Of a stretch of 64,000 nucleotides of DNA, positions 1-64,000 are shown piece by piece. Made by a program: the position numbers and the translations under genes. Below the pieces are notes generated by a model that saw nothing but the letters and a program-made list of their open reading frames with translations, did not search any database and was not told the DNA's origin. Origin of the DNA: Eledone cirrhosa (taxonomy: Eukaryota); the NCBI GenBank assembly GCA_964016885.1, contig OZ024742.1, forward strand, positions 345,216,001 through 345,280,000. The letters run 5' to 3'. How positions within the stretch are numbered: position 1 is the first letter of the stretch; each line of letters starts with the position of its first letter.

Positions 1-2342
1 GAGATGGTGGTGGACCTCAATCCCTACCTCGATGGCTTGCTGCAACTCTCGACGGTTGACGCTGGGCGCTGCGAAAGGCCAATTACTTCAGCCGAGATTC
101 AGGATGCCCTTGTCGGCTGCATGAGGCGCAAGTCACCCGGTTTGGATGGTCTGCCCTACGAGCTTTACGTAAATATGCCAGACTTGTTCTCCAATCTCCT
201 CGAAGCCCTCTACTGCAACTGGCAGCAAACGGGAGTATTCCCAGTTCTGTGAGCCGGGCGTAGTGACGCTGATAAGGAAAGACGAGAACAAGAGGGACAC
301 ATTAGACAATTTCAGGCCCATAACTCTGCTCAATACAGAGTTTAAGATTTTGGCCAGGGTGTTAGCGAAGACGTTGGCGCTTGTCGTCGGGGATTTGGTT
401 GAGGAGGCGCAAACTTGCGCAATCTCAACCAGGTCCATACACGACAACCTCCACATAATGCGATACATCATAGAGAGGGTGGGTGTAAACCTGGCTTCGG
501 TGGGGCTCTGATCAATTTAGATCAATCGAAAGCATTTGATAGGGTCGACCATCGCTACCTGGAGGCTGTCCTCAAGGCGGCTGGCCTCGGCCCCGTCTTC
601 AGAAGCTGGATCGCTGCAATGCACAAAGGCACCTGCTCGATGGTCAAAATTAATGGCCACCTCTCGGAACCGTTTCAGGTCTCCCGATCGGTCTGTCAAG
701 GGTGCCTTCTCTCCTCCGTTCTGTACGTATTGACTCTCGAGCCTTTACTGCGGAAGCTGACGCTGTTGCAGGGCATCCCGCTCGAACCGGGACGCGGAAA
801 GGCTGTGTCGGCTTATGCGGAAGACATCACCGTGATTGTGTCGGACACCTCAGAAATCGAGGTGGTTGGCAACTTATTGGAGGAATATGAAAGGTTGACG
901 TGAGCAAAACTTAACCCGGAAAAGACTGGGTTTGCAAATCGGCACCTGGAGAGGAAAGTCCATGTCGTCCAACAGCGTTGTTAGGCGCTGGACGGACGGA
1001 CTGGTAAAGTTGCTAGGGGTTTGGTTCGGGCCAAACCTGCAGGTGGATAAGAATTGGGACGAGGTGACGGGAAGGGTAGTCAGTCTCACCCAGAAATGTG
1101 CTGAGATGAAGCTATCACTGAAAGGTCGGGCGGAGGTTGCGAACGCGTACATCGCGTCCGTCATCTACTACCGTCTGACCGTCGTCCCTTGCCCCCGTTC
1201 GCGCCTCGCCATCTTGGAGCGGCTCCTCTTCAAATTCTTGTGGAGGGGTCAGGTTCCGCTGGTGAGGTGGTCCATCTGCTGCCAGCACCCTCTACTTGGA
1301 GGGCTGGGCATGCCGTGGCTAATGATGCGCAGGCACGCGCTGAGGCTGCGGCATCTCCAGATATTCTGCCTAAACGGTGAACAGGTGTAGTCGCCGTTTG
1401 TCAGACGGGCCATTCCGCAGCTCGTTTCTTTGACTGAGTTGCAGTCCTGGGTCAAGAAGAGACCGAGACTGGGTGACTGGCATCTGGAATATTGCCAGGC
1501 ACTCACTGCCCTCTACCAGGCGGGTAATGCGGTCAGTGATATTTCCACTCTCGCGTTCTATAGAGGATTAGTGGTGGGCAAGTGCGACGACGCACTCAGA
1601 GAGGCTCTGGGAGTCAACGAAGTCGAACTAACCAGTCTGTACCGGAGGACTTTCTAGCCGGGGACGATGGATAATTTCCAAAAATCCCTCGCTTGGCAGT
1701 GCTACCGGGGGGCACTACCGGTTTGAGATAAACTCTACAAGCACGGAAGTGCTGTCAGACGGACCTGCCCGAGATGCACGCAGAGCGACGAAACCGTACT
1801 GCACGCACTCGTCCAGTGTCCGTGCATTACTGACTTTTTCCTCTGTCTGGTGGCAGTAGCGAAAGAGGTTGTATGGTGGACGAGGTTGAAAGGACTGAAG
1901 ACAGACACTTTTCTCTTCGGCCAATCCCTCATCAACTTTTTCAAGTTTCACTTGGAAGGAAGGTGAGGGTGGAGAGAGAAGTGCTGCCCCCCAGTACATT
2001 TGCTGAAAGGTGGGTGAATGTGGCGAGAATGGCCCGTGTGAGTGGGCCTACTCTGGTCATGCGGCAGTAGGTAGGTAAATTTGAAGAGGAAAGGGGTGCC
2101 CATCCAGGGTGCTCTCGAAGCGTCGGGTCGTTCAGGACTGGTGGGGTACCTGAGCGAAACCTAGGTGGTCATCCCCCCTATTGGGGAATTTTTTCTTGTA
2201 ATTTTCTTGTTACTTTATTGTTACTTTGTTATTGTTACTTTGTTTATTCATATTGTTTACTCGATTTTTCTGTAAAACCCCACTGTCCCAGTCTTTTGTA
2301 TTGTCCCCTATATGTCGGCCCTTGTGGCCAATAAATGAAATC
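1..2342 (+). mobile_element. Tx1/L1-clade LINE, 3' part, degraded (RT + C-terminal zinc finger + 3'UTR)
   Basis: Frameshifted ORFs show RT motifs KSPGLDGLP, NFRPITLLN, LDQSKAFDRV, QGCLLS, YAED and KLLGV, then CPRC..HALVQC. The element ends GGCCCTTGTGGCC-AATAAA-TGAAATC followed by (ATT)n. Confidence 0.93.
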
Positions 2343-2441
2343 ATTATTATTATTATTACTTTCAAAGTAATAATAACAATATATATATATATATATATAT
2401 ATTCACACACACACATACATATATATACATATATATACATA

Positions 2442-2498
<57 letters not shown>

Positions 2499-2856
2499 GA
2501 ATATGACTTTATGAATAGATGGCGGTCTGTTTTGATTTCCAGACCTCTATTTCTCTATTTAAATGTTCAGTTATTTGTCGACATACACACTTAACTGTAA
2601 TTTGTTTGGTTTCATTTATAATGAATTTGAAGAACTGTAGAAAGTGATATTTGAAAGGGATAATAGAATTATGAAAACGGCTAGCAGCTAACTAATCTAA
2701 ATTTTGATGTTGGACACTGCTAATGGCCTGCATGATATTAGATAAATCAAATATAATTTTGGCGTTAACATTGTTCGCATCGATGTTCATATGTCATAGG
2801 TTTTGGCTTATATTAAATGTAACTGTGTTCGTAAAGTATATTTGATTTTCTAATTT

Positions 2857-3395
2857 CGTCTTTTATATAAAAGAGCGGCTTGTTACTTTTGTTATTTTGC
2901 TGTTTATATTAGAGAGCGACTTGTTAATTTTGTTATTTCTCCTTTTATATTAAAGAGTTGCTTGTTAATTTTGTTATTTTGCCTTTATTTTGAAGAGCTG
3001 CTTGTTAATTTTTTTATTTTGCCTTTCATATTGAAGAGCTGCTTGTTACTTTTGTTATTTCTCCATATTTTGCCTTTTATATTGAAGAGCGGCTTGTTGC
3101 TTTTGTTACTTTGCCTTTTATATTGGAGAGCGGCTTGTTAATTTTGTTATTTTGCCTTTTATATTGGAGAGTGGCTTGTCAATTTTGTTATTTTGCCTTT
3201 TATATTGGAGACGGATTGTTAATTTTGTTATTTTGCCTTTTATATTGAAGAGCTGCTTGTTAATTTTGTCATTTTGCCTTTCATATTGAAGAGCTGCTTG
3301 TTACTTTCGTTATTTCTCCTTCTATGTTAGAGAACGGCTTGTCAATTTTGTTATTTTGTCTTTTATATTAGAGAGAGACTTGTTAATTTTGTTAT
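2857..3395. repeat. 41-bp minisatellite, about 13 copies
   Basis: Unit is approximately TTGTTAATTTTGTTATTTTGCCTTTTATATTGGAGAGCGGC; TATTGGAGAG recurs at 3121 and 3162. Confidence 0.9.
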
Positions 3396-3562
3396 GAACG
3401 TCAGTCTTTCTAAACGTATGACAACACCATTTTGATTTCCTTTCATTATCTACATTTTCTTAATTTCGCTATTGTTAAGGATTGTCTTTGCATGAAAACC
3501 TTTGACCAATGGATTGTGAGTATAAAAGTGGAAGCAGAAACGTAAAACTGCTGTAGCCCGTC

Positions 3563-3600
<38 letters not shown>

Positions 3601-3603
<3 letters not shown>

Positions 3604-4111
3604 GATAAATCTACCAAAAGTTTACGGTAGTGTCCAATCCGTATGAAGAACTCAATGTAATCCGGATATCATGAAAAGAAGAGATGCATTCAAAAATCAC
3701 TTTCGGTGAAAGATAAACGGAATACAGAGTCAAGATAAATTATTAAAAAAATAATGAATAAACAAAGAAACAGTTCCTTATATTAAACAAAAAAAGTTCA
3801 TTATTTTACGATCGTTTCTAGGACATATATGTGTTAGAATTGGTATGCATATTCAAAAGATCTATGTACAAAATTATACAAACTATCAAAGAGAATATAC
3901 ATACCTTCACATATATATGCTGTCTTCAGAAATAATGTGAAGGTATGTATATTCTCTTTGATAGTTTGTATAATTTTGTACATAGATCTTTTGAATATGC
4001 ATACCAATTCTAACACATATATGTCCTAGAAACGATCGTAAAATAATGAACTTTTTTTGTTTAATATAAGGAACTGTTTCTTTGTTTATTCATTATTTTT
4101 TTAATAATTTA
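3601..4111 (-). mobile_element. Penelope-like pLTR remnant with inverted duplication, bounded by (TA)n
   Basis: 3601-3900 matches the 3' end of the Penelope element at 35758-36035. Arms ~3735-3912 and ~3935-4111 are inverted copies. Confidence 0.8.
3799..3937 (-). ncRNA. Type I hammerhead ribozyme with ~100-nt stem II
   Basis: Minus strand reads CATTATTT-CTGAAGA-[long hairpin]-GAAA-CGATCG-TA-AAATAATG. Stem I is 8 bp, loop III is palindromic and the cleavage triplet is GUA. Confidence 0.8.
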
Positions 4112-4165
4112 TATATATATATGTATATTAGTATCGGTGCCCTGAGATAGCGATGTATGTATGAA

Positions 4166-4350
<185 letters not shown>

Positions 4351-4882
4351 CCCATTGCTAATTTTTGCGGGAAAACCTAATTTTAAAATATAATATAAAA
4401 CCCAAATTTCCAGACTCTGGTTGATCTCGTGTCTTTATGCTTGCCCTTACTTTAGCGGTTCGAAAAAATAAATACTGACGTCGATTTGGTTGACTACATG
4501 AAGTCAGTGCCCCAGCATAGCCGCATTCTACTTACTGAAACATGTAGAATTATTAAAGAACAAATTGATTTCTTTCATAGAGGAACATTTGGCGAATAGA
4601 AAACCAGTGAAGTAATTTCTATCCCTACCTCAGGTAATCAGTTGATCAAGCATTACCATGTGATCAGCTTTGTATTTTGTGAAAGCCTGTGGTAAGGATA
4701 TTGACTCGCAATCACGAAAACATGGGTTCGATCCCCTGCAGCGCGTTCTGTTATCAAATAAGACATTTAATTTTACGCTGACCAGTTCATGCAGCTGCCA
4801 TAAAACGTAATGAAGCTGTAATTGAAATAACTTCTTTTCTCATACAGTGTTTCACAGCGAGTTTCCCTAAGTATGTTATGAA

Positions 4883-5380
4883 TCTAAACTATAATAAAGC
4901 AAGGAGTGCGGGACTGCGTCCAGAATATATATTTTTTATCCCGTTTGTAAAATAAATTGGATTACTTTGAATAAATAATGTATGAATGTTACATAATTTA
5001 TCTACTTAATTTCGTTATTCTTGATTAAATATAAATAATTTTGTTGCTTATTTTAAGATTCACTTCTTTAAATTTTCAAATGTCAACACTTCCGGTTAGC
5101 GATCGCTTAAATAAACATTCATATATTTCCGTCATTAATTTTCTCCTTATGTAGTTTATATATAATATCGTCTTTTTTTAATGTATCATGGATTACGTTA
5201 CTGATTACATAAGAGAGTGAAACGCAGTCTTCGTTCAATTTCTGTGTATATTGTCAGTTACGATTTTATTTGATGTATCATATCTACATGCATATATACT
5301 TGCATAATATATACTATAATATCAATATGCACACTACACAAGCTAAGAGAAAACCACTCGAAGGCTGGTTTTTCTGCTAG
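4883..5380 (+). mobile_element. Non-autonomous Helitron, deletion derivative of the 26132-31579 family
   Basis: A|TC start and a subterminal hairpin followed by CTAG|T. Its 5' ~200 bp resemble 26132-26550 (minus the SINE) and its 3' ~200 bp resemble 31390-31579. Confidence 0.8.
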
Positions 5381-5417
5381 TACATGTAACTGTGGAATAC
5401 TGAACCACTTGTACGAC

Positions 5418-5642
5418 AATTTCACGAGTAAGCTGGTCTTCAAAGAACTGGAACACTCATCGCTTAAACTGACGAATTCCAACACATAATACATGAAAAA
5501 ATAAGACAACGCAAAAGAAACCACTCGCACGTTAATTTCACGAGGAAGCTGTTCCGTTCTTCAAACAACTGGAACGCTCATCGTCTAAACTGACGAAGAT
5601 CCAACACAATGCATGAAACAAAAATCAGACAAAGTAAAAGAA
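5418..5642. repeat. Tandem direct duplication, ~115-bp unit, 2 copies
   Basis: AATTTCACGAG..CAAA.AACTGGAAC.CTCATCG..TAAACTGACGAA..CCAACACA occurs at 5418 and 5534. Confidence 0.75.
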
Positions 5643-6109
5643 GCAGTATACAAGCTTGAATAATTTGGTCAATATGTCTCGAGGCTAAACATTTAACAAA
5701 GCAATAATATTTCGTGACAAATGGTCTGATTTTCTGTTAAGAAATTTCAGTTTCATTGTAGATAAGACATATGATTTGAGTCTATTATCAAATATGTGAT
5801 AGACTGTGATACACGAGTTTTGTCGTGTTGACTGACTCTAGGCACTTTGTATGCAAAGAAACTATTTACAAGTTTAAATCGCCAGTTACTTCAATACGAC
5901 TTTCTGTTCTCTTCATCGTTGATGTTGAGTTGGAACAGCAGCTCAATATTGAACTTGTCACATTCTGGAGCAAAGAGAAATAAAGTGTTCGGTTCAAAGA
6001 TACAACGCGCAGCCGGGAGTCAAACTTACGACCTTACGCTCGTGCGTTAATCACCCTAACCACAAATTCACGTGCTTTAACAAATCGGTTGGGTTATTTG
6101 GTTACATAT

Positions 6110-7460
6110 AATGGTTTCTAATTTAGGCACAAGGGCAGCAGTTTTGGGGGAAGAAAAGTCGATTAAATCGATCTCCGTGTGTTACTGGTACTTTATTTAA
6201 TCGATCCCATCAGATGAAAATATTTGACTACATATAATGAATACGGAAAGACGGATAATTGACCAAGTCGTCAGAACGTCGGATAGAATGACTTTTAGTA
6301 TTCGTTCCAGCACTCTGGGATCTGAGTTCAGAACTCACCAAGGTCAACTTTTCCTTTAACTCATTCAAGGTCGATAAAATGGGTATAACTCTAGTACTGG
6401 GGTCAGTTTTTCCACTATATCTTCTCTCCCTGTCACTCCTTCTATACAAGAAATCTACTGTATTTATTGAAAAGAGATGGACATCGGTAGGTTAAAAGTG
6501 TTCAAGTTACGCCACATATCACGACAGTGCCCCCTACAACTCCATCTGAAACGACGAGTACATAGATACCATAATAATGGTCCTTGATTAGGCCCAGGAA
6601 CAACAATTTGGGGGAGGGAACATCGATTAAATCTATCCTAATGTGTTACTAGTACTTTATTTTACTGACCCCGTAGGATGAAATTCATTGCTAACTTCGA
6701 TGGGATTTAAACGTAAAGCGCCGTAACATACCAAAAATAATTGCTTCTACTTTTGGCACAAGGCCAGCAATTCACCAGTACATTACTGGTACTTTATTTT
6801 ATCGACCATGGAAGGATGAAAGGCAAAGTTAACCTGTACGGGATTTGACCTCAGATCGTAATGGGAGGTAGCTATGCTAGATAACATGGCGTCCGACCCT
6901 CTACTGATACTGCCAATTCACCGCCCTAACATACCAAAAATAATGGTACCTGATTTAAGCACAAAGAAAACAGTTTGGGGGAGGGGAAACTCGATTAAAT
7001 CGACACGTGTGCTTTATTGCTACTTTATTTTATCGAACTATAAGGATGAAAGACAAGGCTAACTTCGACTGGATTTGAACTCTGAAAGCAAAGAGGCATA
7101 CCTCCTGCATAATTCATTCTTCCCATCTCATTTCGGCAATATGAGATATTGGGATCTCTCTGGAGTTTCGGCTAAATTATTTCATGTGCGAACGAAATAA
7201 TCATCCGTGAAAATGAAATTCATTGCTAACCTCGATGGCATTTAAACTCAGAACGTAGAGCGCCGTAACATACCAAAAAATAATTGCTTCTACTTTTAGC
7301 ACAAGGCCAGCAATTATCCCAGTGCATTACTGCTACTTTATTTTATCGACCCCGTAAGGATGAAAGGCAAAGTTAACCTCGACTGGATTTGAACTCTTAA
7401 ATCAAAGAGCCATACCTCTATGTCGTCAAGAATGTAGTCCAACACTCTACCATTACTGCC
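6110..7460 (-). mobile_element. Cluster of nested or tandem tRNA-derived SINE copies (at least 5)
   Basis: Repeated GGCACAAGGCCAGC..TACTGGTACTTTATTTTATCGAC..GATGAAAGGCAAAGTTAAC. The copy at 6742-6926 has an 18-bp TSD TAACATACCAAAAATAAT (6724-6741 / 6927-6944). Confidence 0.85.
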
Positions 7461-7702
7461 AAATACGGTTGTGTTAATGAGAGTAGTAAGGTGTTTAGTT
7501 CTTTTTTAAACTCCATCTGCCGGATGAATGATCTGGCACTTTCGACATATGTAAACTATATATACACAGTTTCATCATACATACACATCACACACACTCA
7601 CATCACACAGACACACACATCACACTTCACACACACACGCGTGTGTGAGTCTGTGTGTGTGTGCATGTGTGTATGCGTGCGCTCGTTTGTGTGCGTGATG
7701 TG

Positions 7703-7804
<102 letters not shown>

Positions 7805-7944
7805 GTATGTGTGTGTTTGTGTGTGGTGCTGTGTAATGAGATATAAATGAATAGATTTTACTTTAAATAATCTATAAAAATTCCTCCGGACATGATGTCT
7901 AATTCTTCACGGGCTTGCCAATATCTGTCAGCACATATTCTCTG

Positions 7945-8276
7945 GTAGTAGTAGTAGTAGTAGTAGTAGTAGCAGTGGTAGTGGTGGTGGTGGTGGTGGT
8001 GGTAGCAGCAGCAGCAGTAGTAGTAGTAGTAGTAGTAGTTGTTGTAGAAGCAGCAGCAGCAGTAGTAGTAGCAGTAGTGGTGGTGGTGGTGGTAGCAGCA
8101 GTAGTAGTAGTAGTAGTAGTAGTGGTAGTGGTGGTGGTGGTGGTAGTAGTAGCAGCAGCAGCAGCAGCAGTAGTAGTAGCAGTAGTGGTAGTGGTAGTGG
8201 TAGTGGTGGTGGTGGTAGTAGCAGCAGTAGTAGCAGTAGTAGTAGTAACTAGTGAGTGAGTGAGTGAGTGAGTGAG
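7945..8276. repeat. Compound trinucleotide microsatellite (GTA/GTG/GCA)n plus (GAGT)n
   Basis: Direct reading. Confidence 0.95.
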
Positions 8277-8453
8277 TTTGCCCATCCGAGGCAAAGTCCT
8301 GACCAATTGCTCAGCCATACAAGTCAGCCCTCTATACATTAATGTTGTCCAAGGGAACGGCTATGCCTCAGTGTCTTTGCAGCTTACATATACGTAATAT
8401 ACAAAATACATATATATGTATCTAAAATACATATGTATGTTCTTTTGGATTCA

Positions 8454-9417
8454 TCTACTTATATATATAACCAGCAATTTCTCTGTCTGTCTGTCCGACA
8501 GTGGAAACACGTGCGTAGAGAGAGAGTGAGAGTGAAAGAAAGAGACAGACTACGAGAGGGGGATAGCGGGAGGGAGAGAGGGAGAGAGAGAGAGTGAGTA
8601 GACGCTAAAACACGTGCTACAGAAATATTACCTTCCCCTTCTTTTCTCCACTTTGGTACTACCAAGAGAAACACTGTCGCTATAGAAGCTTTGCCTTCCC
8701 CTCTCCACTGACTTTGGTCACTGAGGCCGAGGGAATCGCTGGTTGCTATAGAGACACCTTGCAAAAGCCAGAAGTAACCAGTTCGAGGCGGTTCTGACTT
8801 GACACCATGAGAAGAAGGTTGCCATTGAATTTGTGGTTGTTGCTGCTGATAATAAGGACTATTTGAAGAAGGTTGCTGCTGATGAGGTAATTTATTAATC
8901 AGATTGCGCAGTTCCATAACCTTTGATTTGTTCATAACGTTTGATTTGTTCAATTTTTTTCTTCAATTTTTTTTGTTGTTTTTTTTTTTATTTCTTATTG
9001 AAAAAATATAAATAATAAAATAAGGTTAGAAATTTAAATACAATTAAATACGATTTAATTTCCATTTCCAGCAGCCAATGTCCAGTGTTCAATTTCATGA
9101 AAAAATTGAAGTTTAACTTTTGAACATTTGTTTTGACAATAAAAAAATATTTCCTTATTCACACCTTATGATTAAAATTTCATAGGAATATTTTTTTCTA
9201 ACCGCCAGTTATTTATTTTCTCCTTTTTCGTTTTATCATATATTTATTTCAAAGATTTCACCGTATAGATAACATATATATTTATACATGCATAAAAGAC
9301 ACATCGAGTGACGGTGAACATGTGGTACCGAAAACATTTCTCATCCAAATCTCAACAATATCAGTATATACACTAGATTTGCTAGCAGAAAACCGCCCAC
9401 CGGGTGGTTTTCTGCTA
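8454..9417 (+). mobile_element. Non-autonomous Helitron
   Basis: A|TCTACTTATATATATAA start. The end has hairpin GCAGAAAACCGCCC-ACC-GGGTGGTTTTCTGC then TA, followed directly by the TC start of a related copy at 9418. Confidence 0.75.
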
Positions 9418-9709
9418 TCTCCTTATAATATATAACCAGCAATTTCTCTGTCTGTCTGTCCGACAGTGAAAACACGTGTGCGCGTGGTTGCTATCTCTCT
9501 CTCTCGCCAGCTATCCCTCTCTTTTAGTCTGTCTGTTTCTCTCACTTTTCACTCTTTCTCTTTGTAACACACTAACATTCATCCCCTCTATCGCTGTGAC
9601 GAATGAGGAGATGGAGGAGGAGGAGGAGGAGAGAGTCACTTCGTCACTTCGTCACTTCACCTCTGCCTTTCTTTCTCTCTCCTCTCACTCCCTCATTACG
9701 TACAGACAT

Positions 9710-9906
9710 TAGGGCGGTGTGGATTGGCAGAATCTGTAGAGAGTCAGACACCATGCTTCATAGCATGGAGTTACGTCCCTTTACGGTTTGAGTTCAAATA
9801 CCGCCAAGGTTAACTTTGCCTTTCATCCTCACGGGGTCGATAAAATAAAGTACCAGTAATGTACTGAGTAATTGCTGGCCTTGTGCCAAAAGTAGAAACA
9901 ATTATT
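9710..9906 (+). mobile_element. tRNA-derived SINE
   Basis: GGGCGGTGTGGATTGGCAG head, B-box-like GAGTTCAAAT, core GCCTTTCATCCT.ACGGGGTCGATAAAATAAAGTACCAG (resembles the Meta/MESC SINE domain as I recall it), and tail GGCCTTGTGCCAAAAGTAGAAACAATTATT. Confidence 0.88.
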
Positions 9907-10096
9907 AGAAACATTGCTTCATTTTTACATATCTAAGCATTAGTAAAATAACTAATAATTTCAAAAGTAATTTTTGAATTCCAATTGTTATGAACAGCAA
10001 AACATTAATAATAATTTTGTTCTAAGAAATATATATACATTTCTGTGTGTGTAATATATATATACACAAAGAAATATATATACATTTCTGTGTGCG

Positions 10097-10151
<55 letters not shown>

Positions 10152-10154
10152 GAA

Positions 10155-10931
10155 ATATATGGGCATTTCTCTGTTTGTCTGTCTGTCTGTCTGTCTGTCC
10201 TTCCCTAAAACTCAAATGTAGGTGCTACAGAAATATTACCTTCCCCTTCCTTTCTCCACTTTGGTACTACCAAGAGAAACACTGTCGCTATAGAAACATT
10301 ACCTTCCCCTCTCCACTGACTTTGGTCACTGAGGCCGAGGGAATCGCTGGTTGCTATAGAGACACCATGCAGAAGCCAGAAGTAACCAGTTCGAGGCGGT
10401 TCCGACTTGACACCATGCCAAGTCTACTTATAATATATAATGGGCATTTCTCTGTTTGTTTGTCTGTCTGTCCGTCTGTAAAAAATGCCAAGGAAACAAA
10501 TAGACGCGGTTTCAAATCTCTATGCTTTTCAAATTCATTACATTAATCTTTATACGTTTCGCTTTAAGAGTGTTTCGACTTACGAGTGTTTCGGCTTACG
10601 AGTGTTTCGGCTTATCATTATATATAAACGTTTCTATTTCCATCGTTTTATCGTAAACGTTTATATATTTCCATCGTTATATCATAACGTTTATGTATCA
10701 TAACGTTTATATTTCCGTCACTAATCTCTTTTTCTCCTTTTTCGTTTTAACATATATTTATTTCAAAGTTTCACCGTATAGATAACATATATATTTATAC
10801 ATGCATAAAAGACACACCGAGAGACGGTGAACACGTGGTGCCGAAAATATTTCTCATCCAAATCTCAACAATATCAGTATATACACTAGATTTGCTAGCA
10901 GAAAACCGCCGACCGGATGGTTTTCTGCTAG
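10155..10931 (+). mobile_element. Two tandem non-autonomous Helitron copies (~10155-10422 and 10423-10931)
   Basis: 10220-10417 duplicates 8612-8809 and 10730-10930 duplicates 9215-9417. There is a TC start at 10423 and a hairpin plus CTAG at 10928-10931. Confidence 0.75.
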
Positions 10932-11837
10932 TCTATATATATATAAAACTGAGGATGTCTGTCTCTGTGTGTGTGAGCTCGAATCCATAAAACTCGAGAA
11001 CCACCCAACCGACTGTTTTCAAACTTTACACATGTAATACTTATGTGTCAGGGAGTGTTCTAAGCAAAGACAATTTCAAATTATCTATGCCCTAGGGACC
11101 ACATTAGGCGATTTAGCGATCTCGCTCTATAATTCTTAGTCTTTCTCTTTTTAGATAGATACATACTTATAACGTCGTGCCCCTATAATATATGTCTGTA
11201 TGTATGGCTGTCTGCATTACGTCACTTCTTTGAGATGTGTGTGTGTGTGTGTTTGAATCCCTAAAACTCGAGAAGTTCCCAACCGATTTTTTTCAAACTT
11301 TACATGCGTATTACTTATGTTTCAGGGAGTGTTATGCAATAAAAATTCAACTTCTGTTATCTCCTAGGGCTCGCATTAGGTGAAAAACTGCGTTGTTTAA
11401 CATTTTTAGGGTTTTTTTAAGGCGTTACGTCAGACCGATTTCATTGAAATTGTAACTATGTATTAGTCAGTCTCTTCTTCATACCGTAAGGAAAGAAAAT
11501 CCAACTTTCTTATGGCCTAGGGCCCATATTAAGTGAAAAACTTCATTTCTTCAGCTTCTTAGGGCTTTTTGGAGGCGTTACGTCTAGCCGATTTTCCCTC
11601 AATTTCAAGGCATATTATGCACATAAAAAAAATTCATTTTTTTGATCCCCTAGTGTCCGCATTAGGTAAAAACCTGCATTTTTCATGCTTCATCGAGGAA
11701 AATCTTAAAAATTATCCAACCATCAGAGTATTCGGTTTATTTTCTTTACATATTGTCCAGGCATGCAATTTTTAGGTCTATTGGCGGCCCGCGTTCCAAA
11801 ATACCTTATCCCGTGCAACTCCGGGTACCACTGCTAG
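10932..11837 (+). mobile_element. Non-autonomous Helitron (second family)
   Basis: TCTATATATATATAAAACTG start directly after the preceding CTAG, internal ~250-bp imperfect repeats, and a 3' CCCGTGCAACTCCGGG hairpin followed by CTAG|T. Confidence 0.82.
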
Positions 11838-11849
11838 TTATTTTATAAA

Positions 11850-12040
11850 AGGGCGGTGGATTGGCAATATCGGTAGAGAGTCGGACGCCATACTTTCCAG
11901 CATAGTTACGTCCCTTTACGGTCTGAGTTCAAATCCCGCCGAGGTTAACTTTGCCTTTCATCCTTACGCGATCGATAAAATAAAGTACCAGTAATACACT
12001 GGTATAATTGTTGGCCTTGTTCCAAAAGTAGAAACAAATT
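11850..12040 (+). mobile_element. tRNA-derived SINE, full length
   Basis: Same consensus as 9710-9906. Confidence 0.88.
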
Positions 12041-12829
12041 TTAAAACAAACCACTTTTACAAATGTTTCTCTTTGATGGCGTCAGCAAAAAGACATTTGC
12101 AAAGAGTTCTTATGCACTAACAGAGCTATTGTTTGTAATGTTACATTGTTTGTTATGGATGAACATAAGTTGAATGACTTTTATGATGCACTTCAGAAAC
12201 ACAAATAACCATGTATGTATCTCACAAAACATTCATATACAAGAGTGTGTACAGACATAGCTAAATTGATAATGATAAGGCGCCGGGTTTAATCCCGTTG
12301 TGTTGCATCTTAGGCAAGTGTATTTACTCACGGCTCGTGAGAAACTTCTAGGAAACCGTGGAGAATCACAGTCACGTCATATATTACGTCCTCATTCAGC
12401 TTCGATGTTAGGTTAAGTTCACACGTGTCTGTCGTTTAAACATTTACAAATTACTACCTGATCTCGAATAATCGACCGCAACCCACCCCACCGCTTATGT
12501 ATTTTACATACCCCCCCACTTATTAATTTTATTTTAAGTGGTAGCATTCCTGCGACAATTAATTTTTTTTAGACATAAACAAACATTATACATGACGAAA
12601 AAAAAACATAACTAGAAACCCCATACCTTGTAAAATAAATACTGATGTAAACTAATCTACTAATTCTGGTTTTTAGAAACATCAACAAATGCAACTTAGA
12701 ACAATTACCCCCCCCCCCCACACACACACACACACTCCTCCCCTTTATTTGGGACCCGAGAGTAGTTCACGAGCTGGAAGTGCAGTTAATAGAACGTGAT
12801 AATGCTCATCACGAAACAGACGAAGGATC

Positions 12830-13268
12830 CACCATACACACATACATACCACACACACACATATTCCACACACACATACACATATACAGACACGTGTACA
12901 CACATACACCACACACCATACATACACACACGCATACACACATACACACACCACGCACACATATACACACACACATACACACGCATATACAAACATACAC
13001 CACACACCACACATACACACATACACACATAGGCACCACACACGCATACACACTACACACACACACACCACACACACATACACACTCGCATACACACATA
13101 CACACACGGCACACACATACATACACATACACATACCCCCCTCACACACATACCACATACAGTATGTGTGTATGTGTGTATGTGTATGTGTGTGTGTATT
13201 ACACACACATACACACACCACACATACACACACCACACACACACACACATACACACATATACACACGC
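12830..13268. repeat. (CA)/(TA)-rich compound microsatellite
   Basis: Direct reading. Confidence 0.95.
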
Positions 13269-13743
13269 GAAAACCAAGAAAAAAAAAGCAATAAATCTGA
13301 AATTTCTGCAACATTTCAATAACGATACAATAGCTTTGTGACTTGTAGAGAGATAGAGATAGAAAAGGAATTCAGTAAATTCAGCTTTATCTATCTTCTC
13401 TCTTCTATTGAGAAGCTATCTCAGACTCTCATCTTATATTTTATTTTTTCTATCTTTCCGACATGAACAATTCCCAGGCTGTTTGCTTTCCTCAATTTTT
13501 CACCGATATTATCTGTTTTAAATTTTCTGGATTATATATATATATATATATATAAAAATTGATGAGCAGAACAAACACACATTAAACAATCCTTTAAATA
13601 TATTGAAAAATGATTTAAATATCTACCTGTTCATCAATTTTTATAGTTCTTGTATCTCGAATTAGTACCATAGAACAACAATTATATTATAGACACCCTA
13701 TATATCGCTATCTGTACTTAGAACTCAGTGAGATATTTACCTC

Positions 13744-13774
<31 letters not shown>

Positions 13775-13779
<5 letters not shown>

Positions 13780-14612
13780 TTTTCGCTCATGAAATCCACC
13801 CAGATTATGCTGACCATGACTACCATGTTGCTTGTTTATTTCCTTTCTTTGGTTTGTTTTTATCCGTCTATGTTGTTCACTTGTCCCCCTCGCTTTACGC
13901 GATTACTGGTCCCAATAACTTTTCTTAGATTATTCCTCGCACCAACCTGAGGTATCTGATTTTTAATGCGATGAAATACCAATGATGGTTGGAAAATCAT
14001 AGACGAAGGACTATTTTTATCATATTTAACCCATGTGCAAACCACGCAGTATTCTTCTTTCTTCTCGTGTTTTTTATATATATTTACCTCGGCTGCGTTT
14101 GTCTGTTTCTCTCTTACTGCTTCCCCGTTCTCTCTGTTTCTCTCACCTTCTTTCGCCCCCTCTGTTAGTTACACTTTCTCTCGACTGACCGCTTCCTCGC
14201 ACTTCCACTCACTCACTCTCTGTTTCTCCCCTTCTCACTTCTTCCCGTTTGGCTAACAGTGGGCCTCTCTTCTTCATTACATCTCACTCAGGTCGGACGT
14301 CTATACTTTTCGCTTATGAAATCCACCCAGATTTTTCTGATCAGGACTACCATGTTGCTTGTTTATTTCCTTTCTTTGGTTTGTTTTTATCCTTCTATGT
14401 TGTTCATTTGTCCCCCTCGCTTTACGTGATTACTGGTCCCAATAACTATTTTTAGATTATTGCTCGCACCAACCTGAGGTACCTGATTTTTAATGCGATG
14501 AAATACCAATGATGGTTGGAAAATCACTGACGAAGGACTATTTTTATCATATGTAACCCATGTGCAAACCACGCAGTATTCTTCTTTCTTCTCATGTTTT
14601 TTATATATATAT
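13775..14612. repeat. ~310-bp direct repeat pair (13775-14083 and 14302-14612) bounded by (TA)n; probable Penelope pLTR tandem
   Basis: Two near-identical copies separated by a ~220-bp pyrimidine-rich spacer. The second copy contains CTGACGA-AGGAC but no matching GAAA half. Confidence 0.6.
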
Positions 14613-14931
14613 ATGAAATCGAAAATGCAACTGGAGTCTTATTTCTAAAAAAATATATATATTTATTTGGTTCCTTTACCGGTTTCGCAGTTCTTCTGCT
14701 TTTCAAAAGTAGAGTTGAGATGGAGGGTCTGATATATAAATAAAAGTGGAAGCTTAGTAAATTCGAAGCTTTGGATGTGGCGAAGCAAAGTTGACCTACA
14801 ATAAGGATTGAGTAGTAAAGCACTCAATAAGGCTCCTTAGAGCAATAACATTACGTTTAAATAGCTTGACAAATTGAAAATTGCGATGGGCAAAACCCAA
14901 CCATACAGTACCAAAAACAATGAAAGAACTA

Positions 14932-15189
<258 letters not shown>

Positions 15190-15233
15190 CAATGATATTA
15201 AATAAATGGAAACTATATTTATAAAACCATATT

Positions 15234-15298
15234 TATTTTATTATATATATTTCGAGGGTAACCAAGACAACATTGGTACGCTTTCATCAGATAAAATA
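15234..15298 (-). ncRNA. Minimal type I hammerhead ribozyme in pLTR
   Basis: Minus strand reads TATTTTAT-CTGATGA-aagcGTACCA..TGGTTACcctc-GAAA-TATATA-TA-ATAAAATA. Confidence 0.78.
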
Positions 15299-16536
15299 CA
15301 AAGTTTGTTTTATAAATAGAGACATAGCTAAGAAAATCATACGTTATCGGTTGGCAATTCACTGTATAGTGGAAATATATTAGGGATTATTCAAACTTAT
15401 GTCTGAATATGCAAATGAATATGTAAATAATTGAAAAACAACCGTTTATTTAAATGACACTTGAGAAAGAGAGAGAGAAAAAATAAAAAATAAAAAATAT
15501 TACGAGAGAGATAGAGAGAAGAAATAGACAAGAGAAGATGAATAAAACTCATATAACGTTAATTTGGGGGAAATATATTCTAAGTATATATTTAACAGTA
15601 CGTGTATTTACGATTATTAGTTGTTTAAAATTCGTTTCTAATATATTTTCTGTTATAAGTAGATAGATAAATAAATAAATAAATAGATAAATAGATAAAT
15701 AGATAAATAGATAAATAAATGAATAGATGGGTATATCGTGTTATAGATAATTGTTTTAATGAGTTAAGAGGGATATTGGTTTTGTATTTAATGTAAGTAA
15801 ATATTAAGTTAAATTAAATTAAATTAACTGAGTTAATAAGAATATTTATATTTATATATTTTAAAATGGGAAGATACGGAAAAACTCCAGTTTTGTTTAT
15901 TTATTCGTTAGTAAGAGACTATTTTGTCAAAATTAGTATAAATGTTGAAAGATATATTTATCCAGAATTAGTTAGTGGTTATAAATCTAATAAAACATAT
16001 CGAAAAAATATTTAAAATTTGAGACATATTTTTTTGTTTTTAAATAATTTATAAGAGATAAGTAATTTTTAAAAATTAAGTAATTTAAAAAAAAAAGATA
16101 AATAATTAAAGAAATAAAAAAAGGAAAAATTAAAATTATTAAGATTAAAATTACAATTAAAATTTAAATTTAAATTTAAATTTAAAAAAAATTAGAATTA
16201 TATATGTATATATTTTATGAAACTTTAAGAAGTGAAATTATAGCAAATGTTATAGATATAATTTAGAGAAATAAATATATCAAAACCAAGTAGATAAGAT
16301 TGTTATGGAAATAAGTAGAAATATTATAAGTGTAATTATAATTTGTATATAGTTCTAAATGTTGAATTCAGGCGATGTCTACAAGAATTAAATAAATTCG
16401 TTCTTAGATTAATAGAGTTCTTACATTTAAGTATGAAAAAAATTTCCTCAACACACAATTTGGAGAATCTAGATAAAGCTGTGTTTCGGTACGAGGGTGC
16501 TCCGAAATTATTTCCCAAGTTAATGAATAATCCTGC

Positions 16537-16592
<56 letters not shown>

Positions 16593-16636
16593 ATATTAAA
16601 TAAATGGAAACTATATTTATAAATCCATATTTATTC

Positions 16637-16676
<40 letters not shown>

Positions 16677-18905
16677 CTAGCAGATTTACCCGGCGTTGGT
16701 CGGGATTTGAAATTATGCTAAGAATATACAGCTAGGAAGTAAAAGAAGAACATTATTTGTCCCCAACCTGTCAAAATAAGCAGAAGTCTTCAATAATTAA
16801 TGCAAACGAATATTTAGTGCAATCTTTGTACACATAAAACTATGCTGATAATGAAGGAAAACACTGAACAGGATGTAGTTATACAAATGATTAAAGACAA
16901 TACACGTTGCAAGTCAGTAAAAAAAACAGGCAGTTTTGCTAAAGTACAAAAAGTTGTAATGAAAGCAAAGTTTTATACAAACAAAAAAACATTGATAGTA
17001 GAATAAGAGAAAATCTATTCTTTGAGAGCATCCTTTGCTGTGTATGGTTAATTTTTTAACTTATAATCCAAAATATCCTGCATGACTTATTCATTGGTAT
17101 GTTTGGTAATGAGTAAGGTGAAGTCAAGGCAGAGCTGTAATAAGTGTTTTTGTTAACACTAAAGCACTTCAGGATAGACGATATTCTTTGTTTTTCTTTT
17201 CGGAACAAACGCAAAGAGATTATCTCGACTGCCAACTCGTGAGCATGCAACGTAGAATTGTCCGTGCGAAAAGCAAGGTTCATCCAAGTGAATTCCAGCG
17301 ACGGACAGAGTTTGACCTTGCGACTTGTTTATGGATATCGCTAAGGCAACACGAAGGGGAAATTGGGTTCGGCTAAAGGAGAAGGGAGTATCCACGTAGA
17401 TGTAGTTAGGCTAATTTTTGTTATTATCCCATCCTCGCATTTTCCACATCCGGATAGAATGGTAGCGTCAATACTAAGTGGAGACAGTTTTTAACCACAA
17501 GGAGTTTACCATTGCATAGTTTTTGAGGAGTGATATTTCTCAGCAAAATAACTGGTGTTCCCTCTTTCAGAAACAAGGTATTAGGAGGTAAACCAGGAGG
17601 ATTTAAAAAAATTATAAATTCAACTGGATAATTGACCGCATCCTGTGGATCTCATACAGTATCAATAGATTTATATATCCGTGGACATCCAGGAAGAAGC
17701 TGAAGAAGCTGATCGTTAATACAGCTAACCGTGATATTTGTGGGTGCAAGAATGGCTCTTTCGCATAGCCAATCAAGATTCGTATAGTTATCACGCAAGT
17801 TCGGGAATACACTCGCCATGAGATCTTCGACAGTTTCAACTACATTGCAGATGTGATCAATTGCTATGTGTACATCTGTATCCGGAGGTAGGTTACCATC
17901 TCCTATTGTAAGAATGTCTCCAGAAAATGTTGATGACAGAGGGCCCCCATACAACCTTGCACGCATGTTGGTAGTTAGTCATAATGGTGTTACTTGTCGC
18001 TACAATGTTGAAGACTTAAGACATGCATTTACCGCATCTGCTCTTGTACCTTTCGGTATTATAGGAAGAGTCTGTCTGAAGTCTCCTGATAGCAGAAGGG
18101 TGACACCCCCCATAACATCACTGCAATCACGTATGTCTTGCAAAGACCTGTCTAGTGCCTCAAGAGCACCTTTGTGCGCCATTGTGCACTCATCCCAAAC
18201 AATAAGGTGACACCTTCGCAGCAGATGAGCCCTTTCGGTGTCTTTGGTGATATGGCAAGTAGGAGTTTCCAATTTTGCCAAATCAAGGGGCAATTTAAAA
18301 ACTGAATGTGCCGTCCTTCCACCAGGGAGCAACGTTGCTGCCTTTCATATTGTTGTACTGTCTCTGCAGATCTTGCTGCAGCACTATCTGTAGCATCCAC
18401 AGCAAGGCGTGTTTCACGTTGCTCTGTAGTCTCTGCAGCTCGTGCTGCAGCAGTTGCCTTAGCAATATTGGTTCGCCGCACTAACCGACGCTCAGCGGCG
18501 GACAAAGATGTTGCAATAACTGTACTCACCGCATTTAGTGATTGTCTATTTTCGGTTATCGGCGGAGCGTCATTTAAACGCATTGTTTTCTTCGACTGAT
18601 AGCCAATATGTGCATACTTTCTTTTACGGGGCATATTTGGTGAAAAGGTTATCTCCCTTTTTTATAAGGATTGTCAATAAAGTTTGTTATCTCCCTTAGA
18701 TAAATTTTTCTTCCGATAATTTTGATATCGATTTTTTATTGCTCAACGTGTGTCGATTTGAAAAATGTTAGTGATGTGACAATCTTAGCGACCTGTGCAA
18801 CGTGCACAGAAAATATGGTCAAATTCAGTTGGCAATTGTGAAATCCTTATGCATGCAAAGGTGTACACAGACCCACACACATCCACGCTTTTATATATAT
18901 AAAGA
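16677..18905 (-). mobile_element. Helitron with internal deletion (N-terminus fused to PIF1 helicase remnant, Rep absent)
   Basis: A|TC at 18905 and CCCG..CGGG hairpin plus CTAG|T at 16677. Helicase motifs LPGGRTAHSVFKLP, LIVWDE, GDFRQTLP, RAILAPTN, QFPLRVALAISINKSQGQT and HGQFYVACSRV are present. Confidence 0.92.
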
Positions 18906-18953
18906 TATATTTCAAGGGTACCAAAATTTTGGTACGCATCATCAGATAAAATA
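18906..18953 (-). ncRNA. Hammerhead ribozyme split in loop III by the Helitron
   Basis: Minus strand reads TATTTTAT-CTGATGA-tgcGTACCAAAATTTTGGTACcctt-GAAA-TATA and then the Helitron begins. The stem I partner lies at ~16632-16639. Confidence 0.72.
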
Positions 18954-19290
18954 CGAAGTGTGTTTTATAAATTTTGACATAACCAAGGAGAATATACCTT
19001 AACGGTTCACGTTTTCATTGGATAGTGGAGGGATAAGAGAAGGAATAAGAGAAGAAAAGTCAGATATTTCAAATTATTACGATGAATATGCAAATGAGGT
19101 TATTTTAGACGTTATGGAAAATTTAAATAATTATGATAAGTTATTGTATGCGTAGGAAAGAAGAGAAAGGAAGAATAGCTCGCATTTATGTTAATTTTGG
19201 GGAAAACATGTATTTACCTATATAATTAGATTATATGAAGAATTATGGTTGTAAATATTTTCATCTTATTACATTACGATAGGTTATATG

Positions 19291-19328
<38 letters not shown>

Positions 19329-21324
19329 TAAATTGCGTATGTATTAGTTGTTTATATATCGAATATTGATTTTGTATGTTACTTAAAAATAGATGGTTCA
19401 AGTTGTGGATTCAAACATTTTGTTCAACATTGAAAATGTTTTCAGAATATTTTTAATTTAGCGAAGCTATACAGATTATCAAACATAATATGTTTATGTT
19501 TGCACGAGTGAGAAAGGAAAGATAACTCCAATTTTGTTTGTTAACCATTAAATTAGATGAATAATTTACTCTAAAATATATAGAGAAAATTATATATTAT
19601 TTTGTGTGAGATCCATTATTTTAGTCGAAAGATGTGTGAATGTTTGAATAACAAAAAGAGAGAGGAAAAATGTAATGTTGTTTTCGAAGATCTATCGTAA
19701 AGAGGATACATTTTCAGAATGTCATTTAAAGATTATCAATCTACATCCAAAAATATATTTAGAGCGGTGTCCTTAGAAAAATAATGTCGGAATTAAAAAT
19801 AATGTCAGAATTAAAATAATGTCAGAAATTAAAATATTAAATATATATATTAAAAATATTATAAATAGTAGAGATATTAAAATTTTTTAGAAATATTAAA
19901 CATATTTTATAAATATTTAACATATTAAAAATATTTTTAAAAAATTTACATTTAAATTTTTAAAAGGGTAAGATCCTTTTGAAGGTGTATAGGAATATTA
20001 TAAATTAAAACTATTTCTGAACGTGGAATTTTGGCGATGTTTGCAAGAAGAAAATAATTCTGTTCTGAGATTAATAGAGTTTTGACAGTTAATTATATAA
20101 AAAATTTCTTCGATACACAATTTACAGAAGCTTGATAAAGCCGTATTTCGGTATGCAGGTGCTTTTGAAATCGTTCTCCAAGATATTGAATAGTCTATAT
20201 TGTTGTCTTTTAAATTCCAAATTAGATGTGAAAGTGAAGTAGAAGATTTTTTATCAGATCTCCTAAATGTATGATTATGGTTATTCCAGCATTCTTTAAA
20301 TTTTTTTGAAGTGGCACCAACATAGTTAAACATGTTTTCTCTAGTTTTAACTGTGCATTTATAAACTATGTTTTTGTCTAAACAAGTATTTTGTAAAGGG
20401 CAGTTTGATTTGATTCTTCAGTTACATTTAATGGAATTATTGTTGTTCAGAACGGTAATATTATTCAGAATATTGTTGTTAGAAATATTATTATTGCTAT
20501 TTTGGTTAGTTTGGTTAGGGTTTAAATTTAAGTTTCTATTATTAATTATATTTATATTTTGTGCTATGTTCATAGTAGTAGAGTAGGATAGTTTTATAGT
20601 GTGTCTGTTAAAAATAGAGTGGTATATGTGGGCTTTAGGAAAACATTTATTTAGTGCTTTAAAGAATAGCTTTGCTAAAGGTGTTTTAACGCTTAATGAG
20701 AATGGGGGAGAGTACTAAATAATATTTCTAGTTCTAGTTTTTTTGTCTGGTTTAGTGTTTAAGTTAATACTAGGATGATATGTCATGTTATTGTTATCTA
20801 TGTATTTAATTCTATTCGAGTATACTGATCAATGTAAAGCTTCATTATAATATTCAGCCTTATCATCAAAAATATTTTTATTAGCGCAGATGCGTGAAAT
20901 CCGTTGGTGGACGCTATTGACAATAATGATTTAATATTTCTAGGATGATTAGAATTGAAACTTACATAATTTAGATTTTCGTTCATTTTATGGAAATGAT
21001 AGTGAAGACCTGTGCTAAGGTTTAAAGTTACATCTAAGAAGTTAACGATTTCTAACTTAAGATTGTAGTTGTTGAAAAATTGTATTATGGATTTTCTTTT
21101 CCTATTAATTTCACTATTGCTATGGTTTTCAGTTAAAAGCAACATATCGTCACAATATAAACCCCCGGTCATCTCTGGCATTTCCCTATGCAGTACATTA
21201 TTAATAAATAATCCAACGAGGTCTGTAAGTTGCGCCGAGTCAGATGATCCCATAGTGATATCAAAATTGTTTTTGCTGTCGGCTCTTGTCCAGAGATGAT
21301 TATTAAATTCTATTATATATATAT

Positions 21325-21371
21325 ATATATAATGCACTGGGTATTGATGGCCTTGTGCCAAAAGTAGAAAC

Positions 21372-21423
<52 letters not shown>

Positions 21424-21651
21424 TATTATTGTTATTATTACTACTGGATTACTATTATCGGTAGAGCGTCGAACAACATGATTTGTGGTATACAGACACG
21501 GCACTGTGCGTTCTGAGTTAAAATCGCGTTGAGGTTAGTTTTGTCTTTAATCCTTACGTTTTCGATAAATAATGCACCAGTAATACACTGTGGTCAATTT
21601 AATCGACTTTCCCTTCAACCCAAATTTCTGGCCATGTGCCTATAGCAGAAA

Positions 21652-21682
<31 letters not shown>

Positions 21683-21853
21683 CATTATTATTATTATTAT
21701 CATTATTATTATTATTATTATTATTACGTCCCTTTACGGTCTGAGTTCAAATCCCGCCGCGGTTAACTTTGCCTTTCATCCTTACGGGGTCGATAAAATA
21801 AAGTACCAGTAATGTGCTGGGTAATTACTGGCCTTGTGCCAAAAGTAGAAACA

Positions 21854-21890
<37 letters not shown>

Positions 21891-22250
21891 GGGTACTTGA
21901 GGTTGGTAGGTTGGCACGTGGTTATGTCCCTTTGCTTTCTGAGTGCAAATCCCGCCGAGGTTAACTATACCTTTTATCCCTACGGGGTCTATAAAATAAA
22001 GTACCAGTAATCCACTGGGGTCGATTTAATCGACTTTCCCCTACTCCAAAATTGCTGGCCTTGTTCCTAAATAAGAAACCATTATTATTACTATTAGGGT
22101 ACTTGAGGGTAGTAGATTGACACTTGCTTTCTGAGGTCAAATCGTGCCGCGTTTAGCTTTAGCTTGCCTCCTTACAGCGTTGATAAAATAAAGCACCAGT
22201 AACGCACTCGGATAATTGCTCGCCTTGTGCCAAAATTAGAAACAATTATT
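21325..22250 (+). mobile_element. Tandem array of SINE copies and fragments separated by (ATT)n
   Basis: Copies at ~21440-21655, 21725-21855, 21890-22080 and 22097-22250, plus a tail fragment at ~21335-21375. Confidence 0.85.
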
Positions 22251-23537
22251 ACCAAGAAAAAGACCAATGGAAACATTATTTCCATAATCCGATTTGACGA
22301 TTATGTATTTTCCTTATGAAGGAATCTGGGGTACTGGTTACTGTGTTGGATACACAATCATCACGTTTCTCCTTGTATCAAGAGCTTGCGACCGGCAGTT
22401 AGTATCAGAAATGGAAAGACAAACTGAAATATTGTCGCCTTGCTCCGATCTCACTATCGGGTCATTTTCTTTCAATTTCTTTTCGTCTTTATATAACGTA
22501 AATCGATAGACATTATTTTTTGGAACTGTTATTGCGTCAGTGTGTATGCTGATGCTGTAAAGTATGCTTTTGTTATCATTGGAATCAGAAAATTCGCAAG
22601 AAATTCACTAAACACCAGCATTCCTCATTAATTTCTTAATATAATTGCGCTCAAATTCATTTTCTTAGAAACCCTATTTTATGAATCTTAAATCAAAGTT
22701 AGTGAAATAATTTTTGTTTCCAATAGATTGTTTATTAGAACGCCACGAGGGATGTAATTTCTAAATTAGATATCAGTAAAGCCTAAATAATGAATTCTTT
22801 GCACCTTTCAGTAACTTCATTATGGGAAGATGTGGAGATAATAAAGACAAGAGGCAAATCATGGAATAAACAATTAAGCCGAGCAAATCATGTTGGAGTT
22901 GTCTGGAAAGAACAAAGACAGAAAGGTTTGATAAAGTAATTGTGTGTTTGACAGCGCTATACAATCTTTATTTTGCCCGAGTGAATAAGTTTACAATGTT
23001 ACAAGATATTTAATTATAAAACATGCATCGACAACATGAAAAGTTAGACTATTCTTTGTTAATTAAAATTATTGTTGCAATAAAAATGTGGATTCTTTTA
23101 ATTAACTTTCGTTCTATTATCATTTAAAAGGATCCTTTTTTAAATAAATTTTCTTAATAATAGTCGTGTTTACAATAACGTTTATTTTAGTGGGTTTTTT
23201 AACTTCAAACAGCTAAACGAAATTTATAATTTAACTATTAAATTAAAGGCGAAATACCTCATAATAACAGTTGTTAGGTGTTTGTTAGGTTCTAGGCGAT
23301 GTTAACATTCGTAGATCATTTAATATTGATGGCATTCTTAATGTTATAAATCATCCATTGTATCATATTACGAACTGCACAATCAGAGAATGGATTTTGT
23401 TCCAAATACAAACTTAATTAGTGACGATTTTGTAAATAAATTTCACTGCTAACATATTCTATTATTGAAATAGCCGAGTCGATCTTCTGTTGAACATGGC
23501 AACAAATTGGCTGTCTGGGACATTCTAATGTACAAAA

Positions 23538-23966
23538 ACACACACACATACACACACAGATACACACACACACACACGCACACACATACATACACACACA
23601 CTCACACACACACACGCACGCACAGATACACACACACACTCACACACACGCACACACACATACACGCACGCACAGATACACATATACGCGCGCATGCGCG
23701 CAGATACACACACACGTACGCACAGATACACATACACACACATACACACACGCGCGCACAGATACACACACACTCACATATACACAGACACATACACACA
23801 GATACAGACACAGATACACAGATACATATACACTCACACACTCACACACACTCACACACACACTCACAGACATACACTCACATAGACACAGTCACATACA
23901 CACACTCACATACATACACTCACATACATACACTCACACACACACTCACACACTCACACACACATG
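23538..23966. repeat. (CA)-rich compound microsatellite
   Basis: Direct reading. Confidence 0.95.
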
Positions 23967-25489
23967 CACTCAGATACGACATTTCTAAGGAACGATTGTG
24001 TTACTTGCGGAAGCTCCTCCCATCTCCAGATCTGAATACAGTAGATTTCTTCCAAAGAAGAAGAGAGTGAGAGAATGTAAATGAGAAAGAGATATAGAGG
24101 AAGAATCAACCCCATTACTAGACTGCTACTTTTTATATCAACCTAGAAAGGCTCAGTTTACCTCGGTCTGATTTGATCTCAGAGAGGATGGAGACATAAC
24201 GAATACCACAATGTATTCTATCTGACATTGTAATGACTCTGCTTATTCATCGCCTTCTGAAGAGGGCATCGTGTATTAAACCTGAAAACATGTATTTTCG
24301 TTAATTATGAGCTATCATTTTGAATAAGATTATTTTACCAAAAACCATGATAAATATGAATTGTAGTGTAATTCTCATCAGAAATTACAAGATATAAATA
24401 AAACCCTCTGAATACAATCTACAAAAAAGAAACAATATAATAAAAAACAATTTCTCTCCTAAAATTTCATGTTTACAATTCAACAGTCTTGTAACGTCTC
24501 ATACCAACTATTATAGGAATTATATTTTTCATTTTTTTCATAATTCAGTAATTCTTTTGTGGGGATGTCCTAATATAATCTCTTTAAATATCAATATCAA
24601 CAAAATGAAGTATATTGCCAGAGAGTGATTAAATATGTATATATAGATATTTAAGTATGTTAATCCGTACAGAGTACATTTATTAGTTTCTAATTTACGC
24701 TTAAGGCCAGCAATGCGGTGAGAGAGGAAATTTGCTTAATACTTTTCACGTACTTTATTTTATCGACTCAGGAAGAAAGACTGGTAGTTTATTAATCAAC
24801 CTCAAAAATTTACTTCGGTGGTATTTGAATTCTGGGCGGAGTGATCCAGAACAAATACCAAACTGTTTTTAATCCGAGGCTCAATAACGACTCTGCTAAT
24901 TCACCGCAATAAAATATTTTGCTGGAGAATACAATACACATTGCGCGATTAATAAATTGCAACCATGAGCCCATGATTGCGAGTTAAACATTCTAACCAC
25001 TAGGCCCCAGCCTTTCACTAAAGTGTAATGTATGAAGCACATATATACGCTGATATCACAATTTTGGTACGTTTTGTATACTCTATTACACTATTACGTG
25101 TTCTAGCCGACATGCTGAGGCCATGCTGGGGCACCACCATGTAGAGCAAAGATTAAACATTCTAAATGAAAAGTACTATGTATGTGTCTGTAATTTTCGA
25201 TGGAGTGGTAGGGGCGCATACAGTATATCTTGGACATTTCAAACCTGGTGGAACTTATCCTTCTCCAAATATGAACACATGCGATTTCTTCCAGGGAAAG
25301 AGAGGAAAAAGGGATAGAGAGGAAGTGAGAAAGAATTGACCCCACTAATTGACTGGTACTTTTTTAACGACATCAAAAAGATGAAAGTCAATATTGATCT
25401 CGGCTAGAAATACAGAGAGCCTGATTGAATCCCTCAAAGCATTCTAACCGGCGTTCTACCGATTCTGCTCGTTCAGCGTATACGGAACA

Positions 25490-26131
25490 TCTATATATAT
25501 AAAGTTGTAGTTCCTGTGTGTTTCTTTGTTCACGAACTCCTCCTATGGTTTTGGAAATAGACCCCCATAATCATATATATTCTGAAACTCCATTGCTCAT
25601 GGTACTTGGATAAGTATATTTCATTTTAATCAAAGGGTTACCGGGGACACAAACGCCTGCTGTAAACGATTTTCCTTCGATTTATATTAAACTTAAACCA
25701 TAGGTAAATGACTACGATATGATGCATATTCACAAAATTTCAGCAAATTCCAATAATATTAAGACACCCTAATGGAAGTGAAACACCCTATAGTGAAAAT
25801 TTTGGAAGTCCATACCTCGAGCATTGGAACTTTGAATTTCTAATTTGAAAATAATGCTTTACACAAAAATGAAATGATCAAGATTAGAATTGATATTTTG
25901 AAAAAAATTATTTACAAAAAAACAAAATAAGAATAAGATTTAATAATGTAATTTTGATTTGATATATTACTAAAAATAATGTTTTTCAAGTTTTCATGCA
26001 TTACATTTTACATTGAGTAATATTGAAATGCAGAGTTTTCTCCCATAAATTATATCACTGATTTAAAATCAATCATCATTTTCATACAAAGAAATATGTG
26101 AAACACTGCAAGGCGCGGGTAATTCGGCTAG
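25490..26131 (+). mobile_element. Non-autonomous Helitron
   Basis: A|TCTATATATATAAAG start. The 3' end CACTGCAAGGCGCGGGTAATTCGGCTAG is joined directly to the TC of the next Helitron. Confidence 0.75.
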
Positions 26132-26221
26132 TCTATCATAAAGGGAGGCGTACGGGACAGTGTCCGTTTTATTTTTTTTATCACGTTAGTAAAATAAGTT
26201 TTATTACTTTGAATAAATAAT

Positions 26222-26410
26222 TGTTTCTACTTTTGGCACAAGGCCAGCAATTAACCAGTGTATTACTGGTACTTTATTTTATCGACCCCATAAGGATGAA
26301 AGGCAAAGTTAACCTCGGCGGGATTTGAACTCAGAATGGCAAGGGCCGTAACTCTATGCGACAAAGCATGGCGTCCGACCCTCTACCGATACTGCCAATC
26401 CACCGCCCTA
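26222..26410 (-). mobile_element. SINE inserted in Helitron, 17-bp TSD
   Basis: TSD TACTTTGAATAAATAAT at 26205-26221 and 26411-26427. Confidence 0.92.
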
Positions 26411-26683
26411 TACTTTGAATAAATAATGAATGGATATTACATAATTTATGCACTAGATTTCGTAAATGTTGATTAAATAAATAAATGAATAATTTTATTG
26501 CTTATTTCAAGATTTACTGCTTTTAAAAATTTCAAATTTCAACTTCTGGTATAAAGATGTTGCCGTAAAATTAGGTTCGTTAACATAGCCAGTATGTTGT
26601 ATGTATAATAATGACAATTGTTGTGTACAGCGCTCAAGTGTACTATATCTCATCGATTATATATCATTATATTTCAAACATAC

Positions 26684-26866
26684 GGTGGATTGGCAGTATC
26701 GCTAGAGGGTCGGACGCTATGCTTTGACGCATAGAGTTACGGCTCTTGCCATTCTGAGTTCAAATGCCGCCGAGGTTAACTTTGCCTTTCATCCTTATGG
26801 GGTCGATAAAATAAATTACCAGTAATACACTGGGTGATTGCTGGCCTTGTGCCAAAAGCAGAAACA
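26684..26866 (+). mobile_element. SINE inserted in Helitron, 18-bp TSD
   Basis: TSD ATTATATTTCAAACATAC at 26666-26683 and 26867-26884. Confidence 0.92.
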
Positions 26867-29800
26867 ATTATATTTCAAACATACATTTATTTCAAAGATT
26901 TTTTTTCTCCGTGTCAGCTATATATATATATTTATTTCTATATTTATTTCTAAGATTTCACCGTAGAGATAACATATATTTATACATACATGACAGAAAG
27001 TGAACATGGGATGCAGAAAGCATTTCTCATCTAATTCCCAACGCATGGCAGCAGACGCACAAAGACAAAGAGAGATGAGGGCAAATCAATCAAACAATAA
27101 TCGCTCTACAACATCCCAACACATTTCTACAAATTGTAACACACCAACAACAACTTGCAACAAATACACCAAACGTTCAGAGAGGAAGGAACAGGTCAAT
27201 TGAAGGTCTAGCAAAGAGTCTTACAGATGAACATTTCCAGGAGAAAACTGTTCTTTCCATAATGCCACAACATAATGTAGGGTGTCTCTTTGCCTCTGTT
27301 TGTCCGCACTGCAAATCTTACCGCTGGCCACACGAGTCCAAATCTCTGTGTTGCTTCCAGAGAAAAGTGAAATTCCCTCAACTTCCTCCTCCTCCACCAA
27401 ATATACTGAAATATTTCGATATCATTCAAGCAGGAAATTCTTTTCTCCATAAGATACGTGCATATAACAATGTGCTTGCCTTAGTAAAGAGATTAGAGCA
27501 CCAGTATTTAGTCCCATCTGTAAGATCCAAGGTAAGATTTGTCATGTTATTGGATCACTACCTCCAAGTGATGCTTCACCCAAGTTTGCGCGGCTTTACT
27601 TCTATGATACAGATCATGATCTTCTGAATCGCTTGCATCATGATAATTTAGATGCTGTTGTCCTCCAGAACCTACAAGAAGACTTGTACTACCTCAATAC
27701 CTTAAGGGAGTCTTTGAAATGCTAGTCTCTGAAAATGTGAATATTGACCTACATGCTGAAAAAGTAAAACCCACTGATTTTCATTGTCACACATACAATC
27801 TTCCTATAGCATCCGAGATTGCTGTCTCTTGGATGTCATCATTCATAAACGAGATGGTGTTCTTCAGAGGATTCATCAGTTGTACCGTTCTTTTGATCCT
27901 CTGCATTATGTGCTACTGTTTCCTTGGGGGAATGATGGGTTACAGGTTAGTTTTAAAAGGATTGACAACCACACACTCACACCCACTGATTTCTTCTGTT
28001 ATCGGTTTCAGGTTAGGCAAGGTGATTGTAACATTATCATGAAGAGCGGGCGGCTGATGCAGCAATATGCTGTAGATGCCCAGGCAAAAATAGAACATTG
28101 TCGTCTCAAATGGGCCCGCAACAATCAAACCATGATATGAGCTGAAAAGTATGAGGGTTTGTACGATGCTGTGACTGAAGGAGATTCATTAAATTTAGGC
28201 CAGAGAAACGTTCTTCCTCCTTCAATCTATGGTTCCTCTCGCGTCTACAGTGAGTGCTTCCAGAATTGGTTCGATGACTGTGGTTCGACTCACGGGAAAG
28301 CCATCTTATTTAATCACAGTAACTAATCCTAACTGGGATGAAATAAAAAGATGTCCTATGAAAAGTTGTTGATCGTTCTGCTAGATGAGTACGGCCTCAT
28401 TTCTGCTGATAATAGCTGACGATAGCAAGCCCAAAACTGCAGATGCCATTGATCAGGTAGTGTACTATGAGAGACACCTGATAAAGAGACCCATCCAATT
28501 CTGGATAAGATCATCATATCCTGCAAAGTTCATGGCCCATGTGAACAAATTAATATGATGTGACCATGTATGGGAAGGCTAGCCAACAACTCCATTGCTC
28601 AAAACGTTATTCTAGGGCAGTCAGACAAACCACATTTGTTACCAAGACTTCTTTTCCGGAGTATAGAAGGAGGGGTAGACAAGATGGTGGTCACACCCAT
28701 ATAATCTAACTTAAAGGTCAAATATGTACAGTTGATAACCGTTGGATTGTTCCCCACAACCCTTTCCTCTCATTGAGATATCAGTGCCACATTAATTGTG
28801 AAGTTACCACGGTGTGAAGGTTGTTAAGTACATCACAAAAGGATCAGACAAGATCACTCTCACTCTTAAGGATGATCAAGGAAATTGTGTCCATGCCCAA
28901 AATGAGATTGAGACCTATATCAATATATGGTACATCTCAGCCAGTGAAGCATTCGAGAATCTGTAAATTTCCGTTACATCATCGAAAACCACCAGTTGAA
29001 AAGTTGCCTTGCCATTTACCTGGAGAACAAATCGTCGTGTATGAGCGAGAGCAGGGAGAGAGTGTTGTTTCTAGCGGACAGCCAATGATTAAGTTGACAA
29101 AATATTTTTCAACTGAATATTAGAGACCCACTGGCACAAAATATATTGTATATTAATATTCTTAAATATTTCACTTGGATTACAAAAAGTGGCAAAGAAG
29201 AAAAAAGAGACATCTGGATGGTGATCAACAATTTATGAGTGAATCTCTTGGGCGCATTCTAACAATATCTCTCAGTAGACATCAATCTGAATTATATCAC
29301 CTCAGGATGATCCTACATCACAAGGCTGGGTCAACTTCATACAAAGATTTGAAGACAATTAAAGTTGAATTTCCAACATCCCAAGAAGCATGCAGGAAAC
29401 TTGGTCTGTTGGATGAAGATGGAGAAAAAGACAAAGCTATAGAAGCGACATCATCCATTACGCTTTGTCCTCAGCTGCGAGAGATCTTTTGCACCATTTT
29501 ATTGTACTGCATGCCAAATGACCCTCTGCAGTTCTGGGAGAAATGGAAGAATTGTCTTGCAGAGGATATCGTGCAAGAACGTCATGAGCAAGCCATGTCC
29601 ATGCAAACCGTGCAGATTGTTCTACAGAAGATCCAACAAAGACTTCAAAATGATGGCTTGGACATTCATGTCAACTATGGTCTTCTTCGACCAGACCCAA
29701 CTATTATTGCCATACCAGAGGGTTCTAATGGCAGAAACTGATTTCATTACACATCAACTGCAAATAAACATAAATGAACTTCTGCCAACATTGAATCCTG

Positions 29801-32800
29801 AGCAACTGGATATTTTTGAAAAATAATCACCTCTGTAAATGCTAATGAAGGTAGAATGTTCTGCTTGAATGCAAGTGCAGGTACGAGAAAGACTTCTGTC
29901 ATCAACATCATATTGGATAACCTCCGATCTAAAAATAAATTGCACTTGCCACTGCCATATCTGGAATAGCAGCCACTTTGCTTCACAGGGGTAGATCTCT
30001 TCATACAAAATGGAAGATTCGTCTCAATGTGACAGTTGAATCAACTTGCTTCTTCATAAAAAGGGATGCCACAGGTAAACTTATGCAGCAAGCTGACCTG
30101 CTAATCTTTGATGAGATAAGTATCGGACATTTGATGAGATAAGTATGGGACATAAGCATATCTTTGAATGCCTTGACAGGAGTTTCAAAGATGTTCGAGA
30201 TTGCAAAAAACCATTTGGTGGTCTAACAGTATTACTATCTGGTGACTGGAAGCAAATTCTTCCAGTTGTACGTCAAGGTGCTAGACCACAAATAGTTGAG
30301 GCAACCATCAAGAGATCTTATCTCTGGGACTATGTGAAAACCATAGAGATGACAACCAATCAACGGTTAATTAATGCAGAGGATTCTGTTGAAAGACAAT
30401 TTGAAAACTACCTTCTTGATGTGGGAAATGGTAACATTCCAACTGTTCCAACTGTAGGTGCATTCATAATTCCTCTATCAAATGAACTTTGTCTGGAATA
30501 TGGTAATGTGTCTGGACTGTGAGATTTTGTGTATACACATCTTCCAGGAAACTACACAAACCCTCTATGGCTTGCAACTACAGTAATTATCACTCCAATA
30601 AATGATGCCGAAAAAATGATGAATGAGTTTATGTTCAACAAGTTCCCTTGTCATGAAATAATCTACAGAAGCTCTGATGCAGTAGATAATGAACTGCAAT
30701 ATCCAATTGAGTTCATCAACAAACTTACCCCATCAGGCTTCCCAGCACACATACTTAACTGAAGAAAAGCAGTTGCATCATGCTTCTGAGAAATCTGGAT
30801 CCTCTAAACGAACATTGCAATGGTATACGCTACATCATCATCAGTTTAAATAATCATGTAATTGAAGCTGAAGTGGCATTGGGTTCCAATGCTGGAACCA
30901 ATTTCCTGTCAAACCAGCTTTTGCCCTTACATGCAACATGACACAAGGGCAGACATTTGAACAGATAGGTGTATATCTACCAACACAATTCTCCTCACAT
31001 GCTCAGATGTATGTTGCATTATCAAGAGTGACAAAAAAAAAATATATATATAGACATATTAAATAAAAGGGGTCTGTTTGGTGACAACTGTGTCTGCAAA
31101 TTCTACAGTGATGTGGTGCAGCTATCACTCTCTTTTAATTGAAATGCTTTTCAGTTTCTTTTTAATTGCTAGAAAAGGGACACTACAAAAACTTAAGAAG
31201 CCTATATGTGAATACAGTAAAACAACAACATAGCGAAGGTCAACTCTTCATATTGGTAAATATAATTCATACATTCATACCAGCAGCATCTATTTTCAAA
31301 TTCACTGCTTGAAGTTTCCCATCGACATTCTCAAGTGAAGATTCATGAACATTTTCTGTCAAACGTGTCATCGCTTTTCCATCTTCATTATCGCCTTTTT
31401 TTAAATGATCATGGATTTCTTTACTGATTACAGAAGTAAGTCTTTGTTCTGTCTATGTGCGTATTGTCAATTTACTTTTCAATTTATGTATCATATCTTT
31501 ATGCATATATATTTGCGTATATCAATATGCACAGTACATATGCTAACAGAAAACAGCCCGAGGGCGGTTCTTCTGCTAGTACTATATAATATCGTATTAA
31601 AAGCAATTAGCGAAGCTAAAATATCCGGGCACATATCTTCTGAAATATGTGAGAATATAATTATTTTTCAACAGTAAAAAATAAACATGAATTCAATAAT
31701 GTGATTAATTTTGTTTATTACTATTCGGCAAGAGAAATTGATAAAGTTACTTGAGATGAAAATATAAAATAAGACGTAGACATAAATAATGACTCCTATT
31801 CAAATTGGCAAACCGATAAAAAGTTGTTTGCCTAAGAATACCTGTAAAAAGGAAACAAAATAAAATTAAACGAGAATGCTTTTAAAACCTATAATTAAAA
31901 TGTGAACTCAAATGAAACTTCATTACACAAAGAAAAAGATATAATCTTTTTTTGTCTTTCGGTAAAACGATTATTTGTTTGGCTAATGTTCCATTAATAT
32001 CGGATCCTTTCTTCCCTAGTAGATTCCTTTTTTCGTGCGTGCCAGATGACCTGATAGGTCAGTTGTTTCAAACCTTTTATGATCACAAGTCATTTTGGAA
32101 ATTCAAAACTACATCACGACCTTCTGGTTAGTTTCATTGTTTGTTTGCTCTCATTTTTATAACACAAATCAATTTTCTAACTATCGTATAACTTTAACAT
32201 TAGACATTTGTTTTTCTTTGAAACATATTCCTCCTAAGATTTTATTTGGAGCAGCTGTTATTTTGTAGCTTTTATGTATATGTCGTATTGTATAACACAT
32301 TCATAGATTTGTTTTTACAATTTATTATATGTTTCAACTGTAAATGAATTAGTCTTCCGTGCACATATGCTAGGAACCACTTAAATAGATCGTCTCTGTT
32401 TAGTTCAGATAAATAATATTTTTTCGCTAGTGACAGTTTTATCATGTCTACAATATTTTACAAAGGAAGTTACGCGCACTGATGGAAATATCAAGAAAAG
32501 ATAAACATAGACTATTTTTCAAATAATAATCTTCCACGTTAAGGCAGTGAATTGGTAGAATCCTTGGAACATTGGATAGAGTTCTTTGACGTATTCGATC
32601 CAGCGCTCCGAGATCAACTTGGCCTTTTATATTTTCAACGTCGATGAAAAAGTACCAGTCCAGTATTGGGAGTGATTCTATCTCTATATCTCTCATTTCA
32701 TCTGTCATAACATATATCATTACGGTCCTCATCACCCTTTAAGTCTTACCCGATACTATCATCAAATGAAATACAAACAGAAAAATTGATTCTACTTTAG

Positions 32801-33128
32801 GCACAAGGCTGGCAATTTAAAGAGGATGTAAGAATGAAAGGCAAAGTTAACCTCGGCGGGATTTGAACTCAGAACGTTTAAGTACCGTAACACTACACCG
32901 CGTATCATGGTGTTTGACACTCTACCGATACCGTTTGAATAGTCGCAGACATGTTTATGAGGTTAAAGAATTCGTTACGTAACGTCGTGATTATGGGCTC
33001 ATTCCTACTAAGTGAAATTTAATAGAAGGAAACTACAGAAGCCCGTCATATATATATATATATTATTCAAAATATGTTTTATTATATATATTTCGAAGGT
33101 ACTGTGCTGTTTTTTCAGTACGTCCTCG

Positions 33129-33212
<84 letters not shown>

Positions 33213-33216
<4 letters not shown>

Positions 33217-33410
33217 TTAATATAGATGAGATTCTACAGGACTAGAACTGTTTCATTCATTAGAAATCATCAGGGATTCCTGATGATTTCTAATGAATGA
33301 AACATTTCTAGTCCTGTAGAATCTCATCTATATTAAAACTTTTATACTCTGCTATGTATTGAGTACCTTACTTACTGTGGTTACCTCCGATTCAACCCGG
33401 AATAACGTAT
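33213..33410 (+). mobile_element. (TA)n-bounded palindromic Penelope remnant with hammerhead
   Basis: Palindrome spans 33213-33340. Hammerhead at 33273-33325 reads GGGATTC-CTGATGA-tTTCtaatGAAt-GAAA-CA(T/G)ttctagtcCTG-TA-GAATCTC. The tail resembles the reverse complement of 54505-54600. Confidence 0.7.
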
Positions 33411-33435
33411 ATATATATATATATATATATATAGA

Positions 33436-34117
33436 AAATTAAATTAAATTAATTTAAGGGTCTCATGTCAGAGAGACACGCGCCATATCCACTGTAGAAT
33501 ATACTCCAAGATTCCAATGAATAGATCCGACCATTTTATATCAACTAGAAATTGATTGACATATATATATATATATATATCTAAAATAAACATATGAAAC
33601 AATCACAGGGAATAATTTGTAAATGTGTGTAAGCACATATAGCTATGTGGGTAACTAATTAAAGTTTAACTAGAACTTTAAAAATAGACACCTTATAAAT
33701 GGATTAATCTTCCTTGTATATATTTCATTAAAGAAATATATTTCACCATCAATCGTTCGGTAAACCACAGTAGCCAAATCGAATTTTCAACAAGGAAGAA
33801 GACTTAACTATCTGTGTTTACACAGCAAATTCAAATCTGCGAATGACTAGCAGCACGTGTTGCACTTTTCAAAAATACACACATTGTACCAGCTTAATCT
33901 CAGTGGCGTGAATAGGGTTATCGACAACAAGAAATAGCAGTCGAGTCCTTTCAAATGAGTTAGCTCAACAATTAAGGGCCCGTATATATATATATCCAAA
34001 ATTAAATTAGATTAAATTAAGGGCGTCATGTCAGAGACATGCGCCATATCCCTGTGATTGTTTCATATGTTTATTTTAGATATATATATATATGTCAATC
34101 AATTTCTAGTTGATATA
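33436..34117. repeat. Nested direct (33436-33490 / 33998-34050) and inverted (33537-33610 / 34050-34117) repeats in (TA)n; probable PLE remnants
   Basis: Direct reading. The same inverted-arm sequence recurs at ~46893-46957. Confidence 0.65.
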
Positions 34118-34611
34118 TATATTTTGCATGTATATATACATATATACATGCAAAATATATATATCAACTAGATATTGATTGAATACTTGCATGTATATAT
34201 GTATATATACATGCAAAAGGCAAACAAATATAATAAAGCAAACAGACAAGGAACACATATATTATTAGTGTTACTCTAAATATAGTAGGAAAAGCCTTAA
34301 CGTTTCGGAACTTAGTCCTTCACCAGAAAATAGAATGAGAAATCAAAGCATATATATTTGTGTGTGTATGTGCGTGCATGTGTGTGTGTGTGTGTGCGTG
34401 TGCGCGCGCGCGCGTGTATGTGTGTGTGTGTGTTCGTGTGTGTATTTAGGTTTATGTCACGTAACTTAGCTTAGCGGTTTGACTAAATGGTGATAGACAA
34501 AATATAGTCCCCACTTGAAGAAGATATAATCGACTAAATCAATATCATGCCCCAGTACGACCACATTTAAGGAATCAAAGAATCAAAGAATGAAGTTCCA
34601 ATTTCCAATAT

Positions 34612-34829
34612 TGTCGTCGGCATCCGTCCATCTTCGCAGGATGATGGGGTAGCTTCGCCTGGGTCTCAGCTCCCACTTCCTACAAAATGCCCCATACCGC
34701 GCGCGTCTCAAATAGCCTCTGACAACCTAGTCCAGCTCCTGGCTTTCTTGTGTGGCTTAGTCTCTAAGCCCGGCGGTCCTGTTTCAAACCGACAAGAGAA
34801 GGGACGAAAGGACGGTTACTGGTGCCTTA
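34612..34829. mobile_element. Short RTE-LINE-like insertion with 13-bp TSD
   Basis: TSD CAATTTCCAATAT at 34599-34611 and 34830-34842. The insert is GC-rich and resembles an RTE 5'UTR (GCGCGTCTCAAATAGCCTCTGACAACC..AAGCCCGGCGG) preceded by an inverted RTE-like 3' tail. The RTE assignment is from recall. Confidence 0.6.
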
Positions 34830-35032
34830 CAATTTCCAATATACACACCATATAATCTAGAGATATTCGGGCATTGAAGCCCCTTCTCAATGTGTCAATG
34901 AACTTAGTGTAATACGTAAAATTAATTGAATTTAAGCTATGAGGATAACTACATTGTCACGATGAGATTCAAGCTTGCCAAGCGACTATTTCTTTCTCCA
35001 TTAATAAACAATATATATGTGTATATAATATG

Positions 35033-35143
<111 letters not shown>

Positions 35144-35184
35144 TATATATATGTATAATATATATATATATAAATATCATAGAT

Positions 35185-35258
<74 letters not shown>

Positions 35259-35455
35259 TATAGTTATGAGTTATTAACTTTAACTTTCATTTATATTTCG
35301 GCTCCCTCAAGAGGTGAGCTTATTAAGTTGCGTGTGTTGGACTATTAGTTCTAACCAATACACTCACACCACGTTTGACTTACGGCGCACGAGGTGATGT
35401 ATTATTTTTCTGTGTGAACGTTAGTGCTAGGTGTTTGTCGCATTTAATCAGATTC

Positions 35456-35533
35456 TCTCGCTGATGATGCCCGTGGATTATCTGTTACAAACACACTCAG
35501 GGCGAAACAGATTAATCCCTAATCTGTCCGAGA
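35456..35533 (+). ncRNA. Type I hammerhead ribozyme with all three stems
   Basis: TCTCG-CTGATGA-T-GCCC..GGGC-GAAA-CAGATTA-atccc-TAATCTG-TC-CGAGA, with a GUC cleavage triplet. Confidence 0.88.
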
Positions 35534-35697
35534 TATAATTGTTATTGAGGCGGTTTGTATAATTTTATTTCATCATTCTGTCTGCTTCATGGATAAATAT
35601 GTCAAACAAATGTGGTTCTTCAACCCTCGTAATATTAGCCACACTATTTACTGTGTTTCTTACTAAATATATTATATATTCATATATGCATATATGC

Positions 35698-35760
<63 letters not shown>

Positions 35761-38700
35761 GATAAATCTACCAAAATATACGGTAGTGTCCAATCCGTAT
35801 GAAGAACTCAATGTAATACAAATATCATGAAGAGAGAAGATGTATTCAAAAGTAATTCGATGAAAATCACAGGAAAACAGAGTCAAGATAAATTAATAAA
35901 AACAATGAATAAAAACAAAGAACAAGTTCCTTATATTAAAAAATTCATCATTTTACGATCGTTTCTCGGATATATATGTGTGTTGGTATATATATCATAT
36001 AGATCTATGTAAAAATTTTACAAACCATCAGAGGAAAAGGGGTCAAGACGGTGAAAGGTACACGAAAATTTGATGTTATTAAAGAATAATGCTAATGTTA
36101 AAATCGAAGGAGATTAACATTTTAGGGTAAAGGTGTTAGTGAGAGATACCAATCTTATTTAAAACACAAGGAATTTAAATCTATAACAAGAAATTAAATT
36201 GATTGATAGGTATACTTATAGGGATACATTTATATTAATTCATATGGAAGTGATAAATAAGAGTTAGATGTTATTAAAGAATCTTGTTAATAACGAATAA
36301 ATAAAATTTTGGGATAAATGTATTAGTAGTGAGAAATACCAAACTTATGTAGGAATACAAGGAATCTAGATTCATAATAGGAAATTAAATTAATTTATAT
36401 GTATCCTAATAGGTATTAATTTTAGGAAAAAAGAGCTGTAAAAGGAAAATAAAATTATGATGTTCTCTGTAGTAAAATACTAATTATAGGTTAACTAAAT
36501 TTAAAAAAACTAATTATAATAATATCTAAAATATAAGTGTAAGGTGTATATTAATGTCCTTCTAATTCTATGATTGCAAGATATAATTAATTCTTGTCGC
36601 TTATTTAATAGGATATCCTTAGATTTCATTATTTCAAAAAGTTCCTGGGAACATAATCTACACTCATATCTGTTATTTTGATAAGGGGTGTCCCTTTTGA
36701 GCAGACTCCAGGTCGGGTTGTAATCGAGATTCTTTTTTCTATAATTATTTATTGTTTCAGCCAAGGATGTTGTATTAGCTAATGCGGCATTTTTAAAACT
36801 ATGTTTGTGGGTATTAAATCTTACTTTAAATTGGTTGGAAGTAGCTCCTATACATGAATAAGTTGAGTCCTTAGTGCTGATTTTACATTTATATTCTATG
36901 TTATTAATAAGACAATTTCCCTTAATGGGCAATTTCTTTTGTTTCTACAGTTACAACCATTCGTGAATATTATATCAGGGGAGTTAGTCAAATTTGGTGT
37001 GGAAATTACTCGACTTGTTATATGTGAAGGAGATGGTGGTTTGTTGCGGTTTATTTTAGTATTATGGTTGGTGTGATGTGTTAGTGGTATATTCGTGTTT
37101 TTTTTTACATTTATATGCATTGTACGCATCTATATTTTGTTGTATATTTTTGGTAGTGGAGTAGGAAAATTTGACAGTTGATCTATTTAAAATTTGATGG
37201 TATTTATGGTTTGGCGGGAAGTTCTTCTCTAGGATAGTAAAAAGATTTTTAGGGATATTATCTTTAATTTGTAGATTAAATGGAGCATTATACCAAGTAA
37301 CGCATCTATTACGGTTTCGATGTTGTTTTTTATATTTATACGATGTATCAGGATGTTTATTAAGAGAGTTAGTATTAGTGAATTTATTATATATAGGTTT
37401 AGTTAGATTCACTGATTTAGGTGTTTTAGTCTGATTATTAGGAATTTTGTTAGTAATGTTATTAACGTATATTGGAGTATTAGGATGAATGGTTTTTTGA
37501 AAGTTATTATATTTTATGTGAGAAGAGGTAGAGAAATTAAGTTTTAAGTTGGTACTTTAGGGTTTAGGTGTGTCTTTTTCATTTGGTGTTTGTTGGTAAT
37601 ATTGGGTTGTATGTTTGAAGTATTATTGGTGCAAGCTATATAGACAAATTTGTTTTTGTGGCCGCTTCTAGCTAAAGCTTCGTTATAAAAGGGCGCATTT
37701 TTATCGAATACATCCTGGTTAGATGAAAGGTTAGACATTCTGTGTGAGATATTATATGGTAGGTTTTTAAGGATAGATCTAGGGTGATTGGATTGTGAGT
37801 GTATGTAATGTAAGTTTTGGTTAGGTTTATGGTAAGGTTGGTAGATACCCGTAGATAAGTCTAAAGTTATATCTAGGAAATTAACTACTTTACTGGTGTT
37901 TTTCAAATGTAATAGTGAGACTATAATAGTCTGTGAGAAAAGTTCTAATAAGTTTTTTATTTTTTTCAATTTCTGATAGGCTAAGGTTAGTGGAAAGTAA
38001 AAGAAAGTCATCACGATATAAACCACCTTTAAGGTGGGGAAAATAAGCATTTATGTAAAATAGAAGAAAGCGGCCCACGAGATCGGTAATTTGAGCAGAA
38101 TCACTAGAGCCCATAGTAATGTGGAATAGATTACTATATGTATTTCTGGTCCAGTATTCCTTCTGAAATTCTAATAGTGTTTGTCTAGCGTGCGTGATAA
38201 TATTAATGTCGTCCATAGTTAAGTTTGATCTATTTTTGGCAAATATCAAGGCTTGTTTAGGAGTATGGGTGATATAGAGGGATAATAAGCATCTATATCA
38301 AATTGTAGAAAAGAAGCAGATGATTTATTTCTAATATTAGTAAACCAGTTAATTACCTGGGATGTGTTTTCACAGATATGAGTGTAGATTATGTTCCCAG
38401 GAACTTTTTGAAATAATGAAATCTAAGGATATCCTATTAAATAAGCGACGAGAATTAATTATATCTTGCAATCATAGAATTAGAAGAACTTTCAAATATT
38501 ATAAACCTAATTAATATACACCTTACACTTATATTTTACATATTATTATAATTATTTTTTTTTATTTAGTTAACCTATAATTAGTATTTTACTACAGAGA
38601 ACTTCATAATTTTATTTTCCTTTTACAGCTCTTTTTTCTTAAAATTAATACCTATAAGTATACATATAAATTAATTTAATTTCGTGTTCTGAATCTAGAT

Positions 38701-39240
38701 TCCTTGTAGTCTATATAAGTTTGGTATTTCACACTACTACATTTATCCTAAAATTTTATTTTCCTTCGTTTTTAACAACATTCTTTAATAACATCTAACT
38801 CTTATTTATCACATCCATATGAATTAATATAAATTTATCTCTATAATTATACCTATCAATCAATTTAATTTCTTGTTATAGATTTAAATTCCTTGTGTTT
38901 TAAATAAGATTGGTATTTCTCACTAACACCTTTACCCTAAAATGTTAATCTCCTTCGATTTTAACATTAGCATTATTCTTTAAAAACATCAAATTTTCGT
39001 GTACCTTTCACCGGCTTGACCCCTTTTCATTCCCAAACTATTTTTTTCATTCAAAGTATTCTTTCCATTCAAAACTTAAGTCAGCATTCCTCTCCCTCTA
39101 AATTAAATTTCTACTACTACTATTCTATCAACTTGACCACTTACTACTTTTCTATTGTTCAATTCAAAACCTGTTCCCAAACAGACCTATTATATTAAAT
39201 CTTTGTTGTTTTTTTTTTCAATAAACAAATATTATTTCTG

Positions 39241-39398
39241 GTCGGACGCCATGCTTTGACGCATAGAGTTACGGCCCTTGCCATTCTGAGTTCAAATCCC
39301 GCCGAGGTTAACTTTGCCTTTCATCCTTACGGGGTCGATAAAATAAAGTACCAGTAATGTACTGGGTAATTGCTGGCCTTGTGCTAATAGTAGAAACA
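39241..39398 (+). mobile_element. 5'-truncated SINE in the pLTR, 10-bp TSD
   Basis: TSD ATTATTTCTG at 39231-39240 and 39399-39408. Confidence 0.88.
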
Positions 39399-39530
39399 AT
39401 TATTTCTGAAGACAGCATATATATGTGAAGGTATGTATATTTCCTCTGATGGTTTGTAAAATTTTTACATAGATCTATATGATATACATACCAACACACA
39501 TATATATCCTAGAAACGATCGTAAAATGAT
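39399..39530 (+). ncRNA. Type I hammerhead with long stem II (homolog of 3799-3937)
   Basis: ATTATTT-CTGAAGA-[~100 nt]-GAAA-CGATCG-TA-AAATGAT. Confidence 0.75.
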
Positions 39531-39583
39531 GAATTTTTTAATATAGGGAACTTGTTCTTTGTTTTTATTCATTGTTTTTATTA

Positions 39584-39621
<38 letters not shown>

Positions 39622-39780
39622 CGGGGATAGGAGCTAGATACCACATTTCCTTCGTTATATATATATATATGCATATACGTATATATATATATGTACATAT
39701 ATATACTTATCTATCTATATCTCCCTATCTACCCATATCTCCATCCACAAACACACACACACACATACACACACACACAT

Positions 39781-39881
<101 letters not shown>

Positions 39882-40158
39882 GTGGATGGGGAGATAGGTA
39901 AATACAGATAGATAAGTAGATAGATAGATAGATAGATATATTTCTTTATTTACCATAAAGGCATAAAAAGAAGGGACAAATACAAAGGGGGAGTTTACAT
40001 ATAATCGAGTAAAAAGGGTGTAATATGAAAATAATCGAAAATAACCTCAAAAGGGAGGGGACGTGATGGGGGTTGCCCCCCCCCCCCCCGAAAAAGTGTG
40101 CAATCCTTTGCCCGGAGAGCACATGGAGAAGGTGCTCCCCTCTCCTTTACTTATTTAC

Positions 40159-43100
40159 CTACAGGATGGTATACAGAGAAGGCCCATTTACACGAGCCAT
40201 TCTCGCCACTATCACCCACCCTTCATAAAACTGCCTGTGGCCAAGCACCTCTCTCTCCATTCTTATCCTTCTTCCGAAGTGATATCGGAAGAAGTAGACC
40301 AGACTATGGCCAGAGAGGAAGTTGCTTGACCTCAGACCTTTCAATCGTGTCCACCAAACAACCTCTTTCAACATGGCTATTACGCACAGAAAAACCGCCT
40401 TTGCTTCCTTTGTGAAGAGGGGAGGCGGTTTGATTGTCATCACGGACTCGGCGGTCAATTTAATCGGCGCCACCCGCGACAGCAGTCGTTCTGCGTAGCC
40501 CCACAGATCAGCCACGCCCGGACATTGCACCAATGCGTGCGCAACGGTTTCTTCGTGACGCACGCATCTAGGGCAAATCTTTTTTGAGGGATCCCTGCCC
40601 GGGCGCCCGTGTCTGTAGAGCCTCTCTCGAACGGGTAGAGCCCCCCGGTAGCACTGCCAGGCCAGTGACTTCTGGAAGTTGTCCATTGGTCCTGGGCCGA
40701 AAGTCCTACCGAACAGGCTGGCCAGTTCGTGTTCTTCCATGTCCAGCGACTCTCCAAGGGTGTCATCGCCCCTGCTAGCCACCAGCCCTCTATAGAATGA
40801 TGAGGTGGATTCTCCACCGATGGCCTGGCGCGCTTGCCAGAGAGCCCTGAGCGCCTGAGCACACTCAGTGTGCCAGTCTCCCAGTTTTCCGGATCTTTGC
40901 TTGACCCAGGACTGTAGCTCGGTGAGCGAGACGAGTCTCGGAAAGGCTCGTTTCACGAACGGAGCCCACACCGGTTGACCAGTGAGGAATACCTGTAGGT
41001 GCCGTAGCCTTAATGCGTGCCTACGCATCATCAACCACGGCATCCCCAGCCCTCCTTTCGAATGTTGTTGGCAGCAGATGGATCTTCTCACCATAGGAGG
41101 GCGCTTCTTCCAAAGAAATTGGAAGAGCATGCGTTCCATGGTGGTGAGTGTTTCCTTAGGGCAAGGCACGACAGTCAGGCGGTAGTAAGTGACGGACGCT
41201 ATGTAAATGTTCGCCACCTCCGCCCGGCCTTTTAGGGACAGCTTACACTTGGCCCATTTCTGGGTTAGTGCAAACACCTTGTTCGTAACCTCGTTCCAGT
41301 TCTTTTCCACCTGGAGGTCCGGTCCAAACCAGACCCCAAGCAACTTTACCGGGCCCTCCGTCCAGTGTCCGACGACACCGTCAGGAGGCATCGGTCTGCC
41401 TCTCCACGTTCCGAGTTGCAGCCCGATGGATTTTTCCCGGTTCAGTTTCGCTCCTGACAACCTTTCGTACTCCTCCAGTAAGGTACCGATCGCCTCGATC
41501 TCCGAGTCGGTCGATACCATTACTGTTACGTCATCGGCGTAGGCCGACACCGCTTTGCTCAATCCTGGTTCCAGGGGTATACCCTGCAACAACTCCAACT
41601 TCCTCAGTAAAGGCTCGAGAGTCAATACGTACAGAAGGGAGGAGAGAGGGCACCCCTGTCGAATGGATCGTGTGATTTCGAATGGCTTCGAAAGGTAGCC
41701 GTTCACCTTGATCCTAGAACAGATGTGGTTGCTATGTAAGGCAGTGATCCAGCCTCTGAAAACAGGACCGAACCCAGCCGCCGCTAGCACCGCATCCAGG
41801 TAACCATGGTCGAACCTATCGAAGGCCTTAGACTGATCCAAGTTGATCAGGGCCCCACCGAAGCCGGGTTTGTTGCCAACCCTCTCTATGATGTATCGCA
41901 TGAGGTGGAGGTTATTGTGAATGGACCTGGATGGGATAGCACATGTCTGCGCATCTCCCACCAGGCCACCCACGACAAGCGCCAACCTCTTTGCTAACAC
42001 CTTGGCCAAAATCTTTAACTCTGTGTTTAGCAGGGTTATGGGCCGAAAATTATTTATACTATCTCCCTTGTTCTCGTCCTTCCTCGCCAGCGTGACTACG
42101 CCCTTGGCTACAGAACAAGGAATTCTCCCGTTCTGCTGCCAATTGCAGTAGACCGCTTCGAGGAGTTCGGAGAAGAAGACCGGCATTGCTAAATAAAGTT
42201 CGTAAGGTATACCATCGAGACCTGGAGGTTTGCGTCTGCTGCATTGGCTCAGCGCATCTCCGATCTCATCAGCCGAGATTGGTCCCTCGCAGGACTCTGC
42301 CTCTTCGCTCGAGAGACGCGGTAGGCCGTCGAGGTATGGACCGAAATCCACGCCCCCGCCCGGACCCTCGCCTCCCCCGAACAATCGGGCAAAGTGTCTT
42401 TGAAAGGCCTCGCACATCTGCTTAGGCTCCCGGATCACCCGTCCATCTTCGTCTTGCAACGACCGGATGGTGGATCGATTTCCACTCTTAGCTTCTGTCA
42501 CGCGGGCCCAGCCAACGGCTTTGGCCCCCTCATTACCTAGAGCACGTATTTTACTTCGAATGACGCAGCCTTCGTGCTTTGCATCGAAAACCTGGTTCAA
42601 GGCCGTCCTCGATGCCAGCACTCTGGCCACATATTCGCTCTTGATTGCCTCTTCTAATTTACCTGTTAATTCTTTCTCGTTTCTATTCCTATCGGCAGCT
42701 AACATCTTTCTATAACTTATTGATTCTGTTCTAATCTCTCTTTTGAGAGATGCCCACCATCGGTTGTTGACGATTGCACCCGTCAACCTCTCCTTAACTA
42801 ATCTGCTAATCCGGTTTCTGTAAGTCTCTTTTGCCGGTAAAGACAAATTAAGTTTCCAGTAACCGGGACCCTGTTTATGTGTTTTCTCGAGATTGACTAC
42901 GCAGGTCACTAATTTGTGATCCGTGTAGCCAACCGTGCCCATTTCTGGACAGCTTAATATGTCCCTATCCTTACTTCTAACTAAGAATCTATCTAAGTAC
43001 GATCTAGATTGACCACTGTGGTTTCTCCAAGTCCAGGTAGGCACAGTTGGAAAATCTAGTCGATATCTATCGACCAAGTTCAAACGGTCGAGTAACCCCT

Positions 43101-43596
43101 TGAGGCTGTTACACCCCCCTCTAGTAGAACATGCTCCTGCATAGTCCCAACGTGCATCTAGGATGTCATTCCAATCCCCCGCTAGAAGCAGGGAACGCGA
43201 CGTTCCCAGAAAAGTCTCCAAACGCTGGAAGAAGTCGGGCCGTTCAGCTCCGAAAGGGGAGTAGACGGCGACCAGTCTCAAGGCCGCACTTTCACTACTG
43301 CCAACGTCTAGCACCAACAAACGACCCTCCGGGTCCGAGTGAACAACCTGTACGGCAAGACCCAGGTGTTTTTGCAGCAGTACGACAACCCCACCCCCAC
43401 CTCCAGGTTGACAGAGAGATGCATGCACCTCAAAGTCATCGAAGGTGGGGGCCAGCTGCCGCACGACGCTGATTCGAGTCTCACAGATAACCATTACATT
43501 TATACTACATGACCTGAGGTCATATAGAAGCTTTGCTTGCTTCCAAGTTGAGCCCAGGCCACGTGCATTCAAACATCCTACTCTTAACACATCCAT
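40159..43596 (-). CDS. ORF2: AP endonuclease + reverse transcriptase + C-terminal zinc finger, 1145 aa
   Basis: APE motifs LNARGL, ICET, AVYSP, GDWN, YLDRF and TDH. RT motifs PGLDG, RPITLLN, LDQSKAFD, RQGCPLS, YADD and KLLGV. CPRC..HALVQC at the C-terminus. No stops. Confidence 0.95.
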   Translation of the reverse strand: MDVLRVGCLNARGLGSTWKQAKLLYDLRSCSINVMVICETRISVVRQLAPTFDDFEVHASLCQPGGGGGVVVLLQKHLGLAVQVVHSDPEGRLLVLDVGSSESAALRLVAVYSPFGAERPDFFQRLETFLGTSRSLLLAGDWNDILDARWDYAGACSTRGGCNSLKGLLDRLNLVDRYRLDFPTVPTWTWRNHSGQSRSYLDRFLVRSKDRDILSCPEMGTVGYTDHKLVTCVVNLEKTHKQGPGYWKLNLSLPAKETYRNRISRLVKERLTGAIVNNRWWASLKREIRTESISYRKMLAADRNRNEKELTGKLEEAIKSEYVARVLASRTALNQVFDAKHEGCVIRSKIRALGNEGAKAVGWARVTEAKSGNRSTIRSLQDEDGRVIREPKQMCEAFQRHFARLFGGGEGPGGGVDFGPYLDGLPRLSSEEAESCEGPISADEIGDALSQCSRRKPPGLDGIPYELYLAMPVFFSELLEAVYCNWQQNGRIPCSVAKGVVTLARKDENKGDSINNFRPITLLNTELKILAKVLAKRLALVVGGLVGDAQTCAIPSRSIHNNLHLMRYIIERVGNKPGFGGALINLDQSKAFDRFDHGYLDAVLAAAGFGPVFRGWITALHSNHICSRIKVNGYLSKPFEITRSIRQGCPLSSLLYVLTLEPLLRKLELLQGIPLEPGLSKAVSAYADDVTVMVSTDSEIEAIGTLLEEYERLSGAKLNREKSIGLQLGTWRGRPMPPDGVVGHWTEGPVKLLGVWFGPDLQVEKNWNEVTNKVFALTQKWAKCKLSLKGRAEVANIYIASVTYYRLTVVPCPKETLTTMERMLFQFLWKKRPPMVRRSICCQQHSKGGLGMPWLMMRRHALRLRHLQVFLTGQPVWAPFVKRAFPRLVSLTELQSWVKQRSGKLGDWHTECAQALRALWQARQAIGGESTSSFYRGLVASRGDDTLGESLDMEEHELASLFGRTFGPGPMDNFQKSLAWQCYRGALPVRERLYRHGRPGRDPSKKICPRCVRHEETVAHALVQCPGVADLWGYAERLLSRVAPIKLTAESVMTIKPPPLFTKEAKAVFLCVIAMLKEVVWWTRLKGLRSSNFLSGHSLVYFFRYHFGRRIRMEREVLGHRQFYEGWVIVARMARVNGPSLYTIL

Positions 43597-43629
43597 GTGG
43601 GCGGCAGAGCCAAAGGAGAGTGTAGAGAC

Positions 43630-44913
43630 CTACCTTTCCGCTTCCCGGGGTTCGGGTTGCACGACTTCCATGGGGTCGGGGGTGTTGGGTGAAGGGGTGT
43701 CTTGTGGTGGTGTGGGGTCGTCAGTGTGTGGTGGTGTTGGTGTGTTTGGAGTTGTGTTGGGGAGGGGAAGGGGAGGGGGAAAGCTTTTTAGTAGGACGCG
43801 GTTTATGGGTTTGACAGAGGGTGGTCCTACGTCCTCCTTAAAATCCTTTTTTAGTTTTTGGTAGAGGTTCATTGGGATCTTTATTAATTTTAAATGTGGG
43901 TAGTTTTCTGAAGAAACAAAGTTTACACCTTCGGTTTGTACCGAAGGATTATTGTATATGAGTTCATTTAATTTATTATTGTTTCTGTTGATGTAAGTAT
44001 AGTGTAATGTCTTTTTTTCGGATGGTGTGAGTGTTTCGAAGAGGGGAGGGGCAGGTTTGGTTTTGTTTGTTGCTGGAGGGGTGTTTTCTGTTTTGTTGGA
44101 TTGTGTTGAGATTTGGGTGGGGATTGTTTGGCCTTGTGTGTTTTGCACATGTTTTCTTTTTTTCCTTTTAATCTGTCTGAAGGACTCCGTTTCTTCCTCC
44201 GAATTCGTTGGGTTATCTTCAGTGTTGGAGGGAAGAGGTATGTTTGCTGGTAATGTTTCCGTGTTGGTTTTCTTTGTGGGGGAGATGGATGTCACTATGT
44301 TAGACTGTGTTGTGTGTTGTGTCTGCGGTGGTTGTGTTGTTTTATTGAGTGAGAGGTTTTGTGGGCCTGTATTTTGTTTTGGGGTAATGTGTTGTGACTG
44401 TTTGTGTTGTGGTGGTGGTGTGGTTTTACTGAGGGACGGGTTGGGTGGGACTGAGTTTTGTTGTTTGTTTATCTGTTGTGGTGGTGGTGATGGAGCTGGT
44501 GTTGGTAGCAGGGTTTTCTTTTTGTTGAGTTGGGGACAAGCGGCCTTCAGGTGCCCTCTGCCTGCACAGATATGGCAGGTCGGCCTTCTCCCCTCCACGC
44601 TAATGTTTATATACCCGTGGTCCTCTAATAGGATTCTGTCGGGTATTTGGGCGATGCGTTCAGGCTTCATTTGCACTACCAGCTCTATACCTGTTCCACT
44701 GAACGCATTGCCTGTGGTTTTCCCAATGGAAATCACGTTGTCATTCACTGGATCGATGAAGCCAGCTATGAGCCAGCAGTAGTCCACATCTGGCATCATT
44801 GCATCCAGCCATATGCGTTGAGTTCTTTTCCCCATATAAGATGGATAAAAGGTGAAATTTTTCGAACGAATCGGTGACAAAGCACATTTTTTTGCCGCCG
44901 ATTCGTTCTTCAT
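43630..44913 (-). CDS. ORF1 (gag-like nucleic-acid-binding protein with CCHC knuckle)
   Basis: CHICAGRGHLKAAC knuckle, a Pro/Thr-rich linker and a basic KRKKRK stretch. The frame stays open for 56 more codons up to 45081, where the element is truncated. Confidence 0.85.
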   Translation of the reverse strand: MKNESAAKKCALSPIRSKNFTFYPSYMGKRTQRIWLDAMMPDVDYCWLIAGFIDPVNDNVISIGKTTGNAFSGTGIELVVQMKPERIAQIPDRILLEDHGYINISVEGRRPTCHICAGRGHLKAACPQLNKKKTLLPTPAPSPPPQQINKQQNSVPPNPSLSKTTPPPQHKQSQHITPKQNTGPQNLSLNKTTQPPQTQHTTQSNIVTSISPTKKTNTETLPANIPLPSNTEDNPTNSEEETESFRQIKRKKRKHVQNTQGQTIPTQISTQSNKTENTPPATNKTKPAPPLFETLTPSEKKTLHYTYINRNNNKLNELIYNNPSVQTEGVNFVSSENYPHLKLIKIPMNLYQKLKKDFKEDVGPPSVKPINRVLLKSFPPPLPLPNTTPNTPTPPHTDDPTPPQDTPSPNTPDPMEVVQPEPREAER

Positions 44914-45110
44914 GATAATTGCTAGGCTTCCATACAGTCTGTCTTTTCTTATGAAAGTGGTTTCATTAAGTACTTCTGTGAGTACTGTTTTGATATCTGC
45001 TTGAGAAGGCTGTTCAGGTTTTTTTGTACTGTTGTTGATGGTCCGAAACTTGACCGATCGGCTTTCAATGTCTTTGGTGAAATAGATAGATAGATAGATA
45101 GATAGATAGT

Positions 45111-45155
<45 letters not shown>

Positions 45156-46416
45156 TGTTTACTTATGCAATAAACTCTTTCTGTTTTAGCACACTATTAC
45201 AGCTGAACTACCCAGATTTTTGGCTGATTAAATACAACGCATTACTTGCCTGGTAGACATGTTATCACTCCGGAAGTGTGAGAGATAAAGTCAAACCTAG
45301 CAATATTGCAACTCAGCGCGGAAAAGAAAAATAGTACTATTTATTTTTCTAACTGCAGTAAAAATAGTTTTAACTGAAGATACACTTATTTAAAACCTCT
45401 AATGTTGCAAGTATGTAATGCACCACCATGTAAAACAGAGTTCTGGAACTGTTATTAAGACCTCAGAAGCCTGCCGTGTGAGGCTGTCCACAATTGTGTA
45501 TCCGCTTCCTCTTGTCAGGCTTTCGAAAGATCATTCCCATGTCATTTCCTTACAGCTAGATTACTTACAGGACTCAGAATAGTGGCTTGTCAGTACTCAC
45601 ACTTCCACTATTCAATAGCTGCTGTTTTATAAATACAGGCCAGTGTTTACTACACACAGTCCACAGTATAAATGGTTGATGTTATGAAGGACATCCAGTC
45701 ATAGAAAAATGTAATGTATGAGTAACAGATGATCGTCTCGCCTAACTAATCACACAGAACGTGGTAACACAGCTACTCTTGAGGCATGATCGCCTCTTCC
45801 CCGTCTTTGAATGTATGTAGCTAGGAACTGGGATGCTCTGCTGGGGTCATAGGAGCACCTTAGTGACGTACATTATACCTAGGGCATTTTAAACTTGGTG
45901 GTACATATCCCAGCTCCATCTCTGCAAACAGGTAGTCACTTCCAAAGAAGGTGAGAGAGAAAATGATTGAGATGAAGTGAAAAAGAAATCTAGTGGAAGA
46001 ATTAACCCCTGTTCTTGACTGGAACCTTTTTATCAGTTACGGAAGGGTGAAAGACGAAGCAGGTGTTGGTGAGTTTGGAACTCTGAGCGCAGTGAGCCAG
46101 AACGAATATTGCAAAGCTTTCTGTTCGACGTTCTAGAAGTGCGGACGTACTAAGTGGTGGTAAAAGGATGATTGATCAAGTCTACCTGCTAAAGTCACGA
46201 CCTAAATAGGTTAGATATGAACATCTGTTGGCACTAAAGGGTGGTGTAGATTATGTTTCCAAACATTAGTTTCAGGATGGTTTTCTATAATAAATACAAA
46301 TACCCAATATATATTACCTTGAAAGAAGTTGTATAGTATTGGGTATATATACATATACATAATTGATTGTACTATTACAGTGGCTATAATGTTTAATCTT
46401 TGGGTAGCATTGACTT

Positions 46417-46495
<79 letters not shown>

Positions 46496-46784
46496 ATATA
46501 CGTAATTGTACTATCACTAGCTATAACTTTATATACATATATATATATATACATATATATATATACATATATACATATATAAATATATATGTATATAAAT
46601 ATATATATGTGTGTATATTTATATATATACCAACAGTATGAAACAGAGATCTGTCAGCTCATCTCCCTTTGTTTGTTGAAAAAAGAAGTAAGTGACATAG
46701 TCACTACTTTAAAAGAATAGCGTAAGGTCTTCAAAATGCTTTTAATTAAGCATACAGTGTATTGCAAAATACACTATATATACA

Positions 46785-46844
<60 letters not shown>

Positions 46845-46951
46845 AGTATATATAATATGCATACACACACACATATATATATATATGTATCTATGATTGT
46901 TTCTTATGTTTATTTTATATATATATATATATGTGTCAATCAATTTCTAGT

Positions 46952-46994
<43 letters not shown>

Positions 46995-47099
46995 CTTAGC
47001 TGTACTGTCAGAGAAGCTATATATTTTTAATCTTTATAAAACAGACAGAATTAATTTTCTGCTGGGATTTTACATCTGTATCAGAAGTATATTCGCGCG

Positions 47100-47760
47100 A
47101 GTTTTTATTAATTTACAAACAACTAGAAAATGTTTGCGGCTCTCATTTATGATTAATTCTTTTTTATTCATCAATATATAAGCTATTGAATAGTTGTTTG
47201 AACAGTTACGTCTAACAGATTACTTCATAAATATCGAAGGAATATATAACGCTCTAATCACATAAAATACATTTGAAATACTGCACTTTGTGAAGTAAGA
47301 TAACATTGAATACTGTTTCTGGTACATCACACCCTATAGATTCTTCAGTAGAATTATGGGTTGGTTCCCACAAAAAGTATTGCGAAACAGTTCAAAGTGA
47401 TAGATGTAAAACAGTTTATAATATATACAGCATTTATATTATTGCAGAGATCTGTATTTTATTAATTCTACAATAAAAAGTATCTAAATAAAAGGTTGGA
47501 GATTCATATTCTTATTCACAGATGACATAAATGTCTTTTCAATATTTAGAGGTTATGACTACATCTAAAATATATAGATGCTGTGATCAGGCTTAGAGTA
47601 ATCAGCTTTGGTTGTTGGGAACATTCTCTCTCTGTATCAATTGCACCACCTGCATCAGATTTCAGCTCAAATCTGAAAACTTATCTCTTCCCCAACTTCC
47701 AACTATGAATCACATGTTCAGAGGTTTATATATGTAACTGAATGAAGCGGGCGCCACTAA
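47100..47760 (+). mobile_element. Highly degraded L2/CR1-like LINE 3' remnant
   Basis: TTCAGCTCAAATCTGAAAACTTATCTCTTC translates as FSSNLKTYLF, which resembles the L2 C-terminus. Otherwise the signal is weak. Confidence 0.35.
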
Positions 47761-47982
47761 AGGAGTTGTTTTTTTTCTTTTTGGTGGATTTATGACACCA
47801 TATAAGTGCTTTATTTTTATTATTAATATTATTATTTGGAACTTCCTTTCAATTCTGCTTCTTTCCCAAATCATGAGCAGTACTTTATAATTATTATTAT
47901 TATCATCATCATCATCACCATCATCATCATCGTCATCGTCGTCATCATCATTATCATCATTATTATTATTATTATTATTATT

Positions 47983-50900
47983 GGCGACCTACGTAGTAAA
48001 TCGTATCATCGTGAGCTCCGCAAAGGTTTCTTATTTTCAGTTGTTCAAAATTGTCATTCATGGAAAATTTTATTGTTAACTGTATATAAGTGCACATACA
48101 TTGTTATCTGAAAAGGACACCCAAAAAGATTGGGGCCTTGAGCCCAAAATTTAAACTTTTATAATTATAAAAAAAAAATGTTTTCTTTGAAAAATTATGG
48201 TTGACTCAGAGTCACTCCTTTCTCACAAACTAACACCTCACACCGACACCACCATTGTAAATGTTACTACGTTTGCCAACACTAAAAAAAATATAAGCAG
48301 TAGCAATATTTTAAATTTGTCTCAGGCAGACATTCATTTCCCGCCATTACCACTGACTGCAGGCGTTAAATCCACCATCACCACCACCACCACCGCGACA
48401 ACAGAAACAAAAGAAAAAAATAAATTAACTCGTGATATCGAAATTAATTCAACCAAAATGAACTCTTCCATACCGAACACCACTGACGCCACCACCACCA
48501 CAACTGAAACTAAAATTTTGCCAGAGTAGCAAAACAGTGCGAAGCATTTCAGGTAACTCAGGAGGAATTAGAAGAAGCCAAAAAAGTGGTAAAGAAAGAT
48601 GGGTACAGGGTCAGCCTCCCCCCCCCAACCTAATAAAAAGGAGCATCGGCGCCTATGCACCGTGTCTTAACGAACAATTAATATAAAATCGCGCCGAGTG
48701 GAACGGGCACCGAGTCCCAAATCCAAAAAGCTTTGGGACATGTGTGGGCAAACAAATCCCACATCAGACGTGGGCAGAAGTATGGAACCGTGGACGTGTT
48801 CTTTGAAACACCACAGGAGGCTAGAGAACACTCCATGGCCCCATTAAGAAGTGACGACTTCACACTCGTCCCAAGCTATTGTGGGCAGAGACTCGTAAAG
48901 ATCAGGGTCACCACGTTCCACCGGCCATCGAAATTCCCTGGCTAATAGCTGCCGTCCTCGCCGGCATCGAAGCCAACACCAAGATAATAGAAATAGCGAA
49001 AGAAAAGCAGGAGAACTGGTCCGGATCTGGGATGGAACTCCTGATCCAAGCGGACCGAAAAAGCATTAAGGAGATCCCAGAGGTAATAGACCTGACTGAC
49101 GGCAGCCACCTCACCGTAATTGTCGAGGGCAGAAGGCCTAGGTGTGTCGTTTGTGGTGAAGGAACTCACCTAAGGGCTTTCTGCCCTCAGGCTAAAAGGA
49201 TGAGGCCACCTCTCCTACCCACCCCAGTGACTCAACCATCAACACCACCAGTAGCAGAGATGGCAGCAACAACTGTAGCAGCAACAACAGAAGCAACTGT
49301 AACAGCAACAACCCCAGCAACAGTAGCAAAACCAACACCACTACCACCCAACGCGCAAGAACTTGCACCAGCGCCTACACCATCCACCACGCCACAAGAA
49401 AAACTAACGCCTGTGGAGGATTTTCCACTCCCCGGCCTATCACAACTGGAGACAGATTGTGACGACGAGGAGTGGGAAACGGTATCAGGAAAAAAGATAC
49501 CAAAAAAGAAAAAATTCTCTTCCTTCCTCCTCTAAAAACAAAATACAGAGGGAAACAAATAAACTATCAAACAAAAAAGTTAGAAAAGACATGGCACCAT
49601 CCACGCCAGCATCACCAACCCCATCATCCCAAACACCAACACCATCACCATCATTAACCCAACACCACCATCACCTACACCACAAAAGTCACCAAAATGC
49701 GAAACAGAAACAAACCCACAACAAACGCAAACAAAACAAAACAACCAAAACTATACACACTACACAGCATTAAATTTGAACAACAACCAATTATTACACT
49801 ACATCCAACACAACACCAGCATCACAGAAAAAGACTACACAACAACCCCAAAGTTCACACCACCTCCACACATACAAATCACTCGCATCACACAGAAAAC
49901 GTACATGACACTAAAACAAAAATTCCTCAAAGACATTGGAGACTTCCGACAAACCCTCTCCGGGAGGATTTATAAGGACATCCTTCCTGAGGAGGCCACA
50001 AGCAGTGAAAAGAATGGAGAAACCGTCCTTCCTCTACGAGAAGTAAGGTAAGTGGTCTTTCCCTTCTTTTCCACTCCATTTCAACATAACCTCACTCAGA
50101 ATAGGCAGCATAAATGTGCGTGGCTTGGGGTCGTCATGGAAGCAGGGCCACCTGCTCAACGACCTCACGTCACTAAACATAGATGTAGTGGCCATCAGCG
50201 AGAGCAGAATCTCCGAAGCACGGGCCTTCGCACCGATCTTCGGCGGCTACGATGTGTACGCATCTCCTATCCGTCCGGGATCGGGGGTGGAGTTGCTGTG
50301 ATTTTTCGGAGAGGTTTGCATCTTGCCATACGGGCCATCTTCCTGGACCCAGAAGGTAAGTTGGTGGTGCTGGACGTGACCAGCGGAGACGGGCAAGCTT
50401 TCAGTTTAGTGGCCGTCTATGCCCCGACAGGAGCAGGGCGGCCTGATTTCTTCCGGCGTCTGGAGACCTTTCTTAGAACGTCCCGCTCTTTAGTGTTAGT
50501 GGGCGACTGGAACGGGAACTTAGATGCACGCTGGGACTGTTTGAGATTAGTGGATAGGAAAGGAGGGTGCAAGAGTCTCACCAACCTGCTCAGGGGTTTT
50601 GAACTGTCTGACAGGTACCGATTGGATTTCCCGAATGTGCCAATGTGGACTTGGACAAATCGCATAGGGTCATCCAGATCATATCTAGATAGAGTATTTT
50701 GTAGAGAAATAAATAGGTCTAGCATAGGCTGTCCATAATTCAAGATAGTCAGCTACACGGATCACAAATTCGTGATCTGTGTGCTTGACTTAGATAGGCT
50801 TCATATACGAGGACCCGGCTACTGGAAGCTAAACGCGTCCTTACCAGCGCGCAAGGCCTACAGAGACCGGATTAGCGAACTAGTTAAGCGGGCGTTGACG

Positions 50901-53738
50901 GGGGCCATCGTGAACAACAAGTGGTGGTTTGCTCTGAAAAGAGCAATTAGAATAGAGTCCATTAGGTTTAGTAATGCTTTAGCAATAGAGAAAAATAGAG
51001 CAGAGGGAGAATTAGTTAGAAAATTAGACGAGGCGCTTAGCAATGGCATCGCGACCGACGTACTTGCGGCGAAATTGGCCCTTGACCAATTCTTCAATGC
51101 AAAGCACGAAGGCTGCGTTGTCAGAGTTAGGGTGCGTGCTCTCAGACACGAGGGGACGAAAGCCGTTCAATGGGCCCGAGGGGCGCAGGCGCGTCGTGGC
51201 AACATAGCCACGATCGGTCTTTGGTGGACCACGACGGGCGCATGCTACTCGATCCCGGGCAAATGTGTGAAGCTTTTCAGCGACACTTCGCACAGCTGTT
51301 CGGGGGAAGCGGCGGGCCGGATCGAGGGATGGACTTTAGTGTCTACCTCGACGGACTGTCGCGGCTCTCGGCCACTGAAGCGGAGTGTTGCGAAAAGCCG
51401 ATAACAGCCGCTGAAGTACTGCAGGCAATGACTGGCTGCACAAGGAGTAAATCGCCTGGTTTGGATGGTCTGCCCTATGAACTTTACGTACAGATGCAAG
51501 ACTTGTTCGGAGGCCTCTTGGCGGACGTCTACTGCAACTGGCAACAGAAAGGGAGAATTCCCAGCTCTGTGAGCCGAGGAGCTGTTGCGCTGCTGAGAAA
51601 GGATCCGAACAAGGGGGATAACATAGATAATTTCAGGCCCATAACTCTGCTAAATACAGAGTTCAAGATATGGGTCAAGGTGCTAGCAAAGAGGTTGGCT
51701 CTTGTCGTTGGTGTTCTGGTGGGAGAGGCGTAGACGTGCGCCATTCCCGACAGATCCATCCACGACAACCTCTACCTCATCCGATACATCGTAGAGAGGG
51801 TAGCTAGGGAACCTGGCACGGGTGGGTCCTTGATCAATTTAGATCAGTCGAAAGCTTTCGATAGGGTCGACCATCGTTATCTAGCGGCAGTCCTGAGGGC
51901 GGCTGGCTTTGGGCCCGTCTTCAGAGGCTGGATCGCTGCCATACACAGCGACATCTGCTCTGTGGTGAGAGTGAACGGTCACCTTTCGGATGTTCAACAT
52001 CATGCGCTCGGTCCGCCAAGGATGTCCCCTCTCCTCCCTCTTGTTATATTGACTCTCGAGCCATTACTGCACAAACTGGAGACGTTGAGGGGGGTCCCGC
52101 GCGAACTAGGATGCGGAAGATCCGTGTCAGCATATGCGGACGATGTCACCGTAGTGGTGTCGAACGCCAAACATATCGAGGCGATCGGCACTACACTAAG
52201 AGAATACGAAGCGGTGACAGGAGCAATGATCAACCGGGAAAAGTTAGTGGGCCTGCAGCTCGGCATCTGGAGAGGCAGGTCCATGCCGTCCAACAGCGTC
52301 GTCGGGCGCTGGACGGACGGACCGGTTAAATTGCTAGGGGTCTGGTTCGGTCCGGACCTCCAGACGGACAAAAACTGGGACGAGGTGACGAGCAGGGTAG
52401 CTTCTCTCACCCAGAATTGGGCGGAGAGGAAGCTATCCCTGAAAGGTCGAGCGGAGGTGGCTAACGCGTACATCGCGTCCGTCATCTACTACCGTCTGAC
52501 CGTCGTACCTTGTCCTAAGCCCCGCCTGACTGCGCTGGAGCCTTTGCTCTTTCGCTTTTTGTGGAAGGGACGCGCTCCGATGGTCAGGTGGTCCATCTGC
52601 TGTCAACACCTGCTACGTGGAGGGCTGGGCATGCCGTGGCTGATGATGCTCAGACACGCGCTCAGGCTACGACATATCCACCTCTTCCTCGACGGTGATC
52701 AGGCGTGGTCGCCGTTTGCTAGACACGTCTTTCCCCAGCTCGTCTCCTTGACGGAGCTGCAGTCCTGTGTCAAGCGAAGTCCGAGAGGGAGCGCTTGAAG
52801 ACTGGAATGTCTTCAGGCACACAGCCCTCGACCAATCGGGCAATGTGATCGGTGGAAACTCCACCTTGGCGTTCTATAGGGGATTAGTGGAGGGTAAGAG
52901 CGACGACGTACTTGGAGAAACTCTAGGCGTCGACGAAAATCAACTAGCCAATCTCTTCGGAAGGGCTTTCGGGCCGGGGCCAATGGACAACTTCCAGAAA
53001 TCCCTGGCCTGGCAGTGCTACCGGGGTGCTTTGCCAGTTCGGGATAAACTCTACAGGCATGGATGTGCCGTCAGCCGGGCATGTCCGAGATGCGCACAGG
53101 GCGACGAAACCGTCCTGCACGCACTCGTCCAGTGTCCGAGCATTGCTGACTTGTGGGTTTATGTCGAACACCTGCTGTCACGTGTAGGACGGATCCAGCT
53201 ATCAGCTGAGTCCATCGTGAGGATTGCCCCGCCCTCTTCCTTTAGCCGGGAAGGGCAGGCAGTTTTTATCTGTCTGGTGGCCATGGCGAAAGAGATAGTA
53301 TGGTGGACACGTTTGAAAGGGCTGAAGACGAGCACTTACCTCTTCGGTGATGCCCTGATTACCTTTTTCAAATTTCATTTGAAAAGGAAAATCAGGGTAG
53401 AGAGGGAAGTGCTCTCTTCCCAGCATTTTGTTGAAAGATGGGTGAGAGAAGCAAGTATGGCCCGAATGAATTGGCCTTCTCTGAGTATGTGTCTGTAATT
53501 AAAGGTGGAAAACTGGGAGAGGGCACTTGCCCTGGTGGTCAGGGTCACTGTGGTCTTTTAATGGGCTTTCTCCACAAATGTCCCTCGGAAGTCTCCCCCC
53601 TATTGGGGAATTTTTCTTTGTTATTTTATTACATCCTCTGTTTTTTACACGCAGAAATGCCCATTTGTACCGTCCTGTATTGTCCTGTACTGTCCTTAAT
53701 GTCTGCTTTATGTAAACCCTTGTGGTTAATAAAGAAAA

Positions 53739-53739
<1 letters not shown>
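47983..53739 (+). mobile_element. Full-length-appearing, degraded Tx1/L1-clade LINE in (ATT/ATC)n
   Basis: 5'UTR starts at 47983. ORF1 is frameshifted (48197-50050, CVVCGEGTHLRAFC knuckle). ORF2 is frameshifted (~50095-53498; APE, YADD RT, CPRC..H..C). The end CCCTTGTGGTT-AATAAA-GAAAAC is followed by (ATT)n. Confidence 0.94.
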
Positions 53740-53788
<49 letters not shown>

Positions 53789-53789
<1 letters not shown>

Positions 53790-53975
53790 GGGCGGTGTAT
53801 TGGCAGTATCGGTGGAGGGTCGGACGCCATGCTTTCCAGCATAGTTACGTCCCTTTACGATCTGAGTTCAAATCCCGCCGAGGTTGACTTTGCCTTTCAT
53901 CCTTACGGGGTCGATAAAATAAGGTACCAGTAATGCACTGGGTAATTTCTGGCCTTGTGCCTAATGTAGAAACAA
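53789..53975 (+). mobile_element. Full-length SINE immediately after the Tx1 (ATT)n tail
   Basis: Same consensus as the other copies. Confidence 0.9.
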
Positions 53976-54456
53976 TTATTATCATCATCATCACCATCAT
54001 CATCATCGTCGTCGTCGTCGTCATCATCATCATTATTATTATTATTATTATTAACAACGATATATAACTTAAGAAACTCTATATTTCACGACAATCAGTA
54101 TAGTTTTTTTGCAATGCCTTTGAGACTATAAGTCAAGTCATTCTGCTTAAGAATATTTTAATGTTAAAATGATTTAAATGCTGTGATTGTTTGCTAGAGA
54201 AAATGCACAGCAGCTTCCGATAATTAAACTATTGAGAAAGGATCATTAAAACAAAAGTCAATCAAACACCGTTTTCAGAAGTATATAATATGATTAAAAG
54301 ATAATTTGCTGAAGAGGAAACTAGAAAATTACAACCAACTTCGAAATATCGTAAACATTTAAAAAAATATGATCTGACTTGATAAAATCTTCTGTACTTG
54401 TGGTATTTGTTTATTTTTATGAAATAATAGCATCCATCTATATATGTAGACACACC

Positions 54457-54502
<46 letters not shown>

Positions 54503-54505
<3 letters not shown>

Positions 54506-54665
54506 CGAAGAAAGTGTGGTAAGGAACCACATGTACCATAATCCACCAGAGTACTCAATACTTAGGGTAGTAGAGTGGGTTATAGGAAAAAGTTTAACCC
54601 GACGGCAGGGCTCATAGCCGTCGAAACGGTTTGAGCTCTGCCGTCGAGTTTAAACTTTTTCCTAT
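54503..54665. mobile_element. (TA)n-bounded PLE 3'-end remnant with hairpin
   Basis: Hairpin at 54589-54660 contains a half-hammerhead GAAA-CGG..CCG-TC. A related copy lies at 55397-55535. Confidence 0.55.
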
Positions 54666-54706
54666 ATATATATATATATATAAATATATATCTATATACA
54701 TATACA

Positions 54707-54784
<78 letters not shown>

Positions 54785-54879
54785 GTAAATACCCTACGAT
54801 CACGAACGACCAAGGGATTTGCACCGAGAAAGTTCCCCTCTGAGGCAGAAGTCCGGGAAAGATCGTTTATAGAAGACTA

Positions 54880-55125
54880 ACTGTCACCCATATATATCAG
54901 CCTCCCCTCTCCACGCCACCGATGATGTCCAAGGGAAAGGCAATGGCCGATACATCTTTGCACCAGTGACGTCACAACTCGTTTCTATAGGTGAGTAAGC
55001 TCGAGCAACGAGAAATAGAGTGCCTTGCTCAAGATCGCAAAGCCCTATTGTGGATTCGAAGTCACAATCTCAAGATTGTAAGCCCCATTGTAAGCCCGAT
55101 TTTAAGCCCACTAAACCATATGCCT
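54880..55125 (-). mobile_element. Second tRNA-derived SINE family, degraded
   Basis: Minus strand has a B-box-like ACTTCGAATCC and CTTGAGCAAGGCAC. Related pieces lie at ~4685-4800, 58620-58830 and 59200-59490. Confidence 0.55.
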
Positions 55126-55132
55126 TCGCACG

Positions 55133-55180
<48 letters not shown>

Positions 55181-55182
55181 CA

Positions 55183-55367
55183 CAGGGTGGCCCAAAAGTC
55201 ATACAGGGGTTTTAGTTTTTATTAACTTCCTGAATTGCACAGATTGATGTATGAAATTTTGAGACAACTTAAAGGACACTCCTTGTCACACCTCTACATT
55301 ACTAAATATTATAAAATAAAAAAATTATAAACAGTTGCGACACCTGTGTCACTTTTGGGTCACACTG
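55183..55367. mobile_element. Tc1/mariner-type MITE
   Basis: Imperfect TIRs CAGGGTGGCCCAAAAGT and ACTTTTGGGTCACACTG, followed by TA. Confidence 0.7.
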
Positions 55368-55382
55368 TATGTGTATATATAT

Positions 55383-55413
<31 letters not shown>

Positions 55414-56107
55414 CATAACGAAGTAAGTGTGGTAAGGACCCAGGTGGACCATTACGCACCAGAGTACATGATACTTTGGGTAGTAGAGTGGGTAATACGA
55501 AAAGAGTCAGAACTCCGGGTCTCTGACACTTTTCATATATATATATATATATTTATTTATTTATGTAATAAACAACATAAGACAATTATTTTATTTACCA
55601 AAGGTATCACGCAGACAGACGAGCTCGACACAAACGTTTGAAATCGTTCATCAGAAGGAAATTTTGTTTAAAACGGATGTGAGATATGGATTTCAAAACA
55701 AAGTCTAGAACAATTGAAAGCGAGGCTGATATAAAATAAAATAACGGACGTAATGGAAAGGGGAAAATAATAAATGCATATTTCGTTTCTGAATTTGTTT
55801 AGTAAGATTCTTTATCTGAAAACGTGTGTTGAAACCGATATTGTTATGCTTTGGGAGGGTCATGTTGCCAATAAGAAACACACGCACCAGTTACTTTCAC
55901 TCAAATTTATTATAAATTAAATTTATAAGTTTAAGAATTTATAAATTTCCAGTTGGTTGGTTGGTTCCATAACGGACGGTTGTTCATATGTTGTCAAAGT
56001 TCTTCGTCACACATTCTGTGACCTCTTCAGTGACTGGGGCTTCTTTTCTTTGTTTTGTGCCTCTCCTTTGTTCTGTCCTACGCCATCTTGTTTTTGTGTG
56101 TAAATGC

Positions 56108-56147
<40 letters not shown>

Positions 56148-56432
56148 CACATACATATATAAGCATCGACCCATGCATATACTTATACTCACACACATAC
56201 ACATACGTACATGTACACATACATATGTATACAAACACATATATATATATATAGATACACACGTACACTTACACACGAGTATACATACGTACACATACAC
56301 ATACACATATCTATAAATATATGTATATAAACATATACATACATACCCGCACACATACATATATACATACATGTACACATGCATACACATAAATATGCAT
56401 ACATATATACACACACATATAGATAGATATAT

Positions 56433-56505
<73 letters not shown>

Positions 56506-56777
56506 CATAAACATATACATACAAACACGCACACACACATGTATATGAATCAATATACAATAGTACATACGCACACGAATATTTACATCCAAAATAGTTC
56601 AGTAGCTGATTAAGCAGGCAAGAAAGAAAATTATTAAAGATAAAAAATAAAAATAAAACTAAAATTAAATGCACGTTTGCACGTACGCGCGACGTATCTA
56701 TAAACACAGTGGTGGACAAATACAAGAAAATAAAGAATTAAGAAATTAAAAAATATTTGTATATATGTGATATATAT

Positions 56778-57420
56778 ATCGTAAAGATACATAGATGTTA
56801 GTGTTGTCATTAACAGTGTCATATTTAAAGAGTGAAGGTGATGTGGTCAGTATCAGTGGATGCTACCAAGATTATAAAAGAATAATACAACAATTATAGA
56901 GGAATTAAAGAAGAAAGTTACTCGCAAAACGAGGACATTAGCAGTACATATGCAAGCGTATAGAAAGAGTGTATGCCTAACACATCTGCACTCTTTCTAT
57001 ACGCTTGCATATGTACTGCTAATGTCCTCGTTTTGCGAGTAACTTTATTCTTTAATTCCTCTATAATTGTTGTATTATTCTTTTATAATCTTGGTAGCAC
57101 CCACTGATACTGACCACATCACCTTCACTCTTTAAATATGACACTGTTAATGACAACACTAACATCTATGTATCTTTACGATTGTTCTATGGAATAGGAG
57201 GTTAATTATATGTCTAAACTTTTCTAGTGCTCCGATGAAACCAAACGAAAGTTTGGAAGAAACGATTGTCAGCAATACAATGTTTTGAACATAGTTTTGA
57301 TTATTCTGTAATTTATATTCCGTCTCTGTAAAACATCTGATGTATTTACATTGAGGTATTTTTCTTACTGGTAATAAGGTGGTAATGAATTACTGACCTT
57401 TCCTGTTTATTATTATATAT
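56778..57420 (+). mobile_element. PLE remnant: ~190-bp-arm inverted repeat followed by a hammerhead-like motif
   Basis: Arms at 56778-56970 and 56989-57182. 57228-57274 reads TGCT-CCGATGA-aaCCAAACgaaaGTTTGGaa-GAAA-CgattG-TC-AGCA, with a U4-to-C change in the core. Confidence 0.7.
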
Positions 57421-57444
57421 AGTGTATATATAAGTATAAATAAT

Positions 57445-57627
57445 TGTTTCTACTTTTGGCACAAGGCCAGCAATTACAGTGTATTACTGGTACTTTATTT
57501 TATCGACCTCGTAAGGATGAAAGGCAAAGTTAACCTCGGCAGGATTTGAACTCAGACCGTAAAGGGACGTAACTATGCTCGAAAGATGGCGTCCGACCCT
57601 CTACCAATACTGCCAATCCACTGCCCG
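57445..57627 (-). mobile_element. Full-length SINE, 18-bp TSD
   Basis: TSD TATATAAGTATAAATAAT at 57427-57444 and 57628-57645. Confidence 0.92.
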
Positions 57628-57641
57628 TATATAAGTATAAA

Positions 57642-57962
<321 letters not shown>

Positions 57963-57966
57963 GTAC

Positions 57967-58010
<44 letters not shown>

Positions 58011-60778
58011 GTACAGGGATATGCATCTCATACATACAAACATGCACATATATATATTTATATACAAACTCACGAATATATATATATATATACATATAGT
58101 AATAATAATAAATGTGAAGACTAAAATACGAAGAGGGTTTTAAAAAGGATAATGTATATATCAAATATATAAGAACCATAGAGGAAATATTTATTAAAAT
58201 AACTGATTAAATTTATGCAAAGAATCGCTGCTTTCACCTTTATACATGTATATGTATATATAAGGAGAATAGGATAGCTGTGTAGTTGCCAGTAAAGTTA
58301 AGCTTAAAAATGGAATGAGAATAAGAAGAAAGCAAGAACGGGGGGTGGGTGTGGGTCCTCATCAGTTGTCTACTGGGGGGTCTCGGATATTTCAACGCTT
58401 TAAAGACAATATATCTACTTCCACACACATATATATATATATATCAAATGCAATGAAAGGATATTTGTGTTTGTGTGCATGTGTGCATGAGTGTGCTTGT
58501 TTGTGTGTGTGCGTAAGCGTGTGTGTTTTTTTAAACTTCAATGATTTCATATGACGAATGTTAGAAACTGGATTCTATGAAGAACGTTATCTCGTCTGTC
58601 TATCTCGTGTATAGACACAAATGGTGAGATAGTTAAGGTGTTCCCGACTCTGACGTTCGTTTAGAAGGCATCTGGTCTAGTTATGACACTGGCCTCATTA
58701 TCATAATGTTGAAGGCTCAATAACCAAATAGGGTGTCATGTTATGTCATTGAGCAAGGTGCTCCAGTTCATATTGCCCCAGTTTATTCAGCTGCATTTGG
58801 AGCTTAGCCCTGTGACAGAAGGGCGTGCATTCCTTGGGGCGTATTGTATTTTGAGTAACTTAAATTTCATGTAATCTGGAACCTCCAATAACAGCACTTG
58901 TACTTGATACGTATAACGGTTAACAACAAACAAATGTGTATCTCAGACTACATTATTCAATGTGACTCGTTTTACGACCAGGTATCTTCATAATATCTAT
59001 AGTTAAGGTAATCGATACACAATGTTGATTGATACACTAGCGACAGCCAAAACTTATTTTCCTTTCCGGATTGTTTGGTGTGGTGGGTGGGAGAGGGGGG
59101 GGGAGAAGAAAAAGAAAAAGGAAACAAACGATGCTATCCGCCGATCAAAATCTCTAGGGAAAAGCGGCAATGTGAAATGAAATATATCGATCACAAGATG
59201 ACAACTGGTCAGGGAATTGAACCCCTTACATATGATCATAAGTTCAAAACTCTTGCCACAAGCTACATGCCTTCACAAATAAAATAGCCATATCGTCCCA
59301 TCGGACCAAGTAAATAATGTTTCCATTGGTCTCTCCATTGCTGGTGTTATCAGCCAGTCGCAATCTCTTGGCAAAATTCTCCGTTTTTATTCGATGTGAA
59401 ATATTTTGCCGGAGGAAAACAACAGACCACCCGGTCCAGGAATTGAACCCACGACGTTATGACCATGAGTCGAATACTCTAACCACTTGACTTCGAACCT
59501 TTAGAAACTTTCACCGAGATATCTACACCTTAATAAAATATGATTCTAAATGTAATAGCGTTTCTCTAATGGGTTTGATGCTAAATTTGTTGTACCACAG
59601 CTTGATAGGTCACACTTTTAGCTAGTTTAGGTATCCCTAATGCGTTTGATACTAAATTTGTTGGCTGATCACTGCATCACACAGCTTGAGTGGGAACGTT
59701 CGCTCTCAAAATGGATATAAACTTACGTAAGTGGATTGGATTCCTCATGGAAATAACACCATACATGATATCCTAATATCAGATAGGGAACAATGATAAT
59801 GTGTGGTGCCTTATCAACTGACTTCGTTACTAATCACTATTCTAATTACATGTATATTTAATTATTGTACTGAATGCTGAAACCTTAACAGTAATGTAAC
59901 AACAATGCAACTATCGCAACTTACGAGGAAACGTTAGATTCATAAGCCAGTTAATATTTAAATCAATCATGAGGACGCATTTTAAAATTCATTCAACGTG
60001 TTCTCCTAATTTCGGTACGTGCCTCCAAATTCGATTCACAATTTCCATTGAGATACTTTAGAATGTACACTGTATAAACAAACATATGTGGAAGGAGCAG
60101 AATACCGATTGGACCTCTACGCTTTTATTCGATGTGTTGGGAGTAGCTGTCAAATTATTTTTAATTTACAAACTAACATCTCACAACGGAGAGGGACACT
60201 TTGGGAAAATGTAGTCCTAACTTTAGAAGACATAGTCGGAGGCTAGCTGGCTGTGTAGTATATTAATCATAACCTCCAGCTCCAGCCTGCCAGCCACTAT
60301 TACTGTGATTTGCTGATCTCGTAGCAGATAATGGTACACGTGGGAAACCGACACCGATTGACAATGTAGTGGTAAGGTCGAATTTTGGAAATCCCTAATA
60401 GGACTGCTGGCTGATGAGAATTCCATTATCCGGATTTTCTGGTTATGAATTTATTATTAATCGATGATCGGCGGATAGTTCACGGATTCTATACTAGCAT
60501 AATGTACATGTTATACTCCGGCAGATTATTGTGTGCCAGATACTGACTGTTACAATTGATGAAATTTTGAGTACTTTAACGGTTCTATATGTTAATCTGT
60601 CGCTACAATAATTACACTAGTTTCATAGCTTATGCCTCTGGCTGGGAATGTTGTCTTACAATTAATCCTATGCAGGTGCTCCAAATATATTTGTTGAGCA
60701 AATTGTATATCAATATATATATATATATATATTGGATATCAATATATATATATATATATTGGATATCAATATATATAT

Positions 60779-61345
<567 letters not shown>

Positions 61346-61444
61346 GATATGTATATTGATATGTATATATATGTGTGTGTTTGTGTGTGCATGCGCGCGT
61401 GTGTTTTTGTGTGTGCGCGTGTGTGTGTGTATGTCCATATATAC

Positions 61445-61475
<31 letters not shown>

Positions 61476-61633
61476 GAGAGAGAGAGATTTTGAGTTTATG
61501 TTGGTTGTATACCAACACCTAAGTATGCAGGCTGGAGCACTCGACGAAGTGCGCAAGTTGGTTTGGTTACTCCGGTGTAGTGTAAAATAAAGTTAAATAA
61601 AAGTCAAATGATTAAAATTTAGCTTCGTTTATT

Positions 61634-61688
61634 ACTGCTATATATATTTCAGTGACAGCCATCTTTGGCTGTGACCTCTTCAGGCAGT
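61634..61688 (-). ncRNA. Minimal type I hammerhead
   Basis: Minus strand reads ACTGC-CTGAAGA-GGTCACAGC..GCTGTCACT-GAAA-TATATA-TA-GCAGT. Confidence 0.82.
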
Positions 61689-62139
61689 TTGAATTAGTAT
61701 GGTATAGACAAGTACATATGTTGTTGAGGTGTATAATATTGTCAATACTCCGATATGCCCAGTTCCCACAAACACTACAGGGAGCCTCACCCCAGAAAGA
61801 ATTCTATAGACTTCTGACTGAGGAATGCTCTCAGAACTGACCAATGGGAAGTTTGACACTTTTTTGGTTATTTTGTTCCTTTAACACCTTGTCCCTTCTA
61901 CCATTTTATCAATTTTTTAAGCTAACACCAACAATAACAACACTTAGAATGAGGAATGTTCTAATAACTGACCAATGAGAGGAGAAGAGGACCTTTGACA
62001 CTGAAATTCGTTTGTTTGAATTCATATGATTCCAGTTCCTCAGTGAATTAACAATCCAACCAGGAACTGGGCATATCAGAGTATTGACAATATTATACAC
62101 CTCAACAACATATGTACTTGTCTATACCATACTAATTCA

Positions 62140-62194
62140 ACTGCCTGAAGAGGTCACAGCCAAAGATCGCTGTCACTGAAATATATATAGCAGT
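62140..62194 (+). ncRNA. Minimal type I hammerhead
   Basis: ACTGC-CTGAAGA-GGTCACAGC-caaagatc-GCTGTCACT-GAAA-TATATA-TA-GCAGT. Confidence 0.82.
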
Positions 62195-62449
62195 AATAAA
62201 CGAAGCTAAATTTTAAACATTTGACTTTTTATTTAACTTTATTTTATATATATATATATATGTATATATGTAGGTCGAGAGATAAATAATAGGGGAGAGA
62301 GGTAGAGGGAAACGAGACAGAGAGAGAGGATGGGAGAGATATAGTGTTGAGAGAGAGACGGGGAGGAGAGTGAGAGAGATTAAAGAAAGAGAGAAATCTG
62401 ATGAACGAGAAGCGAAAGAAGAGGAAGAGAGAGGAAATAACCATATTTC

Positions 62450-64000
62450 TCACACTGTAGTGTCATATCACATTGTAGAGTCATATCACACTGTAGTGTC
62501 ATATCACATTGTAGAGTCATATCACACTGTAGAGTCATATCACACTGTAGTGTCATATCACATTGTAGTGTAATATCACATTGTAGTGTCATATCACATT
62601 GTAGTGTCATATCACATTGCAGTGTCATATCACATTGTAGTGTCATATCACATTGTAGTGTCATATGACACTGTAGTGTCATATGACACTACAGTGTCAT
62701 GTCACATTGTAGTGTCATATGACACTGTAGTGTCATATCACACTGTAGGGTCATATCACACTGTAGGGTCATATCACACTGTAGTGTCATATCACATTAC
62801 AGTGTTCATATCACATTGAAGTGTCATATGACACTGTAGTGTCATATCACACTAGAGTGTCATATCACATTGTAGCATCATATCACATTGTAGTGCCATA
62901 TGACACTGTAGTGTCATATCACACTGTAATGTCATATCACACTACAGTGTTCATATCACATTGTAGTGTCATATCACATTGTAGTATCATATGACACTGT
63001 AGCATCACATTGTAGTGTAATATAACATTGTAGTGTGATATGACACTGAAGTGTAATATGAGAGTGTAGTCTCATATCGCAGTACAGTGTCATATCACAG
63101 TGTAGTGTCGTATCACATTGTAGTGTCATATGACTCTGTAATGTCAAATGACACTACAATGTGATAAGTCACTACCATGTGATATGACAATATAGTGTGA
63201 TATGACACTACAGTGTCATATCACTCTGTAGTCTCATATCACGCTCCAGTGTCATAACACATTGAAAGTATCACATCACATTGTAGTATCATATCACATT
63301 GTAGTGTCATATCACATTGTAATGTCATATCAGATTGTAGTGTCACATGACACTGTAGTGACATATCACACTACAGTGTCATATGACACTGTAGTGTCAT
63401 ATCACATTGTAGTGGCATATCACATTGTAGTGTCATGTCACATTGTAGTGGCATATCACACTACAGTGTCATATCACACTACAGTGTCATATCACATTGT
63501 AGTGTCGTATCACATTGTAGTGTCATATGACACTGTAGTGTCATATCACACTAGAGTGTCATATCATATTGTAGTGTCATATCACACTGTAGTGTTATAT
63601 GAAACTGTACTGTTATATCACACTACAGAGTCATATCACGTTGTAGTGTCATATCACATTGTAGTGTCATATCACATTGTAGTGTCATATGACACTGTAG
63701 TGTCTTGTGACACTGTAGTGTCATATCACACAACAGTGTCATATCACATTGTAGCATCATATCACATTGTAGTGCCATAAGACACTGTAGTGTCATATCA
63801 CACTGTAGTGTCATATCACACTACAGTGTCCATATCACATTGTAGTGTCATATCACATTGTAGTATCATATGACACTGTAGTATCACATTGTAGTGTCAT
63901 ATCACATTGTAGTATCATATGACACCGTAGTATCACATTGTAGTGTCATATCACATTGTAATGTCATATGACACTGAAGTGTCATATGACAGTGTAGTGT
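62450..64000. repeat. 18-bp tandem satellite (CATATCACATTGTAGTGT), runs off the window
   Basis: Direct reading, roughly 85 units. Confidence 0.96.

What the first reader, a model, noticed from the sequence alone, without database searches (positions are those of the whole stretch)
3799..3937. Hammerhead ribozymes with abnormally long stem II
Seen: the catalytic halves CUGAAGA and GAAA-CGAUCG-UA are separated by ~100 nt that fold back (CATATATATGTG..GGTATGTATATTC / GAATATGCATACC..CACATATATG), and a perfect 8-bp stem I closes the motif. The homolog at 39399-39530 keeps the core and stem I (with a G-U pair). An unrelated family at 60833-60943 has the same design with an ~80-nt stem II. Established: Penelope pLTRs carry minimal type I hammerheads with palindromic loop III that can cleave as dimers, usually with a short stem II. 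Inference: these long-stem-II variants would be missed by standard descriptors, and the extension may be a protein-binding or regulatory module.
Basis: partly seen in the sequence, partly recalled or inferred. Interest (0 to 1): 0.75.

Follow-up and report, generated by a model that had tools for sequence, protein, structure and literature searches.

The report
Long-armed hammerheads in Hydra Penelope elements
These are hammerhead ribozyme motifs at the ends of an abundant Penelope-type jumping gene, with one arm three to five times longer than in described relatives; they likely cut RNA in pairs and likely form the very start of the element's transcript.

Summary
The three motifs are real type I minimal hammerheads with 104-, 99- and 82-nt inserts at stem II (none in 40 shuffles). 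They lie in the end repeats (pLTRs) of Hydra-clade Penelope-like retroelements. The genome holds 10,781 and 802 exact pattern matches and intact tandem units with an 813-aa ORF. Published Hydra hammerheads have at most 26 nt there. The long arm folds and covaries, occurs in at least four families, and has grown by a 10-nt duplication. About a third of family A/B copies break 7 nt before the core, at an initiator-like motif; family C has a TATA box 32 nt before its own. So the hammerhead likely opens the transcript. Almost no copies start at the cut site, so uncut RNA is the likely template. Cleavage is untested and no RNA run was listed. The arm is most likely a paired spacer; a translation switch is the bolder reading. 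This scan noted long-armed Hydra hammerheads before, in this genome and others. Verdict: new variant of a known kind.

The parts
3799..3937 (-). Type I minimal hammerhead, subfamily A (104-nt stem II insert)
   Evidence: 30 listed genomic matches are 100% identical over all 139 nt, one being this copy
3930..3937 (-). Stem I 5' strand; A at 3936 is the initiator-like base where family copies most often begin (putative transcription start)
   Evidence: this copy's junction has a 3-nt overlap at 3935-3937
3923..3929 (-). Core 5' half CUGAAGA (C3-A9)
   Evidence: sequence; no listed variant here in laid contigs
3819..3922 (-). Long stem II: C.A mismatch, 2 bp, C.C mismatch, 11-bp helix, 13-bp helix, apical hairpin
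3807..3818 (-). GAAA, palindromic helix III (ACGAUCGU) and H17; predicted cut between 3807 and 3806
   Evidence: self-duplex -10.0 kcal/mol
3799..3806 (-). Stem I 3' strand
3602..3798 (-). pLTR 3' part to the first fixed end (70 nt after the cut) plus the optional ~135-nt tail, ending at (TA)n
3935..4112 (+). Head-to-head inverted partner copy; begins inside stem II, lacks CUGAAGA, ends at (TA)n
39399..39530 (+). Hammerhead, subfamily B (99-nt insert), 7-bp stem I
39241..39398 (+). SINE-like repeat inserted into stem I 5' strand with a 10-bp target duplication (39231-39240 / 39399-39408)
38372..39240 (+). End of the GIY-YIG coding region and 3' UTR of the element that carries hammerhead B
35698..38376 (-). 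Inverted partner of B: broken RT-EN ORF, 3' UTR and a pLTR that lost the 5' core half by internal deletion
60833..60943 (-). Hammerhead, family C (82-nt insert; helix III ACAAUUGU; predicted cut after 60838)
60777..60953 (-). Family C pLTR stub; begins at the initiator-like TCA (A at 60951, 13 nt before the core)
60951..61276 (+). Head-to-head inverted partner of the family C stub, starting at the stem II apex, with tail

Best explanation
These are minimal type I hammerhead motifs in the end repeats of Hydra-clade Penelope-like retrotransposons, which likely cleave slowly as dimers, likely form the first 110-140 nt of the element's transcript, and whose long stem II is most likely a spacer kept paired so that the core can fold. 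Shown: the motif, its place 0.5-4 kb downstream of a Hydra RT-EN ORF, tandem pLTR-ORF-pLTR units, folding and covariation of the arm, growth by duplication, the pile-up of copy 5' ends just before the core, and the rarity of 5' ends at the cut site. Inferred: transcription starts at the initiator-like base 7-13 nt before CUGA. The reverse transcriptase starts about 70 or 205 nt downstream of the cut site, copies through the uncut ribozyme and runs off at that start, which gives the short head-to-head stubs seen in the window. Two ribozymes (the two pLTRs of a tandem transcript, or two RNAs) would pair through the 8-nt palindrome and cut, perhaps with protein help as in the Anolis element. Because a minimal hammerhead has no loop I-loop II contact, stem II would be free to lengthen provided it stays paired.
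For: Motif above chance. Same-strand Hydra-like ORF within 4.5 kb upstream in 33 of 159 A-group and 13 of 47 family C motif occurrences in the fetched loci (overlapping loci counted more than once; most loci hold only 1.5 kb of flank). Two tandem units with intact ORFs and hammerheads 6,680 and 6,450 nt apart. Pairing: 92.2% of cells and 18 double-sided changes in 13 A-group sequences, 84.3% and 22 in 16 family C sequences; each measure was reached by 0 of 500 shuffles, and slid controls paired 26-57%. Inserts of 11 to 116 nt among 55 motifs in 994 kb, with long arms of different sequence and shape. A 10-nt unit occurs 1, 2 and 3 times in the 104-, 116- and 126-nt arms; the 3' UTR grew in parallel from about 0.7 to 2.4 to 3.5-4.2 kb. 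Double-hammerhead fold -79.0 versus -67.8 kcal/mol for two monomers. 5' ends: 3,105 of 9,634 copies depart at the base before ATTATTT, but only 251 of 6,529 at the next base upstream; 0 of 30 inspected were point mutants. TATA-to-initiator spacing is 32 nt in 2 of 4 family C representatives. Only 39 pattern matches for starts at the cut site, in line with uncut RNA as template in Anolis (PMC11167929).
Against: No cleavage or transcript data. The base of stem II is a C.A mismatch in 11 of 13 aligned A-group sequences, and U.U is reported as the best-tolerated mismatch there (PMC3088659), so activity may be very low. Most family C copies carry A9 to U, its minimum-energy fold hides the core, and RNAalifold does not recover the hammerhead fold for family C. 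Pairing is kept far from the core (6 of 17 distal pairs in family C have double-sided changes) and the apical helices of the A group hardly vary; this is more constraint than a mere spacer needs. The aligned sequences are related and were mostly picked by patterns that demand the core, so the shuffle counts are not probabilities. An initiator-like motif was found near the core in 7 of 15 representatives, and at -22 in one more; the A group has no TATA box. About a fifth of the 3,105 departures are SINE insertions (6 of 30). An extra cap-derived G was not evident (22 of 100 listed).
Confidence: 0.55

Rival explanations
1. The long arm is a cap-proximal brake on translation. The uncut RNA, with a strong hairpin and several upstream AUGs near its 5' end, is kept silent and used as template; self-cleavage removes cap and hairpin and lets the ORF be translated without a cap.
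For: Stem II starts at +15 to +21 from the putative start, folds at -22 to -39 kcal/mol and holds 1-5 AUGs; the ORF AUG is at +495. Copies derive from uncut RNA. Type I hammerhead cleavage is needed for cap-independent translation in a fungal virus 5' UTR (PMC13725137, passages). That a -30 kcal/mol hairpin near the cap blocks ribosome loading is recalled, not from a call.
Against: Short-armed Hydra families thrive without it. Five or more AUGs remain between the cut and the ORF. A 5'-OH RNA may simply be degraded. No expression data.
Confidence: 0.2
2. The extension is a binding site for the element's RT-EN protein or a host dsRNA-binding protein and helps fold or hold the ribozyme.
For: The Anolis PLE hammerhead cleaves only with its protein (PMC11167929). 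In the A group the apical helices barely vary (helix 4: 2 of 3 pairs, helix 5: 4 of 7 never vary) while the basal helix is replaced in subfamily D. A C.C mismatch at the fourth pair recurs in the A group and in 26-31-nt families.
Against: No sequence or shape is shared between the A-group, C/E and F arms. The apex tolerates 10-nt duplications. No A-to-G excess from editing (19 versus 17, p 0.32).
Confidence: 0.15
3. The motifs are catalytically near-dead and are kept for another reason, such as overlap with the internal promoter or an RNA fold used in reverse transcription.
For: C.A mismatch at 10.1-11.1, A9U in the majority of family C, and no cut-site footprint. Penelope's promoter lies downstream of its start site (PMC2377424). 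Catalytic mutants did not affect insertion in vitro.
Against: The full core and a palindromic helix III (ten different palindromes) persist across all families sampled, and stem I covaries (C-G to U-A in 7 of 16). In 14 copies found without using the core, every core half that was present kept CUGAAGA or GAAAC.
Confidence: 0.1

Closest known systems
Hydra clade of C-terminal EN+ Penelope-like elements, including Hydra-1_Obim (Craig et al. 2021, PMC8557442; passages and Files S1/S2 seen)
   Same: RT then GIY-YIG; DKT, CxCX5C, CxxC and CxH motifs; (TA)n targets; 3' hammerhead; mismatch at the base of stem II (U.U in many listed rows)
   Different: The 26 Hydra rows of File S2 have stem II of 3-7 bp and at most 26 nt between the core halves; here 79-126 nt. 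Units here reach 6.5-6.7 kb versus about 3 kb or less.
[quoted passage not shown]
   Same: Type I topology, palindromic positions 15.2-16.2 and loop 3, predicted dimer cleavage, many solo or inverted copies
   Different: Helix II there is 6-8 bp with a conserved G10.1-C11.1; here about 30-45 predicted bp with C.A, U-A, G-C, G.U or U.U at the base.
Poseidon element PAc of Anolis (PMC11167929; passages and part of the main text read)
   Same: Two fixed 3' ends defining a tail; uncut RNA appears to be the template; no footprint at the cut site
   Different: In PAc the ORF starts inside stem II; here the ORF starts about 350 nt after the cut.
Type I hammerheads in 5' UTRs of fungal RNA viruses (PMC13725137; passages read)
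   Same: Type I hammerhead without loop-loop contacts upstream of an ORF
   Different: Monomer-competent helix III and helix II of 0-8 bp; translation role tested there, only hypothesised here.
Metazoan non-LTR retrozymes (PMC7229834 passages; bioRxiv 10.64898/2026.07.22.740005 part 1 of 5)
   Same: Type I hammerhead with weak helix III, tandem units
   Different: Families A/B, C and E are tied to coding elements; only family F (97 nt, no ORF within 1.5 kb in 20 loci) may be of that kind.

Membership tests
Hydra-clade PLE | Single ORF, RT followed by C-terminal GIY-YIG endonuclease | tested here: met
   813-aa ORF in L171: YRDD at 346, VYK..YIG at 692
Hydra-clade PLE | DKG modified to DKT; RWK motif; GxKF/Y absent | tested here: met
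   DKT at 115, RWR (not RWK) at 37, no GxK[FY] (definitions)
Hydra-clade PLE | Linker CxCX5C, CxxC and CxH around conserved E/N, no CX2-5CxxC or CCHH finger | tested here: met
   CxCX5C at 673, CxxC at 771, CxH at 799, no CX2-5CxxC; CCHH absence judged by eye; CxCX5C also in families C and E
Hydra-clade PLE | Insertion into (TA)n; pLTRs, inverted 5'-truncated copies, optional tail | tested here: met
Hydra-clade PLE | Phylogenetic placement with reference Hydra RTs | not tested
   Reference sequences were seen only in a supplement and compared by eye; the tree holds only this genome's sequences
Minimal type I hammerhead (PLE min-HHR) | Core CUGANGA / GAAA / UH in a three-way junction closed by stem I | tested here: met
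   most family C copies have A9U, but the window copy has A9
Minimal type I hammerhead (PLE min-HHR) | Short palindromic helix III that allows a dimer | tested here: met
   ACGAUCGU -10.0 and ACAAUUGU -6.4 kcal/mol as self-duplexes
Minimal type I hammerhead (PLE min-HHR) | Conserved G10.1-C11.1 pair | tested here: not met
   A group: C.A in 11 of 13 and U-A in 2; family C: G-C 6, G.U 4, unpaired 6 of 16. Many published Hydra motifs also lack it, so it does not define the Hydra variant
Minimal type I hammerhead (PLE min-HHR) | Short helix II (about 4-8 bp) | tested here: not met
   79-126 nt inserts; this is the variant feature
Minimal type I hammerhead (PLE min-HHR) | Site-specific self-cleavage | not testable with these tools
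   No RNA run listed; genomic footprint at the cut site weak or absent
Naiad PLE | N-terminal GIY-YIG, DKA motif | tested here: not met
   Endonuclease is C-terminal and the motif is DKT
Non-LTR retrozyme | Non-coding tandem monomer of a few hundred nt | tested here: not met
   Families A/B, C and E lie downstream of an RT-EN ORF

The most novel reading that the evidence does not exclude
In these Hydra elements the hammerhead is a cap-removing switch. The capped transcript opens with stem I and a long, AUG-rich hairpin that silences it and keeps it as reverse-transcription template. Dimer cleavage cuts off cap and hairpin and turns the RNA into a cap-independent message, and the arm has lengthened in more than one lineage to tighten that control.
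Probability: 0.2. Interest if true: 0.75.

Novelty: new variant of a known kind. Interest (0 to 1): 0.48.

Why it matters
What pLTR hammerheads do is an open question (PMC8557442, PMC11167929). This genome offers a young, apparently intact 813-aa element and a natural series of stem II lengths from 11 to 126 nt, plus genomic evidence for where the RNA starts. That makes three things directly testable: whether the arm matters for cleavage, whether cleavage removes the cap, and whether cut and uncut RNAs serve as message and template. It also shows that descriptors with short stem II limits undercount: 14 of 55 motifs in 994 kb had inserts over 70 nt, so PLE families reported as lacking a hammerhead deserve a second search.

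Tried and rejected
Naiad assignment: rejected by domain order. Chance or palindrome artefact: rejected. Genomic footprint at the cut site: 39 matches for subfamilies A and G; of 30 inspected, 4 were mutated intact copies and 26 were junctions spread over 0-4 nt with no peak at 0. A-to-I editing signature in stem II: none, 19 A>G versus 17 T>C in 138 copies. Downstream promoter element at +28-33: 2 of 8 representatives, not consistent. Leader intron: donor and acceptor are not conserved between L171, L172 and L210. Cap-derived extra G: inconclusive, 22 of 100 (hand count). No RNA holder listed. Rfam: no hammerhead among the 150 shown of 286 matches at E up to 5, and 0 at gathering score. Pfam gave no significant family for the six broken PLE ORF pieces of the window. 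The protein atlas gave no answer. A bacterial promoter scan was irrelevant. ARAGORN found no tRNA gene in the SINE. The subfamily D slice was out of register and its z-score (-1.7) is not used. Independent origins of long arms are not proven: the tree is a quick, unrooted one on 140 columns with a single short-armed lineage linked. Two relevant papers were not held: Lunse et al. 2017 and Arkhipova et al. 2017.

Full report
Observation. A descriptor (CUGANGA, insert up to 250 nt, GAAA, palindromic loop, UH, stem I of at least 4 bp) finds six motifs in the window: the three named, with inserts of 104, 99 and 82 nt, and three with 26-30 nt. It finds none in 40 dinucleotide shuffles. The first and third named motifs are on the minus strand. 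The inserts fold as long hairpins with z of -4.9, -5.4 and -2.0.

Context. The window lies in a 3.0-Gb assembly. The host is likely an octopus; this is an inference from likeness by eye to Hydra-1_Obim and was not tested. The A/B pattern matches 10,781 times and the family C pattern 802 times, with 0 for the reversed controls. Thirty listed matches to motif A, this copy included, are 100% identical over its full length, so that subfamily is young. Motif B is a 97-99% family and family C is older, 88-97%.

What carries them. The motifs lie 0.5-4 kb downstream of an RT plus C-terminal GIY-YIG ORF. Two loci hold tandem units: hammerhead, leader, intact ORF (813 aa in L171), 3' UTR, hammerhead, with the two hammerheads 6,680 and 6,450 nt apart on one strand. 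The protein has DKT, CxCX5C, CxxC and CxH and lacks CX2-5CxxC and GxKF/Y. These match the Hydra clade as defined in PMC8557442 (passages). Copies end in (TA)n either 70 nt after the cut site or about 135 nt further on, like the two reverse-transcription starts of the Anolis element (PMC11167929). In the window, A and C are short head-to-head inverted stubs. B ends a longer copy whose stem I is interrupted by a SINE-like repeat with a 10-bp target duplication.

How unusual is the arm. File S2 of PMC8557442 lists 26 Hydra rows with at most 26 nt between the core halves. In 994 kb of this genome (the window, 200 kb beside it and 73 grid stretches) a similar descriptor found 55 motifs: 18 with inserts up to 20 nt, 13 with 21-35, 10 with 36-70 and 14 with 71-140, three of those being the window's own; shuffles gave 0, 1 and 0. 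Besides the A group (99-126 nt) and family C (79-82 nt) there are young families E (92 nt, Hydra endonuclease upstream) and F (97 nt, branched arm, no ORF within 1.5 kb in 20 loci). A quick unrooted tree of 76 endonuclease pieces puts C and E together (support 99) and the A group far from them, with a 31-nt lineage outside both. More than one origin is plausible but not proven. Within the A group a 10-nt unit occurs once, twice and three times in the 104-, 116- and 126-nt arms.

Is the arm under constraint. On 13 A-group sequences the hand-drawn structure is paired in 92.2% of cells with 18 double-sided changes (0 of 500 shuffles for each; 7 pairs, 35 of 500); slid controls give 26-57%. Subfamily D replaces the A-U-rich basal helix with G-C pairs; one of the 7 pairs is probably an alignment artefact. 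On 16 family C sequences: 84.3%, 22 cells, 9 pairs (2 of 500), 6 of them in the distal helix. The sequences are related and mostly picked by core-containing patterns, so these counts overstate significance. RNAalifold on family C returns only the apical hairpin and a competing pairing. In 14 copies found with the arm interior alone, 11 had an intact CUGAAGA, 3 lacked that half, and all kept GAAAC. In contigs of four public runs none of 23 listed variants fell in the core.

Dimer. The helix III palindromes pair at -10.0 and -6.4 kcal/mol. A double hammerhead is about 11 kcal/mol better than two monomers for A and G; for A it equals the minimum-energy value of the tandem model and for G it is 2.5 above it. 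For C an inactive fold is 8 kcal/mol better. Points against strong activity: C.A at 10.1-11.1 in the A group, where U.U is reported as the best-tolerated mismatch (PMC3088659), and A9U in most family C copies.

Where the RNA starts. Following leads from earlier notes I mapped 5' ends. Of 9,634 exact matches to ATTATTT plus core, 3,105 lack the C that precedes it, whereas only 251 of the remaining 6,529 lack the next base. Of 30 inspected, none kept the family's upstream sequence. By eye, 20 were inverted junctions, 6 SINE insertions, 2 (TA)n and 2 unique DNA; the script's labels were 18 inverted, 5 SINE and 7 other. In 50 copies from less biased loci, 21 were intact, 5 had a SINE and 24 ended 3-11 nt before CUGA, mode 7. 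The position one base downstream was not counted genome-wide. The mode is the A of TCATTA, an initiator-like motif (consensus recalled). In family C the mode among 23 non-intact copies is 13 nt (5 copies), again the A of a TCA motif, with TATATAA 32 nt upstream; E has TCAGT at -12 and TATAAAA 22 nt before it; several short-armed families show no such motif. Both window stubs begin at these bases within a 3-nt overlap. Penelope pLTRs are known to hold promoters (PMC2377424; PMC3846280; passages). In contrast, a pattern for starts at the cut site gave 39 matches (subfamilies A and G only; it detects about half of such junctions), with no peak at 0 among 26 junctions.

Mechanism. Most likely (0.55) the transcript opens with the hammerhead, uncut RNA is copied, and cutting is slow, dimer-dependent and perhaps protein-assisted; the arm is a paired spacer free to grow. 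Rivals: a translation switch (0.2), a protein-binding arm (0.15), a near-dead motif kept for other reasons (0.1). No expression or cleavage data could be had.

Literature. Searches found no description of PLE hammerheads with 80-125-nt stem II. The longest in the table I saw is a spike-moss element with about 54 nt, and 'half-core' Naiad cases at 35-50 nt are mentioned. Lunse et al. 2017, with about 150,000 variants as recalled, and the Terminon paper were not held, and supplements of PMC4209133 were not read; these could hold precedents. Papers seen: PMC4209133 parts 1-2 of 4; PMC8557442 passages and supplement part 2 of 59 plus search hits; PMC11167929 passages and section 3 part 2; bioRxiv 10.64898/2026.07.22.740005 part 1 of 5; passages of PMC6765202, PMC13725137, PMC3846280, PMC2377424, PMC7229834 and PMC3088659. 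Earlier notes of this scan report long-armed Hydra hammerheads in this and other genomes; they are not independent support.

Verdict. The feature is real and abundant, a new variant of a known kind. The length series and the start-site evidence make the function of pLTR hammerheads testable. Interest 0.48.

Noticed in passing
window 39241-39398; L044, L047, L048, L052, L055-L057, L059, L062, L069, L137, L160, L234, L243, L330-L333: A SINE-like repeat has inserted independently at the same base of stem I (target ATTATTT..., matching its own 3' end) in 20 distinct A-group copies, with target duplications of 4-20 bp and insert lengths of 68-311 nt; 6 of 30. It hits the putative start site of the element. 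Enrichment over other ATTATTT sites was not measured.
   Followed up: partly
family C, e.g. L090, L277, L254: A core variant A9 to U (CUGAUGU) makes up most listed family C copies and defines amplified subfamilies.
   Followed up: partly
window 15234-15298, 61634-61688, 62140-62194; L106:3879-3928: Short-armed hammerheads (26-31 nt) share with the A group a C.C mismatch at the fourth pair of stem II; the pair at 61634/62140 is inverted.
   Followed up: no
L195:8130-8265; G000:C2:161067682-161068816 and 161148655-161149788: Family F: 97-nt branched stem II (z -6.6), 40 of 40 scored copies identical, same-strand pairs about 1 kb apart, no ORF within 1.5 kb; may be a retrozyme-like dependent.
   Followed up: partly
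L110, L202, L038 (49-52 nt); L119:- (61 nt); L037:2418-2472 (36 nt): Further families with intermediate stem II lengths and other palindromes; the 50-nt family also has C.A or U-A at the stem base and covarying pairs. Their ORFs were not identified.
   Followed up: no
window 40159-45162 (-): Apparently intact L1/Tx1-like element: 1,156-aa APE-RT-zinc-finger ORF and an upstream ORF with a zinc knuckle; a near-identical copy is in L040. Older relatives at 48855-53498 and 403-1390.
   Followed up: no
window 27079-30522 (+): Broken Helitron-like region with Helitron_like_N and PIF1 matches.
   Followed up: no
window 19998-21373 (-): Another broken Hydra-type RT-EN ORF, nearest to the 31-nt-arm lineage in the tree; no hammerhead within 4.5 kb downstream.
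   Followed up: partly
window 62450-64000: Minisatellite with an apparent 18-nt period and self-complementary units that gives many inverted-repeat and spurious miRNA matches.
   Followed up: no
L171, L172, L121 versus L031-L039 versus L046-L070: The 3' UTR between ORF stop and hammerhead grew from about 0.7 kb (B, D) to 2.4 kb (A) to 3.5-4.2 kb (G), apparently through simple repeats, in the youngest subfamilies.
   Followed up: no
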